NCBI GenBank assembly: GCA_022822275.1
Contig: JAJEBZ010000095.1
Span: forward strand, 14,036 to 78,035
Length of the DNA stretch: 64,000 bases
Direction: 5' to 3'
From: Candidatus Poribacteria bacterium
Lineage (GTDB): Bacteria > Poribacteria > WGA-4E > WGA-3G
Shown: piece by piece, positions 1-64,000 of the stretch
How positions within the stretch are numbered: the stretch's first letter is position 1
Layout of the letters: the number at the start of each line of letters is the position of its first letter
Notes under the pieces: generated by a model
What the model was told of the DNA's origin: nothing
Databases searched by the model: none
Seen by the model: the letters and a program-made list of their open reading frames with translations, nothing else
Position numbers and translations under genes: made by a program

Positions 1-196
1 CGACCTGGCGGGGGTTCTCGTATTGGTTGCGGCGTGATTGCGTTGATGGAATAATTCCTGAAAGCTTAGATGCTCTAACTGGCTATAATTACTTACTATC
101 TATAACGTGAGTTCGGTTAAACTTTAATGTATGCTGGAATCGGTGTTGCAAACACTGCTATCCCCTTTATTCCCCTGCAATTTGGTTATGGTTGTG

Positions 197-507
197 GGGT
201 GTGTAAAGTTTTTGTCACCCTTTGTGTACGGAATCACGGATTGCGCGGATTTCACGGAAGACGCGGAGAAGACCTCTGCATCTAATCGTATTGCTTAGAG
301 AACTTTAATCATTTCAATATGGAAGGAAATATTGAAAGAGCTCTGCATCTAATCGTATTGCTTAGAGAACGCTTATCTGCTACCGGACGATCTCAGGCTG
401 GTATCTTATCCGCGTAATCCGCGTAATCCGCGTAATCCGTGATTCCGTACACAAAAGAAATATGAAATTCCTAAATTGACACTTACAGTGACAAAAACTT
501 TACACAC
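197..507 (+). repeat. MITE-like element, family A, copy 1 (~310 bp).
   Basis: The element starts 'GGGGTGTGTAAAGTTTTTG' and ends 'CAAAAACTTTACACAC', which form imperfect terminal inverted repeats. The same element recurs at 7991-8262 and, reverse-complemented, at 39860-40103. Internally it carries a 3x tandem 'gcgtaatcc' repeat (411-437) and a duplicated 29-mer 'ctctgcatctaatcgtattgcttagagaac' (276-304 and 343-371). Confidence 0.7.
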
Positions 508-597
508 TCATGGTTGTGTTTTTACTTTTTACATTTCTGAATTTGTGGTATGATAATATCAAAGCAATGTTTCAGTTAAGAAACTGAAAGGAGAAAA

Positions 598-1386
598 ATG
601 ATGTTAAACTTTACAAGTTTGCGTGTCTTTTTATTATTGGTTTTCGTTTTGGGATGTGTGTTAAATCAGACGGTCTACGCACAAGATGAAAACACTGTGT
701 TACTTTATACATTTGAAGCCAGTTCTGGTGATGTTGTCACGGACCTTTCTGGTAACGGTAACGATGGTCAACTCATGGGGAGTACGGAATGGGGTGGAGG
801 AAAACTTGGGAGTGGACTTGTTTTTGGTGGTAATGGACCAAGAGATTTTGTAGAAATTCCTGACAGCGATAGTCTTGATTTGGAAACGGGGCTCACAATT
901 GAGATGTGGGTTTTCCTAAATACTGCATCGTCAGCGGGTGGTACAGGTGCAACAAAAGAGAGTTCCTATAAATTTGGTCCGCGACACGATAGAAAAGTTC
1001 TTCTTCGTATGACAACTACCTCTGCAGGTTGGGTTGAAGGAATCCTTTTTAGTGATACAGTCTTGCAACTGAATAAGTGGATACATACTGCTGCTACTTA
1101 CGATGCAACATCTGATGTTAGCAAGGTTTACATTGACGGTGAATTGGATGCTGAGGGGACCATCGGGGGTGATATTGTTCTAAATGATCGTGAGCTTTGG
1201 CTTGGACGTGGTTCCAATCCATTTTTAGATGGGAAAATAGACGAGTTGCGAATTTCCAATGTAGCTCGTACTCAGAAAGAGGTGCAGCAGTTGATGAATC
1301 TCGGCATTGATGGTGTACTTGCGGTCACACCACAAGATAAGTTAGCAACGTCATGGGGCAAACTGAAGAAGGATTTTAGGAAATAA
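598..1386 (+). CDS. Secreted LamG / concanavalin-A-like lectin-domain protein.
   Basis: It has an N-terminal signal peptide (MMLNFTSLRVFLLLVFVLGCVLNQTVYAQ). The segment 'LSGNGNDGQLMGSTEWGGGKLGSGLVFGGNGPRDFVEIPDSDSLDL...LTIEMWVF' is typical of the Laminin_G_3 fold. An RBS (aaaggag) lies upstream. The C-terminal tail 'DKLATSWGKLK' is shared with the protein at 28492..29322. Confidence 0.65.
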   Translation: MMLNFTSLRVFLLLVFVLGCVLNQTVYAQDENTVLLYTFEASSGDVVTDLSGNGNDGQLMGSTEWGGGKLGSGLVFGGNGPRDFVEIPDSDSLDLETGLTIEMWVFLNTASSAGGTGATKESSYKFGPRHDRKVLLRMTTTSAGWVEGILFSDTVLQLNKWIHTAATYDATSDVSKVYIDGELDAEGTIGGDIVLNDRELWLGRGSNPFLDGKIDELRISNVARTQKEVQQLMNLGIDGVLAVTPQDKLATSWGKLKKDFRK

Positions 1387-1426
1387 ACCTTTAGTACACA
1401 ACATTATGCTGAGAGGTTTCTGAGAG

Positions 1427-2926
1427 ATGTCAAGCATGTTTGATTTCATCTGCAAGATTGGGTGCTTCTGCTATTTTGTTGATTGTATGCTAAACATTCG
1501 GTTTTTGAACAGGGTGTTACTTCCACTATTTATTGTGTTGATGCTGATGGCAAACATAGGCTATGCACAGAATAACGCTGAGACGATTGAAATTAGCAGG
1601 GGTTTTCCGTCCATTTTTCAGGCGTGGAGTGGTATTGAGAATCTACCGAATGAGAACGAAATGCGTCTATTGGCGCGACACGATCTTGCGTTTGGTCACC
1701 CCTACACGTTGTTAGAAGTTAGTTGGAACATCTCTGAATTACAACCTTATTCAGGTTTAGCGACAAGTTTGATGTCAAATCAGTTAGATGCTGCGCGGCA
1801 AAGAAAAGGTGAACTCCGATCTCTCAATCCTCATCTATTGTTGCTTGTAGAGATTCGGTATAGGGATGCTAAATATCTCTCTGCGTCTAACGAGAAGCAG
1901 GTAGAGAATTGGTGGGAGGTAGGCTATTTCCCACCGGACTCACCTTACTGGCTAAAAGGTAAGGATGGAAAATCTGTTATCGGATGGGGTGAAGATACCA
2001 ATGGCGATAAGGTCATAGATGAAAACGATACTATTCTCAATTATCTCATAGACTTTACGCATCCCGAAGTTCAAGATTTGATTGTCAAACAAGCGGTTGC
2101 ATTGGATAAATCTGGTCTATTTGATGGCATCATGTTGGATTGGTGGAATGAGGATTACGCCACTTCCCCGATTGGCATTGACGACTGGTCCGCAACCATC
2201 TTAACACCTGAGGCTGAATTGGAAGCGAGATTGTCTATTCTTCGTAAGGTACGAGCACAAGTGGACAACGATTTCCTCATACTCGTTAATGCGAATATGC
2301 GTCAAATTCCAAAATCCGCACCCTACGTTAACGGTATTTTTATGGAGTGCTATAAAGAGCACTATGATAAAGGTTATAACCTGAACCAGATTAGGCAGAT
2401 GGAAGAAACGCTGATATGGGCAGAAAAACATCTCCGAGAACCACAGATCAACTGTTTAGAAGGATGGCGGATGGTAGCAAATTACATGGGAGATAAGAAT
2501 GTTCGGATTGCCGAGAGGGATAGTGAAAGAAACCTGCAATGGATGCGTATGATCACAACACTGAGTCTGACACATTCTGATGGGTATGTTCTTTTTTCTG
2601 ATGATAATGCCATACCGAGTCCGGACCATTTACATAACTGGTACGATTTTTGGGACGCGGATTTGGGCAAACCGATACAGGATAAAGCCGTTGAATATAA
2701 TCGTGTGGCAGGTCTCTTTGTCCGAGAGTTTGAAAATGGATGGGTGGTTTATAATAGAAATGGTACACCTCAAGACATTACTTTTGATGTTTCAGTAAAA
2801 GCGATTAACAACGATAAACTTCATAAAGAGCATAAGATACCTGCTTATGATGGTGAAATTTTTCTTAGGCAGAACGTCAGAGGGATAGCTGCAAAGTTTG
2901 CGAGCCCCAACACAAAATCTGAATAA
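1427..2926 (+). CDS. Secreted TIM-barrel glycoside-hydrolase-like protein, tentatively GH114/GHL-like.
   Basis: The ORF is about 500 aa. An internal signal-peptide-like segment (MLNIRFLNRVLLPLFIVLMLMANIGYAQ) suggests the true start may be the Met at about 1487. The motifs 'GIMLDWWNEDY' and 'IFQAWSGIEN' resemble uncharacterised GH-like families. I cannot place the family without a search. Confidence 0.35.
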   Translation: MSSMFDFICKIGCFCYFVDCMLNIRFLNRVLLPLFIVLMLMANIGYAQNNAETIEISRGFPSIFQAWSGIENLPNENEMRLLARHDLAFGHPYTLLEVSWNISELQPYSGLATSLMSNQLDAARQRKGELRSLNPHLLLLVEIRYRDAKYLSASNEKQVENWWEVGYFPPDSPYWLKGKDGKSVIGWGEDTNGDKVIDENDTILNYLIDFTHPEVQDLIVKQAVALDKSGLFDGIMLDWWNEDYATSPIGIDDWSATILTPEAELEARLSILRKVRAQVDNDFLILVNANMRQIPKSAPYVNGIFMECYKEHYDKGYNLNQIRQMEETLIWAEKHLREPQINCLEGWRMVANYMGDKNVRIAERDSERNLQWMRMITTLSLTHSDGYVLFSDDNAIPSPDHLHNWYDFWDADLGKPIQDKAVEYNRVAGLFVREFENGWVVYNRNGTPQDITFDVSVKAINNDKLHKEHKIPAYDGEIFLRQNVRGIAAKFASPNTKSE

Positions 2927-3016
2927 ATCCGAGATTCAGGTAATCATCCACAAGCCATCAGCTATTGCTATCATCACCTGCAGCGTTTCTGCACATCTAC
3001 CCGACTTGTTAATCAA

Positions 3017-3354
3017 AATGTGAGTTTGATAATAATATTAAAGTGGGTTTGACGCAATGATTTAGAGGAAATCAACATGCTATATCACGCCTACCCAAAT
3101 TTGATGCCGAATAAATCGCAGCACTCCAGCGGAGTGCTATGTTTATAGAAAATCGGATTTTCAAGTTCTTGCACTCCAGCGGAGTGCTATGTGTGCTGAA
3201 ACCCTATACCGCTCCTACGGAGCGGGTGCTGTGTTGGATAGTTGCTATAAACATATTGCTCCTACGGAGCAAGGGACCTGTTCTGGTTTCCAACCAAGAT
3301 GAACGTCAACGAAACACCACATTCAAAATTGAATTGTTTTATTAAACTCACGTT
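3017..3354 (+). repeat. MITE-like element, family B, copy A.
   Basis: The termini 'AA(T/C)GTGAGTTTGATAA' and 'AAACTCACGTT' are inverted repeats. Internal palindromes are 'GCACTCCAGCGGAGTGC' (x2) and 'GCTCCTACGGAGC' (x2). A near-identical copy lies reverse-complemented at 28027-28315. The 3' end of this copy overlaps the stop codon of the flippase gene at 3353-3355. Confidence 0.7.
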
Positions 3355-4774
3355 AATCAAACGTGAACTTTGTGCGGAATTCGCCTAAAACAACAATTCC
3401 AATACCATAAAATATGATTGCTAAGGGAATCAGAATCCAAATTGTGAGAATCCCTTTCAACAATACCAAACCTAATCCCATTACAGCGGATAGTAGCAGT
3501 ACTTTCATAATGAAACCGATTTCGGTCAGTTTCGTAATTTTTTTGGAGATATAACCGAACCCGACGATGAGCAGAAATACCTCGCTTATGACCATAGCGA
3601 TTGCTGCACCGACATGACTGTAACGTGGGATTAGGATAAGGTTTAGGCAGATATTCAAGAGTGCGGTTGTTCCCATAAGCACAGCGAATGCTCGACGTTT
3701 GTCTGCAGCGCGCAGTACTGTTAGTACAACGGTAGTCAAGAAAATCATACCTCCCGATGCGCTTAGCCATCGTAATGCTATTGCGATATTCTCTCTGGTA
3801 TCTGAGGAATAAGCAGGGAACAACGTATGTGTTATTTCGTGGGAAAGGGTTGCCATGCCGACTGCTAACGGTACGGCACATATTACCATCCACCGCACAC
3901 CATAAGTATATGCTGCGGATAATTTTTCCCGTTTATTTTCATAGGCACGCGATAGTACAGGGAACATTGCCCCCATCATGAATGCGCCCGGTAGTGTCGT
4001 GAACGCGTTGACAATCGTATATGCTAAGCCGTACCATGTATTTGCATCAATGCCATCTGGGCTCAGTTTTGACAGCATAATTGCATCAACGCGAAAATAG
4101 ACAAGATTGAACAGGTTGCCGATTGCGAACGGCAGTGCTTGTTGCATCAGTATGGATATAATTTGACGACACGGTTCAAAACGAAGCGAAGTGAAACGGT
4201 ATCGCGTAAATCCGATGCTCAGGATCATGTTGACTACACTTGCGATTAGCATTACCTGGCACACATTCACCAGATCATATCCGAGCAGAATTGCTCCACA
4301 ACCAACGAAAAAGAACGTCCCGCGTTCTGCGACTACCGTGAATGCCTCATATTTCATCTCCTCATGTGCTCTAAACACACATCTATAGAGTTGTGCGATG
4401 CCGTTGACAATTTCTGCCAGTCCTAAATAGACAATCATTGTTACGATGATTGTGGTATATCCGAGGAATATACCGCTGATGACCATGAGGGCATAAGCGA
4501 CAATGGACAGGATAAGACGGACGAGGAGGGCATTGCCGAGGTAGTGGCGCGTTTGCGATAGGTTGAGTGTCATTTCCCGAATCAACGGGTTATGTATACC
4601 GAGTTCTGTTATGCTTGCGATGAGGTTTGTCAAAGCGATTGCAACAAAGTAGCCGCCTAATTCACTTTCTTCAAAAAAACGTGGCATTAACCAGATCGTT
4701 AGGATGAGTGAACCGAGGCGGCCAATCAGGTGTGCGCTAAACAGCGAAGATGTGTTTTTGAAAATGCGGTTCAT
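3353..4774 (-). CDS. Polysaccharide biosynthesis protein / oligosaccharide flippase (Wzx/MOP superfamily).
   Basis: The 473-aa protein is predicted to have about 12 hydrophobic transmembrane segments. Its N-terminal pattern 'LIGRLGSLILTIWLMPRFF...ELGGYFVAIALTNL' is typical of PF01943/PF13440 flippases. Confidence 0.55.
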   Translation of the reverse strand: MNRIFKNTSSLFSAHLIGRLGSLILTIWLMPRFFEESELGGYFVAIALTNLIASITELGIHNPLIREMTLNLSQTRHYLGNALLVRLILSIVAYALMVISGIFLGYTTIIVTMIVYLGLAEIVNGIAQLYRCVFRAHEEMKYEAFTVVAERGTFFFVGCGAILLGYDLVNVCQVMLIASVVNMILSIGFTRYRFTSLRFEPCRQIISILMQQALPFAIGNLFNLVYFRVDAIMLSKLSPDGIDANTWYGLAYTIVNAFTTLPGAFMMGAMFPVLSRAYENKREKLSAAYTYGVRWMVICAVPLAVGMATLSHEITHTLFPAYSSDTRENIAIALRWLSASGGMIFLTTVVLTVLRAADKRRAFAVLMGTTALLNICLNLILIPRYSHVGAAIAMVISEVFLLIVGFGYISKKITKLTEIGFIMKVLLLSAVMGLGLVLLKGILTIWILIPLAIIFYGIGIVVLGEFRTKFTFD

Positions 4775-4844
4775 CTAATTCGGTAGCGTTGACTCCCGTA
4801 AATGATTAATCAGAAGGGTGTTTATTAGACAAAATGCTTCGAGT

Positions 4845-5525
4845 TTAATACAATCCAATTCTAACATAGTTTGGCACTAAAGTCCAATAACTGTCACTAT
4901 CACCTTGTGTCAGCCGTTTTGCACCGAGTTTTGCGATTGTTGCTCCGCGCGGGACGTTAAAGATAGTGTCAGCGAAATGAATTCCCTTGCCAAATTTTTC
5001 TCGGATCGCCCCTCCATAACTTGCAAGTCCGTCACCAACGAAGGTAACAACGTTGTCATGAGATAGATGTTTATTGAGTTCATCAAGGAATGTATCGATC
5101 GGCATGCAGAGATCGTCAGTGAACCGTTGCCATTCTGCACCACCGTGGAAGATACTGCCATAGATTTCACGCCTGCGTGCATCAAGGACGGGACAAACGT
5201 ATCCCTTTGTCCACCGCAAATTATAGGCGATTGCTTCTAATGTGGAAACACCGACGATGGGTATATCAACAGCGTAGCAGAGAGATTTTGCTGTCGCTAC
5301 ACCGATACGGACACCTGTGAACGACCCCGGACCGATGCCAACTGCACAGCCGTCTAAGTCTTTCGGTGTAACTTCTCCCCATTTTAGGACACTGTCGATC
5401 GCTGGCATCAGTCTGGAGGAATGTGCTTGGACGATATTGAGTGTATGTTCTGCGACTATGTTCTCCGCATCTATGAGTGCAACGCTACCGATAGGGGTTG
5501 AGGTGTCAATACCTAATATTTTCAT
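4845..5525 (-). CDS. tsaB: tRNA threonylcarbamoyladenosine biosynthesis protein TsaB (YeaZ).
   Basis: The segments 'MKILGIDTSTPIGSVALID...' and 'GIGPGSFTGVRIGVATAKSLCYAVDIPIVGVSTLEA' give the TsaB/YeaZ signature. Confidence 0.8.
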   Translation of the reverse strand: MKILGIDTSTPIGSVALIDAENIVAEHTLNIVQAHSSRLMPAIDSVLKWGEVTPKDLDGCAVGIGPGSFTGVRIGVATAKSLCYAVDIPIVGVSTLEAIAYNLRWTKGYVCPVLDARRREIYGSIFHGGAEWQRFTDDLCMPIDTFLDELNKHLSHDNVVTFVGDGLASYGGAIREKFGKGIHFADTIFNVPRGATIAKLGAKRLTQGDSDSYWTLVPNYVRIGLY

Positions 5526-5666
5526 TTATGTGTCAGTCAGATTAAGTCAAATATGGAGATATTATACCATTTCTATATGATAACATTACATTATTTCGTA
5601 GGTCGGGTAGAAACGGTAGCGAAACCCGACTTTTTATAACGTCATGTCGGGTTTCGTTCCTCAACC

Positions 5667-7117
5667 CATAGGTGTCAACTTAAGAAAGGTTAAAGTTGTA
5701 TTTTCGTAATTAAAAGTGTTGCAAAAATGAAACACCTTTTGCATCATGTAGAATATACTATTTTTTATTTTACAAAGAGGTGTTTCAATGTCCATAGTAA
5801 CACAAGTTTCTAACAACATGCAAGAACTCTTTCACTCATCAATCAATCAAAAGGTTCAGGAGTTAGGGGTTGTCCAAAGAATCCGCAAACTCCCTTATGC
5901 TCTCTTCATTCAGGCCCTTGTATGTGGGTGGTTTGAAAAACCTGATGCGAGTTATGCTGACCTTGTTTATACGGCACAAGATTTGGGTATTCATATTTCT
6001 CGACAAGCAATCGCAAAACGGATGACCCCTGAGACAGCTAAAATACTCAAGGCAACCCTTGAAGTGGCAGCAACTCAAGTTTTGACTGTGAGGACACAAC
6101 ATCTTCCAATGTTGGATCAGTTCACAGGTGTATATGTACAAGACAGCACTTGGATCGCACTGCCAGATGAACTTCACACAATACATGGAGCTCCACCTAA
6201 CAAGAACGAACACCCCAAATCTGCCTTGAAACTCCAACTTTGCTTTGATGTTTTGACAGGCACTTTTCATCACTTTGATCTGACAGATGGTGTCATACCT
6301 GATAGTAAGGCTGCAGAACAGTTTTCACCCTTGCCCAAGGGGAGTTTATGTTTAGCAGATCTCGGTTATTTTTCATTGGATGCGTTTGATAAAATGACAC
6401 AAAAGGGTATCTATTGGATATCAAAACTCAAAGCGAAATGTAAACTATTTGACGAACTTGAAAAACCTTTTTGTTTGACAGAACGCCTTACCTCAGAAAC
6501 CTTAGACACCATTGATGTGAACTGCTTTATCGGTGCTACCAAGAAACTTCCTATACGACTTGTGGCATTACGCCTCTCTGAAGAACAAGCAAACAGTCAT
6601 CGTCGTGCCATCAGACGCGATGCAAAGCGAAGAGGGACCACGCCATCAAAAGAACGCCTAAAACACGCCGATTGGTATATTTTTATTACAAATGTGGATG
6701 CGACGCTGCTATCTGTAAAACAGATTGCGGCAATCGTTCGCATTCGATGGCAAGTTGAACTCATGTTTAAATGCTTCAAAAGTGTTGGCAGCGTGAACAA
6801 ATCACGCCGAGAAAAACCATATAGCATTTTATGTGAGGTATATGCCAAACTTATCACACAACTCCTAAGACACTGGATTATGATAGCAAGCGGTTGGCGA
6901 TGTATATACCACAATATCATCAAAACAGCAAAACTCATCAATCTATACGCACGCCACATCATAATCAGTTTTGGTAAATCCAAAACCGCACTACGAAAAA
7001 CTCTTGAAGAAATAAAACGAACTCTACGAAAAAGTGAGAAAAGGATTCGAAATCAAGGAAAAAACACAACATTAGAGCATTTACAAAGAGTAGAAAATCC
7101 TTAAGTTGACACCTATG
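5667..7117 (+). mobile_element. IS4-family insertion sequence (~1.45 kb).
   Basis: Perfect 18-bp terminal inverted repeats 'CATAGGTGTCAACTTAAG' (5667-5684) and 'CTTAAGTTGACACCTATG' (7100-7117) bracket a single transposase ORF. A 19-bp direct repeat 'GGGTTTCGTTCCTCAACCC' flanks both sides (5649-5667 and 7117-7135). Confidence 0.8.
5788..7104 (+). CDS. IS4-family DDE transposase.
   Basis: The 438-aa protein carries 'CLADLGYFS' (second Asp of the DDE triad) and 'IRWQVELMFKCFKS' (the Y-2-R-3-E-6-K block of IS4/IS5 transposases). Confidence 0.8.
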   Translation: MSIVTQVSNNMQELFHSSINQKVQELGVVQRIRKLPYALFIQALVCGWFEKPDASYADLVYTAQDLGIHISRQAIAKRMTPETAKILKATLEVAATQVLTVRTQHLPMLDQFTGVYVQDSTWIALPDELHTIHGAPPNKNEHPKSALKLQLCFDVLTGTFHHFDLTDGVIPDSKAAEQFSPLPKGSLCLADLGYFSLDAFDKMTQKGIYWISKLKAKCKLFDELEKPFCLTERLTSETLDTIDVNCFIGATKKLPIRLVALRLSEEQANSHRRAIRRDAKRRGTTPSKERLKHADWYIFITNVDATLLSVKQIAAIVRIRWQVELMFKCFKSVGSVNKSRREKPYSILCEVYAKLITQLLRHWIMIASGWRCIYHNIIKTAKLINLYARHIIISFGKSKTALRKTLEEIKRTLRKSEKRIRNQGKNTTLEHLQRVENP

Positions 7118-7289
7118 GGTTTCGTTCCTCAACCCGACCTACAATATATTATGACAATTTGTCAATTAGAAATGGTATTATATACTGTCAAGTTGTATGA
7201 GTCAAGATAAACAAAAATAAAGCAGGGTTATTCAGTGTAATCTGCGTCATCCGCTTTTCTGTCTGAACCAGGATTTTCAGACAAACACC

Positions 7290-7919
7290 CTACCTACCAA
7301 CCCAAAGCACACCCCTACGCACAACCTCCTGAAAACTTGGGTTCTCCAAAACGACCATATCATGCCCTAAAGCGAAATAGAAGACCCTGCCGTCCCCGTA
7401 AGTGTGATGAAATGCCATGACATGCGTTTGGTCTTTTGTGGTGTCATACGCCGACATCAGATGCTGTGAGGTGGCGGGGTTGTGTTTAAGATAGTAGAGT
7501 TCATCGGTCACCTCAAAATCGGTTAACCCTTCGGTGATCGGGTGTTCGGTGTTTGTTACCTTAACAGTAAAGTCCATGTACGGGCTGTGTCCGTTGAAAA
7601 AGCCGTTGAGCATGCTATGGTAAGCATCGGAGTCTCTGAAGGAAGCAGCTGCGGTGTGGAGTCCGAAAAATCCACCCCCACCGCTGATATAGTCAAGCAG
7701 CCCGGTTTCTTGTGCAGGTGTCAGTTCTCCGATATCGGTATAGAAAAGCACTGTGTTGTAGACATCAAGACCGTCTGCAAGGATTTGGTAGTCACGCGAG
7801 AAGTTGGCTTCAATCGTGTCGGTTTGGTTCAGCATCGTTGTTAGGTATTGTCCGTTCCCTTCGTGGTCGTGGTAGCGGCCTTCTGTCCCAACAAAGATAA
7901 GGGTTTTTGTTTTATCCAT
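7290..7919 (-). CDS. ThuA-domain protein (type-1 glutamine-amidotransferase-like, trehalose-utilisation family).
   Basis: 'GGGGFFGLHTAAASF' and 'RVFYFALGHD' are ThuA-like motifs in a protein of about 210 aa. Confidence 0.5.
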   Translation of the reverse strand: MDKTKTLIFVGTEGRYHDHEGNGQYLTTMLNQTDTIEANFSRDYQILADGLDVYNTVLFYTDIGELTPAQETGLLDYISGGGGFFGLHTAAASFRDSDAYHSMLNGFFNGHSPYMDFTVKVTNTEHPITEGLTDFEVTDELYYLKHNPATSQHLMSAYDTTKDQTHVMAFHHTYGDGRVFYFALGHDMVVLENPSFQEVVRRGVLWVGR

Positions 7920-7990
7920 ATTCGTCTCCTTTTTGTGTTGTTATGACAATAACACATAAGGGATTTTATGTCAATTTGTGAATACATGTA

Positions 7991-8262
7991 GGGTGTGTAA
8001 AGTTTTTGGCGTACAGAATCTCGGGTTACGCGGCATGTGTGCGGAATCGCGGATTTCACGGATTTCACGGATTTCACGGATTTCACGGATAAGTCCTCTG
8101 CATGACGGTGTATAGCATAGTAACTGCATTATCTCAGCAGCAAGATTAGTGGCAGCGGTCTTCTCCGCGTCTTCCGTGTAATCTGTGTAATCCGCGATTC
8201 CGTACACAAGGAAATATGAAATTCCTAAATTGACGCTTATATTGAACAAAACTTTACACACC
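7991..8262 (+). repeat. MITE-like element, family A, copy 2.
   Basis: It has the same termini as copy 1. Internally it carries a 4x tandem 'GGATTTCACGG' 11-mer (8048-8088) and the inverted pair 'gaagacgcggagaagac' / 'gtcttctccgcgtcttc'. The spurious ORF 7971..8324 ('REIREIREIR') is produced by this tandem repeat. Confidence 0.7.
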
Positions 8263-8534
8263 TGAGACGATGGTTGATTTGACAACAAACGGGAAGTAGA
8301 ATAAAATAAGATCAAGTTGAACATTTCTGATATAATAACTCAAGTTGCTACCTATAGGGTTTTAGGCCTACAGACATCGTTTTTAATAGAGTATAATACA
8401 CTTTTTGGAAGTTTTTGTAGCACAAACTGACAGTTTGTGTGCTAAAATGCACAATCTAACAGATTGTGCTACATGGGTGGCAACTTAGGTTATAATAGGA
8501 AAGTCGTATTTGTTAAAAATATGAGGGAACATCT

Positions 8535-9584
8535 ATGAGCAAAACAAGAAAAGTTGTGATGCGAAATGACGCAGGACGTATATGGACAGAGGAACAGGAA
8601 ACACCAGCACCGAAACAGGGACAGTTGCTAATTGCGGTGCACGCCTCTATGGTCAGTCCGGGGACAGAACTTGGTGGTATGAAACGGAGACGTGAAAAAC
8701 CGGGAGACGCAACAAAGCAACGTCCGTTTGGATATACAAACGCTGGTGTTGTTATTGGTAAGGAAGGGGATTGTGACGAATTCGAGATTGGTGACAGAGT
8801 TGCTGGCATGGGAGGTGGTTACGCACTACATGCAACGTATGCTTGTGTGCCGCATAACTTGTGTGCCAAAATCCCTGATAACGTCAAATATGAGGAAGCA
8901 GCATCTATTCATCTCGCAGCGACAGCACTGCACGCTGTGCAACGCGGGCGTATCCGCATCGGTGAGAACGTTGTTGTTGCAGGATTGGGTATTGTTGGGC
9001 AATTCGCTTGCCAAATTGCTAAAACAGCTGGTGCTTATGTCATCGGTTTAGATCAATTACCATTACGGATAAGCATTGCTGAAAATGCAGGCATAGACCT
9101 TGCAATAAACGTATCTGAAACAGACCCGATCCTGATTTCGAAGGAATTTACACGTGGATATGGCATGGATTGTGGTATTATTGCTTTCGGTGGGGATGCA
9201 ACGAGTGCTTTTCAGCAGATACGTGCCATGCTGCAGTTAGCCCCAGATACACATCACTATGGACGGATTGTCATTGTTGGTGGGGCGAGTATTACACACA
9301 AGTTTGCAGCAGGTCTTGGGAATGTTGATGTAATTAGTGCGGCACGGACGGGACCGGGTTACCACGATGAGGACTATGAACACGGCTCGGATTACCCGCC
9401 AGTGTTTGTGCCGTTTCCTACACAACGCAACTTGGAATTAGCACTCCGTCTCATGTCAGAAGGCAAGATAAATGTTGAAGCTTTAATCACTGATATTGTG
9501 CCGATTGACAAAGCAGCAGATGCATGCGAAAAACTGATCCAAACCCCAAATGAAGCATTAGGTGTGATTTTTACAATGCAGTAG
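8535..9584 (+). CDS. Zn-dependent alcohol dehydrogenase (MDR family, threonine/sorbitol dehydrogenase-like).
   Basis: The N-terminal domain has the GroES-like fold ('VSPGTELGG'). The Rossmann motif is 'VVVAGLGIVGQFACQIAK'. An RBS (gaggga) lies upstream. Confidence 0.65.
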   Translation: MSKTRKVVMRNDAGRIWTEEQETPAPKQGQLLIAVHASMVSPGTELGGMKRRREKPGDATKQRPFGYTNAGVVIGKEGDCDEFEIGDRVAGMGGGYALHATYACVPHNLCAKIPDNVKYEEAASIHLAATALHAVQRGRIRIGENVVVAGLGIVGQFACQIAKTAGAYVIGLDQLPLRISIAENAGIDLAINVSETDPILISKEFTRGYGMDCGIIAFGGDATSAFQQIRAMLQLAPDTHHYGRIVIVGGASITHKFAAGLGNVDVISAARTGPGYHDEDYEHGSDYPPVFVPFPTQRNLELALRLMSEGKINVEALITDIVPIDKAADACEKLIQTPNEALGVIFTMQ

Positions 9585-9603
9585 ATTGCGTTAGGATGAG
9601 AAC

Positions 9604-10815
9604 ATGGAAATTAGAGCAGCACGTGAATCAGAATTAGTACAGATCGTTGAACTGAACTGTATCGCGTTCAATCCGGGACAGCATGAACGCTATTGGCAGT
9701 ATCTCAGAGGGGATAACAGTTACAGGCTATCACAAACCCGAGTGGTTGTTGTCAATGATCGGGTGGTTTCAACTTTGCGCGTGTGGGAACGGAGGATACG
9801 TGTTGGTGCGTCCCTTGTGACAATGGCAGGCATCGGCGGTGTCTGCACTCATCCAAAATATCAAGGTGTTGGATATGCGTCTGCACTCATGCGGCAAACT
9901 ATCGGTTATCTAAAAACGAGAGGATACGATCTTGGTGTGTTGTTTACTATCATACCAGAGGAGTTCTACCACAGATTAGGTTGGACATCTTTCCCGCTAA
10001 AAGGTTTTCAAATAAGGTGTAATTCTGTGTCAAGATTGGAAAGTCAATCTTCTTGGCGGGTTCGTGCGTTCAACGTAGAAAAGGATTTAGGTGGTGTGGC
10101 TAAGATCCATGATATTGTCAACTCGCAGCAAAGTGGGAGCATTTCCCGTACACGCGCCTATTGGGATATGGAACCCTCGCGTATTCGTGGTATCCTTCCT
10201 ACCGTTGTCATCCATCAGAATGGAAACATCGGAGGATACCTAAACTATCAGATAGATGGAAAATGTGCAGAAGTCCGTGAAGTAGGATACTATTCAGACA
10301 ACCCTGAGGTTTTGGATGGACTTATATCACACCTTTTGCAAGTCTGTGTCGCAGAAGGTGTTGATGAAATAAAAGGCATATTTTCACCACAGCATGCGTT
10401 TGTCCAACAGCTGGTTGTAGAGTGCAACGGTGAAATCGCACAGACTTCAGATAGTTCTATGATGTTTTATGCAGTAAGTTTATCTACGTTGCTGCGTAGA
10501 CTTGTAGTGAGGTGGGAATCGCAGATTGCTGCTGCAGATGAAGCGTTCCCATCCCTTGCGGTCAAATTGCCGACAGTCAACGACCAGCAGGTGGCGTTGT
10601 GTTACAATGGTCAAGATACGATTCAAGTCGTAGAAAACGATTCAAATGCAGTTAACTTGGAAATGAGTGAAGAGGAATTTTGGCAGCTTCTGTTTGGTGA
10701 AATTGGGTGGGAGAAGGTCAAATCAGATTCGTCAGTGTCTGCCGAGGTTTCTGCGTTTTTAGATGTGTTGTTTCCAAAACGCGATGTCATTTTTTGGTAC
10801 CCAGATCGATATTAA
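9604..10815 (+). CDS. GNAT-family N-acetyltransferase (Eis-like two-domain architecture).
   Basis: 'MAGIGGVCTHPKYQGVGYASALMRQ' is the acetyl-CoA-binding Q/RxxGxG/A motif. At about 400 aa the protein matches Eis-type GNAT-SCP fusions. Confidence 0.5.
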   Translation: MEIRAARESELVQIVELNCIAFNPGQHERYWQYLRGDNSYRLSQTRVVVVNDRVVSTLRVWERRIRVGASLVTMAGIGGVCTHPKYQGVGYASALMRQTIGYLKTRGYDLGVLFTIIPEEFYHRLGWTSFPLKGFQIRCNSVSRLESQSSWRVRAFNVEKDLGGVAKIHDIVNSQQSGSISRTRAYWDMEPSRIRGILPTVVIHQNGNIGGYLNYQIDGKCAEVREVGYYSDNPEVLDGLISHLLQVCVAEGVDEIKGIFSPQHAFVQQLVVECNGEIAQTSDSSMMFYAVSLSTLLRRLVVRWESQIAAADEAFPSLAVKLPTVNDQQVALCYNGQDTIQVVENDSNAVNLEMSEEEFWQLLFGEIGWEKVKSDSSVSAEVSAFLDVLFPKRDVIFWYPDRY

Positions 10816-10828
10816 TGTGGAGGGAAAC

Positions 10829-11743
10829 ATGAAAAAACTATACTTTGAATATCAATTGAAAGGCACCCAGACAAGTTCATTTGGAACTACCGGAAGAATT
10901 AATCATGATTCCAGTGAATTCTATAAGGGTAAACTCTACGCTGACCAAAACTTGCCAGAACCTGAAGCATGGATAGAAAACCCAATTCCCGCTGAAAGCC
11001 TTGACCAACTCTATTGTGCCTCCAGCGAGCAGATGTCCGAAATTCCGGATGGCAGCATTCACCTAATGGTCACATCACCGCCTTACAATGCGAAAAAGGA
11101 ATATGATGATGATCTGTCGTTAGATGAATACAGAGAACTTCTGCGTGCCGTGTTTGCCGAAACCTACAAAAAGTTAGTGACGGGTGGACGTGCATGCATT
11201 AATATTGCTAATTTAGGAAGAAAACCTTATATTCCGTTACACAGCCATATCATAGAAGATATGTTAGCAATCGGTTATTACATGCGCGGAGAAATTATCT
11301 GGGACAAAGCTGCAAGCGCAGGAAGTTCTACTGCATGGGGGAGTTGGTTGTCCGCGGCGAATCCTGTATTGAGAGATGTTCACGAATATATCCTTGTGTT
11401 TTCTAAAGGCTCTTTTTCGCGTAAACGCAACGATAAAGAAAATTCTATAAGCAAAGAGGATTTCTTAGATTGGACAAAAAGCGTTTGGACATTCCCCTCC
11501 GTTTCAGCGAAACGTATCGGTCATCCTGCCCCCTTCCCAGAAGAACTACCACATCGCTTAATTCAGTTATATACTTTCGTGGGTGATGTTGTCTTAGACC
11601 CATTTTGCGGGAGTGGTACGACCTGTTTGAGTGCTTTGAAATCAGATAGACATTATATCGGATACGATAATGAAGAAGACTATATAAAATTGGCAAACGA
11701 GCGGATCAAACAGTTTACTGATCAACTCCGTTTGCCAATATAA
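10829..11743 (+). CDS. Beta-class DNA methyltransferase (N6-adenine or N4-cytosine).
   Basis: Motif IV 'SPPY' precedes motif I 'FCGSGTT', which is the beta-class order. The predicted start at 10829 follows an RBS 'GGAGGG'. The longer ORF from 10763 overlaps the preceding gene. No restriction enzyme gene is adjacent. Confidence 0.7.
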   Translation: MKKLYFEYQLKGTQTSSFGTTGRINHDSSEFYKGKLYADQNLPEPEAWIENPIPAESLDQLYCASSEQMSEIPDGSIHLMVTSPPYNAKKEYDDDLSLDEYRELLRAVFAETYKKLVTGGRACINIANLGRKPYIPLHSHIIEDMLAIGYYMRGEIIWDKAASAGSSTAWGSWLSAANPVLRDVHEYILVFSKGSFSRKRNDKENSISKEDFLDWTKSVWTFPSVSAKRIGHPAPFPEELPHRLIQLYTFVGDVVLDPFCGSGTTCLSALKSDRHYIGYDNEEDYIKLANERIKQFTDQLRLPI

Positions 11744-11766
11744 ATTCAAACTTTTTTAGCAATCGA

Positions 11767-14079
11767 CTATGCCGAAATTGTATACATTTTGCCTGCTTTC
11801 GTATGGAAGTTAACAACATCCTTTGACTGAGAGTACTTTATTCGTTCCCCATCACATGTCACGGAAACAGTGCCGGGTGTTCGGACCCAGCAGTCTTCCC
11901 CAAGGTTAGATAGAATTCGTGCTTGCGTGAGTTTTCCATCCTTCCACTCCATATCAACATCAAAGCCACCACGTGCACGCAACCCTTTGACGTGTCCAGT
12001 GTTCCACGTCTTCGGAAGTGCAGGGAGTAGGTGTATATCACGTGTATGACTCTGAAGCAACATTTCAGCGATTCCAGCAGTTCCGCCAAAATTGCCGTCA
12101 ATCTGAAATGGTGGGTGCGTATCAAATAGGTTTGTCAAGGTACACTTCGCGAGAAGTGTTTGGAGATGGTTGTATGCTTCTTCTCCTTCCTCAAGCCGTG
12201 CCAAGAAGTTGATAAGCCATGCACGGCTCCATCCTGTGCCGCCGCCTCCGTGTGCTAAACGAGTTTCCAACGATTTTTTTGCTGCGGCTGCCAACTCTGG
12301 TGTACCGCGCAATGTTATCTGACAACTTGGATGGAGGGCATATAAGTGTGACATGTGTCGGTGACCAGCCTTCGGTTCATGGTAATCGCATATCCACTCT
12401 TGCAGTCTTCCAGTTTTTTCACTAATTTGAAGTGGGACGAGGTTATCAAGTGCCGAGGACAATTCTGCACGGAAGTCTTCGTCAACGCCAAGAATATCAA
12501 TACAAGCGATGCAGTTTGTGAAGAGTTCATGGATTATCTCAAGGTCCATTGTTGCTGCATAGGTGAACATCGTGCGTGTACCGTCAGGTGCATCAAAAAC
12601 GTTTTCCGGAGAGTGAGAAGGATTCGTTACCAGTTTTCCTGGAAACGCTGTGCCTTCAGGTGCTTCAACAAGAAAGTCAAGGATAAATTGGGCTGCGCCT
12701 TTCATCAATGGATACGCGCGTTCTCTCAGAAATTTTTCATCACCACCGAATTGATAGTGTTCCCAAACATGTTCACATAACCATGCGGCACCCATTGGCC
12801 AAACACCCCAAACGCCATCAGCGGGAGTGGTAAAACCCCAAATATCTGTGAGATGATGTACGACCCAACCTTCAGCCCCATAGTGTGTCTTCGCTGTCTG
12901 ATTCCCCGGTTCAACAAGAGATTCCATCAGATCAAACAAGGGTGTGTGGCATTCTGGCAGGTTACAGATTTCTGGGACCCAATAGTTCATTTGAACATTT
13001 ATATTGGTATGATAATCACTGTTCCAAGGTGCGTTCATGTGTTCGTTCCAAACACCTTGAAGGTTTGCGGGGAAACATCCCGGGCGTGAGCTCCCCATCA
13101 GTAGATAACGTCCGTATTGGAAGTAGAGCGTTACAAGGCCCGGGTCTTCCGCGCCAGTCTTCACTGCAGCCAAACGTTCATCAGTCGGTAGGTTTTCTGC
13201 ATCAGTAGAACCGAGCTCTAAATCAACACGTCTGAAAAGCGATTGATGATCTGCTATGTGTTCTGAAAGGATTGATTCATAAGTTTTCGTCTCAATAGCA
13301 TTCAGATAATTTTCGCATCGTTCATAGGGATCAGCACTTGTGTCCTGTCTATTGATGTAGTTTGTTGCAGCGGCGATATAGAATGTTGCGGCATCAGCGT
13401 CACTCACAGAGATTCTGTCATTTTTTGCTTGTGATGTGCCACCTTCAACGTTTACCTGAATATCTGCTGCAAAACGTATCACGCCACTATCACCACAATT
13501 TCCATCAAGACGCAATACGTTGTCAGAGGTTGCGGTGACGGTTGCATTTTGTTCGCGTGTCATGGTGACATCAAATTTGAGTTTTCCTGGGGAATTGCTT
13601 TCAACTCTAACAACGATAACATTGTCAACTGCTGTAGCAAAAACTTCTCTGCTAAAGATGACATCACCGTGTTGATAGGTTGTCCTTGCAATGCCGGTGT
13701 CTAAATCCAGTTCTCGTCGGTATTCTGAAACATCTGCCCTGTGTGAGAAATCAAGGAATAGATCCCCTAAAGATTGGTAGGATTTGATCCGTTTCTCTAT
13801 CCCGTGCATGGTTTCACCAGCAAGTTGGGTTGCCTCTTCGTTTTTGTCGTCAAAGAGCAGTTGTCGGACCTTTGGAAGTGCTTCTAAAGCCTTTGGGTTG
13901 TTGTTATTGTTTTCGCGAGGACCGCCATCCCAAATCGTTTCTTCGTTCAGTTGGATACGTTCACGTTGAATACCACCGAACACCATCGCACCGAGTCTTC
14001 CGTTTCCGACTGGAAGTGCGTCTGTCCACTGTTCGGCAGGTTTGTTATACCATAATGTCAGGTTATCTGTGTTTTTCAT
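11767..14079 (-). CDS. Glycoside hydrolase family 95 (alpha-L-fucosidase-like).
   Basis: The N-terminus '[28 protein letters not shown]...NEETIWDG' is the canonical GH95 start. At 770 aa the length fits GH95 enzymes. Confidence 0.8.
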
Positions 14080-14146
14080 AGTTCCTCTCTTTCATGTAAA
14101 TAGTTCTTTTCCAAACCGCATTAAGGTTTAGAATGTTTTGTAGTGA

Positions 14147-15511
14147 TTAGGATTTATTCCGTGAATCCCAGACACATCTGAATCCGATGTTTGCCGCATA
14201 ATCAGCAATATACAATGTAGTGCGGAAATTTGTGAGTGCTGGTGCACAACTCCAACGGGCAGCAGTATGGAACGGGTCTGATGAAGTAAAAATGGTACCA
14301 CCCCGCAATACGCGATCGGTTTTAATGTCCAAAAACTTTGATATTAACATATCCCAATCCTCTTGTTTATCTACACCTGCAACTGGATTCCGTAAGGGTG
14401 AAGAAGAATAGAAATCTGCATTGAAAGCATCAAGACACCACTCCCAAACGTTCCCAACCATGTCATATAAACCGTAACTGTTGGCTGGATATTTTCCTAC
14501 TGAGATGATATTACCAACATCTTTACCGCAAAAAACCATGTTTGGATCAAGTTCACTTCCCCATGGATATTTTTGTCCAGTTTTTCCACCGCGTGCAGCT
14601 TTTTCCCATTCTGCTTCTGTTGGTAGGCGTTTTCCTGCCCATTTAGCATAAGCCATCGCCGCATACCAACTTATGTGAGTTACGGGATGATTAGCCTTTT
14701 CATCTGTATAGCTAGTCCAATCCCATTGTTTTAGATAGTCTTCATCATGATAGTTACTTAAAATCTGCTTGAATATCCTTCTTGTTTTATTCCAATTTCT
14801 CAGTCTACCTGGTTTCCGCCATTGCGGGTTTGCATCAAGAAACTTCTTATATTGTGCATTGGTCACTGGGTACTTGTCAATACAAAATGTATCGACGTAA
14901 ACTGTATGTACTGGTTTTTCTCGGTCATTTGCTTTTTCGTTGTTGTTGCCCATTTGGAACTCACCTGCGGGGATGGGTACCATGTCTTCAGGAATTGAAA
15001 CACTTATAGATGTCTCATCATCAGTATTTGGTAATTCATCTGATTCAGAGGAAGGAACCTCTTCTGTTTGGATAGGTTCGATAGGTTGTGATATTTCATT
15101 TTGAAGTGATGCAATGTGTTCAGCTCGTTTTTGTGGGTCTTTGAGTGTATCGCGTGCTTGATTTAGCACTGTTCGCCACTGTTCTTGTGTTCTACCGTCA
15201 GGACGAGGAAGTCCACCTGCACGTAACGAGTCGCTGTAGTATTTCTGATGTGCTGCATCAACACGGGTTACTATCGTTTCTTCACTTTGGTCTTGTAATT
15301 CTTCAAGGGATAATCCGAGAACTTGAAAATAATTGACACTTTCTCCAACAATTAACCCTGATGATTTTAGTATCTCATCTGCTTTTTCAACGGAGAGGTC
15401 AAACTCCCGGACCGCTCGGTGGAGCAGTCCTCTACGTTGCGCGTCAGTAATAGTTGGCGACAGTGTCTTAAGTGTGTTGATGACCTCAATGAAATCTTCA
15501 TGTTTGGACAT
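14147..15511 (-). CDS. J-like domain / FGE-sulfatase-fold fusion protein, paralog 1.
   Basis: The N-terminal segment 'NYFQVLGLSLEEL...HQKYYSDSLRAGGLPRPDGRT...LNQARDTLKDPQKRAEH' has J-domain architecture with HPD replaced by YSDS. The C-terminal segment 'HPVTHISWYAAMAYAKWAGKRLPTEAEWEKAARGG...YPWG...GNVWEWCLD...RVLRGG...GFRCV' is an FGE-sulfatase (SUMF1/PvdO) fold lacking the catalytic Cys pair. Confidence 0.75.
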   Translation of the reverse strand: MSKHEDFIEVINTLKTLSPTITDAQRRGLLHRAVREFDLSVEKADEILKSSGLIVGESVNYFQVLGLSLEELQDQSEETIVTRVDAAHQKYYSDSLRAGGLPRPDGRTQEQWRTVLNQARDTLKDPQKRAEHIASLQNEISQPIEPIQTEEVPSSESDELPNTDDETSISVSIPEDMVPIPAGEFQMGNNNEKANDREKPVHTVYVDTFCIDKYPVTNAQYKKFLDANPQWRKPGRLRNWNKTRRIFKQILSNYHDEDYLKQWDWTSYTDEKANHPVTHISWYAAMAYAKWAGKRLPTEAEWEKAARGGKTGQKYPWGSELDPNMVFCGKDVGNIISVGKYPANSYGLYDMVGNVWEWCLDAFNADFYSSSPLRNPVAGVDKQEDWDMLISKFLDIKTDRVLRGGTIFTSSDPFHTAARWSCAPALTNFRTTLYIADYAANIGFRCVWDSRNKS

Positions 15512-15559
15512 GTGTTGATTGCCTTTAAGATTCTAATTTTCAGTATGTATCAAAGTAGG

Positions 15560-16939
15560 TTATAAAGATTTAAATTTTAGCTGCACATCCCATGCACATC
15601 GGAATCCGACGTTAGTAGCAAATTCTGTTGATTGTCGGGGTAAGACATTTGTTAAATAAACTGCGGTGAGAAGCGGTGAACGCCCACGTCGTATAGCTGT
15701 CTGAACCGGTTCTGATGAAGTAAACTGTGTTCCACCTCGCAATACGCGATCGGTTGTAATGTTGTGAGTCTTGAAAAGTAATAAATCTAAATTTTCCTTC
15801 GTATTTTCATCGGAAACTGAATTCGGTGTTGACGTAGAACCGTAGTAATCGGCATCATATTCATCAATACACCATTCCCAGACGTTCCCTACCATGTCAT
15901 ATAAACCGTAGTTGTTTGGTGGATATTTTCCGATAGAAGTTGTCTTACCGACCTCCTTTCCGCAATATGCCATGTCTGAATTGAGCTGATTACCCCATGG
16001 ATATTTTTGTCCGTTTTTTCCACCGCGAGCAGCCTTTTCCCATTCCGCTTCTGTCGGTAGACGTTTTCCTGCCCATTGTGAGTATGCCATCGCTGCATAC
16101 CAGCTAACGTGAGTAACCGGATGGTCAGCCTTAGACCTCGGAAATTCGTTCCCGTTCCAATGTCTTAGGTAGTTAACACCGTGGTATTTCTTGAATATAG
16201 AGAGCATGATTTTCTTGATTCTATTCTGTCTACTCCACCACTTCGGGGGTTTTTTAGCCCATTGCTTATTTTCATTAACAAACCTCTTATATTGTGCATT
16301 GGTAACAGGATATTTGTCTATGTAGAAAGCATCTACATAGACTTCAAGAGGTGACAATTTACGCATTTGTGATTTATCATTATTGCTACCCATTTGGAAC
16401 TCACCTGCTGGTATGTACACCATATCATCTGTTATAGAGTGTGATAAAGATGTCTCTTCAGTTTTGTATAATTCATCCGGTTCAGAGGAAGGAACCTCTT
16501 CTGTTTGGATAGGTTGTGATATTTCATTTTGAAGTGATGCAATGTGTTCAGCTCGTTTTTGTGTGTCTTTTAGTGTATCACGTGCTTGATTTAGCACTGT
16601 TCGCCACTGTTCTTGTGTTCTACCGTCAGGACGTGGGAGTCCGCCTGCCCGTAACGAGTCGCTATAGTATTTCTGATGTGCTGCATCAATACGGGTTGTT
16701 ATAGCATCTTCACTTTGGTCTTGTAATTCTTCAAGGGATAATCCGAGAACTTGAAAATAATTGACACTTTCTCCAACAATTAACCCAGATGATTTTAGTA
16801 TTTTATCAGCTTCTTCAACGGAGAGCTCAAACTCCCGGACCGCACGGTGGAGCAGTCCTCTACGTTGCGCGTCAGTAATAGTTGGCGACAGTGTCTTAAG
16901 TGTGTTGATGACTTCAATGAAATCTTGGTGTTTGGACAT
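15560..16939 (-). CDS. J-like domain / FGE-sulfatase-fold fusion protein, paralog 2.
   Basis: The N-terminal 120 aa are near-identical to paralog 1, and the overall architecture is the same. Confidence 0.75.
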   Translation of the reverse strand: MSKHQDFIEVINTLKTLSPTITDAQRRGLLHRAVREFELSVEEADKILKSSGLIVGESVNYFQVLGLSLEELQDQSEDAITTRIDAAHQKYYSDSLRAGGLPRPDGRTQEQWRTVLNQARDTLKDTQKRAEHIASLQNEISQPIQTEEVPSSEPDELYKTEETSLSHSITDDMVYIPAGEFQMGSNNDKSQMRKLSPLEVYVDAFYIDKYPVTNAQYKRFVNENKQWAKKPPKWWSRQNRIKKIMLSIFKKYHGVNYLRHWNGNEFPRSKADHPVTHVSWYAAMAYSQWAGKRLPTEAEWEKAARGGKNGQKYPWGNQLNSDMAYCGKEVGKTTSIGKYPPNNYGLYDMVGNVWEWCIDEYDADYYGSTSTPNSVSDENTKENLDLLLFKTHNITTDRVLRGGTQFTSSEPVQTAIRRGRSPLLTAVYLTNVLPRQSTEFATNVGFRCAWDVQLKFKSL

Positions 16940-16978
16940 GTGTTGATTTGCCTTTAAGATTGTAATCTGCTGAAGTTC

Positions 16979-18160
16979 TCAAAATAGATATAGAGTTTCT
17001 GACTTAAGTTTTATATCCCAAGCACATCGGAATCCGATGTTTGCCGAGAAACTTGATAAGTGTTTTGAATATACTGAGGTGTAAAAGGGAGAACGACCAC
17101 TTCGTAAGGCTGTCTGAATAGGTTCAGAGGTTGTAAAAAGAGAACCCCCTCGCAAGACGCGATCCGTTGAAACGTTACTATAATAGGAGCATAATTGTTG
17201 CAACTCCTTTTCCGTGTTTACACCGGCAACTGGATTTCTATCCGAAGCAGTTGCAAAGAAATTTGGCACATATTCATCAAGACACCACTCCCAGACGTTC
17301 CCTACAATATCGTGCAAACCGTAGTTATTCGGAGGATATTGTCCTATAGCAGTGGTCACTCCAACCTTATTTCCACAATATGCCATGCTATAATTGAGTT
17401 CATCTCCCCATGGGTATTTTTGTCCTGTTAATCCACCGCGAGCAGCCTTTTCCCATTCTGCCTCTGTTGGCAAACGTTTACCTGCCCACTCAGCATAAGC
17501 CATTGCAGCGTACCAACTCACATGCGTTACAGGATGGTCGGCTTTTCCAATCGGGAAGTTGTCCCCGTTCCAATGTTTTAAGTAATCTCCATCATGAAAG
17601 TTTCTATAAATAGATAACAGCTTATTCCTATTCCATTTTGATGGTTTGCTCCATTTTGGGTTGACTTCAATGAATTCCTTATATTGTGTATTGGTAACAG
17701 GATATTTGTCTATGTAAAAAGTGTCTACATAGACCTTATGTGCTTTTGGTTTGCGGTGAGTTGTGCTCTTGTTGTCTATTTGGAATTCACCAGCGGGAAT
17801 ATGTACCATATTGTCTGGAACTGAAAGTGTAATGGATGTTTGTTCAGGTGCCAGTATATCTTTTTGAATGCTGGGATCTACAGAATGTATGTCTGCATCT
17901 TTTATCATTGCGATGTGTTCAGTAAGTTTTTGTGGGTCTATTAGGGTGTCGCGTGCTTGATTGAGAATTGTTCGCCACTGTTCCTGTGTTCTACCGTCAG
18001 GACGAGGAAGTCCACCTGCCTGCAAAGATTCACTGTAACATTTCTTATGTGCTTCATAAACGATAGCAGCTATTGTGTCCTCGCTTTGGTTTTGGAATTC
18101 TTCTATAGATAGTCTTAACACTTCAAAGTAGTTTAGTTCATCACCGACCATCAACCCCAA
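16979..18160 (-). pseudogene. J-like/FGE-fold paralog 3, N-terminally truncated and possibly still expressed.
   Basis: The reading frame continues upstream to 18221 ('LVPTTCGVTSITDIQRRGLLKQAVQNYDLSVEEASEILKS') and then hits a TGA stop. The conserved 'MSKHEDFIEVINTLKTL' N-terminus is missing because the DUF2971 gene occupies that position. The only available starts are an internal TTG or ATG. Confidence 0.55.
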
Positions 18161-18219
18161 AGACTTCAGTATTTCAGAGGCTTCTTCAACGGATAGGTCA
18201 TAATTCTGTACTGCTTGCT

Positions 18220-18972
18220 TCAGCAGTCCACGTCGTTGAATATCTGTAATACTGGTGACTCCACAAGTTGTAGGAACCAGTCAGGAACTAAATGTGCAAC
18301 GACTATTTCTTGAATCAACAATTCAAGATTAACTTCATAGTTAATACCCATACCGTAGATATCCTCCCATTTGGTGATTTCCTCAATGGATATTTCCTGA
18401 ATACTACTCCTTAATTCGGTTATATCAATCCCGGAAGGAGGTTTCTGAACAATAGCTCTCACTTCTCTTTCAGACTCAAAGTTTTTTCTTTTGTATAGAT
18501 ATGGTACTAACCCGTTATCTTCTGGTATGGTATCATTATCGTAGTCAACATATTGAACCTGTCCAATATGAATTTGTTCGTTAGTTATAAAACACTTTTC
18601 GAGAGCATCAGGATTTGTTCTAATAGCAATACCACTATTCTGATTAGCATACCGATTCCACATTGACTCCGATTCATATTTGCTTTCGTGCCAGCAACTA
18701 ATAAATGTATAACGCGTTAAACGTTCCATTACGTGAGCATACTTGAATATATCTTCTTTAGAAAGATTTGGAGTTAAAGTAGTACGTAAAGTTGCATTTT
18801 TCTTTGGAAACGATCCCTCAAAAGGATCACCAAGTTTGTCTGCTCTGGCGAAAAACAGAGTGCGATTTTCCAAAATTGATACAAATTTCGTGAAGTCCAT
18901 GTATCTCCACAAAATAGCGTCTAAGGTAGGTGGTTTGTAAAATTCGAGAATTTTAGAATTTAGATCATCCAT
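18220..18972 (-). CDS. DUF2971-family protein.
   Basis: 'LWRYMDFTKFVSILENRTLFFARADKLGDPFEG' matches the DUF2971 signature (LYRY...FNDPFE), which is recalled from memory and not searched. The gene is inserted inside the J-FGE paralog array. Confidence 0.5.
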   Translation of the reverse strand: MDDLNSKILEFYKPPTLDAILWRYMDFTKFVSILENRTLFFARADKLGDPFEGSFPKKNATLRTTLTPNLSKEDIFKYAHVMERLTRYTFISCWHESKYESESMWNRYANQNSGIAIRTNPDALEKCFITNEQIHIGQVQYVDYDNDTIPEDNGLVPYLYKRKNFESEREVRAIVQKPPSGIDITELRSSIQEISIEEITKWEDIYGMGINYEVNLELLIQEIVVAHLVPDWFLQLVESPVLQIFNDVDC

Positions 18973-19074
18973 GAAATGTTGTTAGATAGACAAAATTAAC
19001 TTGTTACATTGACTTTTATTTTTAGAGTTTCCATCAGGCTAACCAGCCGTTCTAATATACGTGGTTTTGAAATT

Positions 19075-19416
19075 TCAGGTAGATTGCCTTACCTCTGCCT
19101 GTTCTCGCAAAAACTTCTGTTCTTTTTTCAGGATAGTGATGGATTCAGTGATAGTAGAATCTGCTAAAGCTTTTTTTAGAATTGCATTAAATATAAGCTT
19201 CATATCATCTTGATTATCTTGTCCGTCAAGCAAATCAAAGTAATCTACATGCTTATCCTGAATCTGCTGCAAAAGAACAGCTGACTCCCGCCCAGCGGCA
19301 TCCACGACAACAGATCGGAGCAGATCATCATTGTCAATTTTTAAGAGTTCCTCAGGTCCAAGTGTGATTTTTACACGTTCCGCTATGTAGGTTGGCATTT
19401 CCTTTATATGATACAT
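19075..19416 (-). CDS. Hypothetical acidic protein.
   Basis: This is a 113-aa ORF co-oriented with the DUF2971 gene in the array-interrupting cassette. It has no recognisable motifs. Confidence 0.3.
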   Translation of the reverse strand: MYHIKEMPTYIAERVKITLGPEELLKIDNDDLLRSVVVDAAGRESAVLLQQIQDKHVDYFDLLDGQDNQDDMKLIFNAILKKALADSTITESITILKKEQKFLREQAEVRQST

Positions 19417-19661
19417 TATATTTCCTCTATCTATGTTGTTAGAAATTGACTCATAAGGATATGATCCATTGGGAGAATCCTTTTTTACTTTAACTCAAGA
19501 AACACAAGGAATTGAAAACAGTTCTAATATTATAGTAATCAACCGAATTTTAGCATAGGATTTGACAAATAGCAATTTAAATTGGTGAAGTACTACTATA
19601 AAGGTGATAGTGCATAAATATAATGCCATGTATAGTATGAAGACGAAAAGAGGATTGTCGT

Positions 19662-21035
19662 TTACAAAGTTGCTTCCTTTACACAACGAAAACCGAAAAT
19701 CGGCAGTGTGTCTACGGGACTACTTCTGAATCGGTATGCGACCCGTGCCCCCTGTGCATCCACACTCCATGAACCTCCGCGCAACACGCGCGAAGTCTTG
19801 ATGTCCCTAAAGTTTTCGGTTGTCCACTCAATATTATTCGCATCAAAAAATGGATTGCGTGTTGGTGAATTTGCGTAGAAATCTGCATTATACGCATCAA
19901 GACACCATTCCCAAACGTTACCACACACATCATATAAACTGTAGTTGTTTGGTGGATAACGTCCAACAGGAGTAGTGCCACGTGTGTGATAGAAGTAGTT
20001 TGCTTTGCCACGGCCGATTGAATCTCCCCATGGGTATTTCTTTCCCTCTAAACCGCCGCGCGCTGCTTTTTCCCATTCTGCTTCTGTTGGAAGACGTTTG
20101 CCGACCCATTCTGCATACGCCATCGCTGCGTACCAACTGATCCGAGTGACTGGGTGGTCATCTTTTCCATCCGGAAAGTCATCACCTGCCCAATGCCTCA
20201 AGTAGGATCCGTTGTGGTGGGTTATAGAGATATGTTTTTTGAACCATTGCGGTTTACGCCACTACGGGTTTGCATCAATGAATTCTTTATACTGTGCATT
20301 GGTTACAAGGTATTTATCTATGCAGAACGTGTCAGTATAGACTGTATGTGCGGGTTTTTCACGTTCATTTGCCTTCTCCTCATTACTTCCCATCCGAAAT
20401 TCTCCTGCTGGAATGAGTGTCATATTATCGGGTACATCAACGATTAACTGGATCGATTCTGGGGTAGCAGTTTGAACATTTTGCCTTGCTGGTAGTGTGT
20501 TCTCTTCTGGAATTGCCGATTCTGCAGTGTTCGGTTCGGTAGGTTGAGATTCGGTATTTATTTGTTGAATATCATCTGCGGGTGTCTCAAATGTGTCTCC
20601 TTCAGACAGAAATGTATCCAAATATGCTTTTCGTTTTTGTGGGTCTATTAGGGTGTCGCGTGCTTGATTGAGAATTGTTCGCCACTGTTCTTCTGTTCTA
20701 CCATCAGCACGGGGACGACCGCCAGCACGCAACGAAGCGGTGTATAGTCTTTTGTGAGCAACCTCTACACGGTTCGCGATTGTCAATTCGTCTAACCTTT
20801 GAATTTCATCTATTGAGAATCCCAAGACCTCAAAGTAATCAATCCGTTCACCGATAGTCAGTCCTGCCGCATTGAGGATATTCATTGTTTCATCAATAGT
20901 GAGCCCATGCTGCTGTACCCCTAACCGCAAAAACCCCTTGCGTTGTTCGTCCGTTATAGTGGGTGAGACTGCTTTGAGTTGATTGATGAAGACAATAAAT
21001 GTATCGCGTTCGCGCATGTTCAGTCCTTTTGTCAA
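19662..21035 (-). pseudogene. J-like/FGE-fold paralog 4, disrupted by an in-frame amber codon.
   Basis: The ORFs 20262..21035 and 19662..20201 are in the same frame. The translation reads 'FIDANP*WRKPQW', where intact paralogs have 'DANPQWRKP'. The plus-strand 'cta' at 20262-20264 is the TAG. This is a single CAG-to-TAG change. Confidence 0.7.
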
Positions 21036-21103
21036 GATTGATACTATTTTTTCGTCAAGATTGATACTATTTTATAGTAACCTTTAGAATTAATTGGATA
21101 TTA

Positions 21104-21210
21104 TGTTCGGTTCGGTTAGGAAACCGAACCTACCGGGGTTATAGCACAAACTGTTATTTTGTATCCGCATTTGCACAAACTAACAGTTTGTGCTACAAAA
21201 GTGCCCCATT
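21104..21210 (+). repeat. MITE-like element, family C, copy 1.
   Basis: A 'ttatgttcggttcggttaggaaaccgaacc' arm is followed by the palindrome pair 'GTAGCACAAACTGTTA...CACAAACTAACAGTTTGTGCTAC'. The same structure recurs at 28333-28446, with fragments at about 8410-8475 and about 26440-26495. Confidence 0.55.
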
Positions 21211-21246
21211 AATTATATGTTTTAGTATAGTAACTCAAACGGAGAT

Positions 21247-22473
21247 TTATGTCGTAATAGACTTTACACAACGAAAACCGATGTTAGAATTTGCATAAGT
21301 CGGTAGCGCGGCAGAACGTTTTGCGGTTCGTATGTTCTGCACCTTATTGTACCAAGAACCGCCACGCAGTAAACGTAGTGCTTTAGAATTTCTATAGCTA
21401 TTTACTATTCTGCTAATGCTGTCCCCTGTGACGGGATTTTCACTTGGTGAAGATGCATAGAAGTGTTCATCCCACTCATCAAGGCACCATTCCCACACAT
21501 TCCCCGACATATCATATAAATCGAACTCATTTGCCGGATACTCTCCTACGGGTGTTGTAGAACCGATATTTTTGCCGAAGTTTGCCTTTGTGGTATCTAT
21601 GAGATCTCCCCATGGAAACTTCTTACCAGCTAAGCCACCACGAGCAGCCTTTTCCCATTCCGCTTCTGTTGGTAAACGTTTACCAATCCATTCTGCATAC
21701 GCCATAGCAGCATACCAGCTAACGTGAACTACCGGATGATTCGCTTGTCCATCCAAATAGTTGTTCCTATGCCAATGGTGGAGGAGGTACCCATCGTGGT
21801 ATTTTGCGGGTAGAAACTTACTCAATCCTTGGGGTTTGTTCCATTGCGGGTTTGCATCAACGAATGCCTTGAATTGTGCATTTGTTACCGGATATTTGTC
21901 TATATAAAACGCATCCACAAAGACAGTGTGTACAGGTTGTTCATCATTAAAAGCTTCGTTATCACTGCCACCCATTTCAAATTCACCTGCAAGAATAAGT
22001 TCCATGTCATCGTCAAGATGTAAAGGCACTGTGGGGGTGTCTACTAATGCTTCTTCGGTATGTTGTACTGTTGTAAGGTGTGCGTTCCGTTTCTGCGGGT
22101 CTATTAACACATCCCTTGCTTGATTTAGGAGTGTCCGCCACTGTTCTTCTGATTTGCCATCTGCACGCGGACGTCCACCTGCCTGCAATGATGTGCTGTA
22201 CAAGTTTTTATGTGCAGTTTCTACGCGTTCAGTGATAGCCACTTCATCTAAACTTTGGATCGCTTCAACTGTTAGTCCTAAGATTCCAAAATAATCCTCT
22301 TGTTCTCCAATCACTAAACCAGATGAATTTAGAATGTCAGCTGCATCATCAATAGATATGTCAAACTGTTGCACAGCTCTACGGAGCAATCCTTTTCGTT
22401 GTTCATCAGAAATTGTCGGTGAAACCGTTTTAAATTCGTTAATGAGGGTTATATATTCATTACGTTTTGACAT
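21247..22473 (-). CDS. J-like domain / FGE-sulfatase-fold fusion protein, paralog 5.
   Basis: It has the same architecture as the other paralogs, including 'YFGILGLTVEAI...HKNLYSTSLQAGGRPRADGKSEEQWRTLLNQARDVLIDPQKR' and 'HPVVHVSWYAAMAYAEWIGKRLPTEAEWEKAARGG'. Confidence 0.75.
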   Translation of the reverse strand: MSKRNEYITLINEFKTVSPTISDEQRKGLLRRAVQQFDISIDDAADILNSSGLVIGEQEDYFGILGLTVEAIQSLDEVAITERVETAHKNLYSTSLQAGGRPRADGKSEEQWRTLLNQARDVLIDPQKRNAHLTTVQHTEEALVDTPTVPLHLDDDMELILAGEFEMGGSDNEAFNDEQPVHTVFVDAFYIDKYPVTNAQFKAFVDANPQWNKPQGLSKFLPAKYHDGYLLHHWHRNNYLDGQANHPVVHVSWYAAMAYAEWIGKRLPTEAEWEKAARGGLAGKKFPWGDLIDTTKANFGKNIGSTTPVGEYPANEFDLYDMSGNVWEWCLDEWDEHFYASSPSENPVTGDSISRIVNSYRNSKALRLLRGGSWYNKVQNIRTAKRSAALPTYANSNIGFRCVKSITT

Positions 22474-22534
22474 TAGATATTTCTCTTTGGTAAATAGTTT
22501 TTTTGGACAGAATTGAGTCGGTAAAACGTCAAGG

Positions 22535-23836
22535 TTAAACTGGCATCACACAACGGAACCCTATGCTGAAACAAGTATACTTAGGTGTATTACGTGAACG
22601 GTATGCTACCCTAACGTTCTGAGGTATACTCACACAGGAACCGCCGCGCATAATCCGAAAAGACCTAATGTCAGTAAAGTTATTCACAGTTTGGACTATG
22701 CTATCACCTGAAAACGGATTATCCCGTGGGGACTGCATATAGAAGTTTTTATTCCATGCGTCCAGGCACCATTCATACACATTGCCTATCATATCATATA
22801 AACCGTAGTTGTTCGGGGGATATTTACCGACAGTTGTTGTTTTACCGATGTATGCGTCATAGTTTAAATAACTTGCATCAATCGTACTTCCCCATGGATA
22901 TTTTTCGCCTATCAAACCACCGCGTGCAGCCTTTTCCCATTCTGCTTCGGTAGGAAGACGTTTGCCCATCCACTGTGAGTATGCCATCGCAGCATACCAA
23001 CTCACCCAAGTTGCTGGATGTTGATCTTCTCCTCTTGGGTAATCGTTTTTATTCCAATTTTTCAGGTATTCCCCATCGTGAAATTCTCTGAGGATATTTG
23101 CTGTATCAATCTTACCCGACTCATACCATTTCAATGGTTTGCGCCATTGCGGATTCTCATCAATAAATGCTTTAAATTGTGCGTTTGTTACTGGATATTT
23201 ATCCATATAGAAAGCATCTACATAAACAGTATGTATAGGTTTTTCATCGTTGAATGCGTCTCTTTCATCACTTCCCATCTGAAATTCGCCTGCAGGAATG
23301 AGAACCATGTCATCTTTTTCTAATGGAATAGAGGGAGTATGCTGCTCCACCGAAACTGATTGTGTCTGTTCAGAAGGGGTGTTTTCTATCTCTGATATAG
23401 ATTCATTGGAAGGAACTGCACCGTTTTGGAGAAGTGCAATATATTCTTGTCGTTTTTCTACGTCTATAAGTACCTCACGAGCCTGATTCAGGAGCGTTCG
23501 CCACTGTTCTTCTGTTCTACCGTCAACACGGGGACGACCGCCTGCACGCAACGAAGCGGTATATAGTTTTTTGTGTGCAACCTCTACGTGGTTCACGATT
23601 GCCAATTCGTCTAAACTTTGAAGTTCGTCAATAGAGAAACCTAACACTTCAAAGTAATTAATCTGTTCACCGATTGTCAGTCCTGCCGCATTGAGGATAT
23701 ACGTTGCTTCATCAATAGTGAGCCCATGTTGCTGTACCCCTAACCGCAAAAACCCCTTGCGTTGTTCATCGGTTATAGTGGGTGAAGCAATTTTGAGTGC
23801 GTCTATTATCGCAATAAAATCATCCCTGTTTGACAT
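22535..23836 (-). CDS. J-like domain / FGE-sulfatase-fold fusion protein, paralog 6.
   Basis: It has the same architecture as the other paralogs, including 'NYFEVLGFSIDEL...HKKLYTASLRAGGRPRVDGRTEEQW' and 'HPATWVSWYAAMAYSQWMGKRLPTEAEWEKAARGG'. Confidence 0.75.
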   Translation of the reverse strand: MSNRDDFIAIIDALKIASPTITDEQRKGFLRLGVQQHGLTIDEATYILNAAGLTIGEQINYFEVLGFSIDELQSLDELAIVNHVEVAHKKLYTASLRAGGRPRVDGRTEEQWRTLLNQAREVLIDVEKRQEYIALLQNGAVPSNESISEIENTPSEQTQSVSVEQHTPSIPLEKDDMVLIPAGEFQMGSDERDAFNDEKPIHTVYVDAFYMDKYPVTNAQFKAFIDENPQWRKPLKWYESGKIDTANILREFHDGEYLKNWNKNDYPRGEDQHPATWVSWYAAMAYSQWMGKRLPTEAEWEKAARGGLIGEKYPWGSTIDASYLNYDAYIGKTTTVGKYPPNNYGLYDMIGNVYEWCLDAWNKNFYMQSPRDNPFSGDSIVQTVNNFTDIRSFRIMRGGSCVSIPQNVRVAYRSRNTPKYTCFSIGFRCVMPV

Positions 23837-23927
23837 AAGTTCATTTCCTTTGAATCAGATTTGAAGGAGATGGTAGGACAAACAAAAAACACTGCTAACA
23901 TAACAATATTTAAATTCAGCACCGCAC

Positions 23928-25523
23928 TTATTCAACGATTAGGTCTTGTAGGTCAGTTTTTGCCTGTGCAACCTCTTCTTCATTGAGGGTCGGTCTATCA
24001 ATAATGGAAAAGATGTCGTAAACGGCGGTTGCATCATCGTCAGAAAGAGATGTTGCAGTTACCTCAAGATTTTGGTGCAAGTTGTATTTGTAGATAACTT
24101 CAATTGGAGACCCTTGTGGCAACCCCGTTGGCAGCTCAAGCGTGCATTCGCCCAATTTGTACTCATCAAAGAGATCGATATCTTCCTTGAATTGATCCTG
24201 TTCAAGCCCCTGTACAACTTCAATTAACACCGAAGGTTGATTGCGGTCTACTGTCAAAAACTTATCTCCGACTTCACATGGCACAGCAGTCATTTTAGGT
24301 ATCATGACATGGATGATGTGCTCGCGTTGTGCGTTTAGGACGACAAGTCCGAGGTTATGTGTTGCCCCATCAGTTACAGTCACCTTTGGAGCACCGTCAG
24401 GCCCGATAAACCTTTCAATGACAGCGTCAGGTATATCTGTTGTTTCGGTTTCACCTTCGGATATTTGGCGGAGTGTTCCCTGAATAGCAGCACCGATTGC
24501 CACGACTTCATCTGGGTTGACTTCATAAGGATTGATCTCTTTACCACTGCTTGCGGCTATCATTTCCCGCACCATCGGCATCCGAGTTGACCCGCCTACC
24601 AACAAGATTTTGTCTATATTTTCCCATGTCATGTCTGCTTCCGTAAGGACAACATTGCACAAAACACGGCATCTTTCAAGCAGGTCTGCGGTGAGTTGTT
24701 CAAACTTTTCTCTGGTCAATTCCACCCGTGTTGTCTTGCCGTTGTATCCGCAAACGATGAGGGCGCGCTGCCTTAATGACAAAGATTCTTTTGCGGTGAT
24801 CGCATCCAGTTGTAAGTCTTGATACGTGTGAAGGTCTTCTAACGGATTTTCCCCGTGTTCAATTTCATACATCTCCGCAACATGCGTGATGATCTTATCA
24901 TCCCAATCCTTACCGCCAAGTCTGTGGTCACCGTTTGTAGCGAGCATCTGGATTTCAGTTTCTGACACTTTCATGATCGTCACATCAAACGTACCACCAC
25001 CAAGGTCAAACACGAACACATTTTGGTTGGTACCCAATTGGTCCATACCGTAAGCGAGCGCGGCGGCGGTTGGTTCGTTGAGGACTTGCAGGACGTTCAA
25101 CCCAGCAATTTTCCCCGCGTTTCGGGTTGCTTCGCGCTCCGCGTCATGAAAATAGGCGGGAACAGTGATAACAGCATCTGTGATTTCTTCACCCAGATAT
25201 GTTGCGGCATCCTGCTTGAGTTTTGTCAGAATGATTGCGGAGAGTTCTTCGGGGGAATAGTTCTTTGCGTCAAATGTGCGAAAGTATTCTGCCTTGGACT
25301 TACCCATCTCCCGTTTGACAAACTCAACAATCTGTTCGGGAACTGCTCTGGCGTTTTGCTTAGCGATTTTGCCGACGGTTACGAGGGTGTCCTCAAACAT
25401 AATGACCGACGGTGTAATACGTTCACTTTCCAAGTTTGGAATGATCTCTGCCTGTCCATGCTCATTGATGTGTGCTATTGCAGAGAATGTCGTTCCGAGA
25501 TCAATCCCAACGACTTTACCCAT
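23928..25523 (-). CDS. Atypical Hsp70-family chaperone (short, lid-less DnaK/HscC-like paralog).
   Basis: The N-terminus 'MGKVVGIDLGTTFSAIA' is the phosphate-1 motif. 'VFDLGGGTFDVTI' and 'ILLVGGSTRMPMV' are canonical Hsp70 NBD motifs. At 531 aa the protein is too short for a full DnaK C-terminal lid. The start overlaps the stop of the upstream GrpE-like gene. Confidence 0.8.
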   Translation of the reverse strand: MGKVVGIDLGTTFSAIAHINEHGQAEIIPNLESERITPSVIMFEDTLVTVGKIAKQNARAVPEQIVEFVKREMGKSKAEYFRTFDAKNYSPEELSAIILTKLKQDAATYLGEEITDAVITVPAYFHDAEREATRNAGKIAGLNVLQVLNEPTAAALAYGMDQLGTNQNVFVFDLGGGTFDVTIMKVSETEIQMLATNGDHRLGGKDWDDKIITHVAEMYEIEHGENPLEDLHTYQDLQLDAITAKESLSLRQRALIVCGYNGKTTRVELTREKFEQLTADLLERCRVLCNVVLTEADMTWENIDKILLVGGSTRMPMVREMIAASSGKEINPYEVNPDEVVAIGAAIQGTLRQISEGETETTDIPDAVIERFIGPDGAPKVTVTDGATHNLGLVVLNAQREHIIHVMIPKMTAVPCEVGDKFLTVDRNQPSVLIEVVQGLEQDQFKEDIDLFDEYKLGECTLELPTGLPQGSPIEVIYKYNLHQNLEVTATSLSDDDATAVYDIFSIIDRPTLNEEEVAQAKTDLQDLIVE

Positions 25524-26229
25524 CTATACTGCCTCCTTTCTCACTGGAAGGAGATTCATTTATTGAGTTTTCAGATTTTTGGGTGTCGGGAGTATATCGA
25601 AATATTGTCACCTCTTCTGGTCGGAACACTTTCTCTCGCCAATGAAACCCAATTTTATGAACTTCTGCGATTTTCTGATCCTGTTGTGGCTCATCTGACG
25701 GTATTACCTTGCGCGTCTTGTGCAAATGCCGATCAAGCGTGTCCAGAGACTCCTTATAGGGTGTCACATCCATACGGTATAGTACCTCTTCAAGTTTAAA
25801 CCGAAAGTTCTCCACATTTTTCCGAAATTGGTTGAGTTCATCTGGCAGCGTTTCTTCATGCCCGCTCAATATATCGTCAAGTTGTGTTTCAAGCATCCCG
25901 TAACTATCATATAGTTGGATTAGGTTGTGGATAATCGGTTTGTGAAGTACTTCAAGTAGAAAACTTTCCTTATATTCTTTCATTTCAGCATATATTTTGT
26001 CAAACATCTCTGTCTGATTCTGGTTTCGTGCAATCTGCTTTTCGAACAGATCTTGTAGTGAAGATAAGGTTTGATTTACCTGTGCCAGGTCTCTTTGTTG
26101 TGGCATTTCCAGATCATCCAGTTGTGCATCCGAATCCATTTCAACATTATCACTTTTTTCTACTAAATCTGAATCTGTGTCTATATCGGTACTTAGTTTT
26201 ATATCATCTTCATTCAATTGCTTTTCCAA
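25516..26229 (-). CDS. GrpE-like nucleotide-exchange factor.
   Basis: A coiled-coil region is followed by 'FDKIYAEMKEYKESFLLEVLHKPIIHNLIQLYDSYGMLE', which parallels the GrpE 'ENLRRRTERE..A..FA.EKF..DLLPV.DNLERAL' block. The C-terminal 'VHKIGFHWREKVFRPEEV' parallels the GrpE 'QKGY..GR.LRPAMV' block. The likely start is the TTG at 26229, which follows the RBS AAGGAGG. The longer ORF from 26295 begins inside the promoter -10 box. Confidence 0.5.
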   Translation of the reverse strand: MEKQLNEDDIKLSTDIDTDSDLVEKSDNVEMDSDAQLDDLEMPQQRDLAQVNQTLSSLQDLFEKQIARNQNQTEMFDKIYAEMKEYKESFLLEVLHKPIIHNLIQLYDSYGMLETQLDDILSGHEETLPDELNQFRKNVENFRFKLEEVLYRMDVTPYKESLDTLDRHLHKTRKVIPSDEPQQDQKIAEVHKIGFHWREKVFRPEEVTIFRYTPDTQKSENSINESPSSEKGGSIDG

Positions 26230-26286
26230 AATAGAACCCTCCTTACAACGAGTTTTTCTTAGGGGGGTAGTTCCAAGTCTCTTTTG

Positions 26287-26315
26287 ATTATACAACGAAT
26301 TAGGTAGTCTGTCAA
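26287..26315 (-). promoter_or_regulatory. Consensus sigma70-type promoter for the grpE-like/hsp70/J-FGE operon.
   Basis: On the minus strand the sequence reads TTGACA, then a 17-nt spacer, then TATAAT. The RBS AAGGAGG and the GrpE-like start lie about 50 nt downstream. Confidence 0.6.
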
Positions 26316-26558
26316 CAGCAACTTAAAAAGTTCCAATCTCATTATAGAAACACCCTATCTTTTTGAGACATTTCATGCACTAAAAGATAGCAAAATCGCA
26401 ACTATGTGTAGATTTTAGAATTAATTGTACATTCGGCAGTGGGTATGTCAGAATACGCGTATGGTATTCTGAATTGGTTAGGAAACCACACCTACCGTTC
26501 TTTTTGCCAAAATAGACAGCGTGCAAGTGCAATTCGAACTACATACATGGTCATGGAA

Positions 26559-27839
26559 TTAACTTTTCTGCCACGGGACACTTCCTGCCTTCTGTTTTTC
26601 TTCCTGAAACAAACGTCCCATTTCCCTATAAAGTTTGTTGTTTGTGCGTGAAGTGTCATTTGCTTCCATCGAATCGCTTGATAGGTCATATAGTTCCAGT
26701 GGCTCAAAAGGACTATTGTGTAGCAACTTGATGTCCCCCTGTCGTATTGCGTGTTGACACTGTGCGTGAAAGCGGTTTCCCCCCTCTCTGCGTATCCAGT
26801 ATAGCAGACGATCAGAGAAATCCTGTTTTTCTCCTTGAAGTGTTTGCCAAATAGAACGCCCCTCAATTTCATGTTTGACAGGAATATCAGCGACTTCACA
26901 CACTGTCGGCAAGAGATCCATAAGCATTGCTACCTGATCTGTAACGTGTCCTTCTGGTATGTGGTCTTTCCACATTGCACATGTAGGGACTCGGATACCT
27001 CCTTCGTACATCTGTCCTTTTTGTCCACGGAGCGGACCATTGTTTGCCCCAACCTGCATTGCCCCGCCATTGTCTGACGTGTAAATCACCAGCGTATTGG
27101 AGAGTTGACCGGTTTCCTCAAGTGAGTCCAGCACACGTCCGATACCGGCATCCATGTGTTCAACGAGAGCAACGTATTTTGCGCGTTGATCTGAAATCTC
27201 CGGTTCACGTTTTCGTACTCTTTCAATCCAGTCATCGGGTGGTTGGATAGGTGTATGTGGTGCGTTGTAAGCGAGATAGAGGAAAAATGGATGGGATGTG
27301 TGTGCATGCGTGCGAATAAAGTCTACGCTCCAATCCGAGAAAAGATCTGTGGCGTGTCCTCTCGGATCAATGGTTTCAAAACCGCGCCGCATGTAGTTAT
27401 TGCCATGTCGGAGATGTGTGTAATAGTCGTCCATCATATCGCCGAGGAAACCGTGAAAATGGTCAAACCCGCGTTTGCACGGGTGATTCTCATCTTCAAG
27501 TCCCAAATGCCACTTCCCGATAAGTGCCGTGCGATAGTCTTTCTGTTTCAACATTGAAGGCAGTGTGATTGCGTCCTGTTGAAAATAACCCCAGTTGTTC
27601 TGGGCATGCGTGCGTATTACACCGGGGACACCGACTCTATCAGGATAGCGTCCGGTCATAAGCGATGCACGACTTGGAGAACATACAGAGGAGTTTGCAT
27701 AAAATTGCGTTAAGCGAGTGCCTTCTGCGGCAATTCTATCAATATTAGGGGTTTGGATTGAGGGGCCGTCATGAGCTGATATATCGCCATATCCGTGATC
27801 GTCTGCAAGGATGAGTAAAATGTTTGGTGATTTTGCCAT
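26559..27839 (-). CDS. Cys-type sulfatase (arylsulfatase family) without a signal peptide.
   Basis: 'NILLILADDHGYGD' is the sulfatase N-terminal metal-binding motif. 'SSVCSPSRASLMTGR' contains the C-x-P-x-R formylglycine target. The start at 27839 follows an AGGAGA RBS. The N-terminus MAKSPNILLIL has no hydrophobic leader. Confidence 0.8.
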   Translation of the reverse strand: MAKSPNILLILADDHGYGDISAHDGPSIQTPNIDRIAAEGTRLTQFYANSSVCSPSRASLMTGRYPDRVGVPGVIRTHAQNNWGYFQQDAITLPSMLKQKDYRTALIGKWHLGLEDENHPCKRGFDHFHGFLGDMMDDYYTHLRHGNNYMRRGFETIDPRGHATDLFSDWSVDFIRTHAHTSHPFFLYLAYNAPHTPIQPPDDWIERVRKREPEISDQRAKYVALVEHMDAGIGRVLDSLEETGQLSNTLVIYTSDNGGAMQVGANNGPLRGQKGQMYEGGIRVPTCAMWKDHIPEGHVTDQVAMLMDLLPTVCEVADIPVKHEIEGRSIWQTLQGEKQDFSDRLLYWIRREGGNRFHAQCQHAIRQGDIKLLHNSPFEPLELYDLSSDSMEANDTSRTNNKLYREMGRLFQEEKQKAGSVPWQKS

Positions 27840-28026
27840 AGTTATCTCCTTATGGGGTATGATTTGTATTTCAACTAACAATGCAAAACGCCCAAATTAG
27901 CATGTCGTGCAGCCAAGTTGGGCGTGATGCGTGGTCGCTTCAATATAGGGGCGGGGGCTCCCCGCCCGTTGTTTCAATCTATAAGACATGATAAACAACA
28001 AGAACTCACTATATATAGTAGACTTT

Positions 28027-28315
28027 AACGTGAGTTTGATAAAACAATTTAATTTTGAATGTGGTGTTTCGTCAACGTCCATCTTGATTAGAAACCAGAA
28101 CAAACCCCTTGCTCCGTAGGAGCAATATGTTTATAGCAACTGTCCAATACAGTACCCCGCTTCGTAGGAGCGGTATGTGGTTTCAGCACACATAGCACTC
28201 CGCTGGAGTGCTGCGATTTATTCGCCTTCAAATTTGGATAGACGTGATATATCGTTTTGGCTTCCTCTAATTCATTGTGTCAAACCCACTTTAATATTAT
28301 TATCAAACTCACGTT
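28027..28315 (-). repeat. MITE-like element, family B, copy B.
   Basis: It is the reverse complement of 3017-3354. It has perfect 16-bp terminal inverted repeats 'AACGTGAGTTTGATAA' / 'TTATCAAACTCACGTT' and the same internal palindromes. Confidence 0.7.
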
Positions 28316-28332
28316 AGACTTTCGGATTATTT

Positions 28333-28446
28333 GGACATTATGTTCGGTTCGGTTAGGAAACCGAACCGAACAAAGGTGTTGTAGCACAAACTGTTAGTTT
28401 GTGCAGATGCGGACACAAACTAACAGTTTGTGCTACAAAATGTCCA
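28333..28446 (+). repeat. MITE-like element, family C, copy 2.
   Basis: The ends are 'GGACATT...AATGTCC' inverted repeats. Internally 'gtagcacaaactgttagtttgtgc' and 'gcacaaactaacagtttgtgctac' form a long hairpin. This copy lies directly next to family-B copy B. Confidence 0.55.
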
Positions 28447-28491
28447 AATAATTATATGCTTTACTATAAATAATTTATGAGATATGCACTA

Positions 28492-29322
28492 TTATCGGGA
28501 TTTGATACTTCCCCATGTGGTTGCAAGTTTGTCCTTAGGTTCAACAGGCAGGACCCCCGCTAAGCCTTTATCCATTAGGGTATTTATATCTTCCGCGGAC
28601 AGCGCGACATTGAAAATTGCGACATCGTAGAGTTTACCGTTAAGCGTTTCTGAAGTGTTGTTAGTCCAACCACCGATATGAACTTCTTCTGTATCCCGAG
28701 GTGCAGGACCACCATAGCCATTGGTCGAAGAGAACTCTGTCCCATTTTCATAGAGCTTAATGGTATCCACACCATCATACGTCGCTGTCATATACAACCA
28801 AGTATCTTTCTTTACGGTTCCTTGATTCCACACACCTTTCCAACCACCTCGGCTATAGTAAGCTTCCCAATGGGCACCATTACTACTTACCCTGAATGCG
28901 TAATTTACCACTTGTCCTGTGGCAGCTCTTTTGCCGACAATATGTCCATAACCGGTCTCACCACCATTCACAAAGACCCATGCGGTAATTGTCCAGCCTT
29001 CTGATGCATACAAACTATCAGAATCTGGAACGATAACCCGATCATTCTGTCCATTTAAACTCAGGGCTGGCCCGGAGGGACCATCAACCCACTGTCCACC
29101 TTGTAGTTCACCATGATTGTTATTTCCCGAACTGTCGTTGATTTCAGTCCCATCACCTTCGTCAAGGAGCCAAATTGCCATTGCAGTATCAGGATCGATT
29201 GCCGCATCAACCTGCATTGAGAACGCAAGCATAACAGTAAATAAACTGATACTAAATATCCCTAAGTATTTTGAAACTTTTTTCATTTTTTTCTCCAAAT
29301 AAATGATTTTTGTAGTATACAA
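28492..29322 (-). CDS. Secreted LamG / concanavalin-A-like lectin-domain protein, second copy.
   Basis: It has a signal peptide. 'DSSGNNNHGELQGGQWVDGPSGPALSLNGQNDRVIVPDSDSL...WTITAWVF' matches the same fold as 598..1386. The C-terminal 'DKLATTWGSIK' tail is shared. Confidence 0.65.
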   Translation of the reverse strand: MYTTKIIYLEKKMKKVSKYLGIFSISLFTVMLAFSMQVDAAIDPDTAMAIWLLDEGDGTEINDSSGNNNHGELQGGQWVDGPSGPALSLNGQNDRVIVPDSDSLYASEGWTITAWVFVNGGETGYGHIVGKRAATGQVVNYAFRVSSNGAHWEAYYSRGGWKGVWNQGTVKKDTWLYMTATYDGVDTIKLYENGTEFSSTNGYGGPAPRDTEEVHIGGWTNNTSETLNGKLYDVAIFNVALSAEDINTLMDKGLAGVLPVEPKDKLATTWGSIKSR

Positions 29323-29514
29323 TTTTAGTCACAACGATTAATTACAATAATTGCTTTTACACCTAATATTAAAGTAAGGGTAACGCAACGAATGTGTTTT
29401 TATGTTACCACAGTTGCATTCCTGTGTCAATCAATTATATTGTCTGAATATTGAATGCCTCTGGGGAAACATAAAAACCTTGCAGATTGGGATGTTCATT
29501 GCTATAATATACAC

Positions 29515-30357
29515 ATGTCATTGTTTGAAGCGATTTTACTTGGTATTATACAAGGTCTCACAGAATTTCTCCCCGTTAGCAGCTCAGGTCACCTTGTCTT
29601 AGCGCAACAGTTTCTCGGATTGAAAGAACCCCTTGTGTTTTTTGATGTGATGTTACATGTCGGCACATTAGCGGCCATACTTGTTGCATATCGTCAGGCA
29701 ATTGGAAGGTTAGTTATTGGAGGGTTATCAACGCTTGGAGAGACACGGTTCTATCGGAATCCGATTAAAGGTATCAACGAGTCGGTTGAACTCAGGTTTA
29801 TTTGGTTAATACTTCTCGGTTCTATTCCAACAGGTATCATTGCAGTGCTGTTTAAGGATCAGTTGGAGTCCTTCTTTGATGAGGTGCAACTTGTCAGTAT
29901 CATGCTCATTGTAACTGGCATCATCCTCCAACTACCACGTCTCAGAAAGCAACAAGCGGATGGTTTTGTCTCTGGTCCAGATAAGATAAGATGGTGGCAT
30001 GCGCCGCTTGTTGGTATTGCCCAAGGTTGTGCTATTACACCGGGGATTTCGCGTTCTGGATCAACGATTTCACTCGGTCTCTTTTTGGGTATTCCAGCTA
30101 AGACTGCAGCGGAATACTCTTTTCTCCTCTCAATTCCTGCAATTCTTGGGGCAGTCGTCCTCAAAATCAAAGACATTGGAGACACTGCTATTCCTTTGTA
30201 TATCTTAGCGATTGGCATGTTTGCGTCTTTTCTGGTTGGTTATATTGCTTTGCGTTTGCTATTAGTGATGCTTAATCGTGGAAGATTCTCTGTGTTTACG
30301 TATTACTGTATTGCATTAGGACTCGTCGCGTTCTTTGTTTCCCTAAACATCAGTTAG
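29515..30357 (+). CDS. uppP: Undecaprenyl-diphosphatase.
   Basis: 'MSLFEAILLGIIQGLTEFLPVSSSGHL' is the canonical UppP/BacA N-terminus. The protein is a polytopic membrane protein of about 280 aa. Confidence 0.85.
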   Translation: MSLFEAILLGIIQGLTEFLPVSSSGHLVLAQQFLGLKEPLVFFDVMLHVGTLAAILVAYRQAIGRLVIGGLSTLGETRFYRNPIKGINESVELRFIWLILLGSIPTGIIAVLFKDQLESFFDEVQLVSIMLIVTGIILQLPRLRKQQADGFVSGPDKIRWWHAPLVGIAQGCAITPGISRSGSTISLGLFLGIPAKTAAEYSFLLSIPAILGAVVLKIKDIGDTAIPLYILAIGMFASFLVGYIALRLLLVMLNRGRFSVFTYYCIALGLVAFFVSLNIS

Positions 30358-30384
30358 ATTAACTACTGTTTATAGGAACATTTG

Positions 30385-31893
30385 TTACCAATGGGTATAG
30401 AGTAGTACCTCTGATATGATGAGTTGAAGGACAAGCAAACCGGCAACCCAAAAGAAATCACGTTGGGATCGTGTTGTAAGGTATTTGGCTACTGGGATGA
30501 CGAAGAACGGTACCATGAAAATCCAGATACGTTCCACCTCCATCGTGAACCAAGTTGAGAATGTGAAATAGAGTAGTGTTATTAGGAAACCGATGATGTA
30601 TGTATCTGCCTTGTCATGACGTAATATCCAAGGTGTGCGGGTTGGTGCATCTTCTGAATCTGGGGATGTTGTGTTTTGTTTCCACTCCTTGAATGTTTTT
30701 ACAAGTTGTCGTAGCCAGACAGTTGTTATTGGAATACCTACCCCCATCAAGAAAGCAAAAAGATTAGCAAAACTCAGATGGAAATAACGGTCAATGCTTT
30801 CAAAACCTGTTCCCATTCCTGATTCATCTTTTTTGATCGCTGCCCAAAGTGCTTCAAAGGGTTGGAAACCTGTGAGTAAGAATAATAGCACGTAGAATCC
30901 AACGAAGCCGATAGAAGCATATAAAAGCATCTTCAGGTATTGCTTGAACCGGTATCTCTCTAATAATGCGATAACGCACAGGAAGACCCCAATTACCACC
31001 GTTGAATAGGTCATAAACATACCCATTGCAAGCGAAATGCCTGTTAGGAGACTATAAGGACGAAATTTTGTCAATGCGGTTTCTGGATTAGTTTCCTTGT
31101 GTCTTGCTTCGTAAAACAGGTAGAGACTAAGAATTGGAAACACACTAAAAGGGCCGTCCATAGATGTCGTTGTAAACATAACAAAGTTTGGTGTGACAAG
31201 GAATAGCAGCAATGCGTAAAGCGCGACCTTTTGATTGTATAGACGTTCTGCAAGTTTATAGATAGGTATGATGACGAATGCGGTGAATAGGACTGATACT
31301 AACGATGCAGATATGAGATTGTAACCAAATATCTTACTGAAAAGCCACAAGAAAACAACGCCTCCCGGCGGATGAGTGCGTGTGTGTCCAGTTAATTTAT
31401 TGAACAACTCCGGTTTGCTAAAATCCCGCAAAAATGTGCGGAGTCCGAGTTCGTCTATATATGGCACGTCCTCATAGTATTCCAGTCCTGATCGTGTGTA
31501 AGGGTAGAAAAGCGTTAAAATTTGTTCAGTGCCCTGTTCTGTATTTATTTCGCGGAAACCATCAATTTGTGCGACACTGATATTGATGGCAATGAAGCAA
31601 ACAAAGGCAATCAATATCAACTTACGATAACTGATATTGTTCTTAAGGATATATCCATGGCAAAGAAAGAGAAATTCAATACATACAACGAGTGCAGGTA
31701 ATATCCACCAACTCAGATTGAATTCAGGTTGTGCATAGTATGGGACGAAGTGTCTGGCGTAGTTTACTGCCCCTAATCGGAGACTTGTCTCGCGCATGAT
31801 GTATTCCATTACTTTGTGGTATAGCAAGAAAAACAGCGCGACGATATAGATTTGTCGGATAATGGAACGACTTGCTTTTTGTATGTATTGCAT
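30385..31893 (-). CDS. Polytopic membrane protein, possibly a GT-C-fold glycosyltransferase.
   Basis: It has about 12 or more hydrophobic helices and an 'YYEDVPYIDELG' loop reminiscent of ArnT/PMT-type first-loop acidic motifs. The assignment is weak. Confidence 0.3.
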   Translation of the reverse strand: MQYIQKASRSIIRQIYIVALFFLLYHKVMEYIMRETSLRLGAVNYARHFVPYYAQPEFNLSWWILPALVVCIEFLFLCHGYILKNNISYRKLILIAFVCFIAINISVAQIDGFREINTEQGTEQILTLFYPYTRSGLEYYEDVPYIDELGLRTFLRDFSKPELFNKLTGHTRTHPPGGVVFLWLFSKIFGYNLISASLVSVLFTAFVIIPIYKLAERLYNQKVALYALLLFLVTPNFVMFTTTSMDGPFSVFPILSLYLFYEARHKETNPETALTKFRPYSLLTGISLAMGMFMTYSTVVIGVFLCVIALLERYRFKQYLKMLLYASIGFVGFYVLLFLLTGFQPFEALWAAIKKDESGMGTGFESIDRYFHLSFANLFAFLMGVGIPITTVWLRQLVKTFKEWKQNTTSPDSEDAPTRTPWILRHDKADTYIIGFLITLLYFTFSTWFTMEVERIWIFMVPFFVIPVAKYLTTRSQRDFFWVAGLLVLQLIISEVLLYTHW

Positions 31894-32045
31894 TTTGTTT
31901 GATGTTAATGGAAATAGGTGTGCCTATAGGAGCGTCTACTGTGCTACGAAGTATTTTGTGGGTGCCGCTGAGTATGTGTTTAATTTAGTTTAATTTCTTA
32001 TGCGTGTCTACTGAGGTGTGTCAAGGTTGTTGTTCTAATACCTTG

Positions 32046-32279
32046 CTATTCAGTTTTCTGATGTACTGCTATTATATGGGCTAATGTTCGTAATGCGTCA
32101 TTCACGGATTTGGCATCGGGAAATATCTTAGCAACATCTGGATCCAGACGGATCAAGTTTTTGTCCGCGTGGTATCTCTCCGCATATTTTCCGCGAACAC
32201 CTTCACTGACATCATATTCATCAAGAATATCTGCATCATATTGCACTGATGTTGTTGGATTGATATGTTCTTCTTTCAT
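32046..32279 (-). CDS. Small hypothetical protein, possibly an orphan TA-antitoxin-like protein.
   Basis: The 77-aa protein carries 'EYDVSEGVRGKYAERY...LDPDVAKIFPDAKSVNDALR', a motif I recall from small BrnA/DUF4415-like proteins. No toxin partner is adjacent. Confidence 0.3.
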   Translation of the reverse strand: MKEEHINPTTSVQYDADILDEYDVSEGVRGKYAERYHADKNLIRLDPDVAKIFPDAKSVNDALRTLAHIIAVHQKTE

Positions 32280-32525
32280 AAATTTCCGCTATCGTTGATT
32301 ATCAACCCTAAAATTACAATTTAAGTATCACATATATTATAGAAAAAAACAACACAAATTTTGTATGTGGGTGTGTCAAAATATTGTAATCATCAGGATC
32401 AATTTATCAGGTAACGTTTGAGTTTCTGATACACCTTTCGCTTTTTGTTCATGTTTTCTTGATGATTGTTGTGGTTCAGACAAAGCCGCGTAATCTGTGT
32501 TCAGGAGAATCCACTTGAAAAGAAA

Positions 32526-33638
32526 TTACACATCAGATGTCTGCATCTGCTGTGCTGCTTCTAATAATGCATTCGCTAAGAATTGTGGGTTTACCTCATC
32601 TTTTCCCCGGAAGGTACGCACACGTTCACCGTTGACTTTTAGGACAGCCAGTTCTTTACCACCGAGATGGATACCGAGTTTTGCGTTGCGCGTTTCACCC
32701 GGACCGTTGACTTCACATCCCATGACTGCTATATCCATATTAATCCCGTTTTTTTCCAAAAGTTCTTCAGCAACAGCAACGATGTTTTCATAATCTGCAG
32801 TGGGATCACCACGTCCACAGAAGGGACAGGAGATTACATTTAATATATTCTCAGTCAGACCCAATGCACGTAGCAGTTCCTTTGCAGTCAGGACCTCTTC
32901 AACGGGGTCACCTGTGATAGAGATACGAAGAGTGTCTCCAATACCTTCTAACAACAGTGTACCGATGCCGAGGGTGGACTTGACATGTGCGCGGCGCGGC
33001 GTGCCTGCTTCTGTTACGCCAAGGTGCAAAGGATATCGCACTTTCGCGGAAAGCAATCGGTTTGCTTCTATCATCCGAAGTGGGTCACTGGATTTTACAG
33101 AAATTGCGATGTCTGTAAAATCGTGTTCTTCGCAGATATTGACGTGCCGCATAGCACTTTCTACTAACGCTTCTGCTGTGGGTGAGGGATATTTATCTAA
33201 TAGGTCTTTTTCAAGCGATCCTTCGTTGACACCGATGCGAATAGGTATATTTGCGGCTTTGGCAGCGGATAACACTTGTGCAATCCGTTCTTCGCTGCCG
33301 ATGTTCCCCGGATTGATGCGTACCTTTGCGACACCTGCATCTACTGCATCAAGGGCGAGTCTGTAATTGAAATGGATGTCGGAAACAATTGGGACAGGTG
33401 AACGTTTCACGATTTGACTCAGTGCTTTTGCGTCCTTTTCATCTGGTACAGCAACGCGGACGATTTGTGCGCCTGCCTCTGCACACCGTTCAACTTGTGC
33501 TAATGTTGCGTCAATGTCGTGCGTTAGGGTAGTGGTCATCGTCTGGATGGAAACAGGATTTCCACCACCAATCGGCACGTTTCCTACATGTATAGTTCGG
33601 GTAGGTTTCCGATTATCTATTTGTATCAGTTCTTTCAT
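32526..33638 (-). CDS. ispG: 4-hydroxy-3-methylbut-2-en-1-yl diphosphate synthase.
   Basis: 'ISCPFCGRG' and 'MGCEVNGPGE' are IspG/GcpE Fe-S cluster motifs. The N-terminal TIM-barrel region 'IQTMTTT...VRVAVP' fits as well. Confidence 0.9.
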   Translation of the reverse strand: MKELIQIDNRKPTRTIHVGNVPIGGGNPVSIQTMTTTLTHDIDATLAQVERCAEAGAQIVRVAVPDEKDAKALSQIVKRSPVPIVSDIHFNYRLALDAVDAGVAKVRINPGNIGSEERIAQVLSAAKAANIPIRIGVNEGSLEKDLLDKYPSPTAEALVESAMRHVNICEEHDFTDIAISVKSSDPLRMIEANRLLSAKVRYPLHLGVTEAGTPRRAHVKSTLGIGTLLLEGIGDTLRISITGDPVEEVLTAKELLRALGLTENILNVISCPFCGRGDPTADYENIVAVAEELLEKNGINMDIAVMGCEVNGPGETRNAKLGIHLGGKELAVLKVNGERVRTFRGKDEVNPQFLANALLEAAQQMQTSDV

Positions 33639-33732
33639 AATTAGTATGGCTTTCAGTTTTCGGTTATCAGTTTTCAGTTTTCGGTTAAAGAGATTTTGTA
33701 AGGATTATATTGAATTTAATGCTTATGGCATC

Positions 33733-34749
33733 CTATCTTGCTTGAATAATTGAGCCGTAACGAACAATCTGAGTCCGCTGTGTTGGTAACCAATAGGGTG
33801 GGCAATATGCACCAAAAGTTTCAATTGTTGCGACTAATGCAAATCTTTCACAGCCGAAAAGTTCTTGGTTACGTGTGTCAGATATTTCAGGTATTTCTCT
33901 TCGTGCAAAAACGCGGTCGTAGGGAAGATCTTTAACCAATGCTAATCTGTCATTGTTGTAGATCGGTCCAGATAATGGTTTTGCCCAAGTAGCTTTTACG
34001 TCAGGACGTGACCTAACTTTAAAGGAAGCAAGTTGACCATATCCCAATGTAGTTTTCTTACCAAGTCCAATCTGTTCCTTGATAGCAAAATCTAACAACG
34101 TTTCAACTCCCCCTTTATCACCGCGAAAGAAAAAGACGTAACTTTTAGTAAGTGGAAAATAGAGACGATTGTCAAGTGCTTTCGTTGAACCACCACCCGT
34201 ATTCAGTTTATTCTTCAGACCAATCGGACGACCAAACGGTTCGTTTACTCTTCGTCGTAACGGAATAGAATCTACAACTTCAGGATATACCTTAAATTGC
34301 TGACTATTGGAAGTGAAAAATGCTCCTACAGGAATAAGGACATCATCGTTGACATCAACGGGTAAACCTACTGAACAATCATACAGTGGCTTTAACCTTG
34401 TCAACGGAATTTTGCGTAACGGAAGTTCAAAGTCTATCCACATTTCTTGATCACGTAACGCTATATTCCATTGCCATAACAACTGTTGGGAAAGTTCGGG
34501 ATTTCCATTTAAGGCGTTACCCAATGCAGCCCGGAAGGCAACATAACTGAGAAATCCATCAAGCGTAGGAAGCCCAATGACAGGTGCATTTGACTTCTCA
34601 GCAGTAGTCACTGCGGATGTAGCTAAATTTAATCGAAGTTCGTATATTTCCTTTCCTGTCTTCACTCCGAATCGGTACTGTGCATCTTCGAGTATTTTTT
34701 TGATAGACAAATCAGGCTGTAACACTGAATTAGATCTACGCGACTTCAT
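33733..34749 (-). CDS. Cas5-like RAMP (Csf3/Cmr3-like).
   Basis: The N-proximal 'GLPTLDGFLSYVAFRAALG' resembles the Cas5 'P-P-S-T-x-x-G-x-L-R' block. The C-proximal glycine-rich loop is 'GLGKKTTLGYGQ'. Its start is an ATGA overlap with the upstream Cas7-like stop. Confidence 0.5.
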   Translation of the reverse strand: MKSRRSNSVLQPDLSIKKILEDAQYRFGVKTGKEIYELRLNLATSAVTTAEKSNAPVIGLPTLDGFLSYVAFRAALGNALNGNPELSQQLLWQWNIALRDQEMWIDFELPLRKIPLTRLKPLYDCSVGLPVDVNDDVLIPVGAFFTSNSQQFKVYPEVVDSIPLRRRVNEPFGRPIGLKNKLNTGGGSTKALDNRLYFPLTKSYVFFFRGDKGGVETLLDFAIKEQIGLGKKTTLGYGQLASFKVRSRPDVKATWAKPLSGPIYNNDRLALVKDLPYDRVFARREIPEISDTRNQELFGCERFALVATIETFGAYCPPYWLPTQRTQIVRYGSIIQAR

Positions 34750-35708
34750 TCGTTTATCTCTTCAGTTTGAACAGTTAAAACTTCAAGAATATCTTCCCGT
34801 TTTTCTATTAGATAATTTTGGTAGGCACAAACTGCATCTTTGACTGTATCTGGAAAATCTTGCGGATAATTCACTTGTTCAGAACCGACCTTTCCTTGAA
34901 ATTGAGATCGGACTTGTCCATATCCAGCTGCTCTTCTACCCCCGATTGTAGGTTGTTGTAGGAAAGATGACAAACCATCAAATAAGCAACCGAGTTCTAA
35001 CTGATCAACCGGAAATTTAGAGTAGATTTGTTGCAATAACCAAGTTCCAGCAGGAATACATTCAACATAGTAAATCATTTGTGGGGTTTCTTGATTATCC
35101 GTTTGGGGCTCAATATCAACAAAACGTTGTCGTGTAAGATCCTTGCTATCATCCTTACGTGTGAGTGGACCGTCATTAAAGATTAGATTCCTTGCACTTG
35201 TCCATTCATTCATTGGTGGAATAATACTTACATCAAGTGACTCATACATCCCTTGTAGTATTTCCTGTGTCTCCTCAGCACACGGTACAATATGTGTCAT
35301 CGCTAATTTAGATGGAAGCATTCTGTTTCCAAACGCAGCCCCCATTAACCGCATTGAAGGCAACTTCGTGTTGAAATCAGAAATCAGATCACCCGCTTTG
35401 CTTCTCTCAGAGAGTGCTCCTCCACTATACAAGATAGTATAGACATCATTATCATTGAATTTGAGCAGTTGTTTACCTTGATTGCTAAGACGTGAACAGA
35501 GTGCATCCGCAAGAATGTCACGTAACTGACCCCGAAAACTGTTACCAGACAATGCAGGCACAGATACAGGTTTTCCTTTGTAAATGACGCGCATCTGTTT
35601 GAGTTTACTAATATTTCCAATAGTCTCTTCTGTGTGAATGATTGGCTGTTCTGCAAGGTATGCAAATGTTAACTTTACATCAACAAGAGTGTGATTAGTT
35701 TGTTCCAT
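34746..35708 (-). CDS. Cas7-like RAMP backbone subunit.
   Basis: A first beta-strand is followed by 'VPALSGNSFRGQLRDILADAL', which parallels the Cas7/Csm3 'IPGSSxKGxLR' block. The C-proximal glycine-rich loop is 'GGRRAAGYGQV'. The start codon lies 1 nt after the upstream gene's stop, with a GAAGGAG RBS. Confidence 0.55.
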   Translation of the reverse strand: MEQTNHTLVDVKLTFAYLAEQPIIHTEETIGNISKLKQMRVIYKGKPVSVPALSGNSFRGQLRDILADALCSRLSNQGKQLLKFNDNDVYTILYSGGALSERSKAGDLISDFNTKLPSMRLMGAAFGNRMLPSKLAMTHIVPCAEETQEILQGMYESLDVSIIPPMNEWTSARNLIFNDGPLTRKDDSKDLTRQRFVDIEPQTDNQETPQMIYYVECIPAGTWLLQQIYSKFPVDQLELGCLFDGLSSFLQQPTIGGRRAAGYGQVRSQFQGKVGSEQVNYPQDFPDTVKDAVCAYQNYLIEKREDILEVLTVQTEEINE

Positions 35709-35709
35709 G

Positions 35710-36180
35710 CTATGCATCTCCTTCACCGGCATCTTCAAGTAGGAGTTGGGCTTTATCTGCCTCATCTATTCCTCCTCGTGCCTCTTGATAGATTTTTTTC
35801 ATGAGCATTACTAATGGCGTTGTCTCTTCTTTCAAAAGTCTCAATGCCTCATCAACGTGTTCAGTTTTAGACTGATAGATTGCTTCAGTTACTTCTCCAA
35901 GACACCGTAATGTAATGAAATTGGGGGAAATAGCTAACTGCACATCATTCACCAAACTACCAAGTGTTTCTGAATTAGAAGCACGTATGTACTTGACAAG
36001 TACTGAGTATGGATTAAACATTTCCTTTCGCTTAAATAACTTTGGGTCAAGCGGACCTCGCATCAGAAGAAGCGTTTGAACTGCTAACTTGACAGATTCA
36101 TCAAAATCAAGTTTCTCGGTAGCTTGTAGTGCGTCAGTTAAAGTTTCCTCTAAAGTCTTCGACTGGTTTTGTTCTGTCAT
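35710..36180 (-). CDS. Cas11-like small helical subunit candidate.
   Basis: The protein is 156 aa and predicted all-alpha. It sits between the large-subunit candidate and the Cas7-like gene, as the small subunit does in type I-E, III and IV-B loci. An AGGAGG RBS lies upstream. Confidence 0.4.
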   Translation of the reverse strand: MTEQNQSKTLEETLTDALQATEKLDFDESVKLAVQTLLLMRGPLDPKLFKRKEMFNPYSVLVKYIRASNSETLGSLVNDVQLAISPNFITLRCLGEVTEAIYQSKTEHVDEALRLLKEETTPLVMLMKKIYQEARGGIDEADKAQLLLEDAGEGDA

Positions 36181-36191
36181 GGCGAATCCTC

Positions 36192-38561
36192 CTAAATATC
36201 ATCCGTGTTTTGTGGTGGAAATAATTCAAGTTGTTTAGGTTCACTTGTCTTGTTCTTCTCAACTTTTGTCTGTTTTTGCGGGTCTTCCTTTTGTTTTTGC
36301 AGGGCTTGCAAAAGTAGCAGGAGTGCGGGGAATTCCTCAAGAGCATTTGCTGCATTTTGTTTTAACTCCTCATACTGCTTCCAACTATTGGCAAAATCAC
36401 CCTTATCAATATGTCTGTCCCAGAAATCTTCCGCATCCTTAAACGCGATATCCTCTAATGTTGAATTTTTAGGGAGTCGTCCAACATTTATTGTTGCAGC
36501 AGAACTCTCAAGAACAGCTGTAACGGGATCGTTATTAGAAAGTACCAGTTTCAGCCATAGGTTTTTCTGGTTAACTCTTTTTTTCGAACGTTTCAGTTCA
36601 TTGGTCACCTCTGTTAATAGTTTTTCACGTTCAAATAATGCTTTGGTGATATTCACTTGCACATTATCGTCAATCAGTATCCGAATTGCTGATTGAGTAT
36701 CTACGACAATAATGTGAGGAGTCGTTTTAAGTAGTGTATGCTTTCCAGCATGTCTAGCATCTTTTATAGCGGCCTCCATGGCAACTTCTATTGCCGGACA
36801 CACTTTTGTCTCAAATGGGTAGGTTTTCAAATTAACCTTTGAAAATAAAAGGTCAAGGTGCGGGAGCAAATTGCGAACACAATTATTGTTTTCATGAGTC
36901 AAAGCAATAGCACCAAGATATGGTAGTGGAAGGTGTTTATCTGGTACAATCTGCTGCCAAAGTTTCGCAATTACACGACGTGATATTTGCTGAAATAGCG
37001 TGAATTCCTGAGTGGTAACAGTAATACGGTTGAGTTCATTGCGAAAACGTCCGCCTATATCCAAAGGTGGTTGTTCAATTGCTTTCAATTCTTGATCATC
37101 TACAGCAAAGTGTGAAGCGGGAGCGAAAAAAGCAAAAGAACCGCGCAGTGATTTTCGAGTTTTGGATCCTGATCCTGGTGAGTTAATCACATATAAATGT
37201 GTTAATGGGGCAACATCTTCTTCAAAACCTATGAATTCCGTGTCAACAAACTTGCTTGAAAACAATCTTGTTTGAGCAGGAGGCAGTGTTGAAACAAAAG
37301 GTGTACCAGTCAAACGGCAGACTTTCTTATTTGGCGATTTTCTTATTTCAGAGAGCATTTCCGCAGGACGTTGGACAGCATCACTTAACGGGCGAAACAG
37401 ATCATTTTTAGGTGGGCGTTTGCCTAAGCGTCCGGGAACTTCACGCATTTCAATCTGGTTATCAAAAGCAGCTTTGAGATAATCAACACCATCTTTTTGT
37501 GTCAATACGTCAAAGTCCTGTTCAAGTCGATGACGGCTTCTATCAAGCGTCATTTCCTGAATCTCTTGAATCTTTTTAGGGAAGTCATCAGAATAGATTT
37601 GAGATTGCGGAACTGCAATTATTACTGTCCGATTGTCTTGATATACCACTAATAGTTCTGACAACGACACAGTGTTATCCAACATTTCATTCGGTAGCAG
37701 CGGTTTCCCTGTTAGATCTGCCGTAAATGTTGTCTCAAAAGATTCAGACTTGGATCCGGTAACAGGTGTGAGATGGCGCATGACAAAGGTTGTGCCATCC
37801 ATAACATGAAAATGTTTTCCAACTTTGTCCCAGATTTCAGAGTTCGTTGGCGGTGAGGAAAAAGTTATATTTGCCTTAGTATCAAATTTGAATTGGACTC
37901 GTTCAATTGGCACGCGTTCATCATCAATAAATGCCTGTTTTAATGCTTCGGCAACATCTTTTGTCACTACCTCAATAAAAGAATCAGCAATAACTGAGCG
38001 AGTTAACAAGGTAGGTAAAGCGGGTTGCATAGCAAGACTTAATTGAATATAATTTACTGTAGCACCGAGATTGACTTGGTCACTCTGATCTGAAAGTATA
38101 TTCGGTTCAAGGATTTGCAACCGCGGCAACCAATCTCCTGATGCATTTTTTACCCTAAAGTGATGTGTGCAGACTAAACCTTCGCGAATTCCTGTACGAT
38201 GGGCAAGGTTTTGTTCTGCCTGCTTAAAAACGCCGATTCCTGGAATATGATTCCAACGCAGTCCCCTTCCACCGTGATCCCAGTAGAAGGCAGGCTTGTA
38301 TAGATCATGCCAAAGCCACGCGACAAATTCCTCAACACTTGTTGAACCTACAAGTGCATTGAGCATAACATGGAGTGGAAGTGAGGCAAGATTAATGGTG
38401 TCGTGTGTGTCACCTGCTGAAGTTCTCGCTATAGGTCCAAAGTTGAATGATGGCACCCGAATGTTCCTTGTTAAATTTAATTGGTTGATAGTTGCGTTAA
38501 CAATTAGTTGTAAGAATATAGAACCAGTGTGATAATTCCGAATTATTTTAAAGTATACCAT
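36192..38561 (-). CDS. Large-subunit candidate of the Cascade-like module (Cas8/Csf1-like by position only).
   Basis: It is the first gene of the four-gene cluster and is followed 11 nt later by the small-subunit gene. I recognise no motif in its 789 aa. There is no Cas10 GGDD palm, no HD domain and no treble-clef zinc finger. Confidence 0.35.
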   Translation of the reverse strand: MVYFKIIRNYHTGSIFLQLIVNATINQLNLTRNIRVPSFNFGPIARTSAGDTHDTINLASLPLHVMLNALVGSTSVEEFVAWLWHDLYKPAFYWDHGGRGLRWNHIPGIGVFKQAEQNLAHRTGIREGLVCTHHFRVKNASGDWLPRLQILEPNILSDQSDQVNLGATVNYIQLSLAMQPALPTLLTRSVIADSFIEVVTKDVAEALKQAFIDDERVPIERVQFKFDTKANITFSSPPTNSEIWDKVGKHFHVMDGTTFVMRHLTPVTGSKSESFETTFTADLTGKPLLPNEMLDNTVSLSELLVVYQDNRTVIIAVPQSQIYSDDFPKKIQEIQEMTLDRSRHRLEQDFDVLTQKDGVDYLKAAFDNQIEMREVPGRLGKRPPKNDLFRPLSDAVQRPAEMLSEIRKSPNKKVCRLTGTPFVSTLPPAQTRLFSSKFVDTEFIGFEEDVAPLTHLYVINSPGSGSKTRKSLRGSFAFFAPASHFAVDDQELKAIEQPPLDIGGRFRNELNRITVTTQEFTLFQQISRRVIAKLWQQIVPDKHLPLPYLGAIALTHENNNCVRNLLPHLDLLFSKVNLKTYPFETKVCPAIEVAMEAAIKDARHAGKHTLLKTTPHIIVVDTQSAIRILIDDNVQVNITKALFEREKLLTEVTNELKRSKKRVNQKNLWLKLVLSNNDPVTAVLESSAATINVGRLPKNSTLEDIAFKDAEDFWDRHIDKGDFANSWKQYEELKQNAANALEEFPALLLLLQALQKQKEDPQKQTKVEKNKTSEPKQLELFPPQNTDDI

Positions 38562-38620
38562 CCCTGCAGCCTTTTTTCCACAAAAATCAGAAACTGTTCA
38601 TTTTACAACTGCACATAAAC

Positions 38621-39730
38621 TTACCCTGTCCTTACAAGAGACGTGAGTACCTCAATGAAACGTTCGTTCTGATTCGGTTTGCCGATGGTAACCCTGATTG
38701 CATTTGGGTATCCGTAATCTTTCATTTCTCGAACAATTATACCTTTTTTCATCATAGCTTCAGCCAGTTTTGCCCCAGATTGATTTACAAAAACCATGAT
38801 GAAGTTTCCTTCAGATTTTATATACCGTAACCCTAATTTGTCAAATGCGTTGTAAAGAAAGGATTTGCCTACTTCATTGAGTTCTTTACTTTTCTCAACA
38901 AAGTCAGTATCTTTAAGAGCTGCGCGTGCTGCTGCTTGCGCGACTGCGTTGCAGTTGAACGGTTGCCGAACAGCATTCATCGTGGAGATGATTGAGGCGG
39001 GGGCAATGCCATAACCAACACGCAATCCAGCGAGACCGTAGATTTTGGAAAAGGTACGTGTGATAATGAAGTTGCGTTCTTCCATCACATAAGGCAGTGT
39101 CTGTGGATAGTCGGGATGCGTGACATATTCGTAATACGCTTCGTCAAAGATGACTAAGACATTTTCTGGTACCATTGCCATGAATTGTGCAGTTTCAGGT
39201 GCGGTTACCATTGTGCCTGTCGGGTTATTTGGGTTAGCGATGAAGATAACTTTTGTTTTATCCGTGATGGCTGCTGCCATTGATGATAGATGGTGTGTGT
39301 CGTTTTGCATTGGCACGACAACGGGGGTAGCCCCCGTAATTTTTGCAACAAGACCATAGACGACAAATGCACCTTCCGAATAAATGACTTCGTCACCTGG
39401 ACCGAGGTAAGTATCACCAACGAGTGTCAACACTTCGTTAGAACCGTTAGTTAAGATCAGATGGTCTTCGGTTATGCCGAGATGTTTTGCTAAATCTGCC
39501 TTGAGATAATAGGCATTCCCATCGGGATAAAGGTTTATTTTTGTGGCAATCTCTTTCATTGCCAGTAAAGCTGATGGTGGAGCACCGAGTGGATTTTCGT
39601 TTGATGCCAATTTGATTATATTAGAGATACCGAGTTCGCGTTTGACCTCTTCAATCGGTTTTCCACCCTGATATGCCTTGATAGTTTCAATACCGGGTTT
39701 GGGGGTAAGTTTTTTCTTTGTTGTGTTCAC
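38621..39730 (-). CDS. hisC: Histidinol-phosphate aminotransferase.
   Basis: 'IKLASNENPLGAPPSAL' and 'YGLAGLRVGYGIA', together with the class-II aminotransferase PLP-Lys region 'FSKIYG', identify HisC. Confidence 0.85.
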   Translation of the reverse strand: MNTTKKKLTPKPGIETIKAYQGGKPIEEVKRELGISNIIKLASNENPLGAPPSALLAMKEIATKINLYPDGNAYYLKADLAKHLGITEDHLILTNGSNEVLTLVGDTYLGPGDEVIYSEGAFVVYGLVAKITGATPVVVPMQNDTHHLSSMAAAITDKTKVIFIANPNNPTGTMVTAPETAQFMAMVPENVLVIFDEAYYEYVTHPDYPQTLPYVMEERNFIITRTFSKIYGLAGLRVGYGIAPASIISTMNAVRQPFNCNAVAQAAARAALKDTDFVEKSKELNEVGKSFLYNAFDKLGLRYIKSEGNFIMVFVNQSGAKLAEAMMKKGIIVREMKDYGYPNAIRVTIGKPNQNERFIEVLTSLVRTG

Positions 39731-39859
39731 TGGTTACCTAATCTAATAGTTGTTATAAGATGTTGGATGATCAACGTTTGTATATCAGTGGATTTTCAAA
39801 TTTTACATAATTATTGTAGCATAGTTTCAGCATTTTTTCATTGTAAATTATATCGTGAA

Positions 39860-40103
39860 GGGTGTGTAAAGTTTTTGGCACTAAGTTTTTGTCACTATAA
39901 GTGTCAATTTAGGAATTTCATATTTCCTTTGCGTATGGAATCGTGGATTACGCGGAGTGCGCGGATAAGATGCCTGCCTGAGGGTATATAGGATCAGATA
40001 AGTGTTCTCTAAGCAGGACGATTAGATGCAGAGGTCTTCTCTGCGTCTTCCGTGAAATCCGAGAAATCCGTGATTCTGCCAAAAACTTTACATGCTCCAC
40101 CCT
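39860..40103 (-). repeat. MITE-like element, family A, copy 3 (reverse orientation).
   Basis: Its reverse complement aligns with copy 1, for example 'tctgcatctaatcgt(c/a)(c/t)tgcttagagaac' and 'gaaatatgaaattcctaaattgacacttat'. The termini are 'GGGTGTGTAAAGTTTTTG' and 'CAAAAACTTTACATGC'. Confidence 0.7.
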
Positions 40104-40208
40104 ACTTCTATTCTTGACAAGAGATTGTTGCAATGATAGGATATTGTTTGTTGAGAAGACATGTTTTTTTGATAAGAAAAAAGATTACATATTCATGGAA
40201 GGAAAATT

Positions 40209-40985
40209 ATGGCAAGAGTACCGATTGGTTTAGAGTTGTTTTCTGTACGGCATGAGTTGGCAGAGGATGCGCGCGGCACAATCAAAGCAGTAGCAGAAAT
40301 GGGGTACGAGGGTGTAGAATTCGCTGGGGCACCACAACACCCCGCAGAGGAGTTGAAGGGTTACCTTGACGAATTTGAATTGGTGTGTTGTGGATGGCAT
40401 ACACCTTTCAACCTTGTACAAGAGGATAAACTTGATGAGACGATAGAATTCAATAAAGTGCTTGAAAATCGTTATGTGATTGTGCCGGGTATCCCCGGAC
40501 AGCTTCGTCAATCTCGATCGGATTGGTTGAAGTTGGCAGATTTTTTCAATGAACTTGCGGATAAACTGGAACCGCACGGGATGGTGACAGGTTATCACAA
40601 TCACCACGCAGAGTTTTCCCCTATGGATGGCGAAATTCAGTGGGATACTTTCTTCGGCAATACGAATGACGGTGTAGTGATGCAGCTGGATATGGGGAAT
40701 GCCCTCTCTGGTGGTGCGGATCTGGTTGACATTCTGAAGCGATATCCCGGACGGGCTGACACGGTGCATCTCAAACCTTATACCCTATCGGAGGGTGAGG
40801 AGGATAGGCATAAAGGTTTTCGTCCGATTATTGGTGAGGATAGTGTGCCGTGGGCAGAGATTTTTGATGTCTGTGAAACGACTGGTGGCACACAGTGGTA
40901 TATCGTTGAATATGAAAGTGATGCCTTCCCGCCATTGGAAGCTGTAGAGCGGTGTTTGAAGGCACTGCAGGCGATGGGTAAATGA
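40209..40985 (+). CDS. Sugar-phosphate isomerase/epimerase (xylose-isomerase-like TIM barrel).
   Basis: 'GLELFSVRHEL...AEMGYEGVEFAG' is typical of AP-endonuclease-2/xylose-isomerase-like TIM-barrel proteins. Confidence 0.7.
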   Translation: MARVPIGLELFSVRHELAEDARGTIKAVAEMGYEGVEFAGAPQHPAEELKGYLDEFELVCCGWHTPFNLVQEDKLDETIEFNKVLENRYVIVPGIPGQLRQSRSDWLKLADFFNELADKLEPHGMVTGYHNHHAEFSPMDGEIQWDTFFGNTNDGVVMQLDMGNALSGGADLVDILKRYPGRADTVHLKPYTLSEGEEDRHKGFRPIIGEDSVPWAEIFDVCETTGGTQWYIVEYESDAFPPLEAVERCLKALQAMGK

Positions 40986-41422
40986 TTAAGTGAGATTGAT
41001 TATAAGTAGTAGACTCACGTTGTGTGCCTTAACAGATGTGTGGTATAGCGGAAACTGTTAGTTTGAGCAATACCACACAACTAATACCAACTTAACAGAA
41101 TTAATTTTATTTTTAGACGATGAATCACCGCTGAATGCGTGTAAGGTATTCGGCGGGTTCGCATACGCTCTATCCGACCTATAAACCAGATTGGATCGGT
41201 ATATTTTTGCTGTTCCTACCTACCAACATCTTATTAGTTTAACCAGAACTCGATTTTCTTAGGATAATGATGAAAAAAACAGATGAATTTCATTTTTTTT
41301 CCAAATTATGCACGTTTCCTACCCCAAATTTACGTCTTTAGATAATCAAATGATAAAAACAATCGTATCGTTTTAAACGATTTTCGTTCAATATCCGAAG
41401 AACTAACATTTGGAGGCAAAAG

Positions 41423-42727
41423 ATGATTAACAGAATTAAACATGCATTCGTAGTATTACTCGTTCTTGGCAATTTTTCTCTGGCACTTTCCGCACCACCA
41501 AAAGTAACCCGTTTTACGTTAAGTAACGGCATTAAGGTTGTCAATCTCTACGTTGAAGATTCCACAGATGTCATTATCTTGAGTTATTTACCCCTTGGAC
41601 TCGCCAATGATGGGAAAGCAAAGGCACAGTGGAGCCATCTGATTGAACACTTGATAATCCGAACCACAGGACCTATTGATTTCAAAACGAGTAGTGCAGA
41701 AACAATGGCAGATAACATGCGCTTGGAGTTTATCGGTAACACTGATAACTGGATGCAGGGCTTGGAACGACACGCAAAATGGCTTTCCGGATTATCATTT
41801 TCAGCAGAAAGTTTAGCTGAGGAGCTGCCGAGAGCTCTATCCGAGATTAAATTTACGGAAGCAAATTTGGGAACTCATAAGTGGGCTTTCGCAGCGTGGA
41901 ATCAAGTCTATCGGCATGGTGAAACCGATGTATCAATGCGTGGTGATGTTCAATCAGCAAAGTTAAGTGAACTACAAGAATATAGCAATCTACATTTAGT
42001 CCAAGCAGACCGCGTCCTTTTGTGTGTCATTGGCGGTGTTGATTCCAAAACGTTAAAAGGGACTATGGAAAAACAATTTGGCACTATCAAATTAACAGCG
42101 AAGACGTTTCCTAATCCAACAGCATCTCCAAACATGGCAAAAGACCAAAACGCCACTTGGGATGTCAATGTAACGCATTACATGGAAACCTACGCGATTC
42201 CTCGTCCTGAAAACGAAGACTATCCCGCATTGTATATAGCGAACATGCTCCTGAACTTAGTTTTCATGCAGGATACACAATTGAAGAAATTAACAGGGTA
42301 CGTTTTCTGTGGTGTTGACCTCATCACGCCCGAGCAGATATACTTATACGTCAGTGCCTCACTCAAGCCTGAAGTAGATATAGAAAAGGTTAAACAGCGG
42401 ATACGAGAGCTGGTGAACCCGTTGAAACAATCCGAAAATAACATACTGGTACCTATGTTTGCTCAATCTCTTTCAACAGAACTCAGCGCACCGCCGGATA
42501 TAACGATGGTAATGCAACAGATACCTGCAGGTGTGTCAACAGCCATAGCACTTGGTAACATTGGTCTGCGGTGGGGGATGCTTGAATATCAATATGGCGA
42601 TACTTTACCAAAGTTTGCAAACTTGCTTGCCAATGTCTCTCCAGCTGATGTTGCCGCTGTTGTCAAACGGTATTTAACCGAAGATAAGCGAATGACATTA
42701 GTTCTCACGCCGCGCGCGTTAAAGTGA
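41423..42727 (+). CDS. Secreted M16-family (insulinase/pitrilysin-like) peptidase.
   Basis: It has a signal peptide. 'AQWSHLIEHLIIRTTG' contains the inverted zinc-binding motif HxxEH, matching the M16 'GxAHxLEHMxFxGT' block. Confidence 0.6.
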   Translation: MINRIKHAFVVLLVLGNFSLALSAPPKVTRFTLSNGIKVVNLYVEDSTDVIILSYLPLGLANDGKAKAQWSHLIEHLIIRTTGPIDFKTSSAETMADNMRLEFIGNTDNWMQGLERHAKWLSGLSFSAESLAEELPRALSEIKFTEANLGTHKWAFAAWNQVYRHGETDVSMRGDVQSAKLSELQEYSNLHLVQADRVLLCVIGGVDSKTLKGTMEKQFGTIKLTAKTFPNPTASPNMAKDQNATWDVNVTHYMETYAIPRPENEDYPALYIANMLLNLVFMQDTQLKKLTGYVFCGVDLITPEQIYLYVSASLKPEVDIEKVKQRIRELVNPLKQSENNILVPMFAQSLSTELSAPPDITMVMQQIPAGVSTAIALGNIGLRWGMLEYQYGDTLPKFANLLANVSPADVAAVVKRYLTEDKRMTLVLTPRALK

Positions 42728-42782
42728 TATAAGAGTATTAGCAGAAATCCAGTCGTTGTGTGACTCATTACGGAGGATTCTG

Positions 42783-44975
42783 ATGGAAAAAGATGACGTT
42801 CAATTGATTCATAACATCTTGTCTGGCGACGATGAGGCGTTCGGTACCTTAGTTCAAAAATACCAAAAGAGTGTTCACGCCCTTGCATGGCGAAAGATCG
42901 GCGATTTTCATTATGCTGAAGAAATTACACAAGACACCTTCCTTCAGGCATATAGGAAACTTTCGACACTCAAGGATTACAATCAATTTGCTGGATGGCT
43001 ATATGTCATCGCCGATCGACTTTGCATTGATTGGATACGAAAGCGAAAACCAGTGTCGCAAGCGTTGGGAGACTCGTCTATGAAAGCGATAGATAAGTTA
43101 ACTTATGAACGTTATGTATTAGAACAACGTGAGATAGAAGCGACTGAATATCGCCAAGAAATCGTTAAGCGACTTCTGAAAAAACTACCAGAGAGCGAAC
43201 GCACAGTGGTGACGCTCTACTATCTCGGTGAAATGACGGCAAAAGAAATTGGCAAATTCTTGGGGGTGTCAGTGAACACTATTACGAGCCGACTCAAGCG
43301 AGCACGAGAACGTCTAAAAGCATCAGAAGAACTCTTGATTAACGATACACTTGGCGGTTTGCAATTGTCTACTAACCTAATGGAGAACATCATGCAGCAG
43401 GTTGCTGACATAGAACCGGTACCGTCTCCATCTGGAAAACCTTTTTTCCCATGGGTGGCTTTCAGTGCAGCCACGGTTTTGGTTATATTGCTGCTCGGTG
43501 TGAGTAATCAATATCTTACCAGATTTCAGAAACCGTATAGTTTTGAGGCACAGTCCGAACCCACTATTGAAATTATAGAGGCACTTACTATTCTTGATTC
43601 TGACGCAAAACCGGCTGTGCAAAGTCAAATTGGAAGGGTTGTCGATCTTGATAAAAGTAATAACAACGGATCACGGTCTTCTGAGGAAGCCTCACCACCT
43701 AATGCATCCGAGAACTTCCCTGTAATTACTGCCTCTAATGGTCCGCCTATAGTGACACGATTTACTTTAAGCAACGGTATCCGAGTTGTTAATCTCCATG
43801 TTGAAAACTCCAAGGATGTCGGTATTTTTAGCTATTTACCTCTTGGACTTGTCAATGATGGGAAAGCAAAGGCACAGTGGAGCAATCTAATTATGCGCCT
43901 ATCAGTCCGAACACCAGGACCCATTGACTACAACACAAGTAGTGCGGAGGCAATGGCTGATAATATGCGCTTGGAGTTTCGGGGGAATACGGATACATGG
44001 ACGCAGGGATTGGATCTCCATGCAAAATGGCTTTCTGGACTACCGTTCACAGCAGAAAGTCTCGCCAAAGCACTTCCGAATGCCTTGGCTGAGTTTGGCT
44101 ATCTTGAAAAGAACTTGGCAACGCATAAATTGGCACATGCAGCGTGGAATCAAGTTTTTCGGCATGGTGAAACCGATATAGTGATGCGCGAGGGCATTCG
44201 ATCGGTGCAACTGAGTCAGCTTCAGGAATATCGCGATCAGCATTTGGTCCAAGCAGGCCGCGTCCTTTTGTGTGTCATTGGTGGCGTTGATTCCGAAACG
44301 TTAAAAGATACTATGGAAAAACAACTGGGCACTATCAACTTACATGAGAAGACTCTTCCCCAGCCAACAGTGTCTCCAGATATAGCAAAAGACCAAACGG
44401 TTACTTGGGATATCAATGTAACGCATTATATAGAAGCCTACGCGATTCCTCGTCCTGAAAACGAAGACTATCCCGCACTCTATATCGCAAGTGTGCTTTT
44501 ACGGTTAGCATTCATACAGGATGTCCAATTAAAAAAAATAACAGGTCACGTTTACTGTGGGGTTGACCTCGTCACGCCTGAGCAAGTATACTTTTACATC
44601 AGTGCTTCACTCAAGCCAAACACAGATATAGAAAGAGTTAAGCAGCGGATGCGGCAGCTAATGAACCCCTTAAAGCAATCAGAGAACAACGCTCAGGTTT
44701 CTGTCCTTGCCCAGTCCCTCTCTACAGAACTCAGCGCGCCACCGGGTATGAAAACACTCATGCAGCAAAAACCGGAAAATATAACAGAGACTCACATGCT
44801 CCTCCAACTTGGAGTAAGTTGGGGCATAGTGGAATACCAATATGGTGAAACCATGCCACAACTTGCGAGTGCTTTTGCAGATGTCTCTGCAGATGATGTG
44901 GCAGATGTTGTCAAGAGGTATCTGACCAAAGATGAACGGATGACATTAGTTCTCACACCGCGGGCACATGAATAG
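42783..44975 (+). CDS. ECF sigma factor fused through a transmembrane helix to an extracytoplasmic pseudo-M16 domain.
   Basis: Residues 1-200 carry sigma70 region 2 ('WLYVIADRLCIDWIRKR') and region 4 ('LYYLGEMTAKEIGKFLGVSVNTITSRLKRARERL'). A transmembrane segment 'FPWVAFSAATVLVILLLGV' follows. The C-terminal 430 aa are paralogous to 41423..42727, but the HxxEH site reads 'SNLIMRL', so all three catalytic residues are substituted. The start at 42783 follows a GGAGG RBS. Confidence 0.65.
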   Translation: MEKDDVQLIHNILSGDDEAFGTLVQKYQKSVHALAWRKIGDFHYAEEITQDTFLQAYRKLSTLKDYNQFAGWLYVIADRLCIDWIRKRKPVSQALGDSSMKAIDKLTYERYVLEQREIEATEYRQEIVKRLLKKLPESERTVVTLYYLGEMTAKEIGKFLGVSVNTITSRLKRARERLKASEELLINDTLGGLQLSTNLMENIMQQVADIEPVPSPSGKPFFPWVAFSAATVLVILLLGVSNQYLTRFQKPYSFEAQSEPTIEIIEALTILDSDAKPAVQSQIGRVVDLDKSNNNGSRSSEEASPPNASENFPVITASNGPPIVTRFTLSNGIRVVNLHVENSKDVGIFSYLPLGLVNDGKAKAQWSNLIMRLSVRTPGPIDYNTSSAEAMADNMRLEFRGNTDTWTQGLDLHAKWLSGLPFTAESLAKALPNALAEFGYLEKNLATHKLAHAAWNQVFRHGETDIVMREGIRSVQLSQLQEYRDQHLVQAGRVLLCVIGGVDSETLKDTMEKQLGTINLHEKTLPQPTVSPDIAKDQTVTWDINVTHYIEAYAIPRPENEDYPALYIASVLLRLAFIQDVQLKKITGHVYCGVDLVTPEQVYFYISASLKPNTDIERVKQRMRQLMNPLKQSENNAQVSVLAQSLSTELSAPPGMKTLMQQKPENITETHMLLQLGVSWGIVEYQYGETMPQLASAFADVSADDVADVVKRYLTKDERMTLVLTPRAHE

Positions 44976-45125
44976 TTGGACTAAGGCTTTAAGCAGATGA
45001 TCGCTTTAAACAGTTCACTACCTGGGCGCGTTAGCTGCTATTCCTACAATTCTTTTAGTTTTTCCAATAGTTTTATGATCACTTTATGTAATTATTCTGC
45101 AATTGATAGCAGTAATGACAACCCA

Positions 45126-46184
45126 TCACGTCAAATCTGCCAACTGAGGCATCACTTCATTCTTGAGAAGTTCCATTGAATGTACCCACTGTTCCTTTGG
45201 TTCCCACTCGTGTCCTATCGTAAGCAAAACACCAAACCCACCAACATCCTTGTAGAGTTGGCGTAAACGGTCAGCAACTGTGTCAGGACTGCCAACGATC
45301 CACAATGTATCCAATAAGTTTTCCAAACATGCCTCCACATTAGGACTATCTGAACCCATTTTGAATTTTTCCCATCCGAAAAGCCTGAACCAGTATTCCC
45401 GAAAATCTCGTCCGAGTGTGCCTTCAATCGCCTGTTTGCGTGCTTGTTCATCGGTGTCGGCGACATATACCTCGCGCGCGATACGCCATGTAGATCGGGA
45501 TGGGGAAAGCCCTGTTTTTGCTGCACCTTCTTCCACTGCATCCCAATGCGTCTTAATTACATGGACAGGTGCCAGATTGATGCTCATCGGAATCCATCCA
45601 CGCTCTCCAGCAAAAACAAGTGTGTCCGACATCGTTGATGAACCTGCTAATGCAATCGGCGGGTGCGGTTTCTGATACGGTTTCATGTGGATGCTAACAA
45701 TGTCTGGATGGCCACCAGGGATTTTGAATTCCCACGAATCCCCTTTGTAATGTCCTGGTTCAGGATCAGTCCAGATTTTGAGAACGGCATCAATACCTTC
45801 CCGAGTTGCCTTCCGTCTGTCAGCAGCCGCCATGAACATTTCTGCATCGCTTGGTGTGGAACTTGAGCCGACACCCCAATGGAAACGTCCGTGTGCAAGA
45901 TGGTCTAACTGTGCTATCCGATGCGCGACAACTGCTGGATTGTGTATCGGCATACATGTGATACCCGTACCAAATATGATGTTCTCTGTCATTCCAAGTG
46001 CTCTGGCGATAAATAGGTCGGGGGATGGAATGTTTTCCCAAGTAAACGTAAAATGTTCTCCTATGTATGCCTCCTTGTAACCTAACCTGTCTAAAGTAAC
46101 CATCTGTTCAAGGTCATCGTCTAACGTTTTAGTTGTGTCGCTGCCGGGAGGGTGCAAAGGCATTGTGAAAAATCCGAGCTCCAT
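45126..46184 (-). CDS. LLM-class flavin-dependent oxidoreductase (luciferase-like monooxygenase).
   Basis: 'MELGFFTMPLHPP...LDRLGYKEAYIGEHF' is the bacterial-luciferase-like TIM-barrel N-terminus. Confidence 0.7.
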   Translation of the reverse strand: MELGFFTMPLHPPGSDTTKTLDDDLEQMVTLDRLGYKEAYIGEHFTFTWENIPSPDLFIARALGMTENIIFGTGITCMPIHNPAVVAHRIAQLDHLAHGRFHWGVGSSSTPSDAEMFMAAADRRKATREGIDAVLKIWTDPEPGHYKGDSWEFKIPGGHPDIVSIHMKPYQKPHPPIALAGSSTMSDTLVFAGERGWIPMSINLAPVHVIKTHWDAVEEGAAKTGLSPSRSTWRIAREVYVADTDEQARKQAIEGTLGRDFREYWFRLFGWEKFKMGSDSPNVEACLENLLDTLWIVGSPDTVADRLRQLYKDVGGFGVLLTIGHEWEPKEQWVHSMELLKNEVMPQLADLT

Positions 46185-46433
46185 GCTTAAACTCCTTTGT
46201 TGAAATAAATGAACGGAATGGGATGAGTCCTTGTCTATGACCTATTATTTTATAGACGCTGATTATCAAACGTGATAGACTATTTCTGATAACAACAATT
46301 GATGGATTGTTAGAAAACTTGACAAAATCAAGGGAATCTGTTATTGTCTTGACACATATAAATATTCTATTAAGACGTTACTACAAGAATCATTATTTTT
46401 CAAGCGATTTAAGCAGAAGGAAAATCACACATT

Positions 46434-47624
46434 ATGAATATAAAAAATCTGTTTTCTACTTCAGTTGTCCTGTTAGCAATTTTAAGTGTTTCCTTATTAG
46501 GATGTGAACGAATTGATCAGATGATTCCACCTGATACTACATCTCCGACGGATACACAGTTAAAAATAGGTGTCATACAACCATCACACAGCTACACGAC
46601 CTTTAGTCAAGGTGCAGAAACCGCGCGTGTCCAAATCAATGAAAATGGTGGGGTACTTGGCATGGAAGTAGAGTTTATCATCCGAAATAACCAACCCGTA
46701 GCAGGTGAATCGCCAACATCCGAAGCAAGCATCAACGCAGCAAAAGAATTAATTGAGATGGAGAACGTATTTGCACTTCTCGGTCCCGTTCGCTCAACCA
46801 TGGCACTTGAGGTCGGACCAATTGCACAGCAGGCGCAGCGACTTATGCTTCCCGGCTCAAGCGGCTCAAATGTCCCAGAATCAGGTGATTACATCTTTCT
46901 CATCACGGTACCAAACCCATTTCAAGGAAAGGTAATGGCAAGTTTCGCTATGAATCCTGACGAGCTCAATGCTAAAACTGCAGCAACTATTTATGAAGAA
47001 GGTGATAACTACTCTATAGACCTTGTCCAAGCGTTTGAAGCAGCATTTAAGGAACTCGGTGGACAAATTGTTCACAGCGGATCCTACGCAGCAGGTGAAA
47101 CCACATTCACAACACTACTCACAGATATTCAAAGTACTACACCTGATGTTATCTTCTGTCCCGGTCATCAGCCAGAAGTGCCTTTATTGATAGGGAAAGC
47201 ACATCAGGCTGATATTGAAGCGACCTTCCTCGGTGGAAGTGCTTGGGACGACAGAGAACGTTTCCTTAGTATCTTAGACAGTAGTCCTGCGTTAGATGGT
47301 AGTTACTATCCAACGAATTTCTCCGTTGCAACACAGGATGCAGAAGTGCAGGCGTTTGTGAATGGTTATACAACCTTGTTCGGTAGTGCGCCTGATGGTA
47401 TTGCTGCATCTGGTTATGATGCGATGCGTCTGTTAGCACGCGCAATTGAGGCAGCGGGTATGCTTGAACCGGTTGCTGTTCGTGATGCTTTTGCAGCAGT
47501 TAAAGATTACAAAGGTGCTACAAGCATATCGCATTATGATGAAAATCGACATCCAGTCAAAAGTCTGGCGATACAGGTTATACGTGGTGGTAATGTTGAA
47601 CACTACAAAGTTGTTGCGCCGTAA
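46434..47624 (+). CDS. Periplasmic substrate-binding lipoprotein (type-1 PBP fold, Liv-like).
   Basis: It has a lipoprotein signal with a lipobox (LLGC). 'KIGVIQPSHSYTTFSQGAE...NENGGVLGMEVEF' is a Leu/Ile/Val-binding-protein-like fold. No permease or ATPase is adjacent. Confidence 0.55.
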   Translation: MNIKNLFSTSVVLLAILSVSLLGCERIDQMIPPDTTSPTDTQLKIGVIQPSHSYTTFSQGAETARVQINENGGVLGMEVEFIIRNNQPVAGESPTSEASINAAKELIEMENVFALLGPVRSTMALEVGPIAQQAQRLMLPGSSGSNVPESGDYIFLITVPNPFQGKVMASFAMNPDELNAKTAATIYEEGDNYSIDLVQAFEAAFKELGGQIVHSGSYAAGETTFTTLLTDIQSTTPDVIFCPGHQPEVPLLIGKAHQADIEATFLGGSAWDDRERFLSILDSSPALDGSYYPTNFSVATQDAEVQAFVNGYTTLFGSAPDGIAASGYDAMRLLARAIEAAGMLEPVAVRDAFAAVKDYKGATSISHYDENRHPVKSLAIQVIRGGNVEHYKVVAP

Positions 47625-47646
47625 TATAAAGTAGGATACATGCCAA

Positions 47647-48681
47647 ATGTCAAACCAAATCATTCAACTCGGAGTAGTGGGATGTGGATGGGCAGGCTGC
47701 CAGGCTATCTATGCTGCCAATGCTACCTCTCGACTAAACGTTATCGCTATTGCAGAACGTGATCCAATCCGCCATGAACAGGCAGGAAACAACTACGCAG
47801 TACCGCATCGCTATGCTGACTATCAAGAACTCCTTGATAATCCGTCCGTTGATGCTGTTTACCTTGCCACTTCTCCAGATGGCAGACTTCAACAGGTATT
47901 GGATACGCTCAATGCAGGCAAACATGTCTTAGTTCAAAAACCGCATGCTATCCGTGCCCCTGAAATTTTAGAGATGGAAACAGCAGCACAACAGGCCGGC
48001 AAAACGCTCCAATTCTGTTATTTTATGCGTCACTTTCCGCACAACCGCCAAATTCGGCGTGCTGTCCTAAATGGGGCAATCGGAGAACCGTTTCATGCCC
48101 GCGTTTTTGGAAAATTCAATTCCATTCCAACCCTTGATGCCAACAGCCGATGGCTGCATGTATATGGACAAAAAGGCGGTTCATTAGGACAACACTATTC
48201 CCATGAACTCAATCTAACGTGGTGGTGGTTGGGATGTCCAAAACCTGAGTGGGCATTTGCATCAAAGCACGTGCTTTATCCACAGTACGATGGACCAGAG
48301 GGAGCAGCAGAGGACTATTTCACAGGTCTCCTCGGTTGTGAAGGTGGAAAAACTATCCAGATCGACTGTTCACGGATGAGTCATTCAGATTCTGGCAGTG
48401 TTGTGGAGCTTTATGGCACTACTGGCGCAATCACGAACGGCGGCATATCAAGATTTAAAGATGGCGAATTTGTCCGAGAAGCAATTGATGAACCTACTGA
48501 GATTGATCATGGGGAACTGCCTGAAGAGGTGCCTGTATTTTACTATGAACTCAATCATTTCGCTATGGCTATTGCAGGTGAAGTAGCACCAGATGTTGAC
48601 GCATCTAATGCTTATACCTTTATGCAGATATTGGATGCGCTTTATGATAGCGCAAAAAGTGACGAAAAGGTTTATATTTGA
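47647..48681 (+). CDS. Gfo/Idh/MocA-family NAD(P)-dependent oxidoreductase.
   Basis: 'LGVVGCGWAGCQAIYAA' is the Rossmann GxGxxG motif. 'EKPHA' is Gfo/Idh/MocA-like. Confidence 0.7.
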   Translation: MSNQIIQLGVVGCGWAGCQAIYAANATSRLNVIAIAERDPIRHEQAGNNYAVPHRYADYQELLDNPSVDAVYLATSPDGRLQQVLDTLNAGKHVLVQKPHAIRAPEILEMETAAQQAGKTLQFCYFMRHFPHNRQIRRAVLNGAIGEPFHARVFGKFNSIPTLDANSRWLHVYGQKGGSLGQHYSHELNLTWWWLGCPKPEWAFASKHVLYPQYDGPEGAAEDYFTGLLGCEGGKTIQIDCSRMSHSDSGSVVELYGTTGAITNGGISRFKDGEFVREAIDEPTEIDHGELPEEVPVFYYELNHFAMAIAGEVAPDVDASNAYTFMQILDALYDSAKSDEKVYI

Positions 48682-48747
48682 CAAAAACATATTCTTTTGA
48701 TAATCTAATAGCAAAACTGATATATTCCTAACTTAGGAGAAATTTCT

Positions 48748-49785
48748 ATGTATAAAAGTGCGATGTTGGGGTGCGGCGGCCGCGCAGGTGGCCATGCAAG
48801 TGCCTATCGCTTTGTTAAAGGTGGGAAACTCGCAGCGATCTGCGATATGAACGAAGAACGACTCAACAATTTCGGTGATAGATTTGAAATATCTTCTCGA
48901 TATACAGATTTAGACGAGATGCTTGAGAAGGAGAAGCCGGATCTGCTCCATATTGTGACTGCTCCTGTGCTACGCGGATCCAATGAACGGATTCGGTATT
49001 CGCTGATGAAACAGGCATCAGACCATGGTGTACCTGCTGCGATTGTAGAAAAGCCGATTGCAGTTGAAAGCGAAGATTGGAAACAGATTGCTGGGTTAGC
49101 AGAAGAAACCAAAACGAAGTTTGTTGTCAACACACAGTTGAATTTTCATCCCCAGAATCTTGAACTCAAGAGAGACGTGGCGGAAGGCAAAATTGGTGAG
49201 ATTAAGTTCATAGATGCAAGTGCTCGGAGCACGCCAGTGGATCAGGGACCACATGTTCTGCAGTTAGTTTCTTCCTATATTGATAATTCCAGACCTGTGA
49301 GTGTATTAGGACAGGTTTCAGGGAGAGAACATTTGGACTCAGCCCAACCTTCTCCTATGCATGCGGCGGCACAAGTTATTTATGAAAATGGACTTCATGT
49401 CTCTCTGGCATTTGGACAGGGTATGGGAACGATGGCATCCGATAACCAAGGCATTTATTGCCATAAACGCGTCTTTGTCATTGGAACAGAAGGTTTTGTG
49501 CATTGGCGTTTTAGCAGTTGGGAACGTTCTACACAAAAGGGCGGTTATGAAGGCGGTCCACTCAACTATGGTGAACAAGATGTTCAAGCACAAGGCAACC
49601 TCACTGAGGCAGTTTTTGATTGGCTTGATGATGAGAAAAACGAACATCCGACACACCTCAAACAGTCACTTGCAGAATTCAACCTTCTCTTAGGAATGTA
49701 CCACAGCGGTATAACGAATCAAATTATTGACCTTCCGTTTGATCCACCAGATGGGTTAATGGATTCACTAAGAGAGCAACTATAA
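48748..49785 (+). CDS. Gfo/Idh/MocA-like oxidoreductase, tandem paralog 1.
   Basis: 'MLGCGGRAGGHASAY...IVEKPIAVE' fits the family. It is about 80-85% identical at the protein level to the next two genes. Confidence 0.6.
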   Translation: MYKSAMLGCGGRAGGHASAYRFVKGGKLAAICDMNEERLNNFGDRFEISSRYTDLDEMLEKEKPDLLHIVTAPVLRGSNERIRYSLMKQASDHGVPAAIVEKPIAVESEDWKQIAGLAEETKTKFVVNTQLNFHPQNLELKRDVAEGKIGEIKFIDASARSTPVDQGPHVLQLVSSYIDNSRPVSVLGQVSGREHLDSAQPSPMHAAAQVIYENGLHVSLAFGQGMGTMASDNQGIYCHKRVFVIGTEGFVHWRFSSWERSTQKGGYEGGPLNYGEQDVQAQGNLTEAVFDWLDDEKNEHPTHLKQSLAEFNLLLGMYHSGITNQIIDLPFDPPDGLMDSLREQL

Positions 49786-49913
49786 ATCGGTTTTAGGTTT
49801 TTTTATGTAACGATTAGCGATAGCAGTGAATATGTTTGCTACTACCGCTAATTGTTATATACTGCAGAACATTGCTGTGTTCGTAGTACATAAATGTATA
49901 AGGGATTACTGTT

Positions 49914-50951
49914 ATGTATAAAAGTGCGATTTTAGGATGCGGAGGACGTGCCAAAGGTCATGCAGGTGCTTATCGGTTTGTTAAAGGTGGTCAACTCGCA
50001 GCGATCTGCGATATGAATGAAGAACGGCTCAATAATTTTGGTGATAGATTTGAGATTTCATCTCGGTATACAGATTTAGACGGGATGCTTGAGAAGGAAA
50101 AACCGGATCTCCTCCATATTGTCACTGCTCCGCTATTACGCGGTACGAACCAGCACATTCGGTATCCGTTAATGAAGCAAGCCTCAGACCACGGTGTACC
50201 TGCAGTAATTGTAGAAAAACCGATTGCTGTTGATAGCGATGACTGGAAGCAAATAGCTGGATTAGCAGAAGAAACAGAAACAAAATTTATTGTCAACACG
50301 CAACTCAACTTTCACCCCAAAAACCTTGAACTCAAAAAAGATGTCGTAGATGGTAGAATTGGTGAACTTAAGTTCATTGATGCCAGTGCACGCAGTACAC
50401 CTGTAAATCAAGGGCCACACGTACTTCAATTAGTATCTTCTTACGTTGATAACTCTCGCCCTGAGAAAGTCCTTGGGCAAATCTCTGGAAGAGAGAGTTT
50501 GGATTCAGCAGAACCTTCACCAATGCATGCTGCAGCACAGGTTCTATATGATAATGGGTTACATGTCTCCATTGCTTTTGGACCGGAAATGGGGGCGAAA
50601 GTATCAGAAAGACCTGCAAGATTTAGACATAAACGTGTCTTTGTTGTTGGAACGAAAGGTTTTGTACATTGGGGTTTTAGCATGTGGGAACGTTCTACAC
50701 TTGAAAGTGGTTACGAAAGCGGTCCACTCAACTACGGCGATCAAGATGTTCAAGCACAAGGAAACCTTACGGAGGCAGTTTTTGATTGGCTTGATGATGA
50801 GAGTAAAGAACATCCGACACATCTCAAACAATCGCTGGCAGAGTTCAACCTCCTTTTGGGAATTTACTACAGTGGTATTACGAATGAGATTATTGACCTT
50901 CCGTTTGAACCCCCTGACAGCTTAATTGATTTACTTAAGGAAAAATTATAA
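49914..50951 (+). CDS. Gfo/Idh/MocA-like oxidoreductase, tandem paralog 2.
   Basis: It is 345 aa and co-linear with paralogs 1 and 3. Confidence 0.6.
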   Translation: MYKSAILGCGGRAKGHAGAYRFVKGGQLAAICDMNEERLNNFGDRFEISSRYTDLDGMLEKEKPDLLHIVTAPLLRGTNQHIRYPLMKQASDHGVPAVIVEKPIAVDSDDWKQIAGLAEETETKFIVNTQLNFHPKNLELKKDVVDGRIGELKFIDASARSTPVNQGPHVLQLVSSYVDNSRPEKVLGQISGRESLDSAEPSPMHAAAQVLYDNGLHVSIAFGPEMGAKVSERPARFRHKRVFVVGTKGFVHWGFSMWERSTLESGYESGPLNYGDQDVQAQGNLTEAVFDWLDDESKEHPTHLKQSLAEFNLLLGIYYSGITNEIIDLPFEPPDSLIDLLKEKL

Positions 50952-51088
50952 ATTCAGTCTCTAATTTGTCAGATAGAAAGTTTAACGGTAGATGCAAACA
51001 TATATTCAATTCTGCTAAATAAGTATGAATTGTAAACTTGCGAATAATAGTATTGTAATGATAATAATAAGTATAAGGAGATAATTTT

Positions 51089-52126
51089 ATGTATAAGAGT
51101 GCATTTTTAGGTTGTGGTGGTCGTGCCCGCGCACATGCAAGCGCGTACCGCTTTGTCAAAGGTGGGAAAATCGGAGCGATCTGTGACATGAACGAAGACC
51201 TTCTAAACAGTTTCGGTGAACAATTTGATGTCTCTTCCCGATATACAGATTTAGATGAAATGCTTGAAAAGGAGAAACCCGACCTACTCCACATTGTAAC
51301 TGCACCTGTGTTACGTGGAACCAATCAACGTATCCGTTATCCATTGATGAAGCAAGCCTCTGATCATGGCGTACCGATGGCAATTGTAGAGAAACCGATC
51401 GCTGTTGAAAGCGAAGACTGGAAAGAGATCGCTGGATTAGCAGAGGAGACAAAAACAAGGTTTATTGTCAACACACAACTAAACTTTCACCCAAAAAACC
51501 TTGAATTAAAACAGGATGTAGCAGAAGGTAAAATTGGTGAAATTAAGTTTATTGATGCCAGTGCCCGGAGTACACCTGTTGACCAAGCCCCACATGTGCT
51601 GCAGTTGGTATCGTCTTACATAGACAATTCACGTCCGGTGCGAGTGTTAGGGCAAATTGCTGGAAAAGAGCAGTTGGATTCAGCACAGCCGTCTCCGATG
51701 CACGCTGCGGGGCAGGCAATATACGAAAACGGTCTCCATGTTTCTCTCGCATTTGGAACAGGAATGGGAACTTTGGCATCAGAACGTGGGGGCAATACCG
51801 CACATAAACGCGTTTTTGTTGTCGGTACTGATGGATTTGTACACTGGCGATTCAGTAGTTGGGAACGGTCAACACGAGAGGGCGGTTACGAAGGTGGGCC
51901 GCTTAATTATGGTGAACAGGATATCCAAGCACAGGGCAATCTGACTGAGGCAGCTTTTGAATGGCTTGATGATGAGAAAAACGAACATCCGACACATCTT
52001 AAACAATCGCTTGCTGAGTTTAACTTGCTTTTAGGTATTTACTACAGTGGCATAACTAACCAGATTATAGATCTACCGTTCGACCCACCAGACGGGTTAA
52101 TGGATAGTCTTAGAGAGCAACTGTAA
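51089..52126 (+). CDS. Gfo/Idh/MocA-like oxidoreductase, tandem paralog 3.
   Basis: It is 345 aa and co-linear with paralogs 1 and 2. Confidence 0.6.
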   Translation: MYKSAFLGCGGRARAHASAYRFVKGGKIGAICDMNEDLLNSFGEQFDVSSRYTDLDEMLEKEKPDLLHIVTAPVLRGTNQRIRYPLMKQASDHGVPMAIVEKPIAVESEDWKEIAGLAEETKTRFIVNTQLNFHPKNLELKQDVAEGKIGEIKFIDASARSTPVDQAPHVLQLVSSYIDNSRPVRVLGQIAGKEQLDSAQPSPMHAAGQAIYENGLHVSLAFGTGMGTLASERGGNTAHKRVFVVGTDGFVHWRFSSWERSTREGGYEGGPLNYGEQDIQAQGNLTEAAFEWLDDEKNEHPTHLKQSLAEFNLLLGIYYSGITNQIIDLPFDPPDGLMDSLREQL

Positions 52127-52321
52127 ATCGTCAAAATAATTTAATCAGGACTTACGCATACCCCCTCCCATACGTTATCATTATGGGAACTCTTCCTCCT
52201 TATCAAGGGGACTTTAAGAGAATATGCCTAAGTCCTGACGTGAAACACGAATAGAATAAAACGGCAAGTTTGGCAATGTGTTTAAGAAGTAAGTCAAAAC
52301 TAACACAGTGAGGTACCGTTT

Positions 52322-54991
52322 GTGAACTTTCAAATTAGAAACAGGTTTTTGTTCTTCATGTTTACGCTGTCTATGTGTCTAAATTCTATTTTCCTAATGA
52401 ACACTGCTGCACAAGTCGGTGATGAACCTGTTGGCATATCTGCCAACTATACTTATGAGACGATTGATGTTCCGGGTGTAGACTTTTTAGCGGTGACAGC
52501 AAGTAGCGACTTTGAGGACTACGCCGGCAACACCCCAAGTGCCGATGGTGAAAAAATGGTCGCCTTTACGCTCATTGATGGTGTTTTTGAGACCCACGAT
52601 TTCCCCGGCTCGAAAAACACCTATTTCTACGCACTCGGTAACAATGGACTCGCTGCGGGGCACTACGAGGATAGCAAAGGTCTTTTCCACGGTGTCATCT
52701 TAGAGAATGGTGAGTTGCGGCAATACGATTTTCCAGGTGCCGTCCAAACGGAGATCTATGGATATAGCGATTCAACCGGGGTACTGACGGGTAATTTTAT
52801 AGATGCTTCCGGTGTTCGCCGTGGATTCTCAGGAGATGAAATAATTGAGTATCCCGGGGCAACGGAAACTTATGCCGATTTTGTGAGCACGCTTGGCAAT
52901 GTCGTGGGCAGCTATGTAGATACTGAAGACACATATCATGCATACCTGCGTGGCCCAGGAGGTAGCTTTGCAACGCTTGACCTTCCACTCAAAGGAGAGT
53001 TGGACTACTTTTTTCTCCACGGTATTAACAGTGCCCTGATTGCCGTCGGCCGAGCCAAAACCGTGGGTGATGTCCCACGCACCTATGCCGGCAACCCCGT
53101 AGCCTTACAAGAACTGAAGTTTCCGGGCAGCGTCAGCACGGAAGGTTGGAATGTTAATCAGGACAACTCTATCGTGGGACATTATGACTCTGCGGATGGA
53201 CGTAGACACGGGTTTATCGCCAGACCGAAAGAGGGTACTCCACAAGCACGACCCGGTGTTGTACCTCCTAACCTCAACTATACTTTTGAGAGTATTAATG
53301 TGCCTGGTGTAGATTTTTTAGCGGTAACTGCCAGTAGTGACTTTGAAGATTACGCCGGCAACATGCGGACTGCTGATGATGAAAAAGATGTTGCCTTTAC
53401 ACTCATTGATGGCGTTTTTACGACTTATGATTTCCCCGACTCGCAGGGCACCTATTTCTATGCACTCGGGAACGATGGAAAAGCTGCCGGACACTACCAA
53501 GATAGTGATGGACTGTACCACGGTGTTATCTTAGAGAATGGCGAATTGCGGCGATACGATTTTCCAGGTGCCGTTCAAACAGAGATATACGGTCTTAGTG
53601 ATGCGACGGGGGCTCTAACGGGTAGTTATATAGATGCTTCTGGTGTTCGCCGCGGGTTCTCTGGGGATACAATAGTCGAAAAATCCGGGGCATCCGCAAC
53701 TTATGCCGATTTTGTGAGCTGGACAGGCCATATCGTGGGTAGCTATGTGGATGCTGAAGGGGTATATCATGCATACATGCGTAGTTCGGTGGGTAGATTT
53801 CTATCTATTGACCTTCCAAACGCAACAAATCTGGAATACTTTTTTCTCCACGGCCTCAACAATGCAAGGGCTGTCGTTGGTCGAGCCAAAGCGGCGGGTG
53901 ATGTCCCACGTACTTATGTCGGCAGCCCCCTCAACCTGCAGGAATTGCAGTTCCCGGGTGCTGTTAGCACGGAGGGCTGGAATATTAATCAGGATGGCTC
54001 CGTCGTCGGACACTACGACTCAGCGGATGGACGCAGACACGGATTTGTCGCCAGACTCGTCGCCAAGGAAGAGAGTGATCATTTTGGAAACATCTTCAAC
54101 GTTACGCTAACGAAAGGTTTAAACATGCTTTCTTTGCCTTTAGCATCACCAAAACCGATGACCGCAAAATCACTTGCGGGGATTACTGGCGCGACAGTTG
54201 TTATAGCACTTGACGCTGAAAATCAACGGTTCATTGGTTGGACACCAGATGCACCTAACGATGGATTTCCCATTGATGGCGGACAAGGATATATCGTCAA
54301 TGTACCACAAACACGCAATTTTGCCTTCGTTGGATCACGCTGGACAAATCAAACGGAGATTGCTGCAGCACCACCTGCTATATCCCAGACAAAGGAAACA
54401 TGGGCTTTCGTGGTAAGTGGACACTTACATGGCAAACCAACGTTTGACGGTTACAAAGTCATCGTCCGCAACCTGAGAACAAAAAGTACCATAACTACCT
54501 CGGTGCAAGGTGATTACTTCGCTGCTGCAACTGCTGACTTAGCAAGACGAAGTGTTGTCAAAGTTGGAGATGTGATTGAAGCACGCGTCATCGGACCGGA
54601 CGGTAACGTTGAATCCCAAACCCTCAATATTAAAGTGACCCCTGAGAACTTGGCTAATGCACTATTATCTGTCAAGTTTGATAGCATCGGTAAACCGCTG
54701 CAGAACAAGTTGTTGCAAAACTATCCGAATCCATTTAACCCTGAGACGTGGATTCCATATCAACTCGCGCAAGACAGTTCTGTATCGGTATCCATTTATG
54801 ATTCAACCGGTAAGGTGATACGTAAACTATCAATTGGTAATCAATCTGCAGGTTTCTATAATAGTCGGGAACGTGCTGCTTATTGGGATGGCAAGAATGC
54901 TTTAGGAGAAAGTGTTGCGAGTGGTGTCTATTTTTACCAGTTGACAACACCCTCCTTCCAGCAAACACGGCGGCTCGTCATTCTAAAGTAG
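52322..54991 (+). CDS. Giant secreted repeat protein with a T9SS-type C-terminal sorting domain, paralog 1.
   Basis: It has a GTG start and a signal peptide. Two tandem modules of about 280 aa are built from '(D/Y)FPGA.QTEIYG.SD.TG.LTG...GVRRGF' and 'SVSTEGWNINQDGS.VGHYDSADGRRHGF' units. The C-terminus 'LLQNYPNPFNPETWIPYQL...SIYD..GK.IR.L..G....G.Y...R.A.YWDG.N..GE.VASGVYFYQLTTP' is a type-A Por/T9SS sorting tail. Confidence 0.7.
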   Translation: MNFQIRNRFLFFMFTLSMCLNSIFLMNTAAQVGDEPVGISANYTYETIDVPGVDFLAVTASSDFEDYAGNTPSADGEKMVAFTLIDGVFETHDFPGSKNTYFYALGNNGLAAGHYEDSKGLFHGVILENGELRQYDFPGAVQTEIYGYSDSTGVLTGNFIDASGVRRGFSGDEIIEYPGATETYADFVSTLGNVVGSYVDTEDTYHAYLRGPGGSFATLDLPLKGELDYFFLHGINSALIAVGRAKTVGDVPRTYAGNPVALQELKFPGSVSTEGWNVNQDNSIVGHYDSADGRRHGFIARPKEGTPQARPGVVPPNLNYTFESINVPGVDFLAVTASSDFEDYAGNMRTADDEKDVAFTLIDGVFTTYDFPDSQGTYFYALGNDGKAAGHYQDSDGLYHGVILENGELRRYDFPGAVQTEIYGLSDATGALTGSYIDASGVRRGFSGDTIVEKSGASATYADFVSWTGHIVGSYVDAEGVYHAYMRSSVGRFLSIDLPNATNLEYFFLHGLNNARAVVGRAKAAGDVPRTYVGSPLNLQELQFPGAVSTEGWNINQDGSVVGHYDSADGRRHGFVARLVAKEESDHFGNIFNVTLTKGLNMLSLPLASPKPMTAKSLAGITGATVVIALDAENQRFIGWTPDAPNDGFPIDGGQGYIVNVPQTRNFAFVGSRWTNQTEIAAAPPAISQTKETWAFVVSGHLHGKPTFDGYKVIVRNLRTKSTITTSVQGDYFAAATADLARRSVVKVGDVIEARVIGPDGNVESQTLNIKVTPENLANALLSVKFDSIGKPLQNKLLQNYPNPFNPETWIPYQLAQDSSVSVSIYDSTGKVIRKLSIGNQSAGFYNSRERAAYWDGKNALGESVASGVYFYQLTTPSFQQTRRLVILK

Positions 54992-55015
54992 AGTCAACCC
55001 ATATCAAACTAACAA

Positions 55016-55050
55016 GTGTCACAGTTGCGCCATCGGTGTAACTGTGACAC
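55016..55050 (+). terminator. Conserved stem-loop downstream of repeat-protein paralog 1.
   Basis: The stem 'GTGTCACAGTT' pairs with 'AACTGTGACAC' across a 13-nt loop. Near-identical hairpins follow paralog 2 (58526-58559) and paralog 3 (61346-61382). There is no clear U-tract. Confidence 0.4.
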
Positions 55051-55836
55051 CGTTAAGTCTAAGAATCCATTTAATACAAATTTAACGAGTTGTGCTAAAT
55101 AACTAATGGCAATAATATCATTCACATAAGAAGGATTAATTTTCGTTATTTCACTTATGTTGACACCTTCTTTAGTCCCGTAGGCAGAGGCATTCAATCC
55201 TGTAAGAATACATTCCAACAATAGATTTCCAATAGATTGGACATGATTTCTATTGTTCTCAAAACAAAAAACACAACAAACCCACACCACTATCAGGTAT
55301 AATATAACCCGGACACCCAAATAGAATCCAAACTTTTGGTCTTGCTCAAAAAAGGATCACTAAAATGACCGATAGACAAATCAAAAAACACAAAACAAAA
55401 AACGATAAAAAACCCATTTAGTTGTTTTTTTCAAAATTTCGCAAATTCATAAAACCTTCATAAACCCATACCATAACACGATCGAGAACACTTATGAAAA
55501 AAATGCAAAAAACACGAAAAAAACAACTAAAATATTCCACGATTAGGACAAGGTTCACAACCAGATGCATTCAATTGTCGATTAATCACACACGCTAACA
55601 TTATGATTCTTCTGTAGTTCGGGAAAATCACGAAAATAGGTGAAATTTTTCTTGCGTTTTTCTGGAAAATGTTACATAATTTTAAAAATACTAAAAAGAA
55701 AAGAAACCGAATTTTCAATTTAATCACATGTCTGAACACAAACTTGCCAAGTCTTAACTATAAACATCATCTCTCAAGATAAGTTATCCAATATAGATTC
55801 TTGATCCTTGAAGGAAAACTAAGGAGAAATTTCATT

Positions 55837-58500
55837 ATGCAAAATCATTTTAAAAACAGTTTCTTAATTTTTATGTCTTTGTTGTGCTTCAATTCATTTT
55901 TTCTAACCAACACTGTTGCACAAGTTAACATTGAGACCGCCAGTGACAACTATACTTTTGAGACAATTGATGTTCCGGGAGTAGATTTTTTATCACTGAC
56001 AGCAAGTAGTGACTTTGGGGATTACGCAGGCTACACCAAAAGTGTTGACGGTGAAAAGGATGTCGCGTTCACGCTCATTGATGGCGTTTTTACGACTTAT
56101 GATTTCCCTGAATCCCAAAACACCTATTTCTTTGCACTTGGTAATAACGGGAATGCTGCCGGACACTACGAGGATAGTGAAGGGCTTTTTCATGGAATCG
56201 TATTAGAAAATGGTGAATTACGACAATACGATTTTCCTGGTGCAGTCCAAACTGAGATATACGGTATTAGCGATTCTACAGGCGCACTGACAGGCAATTA
56301 TATAGATGCCGCTGGGATTCGTCGTGGATTCTCAGGTGACGAAATCATTGAGTACCCCGGAGCACAGGAAACTTATGCCGATTTCGTGAATTCAAGTGGG
56401 GGTATGGTGGGGAGCTACGTAGATGCTGAAGGACTATATCATCCATACATACGTACCCCAGCAGGCAGATTTGTATCTCTTGACCTTGCAGATGCAGCAT
56501 TCTTGGAATACTTTTTTGTGCACGGTATCAACGATGCAAGGGTCATCGTTGCACGAACTAAATGGGTGGATATTCCCCCGGGCACTCTTGTCGGCACGTT
56601 TCAGGATGGACTAAAGATACTTGAGGTTCCGGGCAGCGTAAGCACAGAAGGTTGGAATATCAACCAGGACGGCTCTATCGTTGGACACTATGATACAGAA
56701 GATGGTCTCAGACACGGGTTTATAGCAAGACCGGCTGCACAAGTTCCCGAGCCACCTGTTGCCACACCCACCGAATTTAACTTTACCTTTGAGAGTATCA
56801 ATGTTCCGGGTGTAGATTTTTTAGCGTTGACTGCAAGTAGCGACTTTGAGGATTACGCAGGTTACACACTGAGTACTGATGGTACAAAAGAAGTTGCGTT
56901 TACCTTAATTGATGGTGAATTTAAAAGGTATGATTTCCCCGGTTCACAGAAAACGCATTTCTACGCACTCGATAATAATGGAAATGCTGCTGGACACTAC
57001 CTGGATAGCGATGGAAATTATCACGGTGTCGTTTTGGAGAATGGAGAACTGCGCCAATATGATTTCCCAGGTGCCGTTCAAACAGAGATATACGGTATCA
57101 GTGATGCCACCGGGGCACTGACTGGGAATTATATTGACGCTACCGGTGTTCGACGTGGATTCTCAGGAGACGAAATCGTGGAAGCCCCCGAGGCATCTGC
57201 AACTTATGCCGATTTTGTAAACGCAAGTGGCCGTCTGGTGGGTAGTTATGTGGATGCTGATGGGATATATCATCCTTATGTACTGAACCCCGAAGCCAGG
57301 TTTATATCTATTGAATTGCCACGAGCAGCAACATTTGAATTCTTTTTTGTGCACGGTATCAACGATGTAGGGACGCTTGTAGGCAGAACTAAAAGGTTTG
57401 GAGATGTCGTGCGCACCACTGTCGGCACATTCCAGCACGGACTACAGGAATTGCGGGTTCCAGGCAGCGTTAGCACGGAGGGTTGGAATATCAATCAAGA
57501 CGGCTCTGTCGTCGGATACTACGACTCAGCAGATGGACGTAGGCACGGGTTTATCGCAAGGTCTGTGTCAAAGGCAATCAGTGACTTTTTTAGCAACAGT
57601 TACAACGTCAAACTCACAAAAGGTTTGAATATGCTTTCTGTCCCATTGGCACCACCAACACCGATGAATGCGAAGAGCCTCGTCGCTATGACAGGGGCAA
57701 CAACGATTATCAGACTTGACGCTGCAAACCAGCGTTTTGTCGGCTGGACTCCAAGTGCCCCTGACGAAGGTTTTCAAATTGAAGGTGGACAAGGTTATAT
57801 CGTCAATGTTCCCCAAGATCGAGATTTTGCTTTCGTTGGATCACGGTGGAATGAACATAGTGGGAGCGCAGCAGCACCTGCAATAGCCAAAGTGGGATCA
57901 CCAAATGTATGGGCATTCGTTGTCAGTGGAAACTTAGACGGCATCCAGGCTGCCAACGGTTACACCGTCAAAGTCCGAAACCTACGGACAAACACTGTCA
58001 TGACATCTCAGGTACGCAGTAATTACTTCGCTGCAGCCACAGCAGATCTCAATTATCGCAGTGTTGTTGGGGCAGGTGACAAACTTGAAATAACCGTTAC
58101 TGATACGAATGGAAATATTGTGTCAGAAAAATTCAATTTCACGGTAAATGCAACACATCTTGAGAATGCTGTTATGAATGTGAAACTTGACGATATCGGT
58201 TCCCCGAAACGGAGCCAACTTCTGCAGAATTATCCGAACCCGTTTAACCCTGAAACATGGATACCTTATCATCTTGCAGAAGCAGGGGTTGTGCCCCTAT
58301 CTATTTATGACGCTGCAGGTAAACTTGTCCGAACATTTTCGCTTGGGCACAAACCAGCAGGTTTCTACCAGAATCGGGGGAACGCTGTTTATTGGAACGG
58401 ACGAAACGCGTCAGGTGAAGCAGTTGCAAGCGGTGTCTATTTCTATCAACTGACAACACCAACATTCCAGCAGACACGACGACTCGTCATTTTAAAGTAG
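55837..58500 (+). CDS. Giant secreted repeat protein with a T9SS-type C-terminal domain, paralog 2.
   Basis: It has the same architecture as paralog 1. The start at 55837 follows an AAGGAG RBS. The longer ORF begins at 55801. Confidence 0.7.
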   Translation: MQNHFKNSFLIFMSLLCFNSFFLTNTVAQVNIETASDNYTFETIDVPGVDFLSLTASSDFGDYAGYTKSVDGEKDVAFTLIDGVFTTYDFPESQNTYFFALGNNGNAAGHYEDSEGLFHGIVLENGELRQYDFPGAVQTEIYGISDSTGALTGNYIDAAGIRRGFSGDEIIEYPGAQETYADFVNSSGGMVGSYVDAEGLYHPYIRTPAGRFVSLDLADAAFLEYFFVHGINDARVIVARTKWVDIPPGTLVGTFQDGLKILEVPGSVSTEGWNINQDGSIVGHYDTEDGLRHGFIARPAAQVPEPPVATPTEFNFTFESINVPGVDFLALTASSDFEDYAGYTLSTDGTKEVAFTLIDGEFKRYDFPGSQKTHFYALDNNGNAAGHYLDSDGNYHGVVLENGELRQYDFPGAVQTEIYGISDATGALTGNYIDATGVRRGFSGDEIVEAPEASATYADFVNASGRLVGSYVDADGIYHPYVLNPEARFISIELPRAATFEFFFVHGINDVGTLVGRTKRFGDVVRTTVGTFQHGLQELRVPGSVSTEGWNINQDGSVVGYYDSADGRRHGFIARSVSKAISDFFSNSYNVKLTKGLNMLSVPLAPPTPMNAKSLVAMTGATTIIRLDAANQRFVGWTPSAPDEGFQIEGGQGYIVNVPQDRDFAFVGSRWNEHSGSAAAPAIAKVGSPNVWAFVVSGNLDGIQAANGYTVKVRNLRTNTVMTSQVRSNYFAAATADLNYRSVVGAGDKLEITVTDTNGNIVSEKFNFTVNATHLENAVMNVKLDDIGSPKRSQLLQNYPNPFNPETWIPYHLAEAGVVPLSIYDAAGKLVRTFSLGHKPAGFYQNRGNAVYWNGRNASGEAVASGVYFYQLTTPTFQQTRRLVILK

Positions 58501-58667
58501 GGGCAATCCGTATAGAATGCACAAGTGTCACAGTTATGCTGTCGGTGTAACTGTGACACTCCTTAAGCACAAAAAACACAAAAAAACAAAAATGTTTGAA
58601 AACTCCATTAAAACGTTCAAAATTCATTAGTAGGAACTTAGATTCCCTTAAAGTAAGGTTTTTTATT

Positions 58668-61325
58668 ATGCATACTGACATTAAAACTAATTTTTTATGT
58701 TACACGTTTACACTGTTCATGTGTCTCAATTCCTTTTTCCTAATCAATACCAATGCCCAAACCGATAATGCCCCAACGCCTTCAGACCCTGAATTCACCT
58801 ACACTTATGAGAGTATTGATGTCCCAGGTGTAGATTTTTTAGCGTTGACTGCAAGTAGCGACTTTGAGGATTACGCAGGTTACACGAAAAGTGCTGATGA
58901 CAAAAAAGATGTTGCCTTTACGTTGATTGATGGTGTTTTTACGACTTATGATTTTCCGGGTTCAAAGAACACTTATTTCTACGCCCTCGGCAACAATGGA
59001 CAAGCGGCGGGACATTACGAGGACAGCAACGGTCTATACCACGGGGTCGTCTTGAATGAAAATGGCGAACTGAGCCAGTATGATTTTCCGGGTGCTGTTC
59101 AAACGGAGATATACGGTATCAGTGATGCAACCGGGGCACTAACAGGGAATTTCACGGACGCTCAGGGGGTGCGTCGTGGGTTCACAGGGGACACTATCAT
59201 TGAGGTGCCCGGTGCCTCGGAGACCTTCGCCGACTTTGTATCTGAAGGACGGCTCGTCGGCAGCTACATCGATACGGACGGACTCTATCACACTTACGTG
59301 TTTACCCCGGATGGCGAGTATCGGTCTGTTGACATCCCAAACGCCGCACAGATCGAATTCGTTCTTGTGCACGGTATCAACAAGGCGGGTGTCTACGTTA
59401 CCCGCTCCAAACTGGTCGGTGATGTCACGCGTACCCATGTCAGCACATTCCGCGGGCGAGTGGAATTACAATTTCCGGAGAGCATTAGCACGGAAGGTTG
59501 GAACATCAATCAGGACGGCTCTGTCGTAGGGTACTACGACAGAGCCGATGGACGCAGATGCGGGTTCATCGCCAGACCCGTTGGGGCACTTGCTCTACAA
59601 CCGACCTTCTCTAACTATACGTTTGAGAGTATTGATGTGCCAGGGATAGAGTTTTTAGCGTTGACGGCGAGCAGCGACTTTGAGGATTACGCCGGCTACA
59701 CGAAAAGTACTGAGGGTCAAAAGATGGTCGCCTTTACGCTCATTGACGGCGTTTTTACGACCTACGCTTTCCCCAACGCAGAGAACACCTATTTCTACGC
59801 GCTCAGTAATGATGGTCGCGCTGCCGGACATTACCAAGACAGTGAGGGGTTCTATCACGGCGTTATCTTGGAAAAGGGGGTGCTTATGCAATACGATTTC
59901 CCCGGTGCTGTTGAAACGAAGATATATGGGATTTCTGATGAAACAGGCGCGCTGACAGGGAATTTCACGGACGCTCAGGGGGTGCGTCGTGGGTTCACCG
60001 GTGATACCGTCATTGAAGTCCCTGGTGCCTCGGAGACCTTCGCGGACTTTGTGGCTGCGGGCCGACTCGTGGGGAGTTACGTCGATGCTGACGGGCTTTA
60101 TCACGGATACATACATACGCACGGCCAATTTACATTTATCGACTTGGCAGATGTCAAAAACCTTGAATACTATTTTTTCCACGCGATCAACACTGCGGGG
60201 ATTTTCGTTGCCCGTTCCAAACGGATCGATGATGTCCCGCGCACCTATATCGGCTCAGCACGTGGACGTTCTGAATTACAGGTGCCAGGCAGCGTTATCA
60301 CAGAGGGTTGGAATATCAATCAGGACGGCTCTATCGTCGGACACTACGACTCAGCGGATGGACGTAGACACGGATTTATCGCAAGGCCGGTTACCAAAGC
60401 AGAAAGCGGGCATTTTGGCAACATCTTCAACGTCACGCTGACGAAAGGTTTAAACATGCTTTCTCTGCCTTTAGCATCACCAAAACCGATGACAGCAAAA
60501 TCACTTGCTGGGATATCTGGTGCGACTGTTGTAATTGCACTTGATGCTGCAAATCAACGTTTCGTAGGTTGGACACCAAGCGCGCCAAACGATGGATTCC
60601 CGATTGAAGGTGGAAAAGGCTATATCGTCAATGTCCCACAGGATCGCAACTTTGCATTCGTCGGGGCACGCTGGACAAATCAAACAGAGGCAGCAGCTGC
60701 ACCCACCATATCCACGAAGATGCCGCAAGACGCGTGGGCGTTCGTTGTCAGTGGGCATTTAGAAGGTAAACCAACGTTTGATGACTACAAGGTCATCGTC
60801 CATAACATGAGAACAAATACCACAATAACAGCCTCGGTGCGAGATAATTACTTCGCTGCTGCAACTGCCGACTTAGCACGGCGCAGCGTTGTCAAAGTTG
60901 GAGACATCGTTGAATTGCACGTTATCGGTCCGGACGGTAACGTTGAATCACAAACCCGCAGCTTTAAAGTAACCCCTGAGCACATGGCAAACGCGGTGTT
61001 GTCTGTCAATCTTGATAGCATTGGTGAACCGACGCAGGATCAGTTATTGCAGAACTATCCGAATCCATTTAACCCTGAGACGTGGATTCCGTATCAACTC
61101 GCGCAAGACAGTTCTGTATCGGTATCCATTTATGATTCTACCGGTAAGCTGATACGCACACTTTCACTCGGTTTACAATCTGCAGGCTATTACAATAATC
61201 GGGAACGTGCTGCATATTGGGATGGGCGTAATGCTCTGGGGGAACGCGTTGCAAGCGGTGTCTATTTCTATCAACTGACAACGCCAACATTCCAGCAGAC
61301 ACGGCGACTCGTCATTTTAAAGTAG
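58668..61325 (+). CDS. Giant secreted repeat protein with a T9SS-type C-terminal domain, paralog 3.
   Basis: It has the same architecture as paralogs 1 and 2. The likely start at 58668 (MHTDIKTNFL...) precedes a signal peptide. The longer ORF begins at 58596. Confidence 0.65.
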   Translation: MHTDIKTNFLCYTFTLFMCLNSFFLINTNAQTDNAPTPSDPEFTYTYESIDVPGVDFLALTASSDFEDYAGYTKSADDKKDVAFTLIDGVFTTYDFPGSKNTYFYALGNNGQAAGHYEDSNGLYHGVVLNENGELSQYDFPGAVQTEIYGISDATGALTGNFTDAQGVRRGFTGDTIIEVPGASETFADFVSEGRLVGSYIDTDGLYHTYVFTPDGEYRSVDIPNAAQIEFVLVHGINKAGVYVTRSKLVGDVTRTHVSTFRGRVELQFPESISTEGWNINQDGSVVGYYDRADGRRCGFIARPVGALALQPTFSNYTFESIDVPGIEFLALTASSDFEDYAGYTKSTEGQKMVAFTLIDGVFTTYAFPNAENTYFYALSNDGRAAGHYQDSEGFYHGVILEKGVLMQYDFPGAVETKIYGISDETGALTGNFTDAQGVRRGFTGDTVIEVPGASETFADFVAAGRLVGSYVDADGLYHGYIHTHGQFTFIDLADVKNLEYYFFHAINTAGIFVARSKRIDDVPRTYIGSARGRSELQVPGSVITEGWNINQDGSIVGHYDSADGRRHGFIARPVTKAESGHFGNIFNVTLTKGLNMLSLPLASPKPMTAKSLAGISGATVVIALDAANQRFVGWTPSAPNDGFPIEGGKGYIVNVPQDRNFAFVGARWTNQTEAAAAPTISTKMPQDAWAFVVSGHLEGKPTFDDYKVIVHNMRTNTTITASVRDNYFAAATADLARRSVVKVGDIVELHVIGPDGNVESQTRSFKVTPEHMANAVLSVNLDSIGEPTQDQLLQNYPNPFNPETWIPYQLAQDSSVSVSIYDSTGKLIRTLSLGLQSAGYYNNRERAAYWDGRNALGERVASGVYFYQLTTPTFQQTRRLVILK

Positions 61326-61408
61326 AGTCCGTATAGAATGCACAAGTGTGACAGTTATGCTATCGGTGTATAACTGTCACACGCCGTTAAACCAAAAAAA
61401 GGATAATC

Positions 61409-63223
61409 ATGGATCATAAAATAAAAACGAAACTTCCCTTGTTGATATGTCTAATTATCTGTTTCATAGGATATGCAGTCGCACAAGTTAATGCTGAAAC
61501 ACCGATTGCAGATTACATCTTTGAAACGATTGAAGTGCCGGGTGTAGATTTTCTGGAGGTGGCTGCAAGTAACGACTTCGGAGACTACGCAGGCAATACC
61601 CGTAACATTGATGGCACAAAAACCATCGGATTCACATTGATTGACGGTGTTTTTAAAACTTATGACTTCCCAGGATCCCTAAATACCTATTTCTATGCCC
61701 TTGATAATGCCGGAAAAGCTGCAGGACATTACAAAGGACAAGATGAACTTTATCACGGTGTTATCATGGAAAATGGAGAACTCACGCAATACGATTTTCC
61801 CGGCGCAGCCCAAACTCTCATCTACGGTATTAGTGATGAAACGGGAGCACTGAGCGGTAATGTCGTTGATGAAGCAGGTGTCAGCCGCGCCTTCTCAGGG
61901 GAGTTGTCATTTATGTTCCCCGGAGCAGTAGCAACTTATGGGGACTTTGTCAACGCCGCAGGTGCTGTCGTCGGCAGCTACAGGGATGCCGACGGGATCC
62001 CCCATGGATTCATACGTCACCCAGACGGCAGTTTCACCACTATAGACCTCCCAGAAATGCCGAATCTTGAATTTCTATTTGTGAACACCATCACTGATGC
62101 CGGTGTTATAGGCTTCAGAGCCAAAGCTGCAAACGATATTCTGCGGTCCTATATCCTTCTGCCCAGTGGTATCCTCCATGAAGTGCGACTCCCAGGCAGT
62201 GTTATCACTGTCGTCCGAAATGTTAATCAGGATGGAAGTATTATCGGTTATTACGACACAACGGACGGGCGGAGATACGGATTCATCGGTAGCCCTAACA
62301 CACAACCAAACGGAGAAGATTACGGCAGGACTTTCTCCATGCACCTCTCTAAAGGTTTGAATATGCTGTCTGTGCCGTTGAAACCGACTGTCCACATGAC
62401 AGCCCGGTCGCTTGCTGTAAAGACAGGCGCGACAGTTGTAATAGCACTCAATGCTGCCAATCAACGTTTTATAGGTTGGACACCGAGTGCACCCGACAAC
62501 GGATTTCCCATAGAAGGTGCTAAAGGGTACATCGTCAATTTACCAAGGGCACGCGACGTTGTCTTCACTGGGGTGGGATGGACAAATCAAGCAGCACCAA
62601 CTTCAACGCCAATCGCAATGCCACGCGAAACGTGGGCATTTGTCGTGAGTGGGCAGTTGGCAGGTAAACAGAAGTTTGACGGCTATCAAATTACAGTTCA
62701 AAACTTGCGGAAAAACACCATTATGACAGCACAAGTGCGTAATAATTACTTCGCTGCTGCCACAGCAGACCTCAGCTATCGCAGTGTTGTTGAAGCAGGT
62801 GACAAAATAGAAATAACCGTTACTGATACAAGTGGAAATGTTGTGTCGGAAAAATTCAATTTCACGGTAAATGCGACACATCTTGAAAACGCTGTAATGA
62901 ATGTGAAACTTGACGGTATCGGTTCCCCGAAACGGAGCCAACTTCTGCAGAATTATCCGAACCCGTTTAACCCTGAAACATGGATTCCGTATCATCTTGC
63001 AGAAGCGGGGGTTGTGTCCCTATCTATTTATGACGCTGCAGGTAAACTTGTCCGAACATTTTCGCTTGGACACAAACCGGCAGGTTTCTATCAGAATCGA
63101 GAGAACGCTGTTTATTGGGACGGACGAAATGCGTTGGGAGAGACAGTTGCAAGCGGTGTCTATTTCTATCAACTGACAACGCCAACATTCCATCAGACCA
63201 AACGGATGATCATTCTGAAATAA
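61409..63223 (+). CDS. Secreted repeat protein with a T9SS-type C-terminal domain, paralog 4 (single-module version).
   Basis: At 604 aa it has one N-terminal module instead of two. The central and C-terminal domains match the other three paralogs. Confidence 0.7.
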   Translation: MDHKIKTKLPLLICLIICFIGYAVAQVNAETPIADYIFETIEVPGVDFLEVAASNDFGDYAGNTRNIDGTKTIGFTLIDGVFKTYDFPGSLNTYFYALDNAGKAAGHYKGQDELYHGVIMENGELTQYDFPGAAQTLIYGISDETGALSGNVVDEAGVSRAFSGELSFMFPGAVATYGDFVNAAGAVVGSYRDADGIPHGFIRHPDGSFTTIDLPEMPNLEFLFVNTITDAGVIGFRAKAANDILRSYILLPSGILHEVRLPGSVITVVRNVNQDGSIIGYYDTTDGRRYGFIGSPNTQPNGEDYGRTFSMHLSKGLNMLSVPLKPTVHMTARSLAVKTGATVVIALNAANQRFIGWTPSAPDNGFPIEGAKGYIVNLPRARDVVFTGVGWTNQAAPTSTPIAMPRETWAFVVSGQLAGKQKFDGYQITVQNLRKNTIMTAQVRNNYFAAATADLSYRSVVEAGDKIEITVTDTSGNVVSEKFNFTVNATHLENAVMNVKLDGIGSPKRSQLLQNYPNPFNPETWIPYHLAEAGVVSLSIYDAAGKLVRTFSLGHKPAGFYQNRENAVYWDGRNALGETVASGVYFYQLTTPTFHQTKRMIILK

Positions 63224-63265
63224 CGTAAATTCAAATTGTTTGTTGAAATAATCTTTCTTCTGTAG

Positions 63266-63293
63266 CCGGGGAATGCTATAGAGCATTCCCCGG
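63266..63293. terminator. Bidirectional terminator-like hairpin between repeat-protein paralog 4 (+) and rsgA (-).
   Basis: The stem 'CCGGGGAATGCT' pairs with 'AGCATTCCCCGG' (12-bp perfect stem) across the loop 'ATAG'. Confidence 0.5.
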
Positions 63294-63326
63294 GCCGCTT
63301 CTACAAGAACACATCAGTAAATGGCA

Positions 63327-64000
63327 TTAGAATTGTGAAGTTTGGGTTTCTGTAGTTTCTCCGGTTTTCAGAACAACATAACTTCGGTAACGTTCTGGGT
63401 GTATATCTCCGGCTTCAACAGCAGACTGGATCGCGCAGTCAGTTTCTTTGACATGAGCACAGTCCTTATATTTGCAGGTGCCGAGAAAAGGTTCCATCTC
63501 TGGAAAATAGAACTCTAAAACTTCAGTATCTACTCCCCACAGTCCAACTTCCCGTATACCCGGTGTGTCTGCGACTTCGCCACCAATTTCCAGGTTGAAC
63601 AATTCCACAAGGGTTGTTGTGTGTCTGCCTTTCTGCGTTTTAGGACCAACTTCTGCAGTTCTTAACTTTAGGTCCGGTTGAATTGCATTCAGCAAACTTG
63701 ATTTGCCAACACCTGATGCCCCTACAATTACACTGAATTTATCTTTGAGAGTGTTCTTAAGAGACTCCAGACTCTGAGGAACTTTGATGCTCGTGAATAA
63801 CACTTGATAACCGAGTTCTTCATAGACTTTGAAGGTAGAGGTAAGTTGTTCATATTGGTTAGAATCTACCAGGTCCATTTTGTTGATGCAGACAATAGCT
63901 GCCATATCTCCTGCTTCAGCTAAAATAAGAAAACGATCCAAAGTTCGGTAGTTTAATGGTGGCATTTGTGTTGAAACAACGATAATAACTTGATGTGCGT
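63327..64000 (-). CDS. rsgA: Ribosome small-subunit-dependent GTPase A (partial; 5' end lies outside the window).
   Basis: The circularly permuted GTPase order is present: 'VCINKMDL' (G4), then 'GASGVGKSSLLNAI' (G1), then 'DTPG' (G3). The C-terminal zinc-finger cysteines are 'CKYKDCAHVKETDC'. The frame stays open to position 64000. Confidence 0.8.
   Translation of the reverse strand, partial: AHQVIIVVSTQMPPLNYRTLDRFLILAEAGDMAAIVCINKMDLVDSNQYEQLTSTFKVYEELGYQVLFTSIKVPQSLESLKNTLKDKFSVIVGASGVGKSSLLNAIQPDLKLRTAEVGPKTQKGRHTTTLVELFNLEIGGEVADTPGIREVGLWGVDTEVLEFYFPEMEPFLGTCKYKDCAHVKETDCAIQSAVEAGDIHPERYRSYVVLKTGETTETQTSQF

Follow-up and report, generated by a model that had tools for sequence, protein, structure and literature searches.

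A poribacterial gene array for predicted HAF-type propeller proteins with a T9SS-type C-terminal tail

Four co-oriented genes on the + strand of a poribacterial contig, G1 to G4, occupy positions 52322-63223 of the 64-kb stretch of DNA analyzed here (the window) and probably encode exported binding proteins in which propellers sit on a stalk and a T9SS-type tail closes the chain, the array being kept by purifying selection and partly homogenized by gene conversion. The genes are best explained as old paralogs within a conserved, Poribacteria-specific family. Poribacteria are dominant, uncultured symbionts of sponges, and the repeat proteins that they secrete are prime candidates for a part in host interaction. 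The four proteins may be surface binding proteins, and perhaps adhesins or partners in host interaction.

Layout of the array

Four tandem, co-oriented genes had been predicted in this interval, and both the open reading frames (ORFs) and BLASTP similarity bear this out. The features are as follows.

52322..54991, + strand: G1, 889 aa, GTG start (ORF listing)
52445-53224 and 53276-54055, + strand: G1 propellers a and b (module HMM, tblastn domain map)
54056-54706, + strand: two predicted beta-sandwich stalk domains of G1
54707-54988, + strand: G1 C-terminal domain, T9SS type A-like
54992..55836, no strand: G1-G2 spacer, 845 bp, A+T-rich
55014..55052, + strand: stem-loop after G1, an inverted repeat about 25 nt past the stop codon; RNA fold, -28.6 kcal/mol, z -6.5
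55837..58500, + strand: G2, 887 aa from the ATG at 55837; ORF opens at TTG 55801
55948-56730 and 56779-57561, + strand: G2 propellers a and b
57562-58215 and 58216-58497, + strand: G2 stalk and C-terminal domain
58000..58480, + strand: conversion tract, G2 side, spanning mid2 and the C-terminal domain
58523..58561, + strand: same stem-loop after G2; -24.4 kcal/mol, z -4.2
58668..61325, + strand: G3, 885 aa from the ATG at 58668; ORF opens at TTG 58596
58797-59576 and 59613-60386, + strand: G3 propellers a and b
60387-61040 and 61041-61322, + strand: G3 stalk and C-terminal domain
61344..61384, + strand: same stem-loop after G3; -23.9 kcal/mol, z -5.3
61409..63223, + strand: G4, 604 aa, signal-peptide-like N terminus
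61511-62293, + strand: single G4 propeller; blades at aa 33-79, 80-122, 123-164, 165-207, 208-254, and 255-298 (blade alignment)
62939-63220, + strand: G4 C-terminal domain, preceded by stalk domains mid1 (about aa 308-390) and mid2 (about aa 410-502) (AlphaFold models)
62723..63203, + strand: conversion tract, G4 side, partner of 58000..58480
63264..63298, no strand: G+C-rich hairpin of another kind, lying between G4 and rsgA, which are convergent; -27.4 kcal/mol, z -6.0

Where do the proteins begin? For both G2 and G3, a Shine-Dalgarno-like motif lies upstream of the first in-frame ATG (AAGGAG, 9 nt before the ATG of G2), and this start agrees with the N termini of homologs. Counted from these starts, the products are 887 and 885 aa and not the 888 and 886 aa of the original prediction, whose 889 and 604 aa for G1 and G4 stand; at 604-889 aa, the proteins are hardly the "giant" ones then described. 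A GAGG motif precedes the GTG of G1. G2 is identical to the database protein P0003 (887 aa) and G4 to P0001. By eye, the N termini of all four, and that of the family consensus, consist of a basic N-region, 15-20 hydrophobic residues, and an A-Q site, an arrangement that resembles a Sec-type signal peptide. BLASTP identity is 70.5% between G1 and G3, 66% between G1 and G2, and 64% between G2 and G4 over the last 595 aa.

The stem-loops after G1, G2, and G3 are conserved in that they align with each other, and in the G3 copy a paired C-to-G/G-to-C change preserves the stem. Matches to the stem-loop arm number six in the window, all at these three sites. The hairpin beyond G4 is probably a two-way terminator. 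The G1-G2 spacer, which presumably holds the G2 promoter, contains no credible ORF and no Rfam family, and, leaving aside the hairpin that also occurs in the spacer after G2, it resembles none of the compared loci.

The C-terminal domain and the proposed route of export

All four C-terminal domains match the T9SS type A model TIGR04183 (38.0, 39.8, 36.2, and 42.0 bits for G1 to G4; cutoff, 23 bits), in line with the tail originally predicted, and the match stops 2 residues short of the stop codon. With Pfam Por_Secre_tail (PF18962; cutoff, 27), G1 (27.7), G2 (28.8), and G4 (30.2) pass and G3 falls just under (26.1). FlgD_ig, at 37-45 bits in the four proteins (cutoff, 27), outscores Por_Secre_tail in Pfam. 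AlphaFold models the domain as a beta-sandwich of 7-8 strands (pLDDT, 77-92; 81.6 for the C-terminal half of G4), and Foldseek likens this half to the strings of Ig-like domains in adhesins, pilins, and S-layer proteins and also to FlgD, PorU, and PorZ. Identity with PorZ (NF052228; 16-22 bits; cutoff, 260) or PorU (NF033707; 29-33 bits; cutoff, 420) was rejected, both matches being limited to the tail.

The least variable segment of the protein lies around LLQNYPNPFNPETWIPY (entropy, 0.49 bits), and the extreme C terminus reads RRLVILK. This "NYPNPFNPETWIPY...RRLVILK" domain is very abundant and very conserved in Poribacteria, where the same tail (54-63% identical) closes unrelated passengers, including WD40, FG-GAP, LRR, and cohesin-bearing proteins; such sharing points to one common recognition system. 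Outside the phylum, the motif was retrieved mostly from named FCB phyla (Fibrobacterota-Chlorobiota-Bacteroidota), with several loci unclassified or otherwise labeled. The two stalk domains, among the loci searched by tblastn, are confined to the propeller family.

How do Por-tailed proteins leave the cells of a phylum in which no Por/T9SS genes were found? The question dates from 2014, and the array sharpens it. In the relevant passages of Kamke et al. (2014; PMC3909097), TIGR04183 tails are described on many poribacterial repeat proteins and the Por structural genes as "not found" in the single-cell genomes. A literature search returned no paper connecting T9SS with Poribacteria, and profile searches found no T9SS component genes within the window; its FGE-sulfatase paralogs were rejected as GldK/PorK (102-134 bits against a cutoff of 350). 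Neither PorU nor PorZ was present among 31 large proteins that bear the tail, a sample drawn from metagenomes and from one poribacterial locus (0/31); the best E values for PorU and PorZ, 2.8e-16 and 4.9e-6, are consistent with a tail-only match.

These absences, the higher FlgD_ig scores, and the placement of Poribacteria outside the FCB group in the NCBI taxonomy would all fit an answer that is possible, if on the unlikely side: Poribacteria have no T9SS, and the tail either serves another, undescribed export or anchoring pathway or is a structural, FlgD-type Ig-like domain of periplasmic proteins. In a TonB-dependent receptor, a propeller 58% identical to that of G4 also sits on the N-terminal side of the plug, which in known receptors of this kind faces the periplasm; being found in this presumably periplasmic place, the propeller is not intrinsically a surface module. 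However, the genomes studied in 2014 were incomplete, and models then in use had been tuned to Bacteroidota. This tail behaves like a true sorting signal in being the most conserved segment and common to unrelated passengers, its identical motif is found mainly in FCB-group phyla, and the RRLVILK end and beta-sandwich fold fit type A tails. It is unlikely, too, that the canonical T9SS is absent and that the domain acts as sorting signal for an outer-membrane export or anchoring pathway not yet described, with the array as typical cargo. Closed poribacterial chromosomes, such as OY761015.1 and OZ240209.1, now exist.

Propellers, function, and age

An HMM built from the modules counts two full 260-aa modules in each of G1 to G3 and one in G4, the duplication pattern originally described. 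The repeated module is real, though it measures about 260 aa by itself and about 285 aa once its linker is counted, not the roughly 280 aa first given. Also as predicted, the G4 module divides into units of roughly 45 residues, six of 42-47 aa, carrying a motif like "DFPGA.QTEIYGISD.TGALTGN..DA.GVRRGF". The single G4 module is 50-55% identical to every N-terminal module (BLASTP E values, 1e-91 to 1e-101), far beyond chance. AlphaFold, with a pLDDT of about 90 over G4 residues 31-300, places 24 strands in six four-strand units, so the module is predicted to be a six-bladed beta-propeller with blades of about 43 aa, in keeping with an earlier suggestion; the strand order suggests that the N-terminal strand closes the ring in "velcro" fashion. 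The best PDB match in Foldseek is the six-bladed Pizza6 (TMt, the TM-score normalized to the target, 0.66), and other matches include six- and seven-bladed propellers (Brat NHL, TolB, the Photorhabdus and Aleuria lectins, and PorZ).

By sequence, the propellers are related to HAF repeats, as had been guessed. TIGR02913 (cutoff, 22.65 bits) is exceeded by G1 (30.6), G2 (32.3), and G4 (27.3); G3 falls below it (9.8). With the G4 propeller as the query, phmmer gathered 14,432 clusters at an E value of ≤1e-3, named HAF extracellular repeat proteins among them. One match, P0144 (E, 2.4e-43), scores 135 bits on TIGR02913, and its cluster has a member named "probable HAF family extracellular repeat protein." Every blade repeats the same conserved residues (PG, S/N-D-x-x-G, and H-G-F); in the family alignment, blades 1-3 and 6 are conserved and blades 4-5 variable.

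What might such proteins do? A Sec-type signal peptide, read from the sequence, would carry the protein over the inner membrane, and the T9SS type A-class beta-sandwich would direct it across or onto the outer membrane. If the Bacteroidota are a guide, the tail would then be cleaved off and the protein fixed to the cell surface. There, one or two six-bladed HAF-type propellers, held off the cell by the two modeled stalk domains, would bind a putative glycan or protein ligand, and the variable blades 4-5 may tune specificity. Purifying selection keeps the array, and conversion between genes, and between modules within a gene, partly homogenizes it. Pfam and NCBIfam searches and the window neighbors revealed no ligand, enzyme motif, or functionally informative neighbor. 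Being large, strongly conserved, and without a known ligand, the propeller family makes a sensible subject for work on structure and binding.

Could the propellers be enzymes? Many six-bladed propellers are, an arabinanase is one of the Foldseek matches, and genes for glycan degradation abound in the window (GH95, sulfatase, an FGE-sulfatase array, and Laminin_G_3 proteins), so that lactonase-, sialidase-, or mutarotase-like proteins might be exported to process sponge-matrix glycans and not to bind. This is highly improbable: no enzyme family appears in Pfam or NCBIfam even at an E value of ≤1, no solved relative is detected by sequence, the nearest folds are scaffolds and lectins, and conserved residues that recur in each blade are typical of structural repeat motifs and not of a single active site.

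Binding remains the preferred role, and the array that would serve it is old, under purifying selection, and not recently amplified. Between paralogs, dS is 1.1-1.7 and dN/dS 0.13-0.20, and the nearest relatives of each (87-97% identity) are in other metagenome assemblies, not next door in the array. More than 2,000 database relatives are found in Poribacteria, with one, two, three, four, and possibly five propellers; among those retrieved, the one- to four-module forms are established, widespread classes. A comparable 2+2+1+1 array lies on a closed poribacterial chromosome, and similar ones are found in other poribacterial genomes. Position in the protein does not group modules a and b: mean identity is 73.7% for a-a and 75.1% for b-b, while a-b pairs reach 72.3% between different proteins and 75.9% inside the same one, so homogenization has blurred the order of duplication. 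The stepwise domain and gene amplification first proposed is not supported by these observations as a readable recent history.

The only young sequence in the array is a recent gene conversion tract: over about 480 bp at their 3' ends, G2 and G4 are 90-97% identical, against about 55-65% nucleotide identity upstream. Per 30-nt window, 26-30 positions are identical in the tract and 11-21 upstream; dS is 0.35 versus 2.4. The counterpart of G4 in another locus (L001) is 82% identical to it in the propeller and 67% in the C-terminal domain, where G2 and G4 share 90%. A recently amplified, rapidly diversifying contingency locus, which the tandem co-oriented paralogs with their common spacers and hairpins, the variable blades 4-5, and the differing module number might suggest, is largely refuted by the paralog divergence and low dN/dS, the close relatives elsewhere, the spread of all copy-number classes, and the restriction of young sequence to this tract.

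Comparison with known systems

The type A cargo of the Bacteroidota T9SS (TIGR04183/PF18962), such as the P. gingivalis gingipains, shares with G1 to G4 a C-terminal beta-sandwich of about 90 aa that passes the family model and a hydrophobic-Lys ending; its N-terminal signal peptide and its binding or enzymatic passenger modules have putative counterparts in all four. The four proteins differ in their FlgD_ig-like "NYPNPFNP" tail subtype and in their host phylum, for which no T9SS core is reported in the literature searched. The HAF family (TIGR02913) is secreted, as G1 to G4 are predicted to be, and has the same kind of repeats, of about 40 aa with a G-x-N/S-D-x-G...H-(A/G)-F pattern. In G1 to G4, however, the HAF model recognizes no more than one or two repeats per protein, each module has six blades where HAF proteins have about seven matched stretches, and a T9SS-type tail replaces the PEP-CTERM anchor typical of HAF proteins. 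For HAF proteins themselves, no solved structure is detectable by sequence, and a literature search returned no known function.

PorZ of Porphyromonas gingivalis (PDB 5m11) likewise combines a pair of beta-propellers with a T9SS domain at the C terminus, and Foldseek finds it with the full model (E, 5e-6) and the C-terminal half (E, 3e-3), but with a TM-score of about 0.2 and propellers unrelated in sequence, G1 to G4 are not PorZ. Propeller scaffolds and lectins (Pizza6/PknD-type, NHL, TolB, Photorhabdus PLL/PHL, and Aleuria AAL), several of which bind sugar or protein, resemble the G4 propeller in fold and blade size, yet they are only 11-15% identical to it, and no binding-site residues are transferable. 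The poribacterial "eukaryote-like" repeat proteins of Kamke et al. (2014; PMC3909097), in the passages concerned, share the phylum, the TIGR04183 tail, and passengers made of propellers or repeats (WD40, FG-GAP, LRR, and TIG); the HAF-type propeller family and its one- to four-module series, which are absent from those passages, set G1 to G4 apart.

Architecture and predicted fold of the array

Four co-oriented genes, G1 to G4, lie in tandem at 52322-63223. Each encodes a signal-peptide-like N terminus, one or two propeller modules of ~260 aa, a stalk, and a C-terminal tail resembling T9SS type A sorting domains. Their starts were placed from the N termini of homologues and a Shine-Dalgarno-like motif.

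52322, + strand: G1, GTG start, 889 aa
55837, + strand: G2, ATG start, 887 aa
58668, + strand: G3, ATG start, 885 aa
61409, + strand: G4, ATG start, 604 aa

This layout is backed by the ORFs and by a module HMM, which finds two full copies (a and b) in each of G1-G3 and a single copy in G4. The feature is confirmed, and the original prediction described it correctly apart from two gene lengths, each off by one residue (the other two were right), and the word "giant," which hardly suits proteins of 604-889 aa. Pairwise protein identity among the four is 65-71%, and the ~285 aa by which G1-G3 are longer at the N terminus match the lone G4 module at 50-55% identity (E ~1e-91 to 1e-101).

What does the module look like? 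The HAF extracellular repeat profile (TIGR02913), proposed at the outset as a check, scores above cutoff in three of the four proteins (G1, G2, and G4). The G4 module consists of six sequence units of 42-47 aa with the pattern x-F-x-x-x-D-F-P-G...T...G-I-S/N-D-x-G...G-x-Y...G...H-G-F. The suspected beta-propeller is borne out by AlphaFold, which was run on G4 with 95 family sequences: residues 31-300 (pLDDT ~90) form 24 strands, or six four-strand units, and the strand order suggests that an N-terminal strand may complete the last blade. Foldseek matches in the PDB are six- and seven-bladed propellers, namely Pizza6 (TMt 0.66), Brat NHL, TolB, Photorhabdus PLL/PHL, and the Aleuria lectins, with PorZ also present at a low TM-score only. 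A PDB sequence search with the propeller gave zero matches, and one with the tail gave weak FlgD matches only. The C-terminal half of G4, modeled separately (pLDDT 81.6), opens with an ~85-aa beta domain that contains one helix; a seven-strand sandwich follows, then a poorly ordered linker, and last the tail sandwich. The fold neighbors of this half are the strings of Ig-like domains found in adhesins, pilins, and S-layer proteins, along with FlgD, PorU, and PorZ.

The tail as a possible export signal

The prediction of a T9SS-type C-terminal domain held in all four proteins, which pass the NCBIfam type A sorting-domain model at 36-42 bits (cutoff, 23). All four also pass Pfam FlgD_ig, and three pass Pfam Por_Secre_tail. 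Within the protein, variability is lowest in the segment LLQNYPNPFNPETWIPY, with an entropy of 0.49 bits and many invariant columns. In its model scores, fold, and C-terminal ending, the tail is in line with type A tails.

Which other proteins carry it? Tails 54-63% identical to those of G1-G4 end unrelated poribacterial passengers, including WD40/LDL-receptor propellers, FG-GAP proteins, LRR/dockerin proteins, and cohesin-bearing proteins, while the TIG/invasin proteins of poribacterial loci have more divergent ones. Outside Poribacteria, a genome scan placed the tail motif mostly in FCB-group lineages (Zixibacteria, KSB1, Ignavibacteria, Calditrichia, Cloacimonadota, Gemmatimonadota, Marinimicrobia, and Bacteroidota), and several loci in the same scan are unclassified or otherwise labeled. 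Dockerin- or cohesin-domain proteins are encoded in poribacterial comparison loci at L002:1773-3674, L002:7196-9715, L002:14213-16468, L005:3-1949, and L007:8684-10312; some of them also have a T9SS-like tail, a hint that cohesin-dockerin assemblies might share the export route of the tail.

What about the secretion machinery itself? There are no T9SS genes within the 64-kb window. PorU and PorZ were absent from 31 large tail-motif proteins, a small sample of uncertain taxonomy: 30 were recovered by scanning metagenomes for NPFNPETWIPY, and the poribacterial locus L009 supplied the other. Kamke et al. 2014 (PMC3909097) describes poribacterial repeat proteins with TIGR04183 tails and states that no Por structural genes were found and that the pathway "remains to be revealed." In the library searched, this is the sole relevant paper on T9SS, Por secretion, or gliding in Poribacteria, and no later one takes up the question.

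Relatives, age, and neighborhood

More than 2000 database proteins match the family, and every named homologue comes from Candidatus Poribacteria. Among 422 retrieved relatives, the tail-bearing ones fall into one-, two-, three-, and four-module classes with median lengths of 605, 893, 1175, and 1454 aa (for example, P0380-P0417 at ~1170 aa and P0316-P0368 at ~1450 aa). Stalk and tail are common to all classes, and P0315 (1640 aa) possibly has five propellers. A genome-contig scan with G4 found full family members only on L001 (OY761015.1, a closed poribacterial chromosome) and L002, the other matches being mostly to the tail motif. L001 holds a comparable array of two-, two-, one-, and one-module genes with two unrelated genes interposed, and L002 holds one two-module gene; neither shares flanking-gene synteny with the window. 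In the full library, phmmer matches the G4 propeller to 14,432 clusters at E<=1e-3, of which 97 reach E<=1e-30. The more distant relatives are HAF repeat proteins, with named cluster members from Xanthobacteraceae and Pedosphaera, and the literature on "HAF repeat" yielded one incidental mention.

The original prediction saw in the array a record of stepwise amplification. This is not supported. The closest relatives of each paralogue are proteins of other metagenome assemblies, with module identities of 92-94% for G1, 88-97% for G2, 87-89% for G3, and 94% for G4. Paralogue pairs show a dS of 1.1-1.7 and a dN/dS of 0.14-0.19, so the duplications are old and purifying selection acts on the genes. 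Modules a (59.8%) and b (59.7%) are equally distant from the single-module class, and the two do not sort by position.

The array has instead been reshaped by conversion. The clearest recent event is a ~480-bp tract shared by G2 (58000-58480) and G4 (62723-63203), 90-97% identical versus ~60% upstream, with a dS of 0.35 versus 2.4 upstream. The stalk and tail of G1 and G3 are 80-92% identical. Within proteins, modules a and b average 75.9% identity, slightly more than the 72.3% between proteins, and there are local tracts, for example one in which nucleotide identity is 81-88% between G3a and G3b and 60-69% between G3 and the other genes. We read such tracts as probable patchy homogenization within genes, though independent duplications may account for them instead.

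The spacers 3' of G1, G2, and G3 are homologous, and each contains a 15-17-bp stem-loop, GTGTCACAGTTA...TAACTGTGACAC, ~25 nt past the stop codon.

55014-55052: stem-loop after G1
58523-58561: stem-loop after G2
61344-61384: stem-loop after G3

They fold with energies of -24 to -29 kcal/mol (z, -4 to -6.5). The copy after G3 has C changed to G on one arm and, opposite it, G changed to C, which keeps the stem. The arm sequence occurs at these three sites alone within the window, and no such hairpin was found after genes in the other fetched loci. No U-run follows the stem, which may act as a terminator, an RNA stabilizer, or a protein-binding palindrome; scans for promoter and terminator consensus motifs did no better than on shuffled sequence. 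The G1-G2 spacer (54992-55836; 845 bp) is A+T-rich (GC ~0.39), with poly-A-rich direct repeats, several short inverted repeats, no credible ORF, and no Rfam match.

The rest of the window carries other genes.

5788-7104: DDE transposase
10763-11743: type II DNA methyltransferase (PADLOC, 425 bits)
14147-23836, - strand: tandem FGE-sulfatase-domain array, five intact paralogues and one split (19662-20201 / 20262-21035)
18220-18972, - strand: DUF2971 gene interposed in that array (PADLOC candidate defense family PDC-S31, 60 bits)
33733-34749, - strand: Csf3/Cas5 (60 bits)
34746-35765, - strand: Csf2/Cas7 (PADLOC, 163 bits, E 2.6e-48)
35710-36180, - strand: Cas11, weak match
36192-38561, - strand: 789-aa ORF with no Pfam, NCBIfam, or PADLOC match
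42756-44975: 739-aa ORF, ECF sigma factor joined to an inactive M16 peptidase domain
47647-48681: fourth, distant GFO/IDH/MocA copy
48748-52126, + strand: three tandem 345-aa GFO/IDH/MocA oxidoreductases

The three tandem GFO/IDH/MocA paralogues, directly upstream of G1, are 79-87% identical to one another, and they seem to have been amplified more recently than the propeller array. The minus strand at 33733-38561 carries type IV CRISPR-Cas effector genes, and the 789-aa ORF there may encode the large effector subunit; neither TRF nor the ~2-3 kb flanking each side revealed a CRISPR array. No restriction enzyme was identified beside the methyltransferase, and the ECF sigma/M16 ORF could prove to be two separate genes or a start-codon artifact. 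The FGE-sulfatase array was considered as PorK/GldK and rejected, its five intact paralogues scoring 102-134 bits against a cutoff of 350.

Proposed binding role and place among known proteins

What might the propellers do? No ligand clue was found for those of G1-G4. Entropy is 0.6-0.8 bits in blades 1-3 and 6 and 1.1-1.4 bits in blades 4-5; conservation shows no clear difference between the top and bottom faces, only blades 4-5 being variable. The propeller is portable, occurring in one to four (possibly five) copies, with a spondin domain, and on a TonB-dependent receptor. This portability is more in keeping with a module that binds than with a catalytic one, and so are the scaffold and lectin fold neighbors.

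The spondin example is the close relative P0123 (1126 aa), in which an N-terminal spondin domain precedes two propellers and the tail. The receptor, P0128/P0311 (947 aa; poribacterial, L201:10001-12844), likewise among the close relatives, has as its N-terminal extension a HAF-type propeller 58% identical to that of G4, and relatives 75% identical to it have a CarbopepD_reg domain in its place. Its gene shares a 2.06-Mb contig with L002 and adjoins MerC, ABC, MacB/FtsX, and DUF3299 genes, none of which gives a clear ligand clue. The fusion puts the propeller at a normally periplasmic position, and the "surface adhesin" role first proposed is therefore inferred from the tail, not the propeller.

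Overall, the sole potentially important point is the export pathway of tailed proteins in Poribacteria. G1-G4 themselves are new and uncharacterized, and they belong with known repeat and propeller passengers bearing T9SS type A-like tails, such as the NCBI pipeline already annotates in related genomes.
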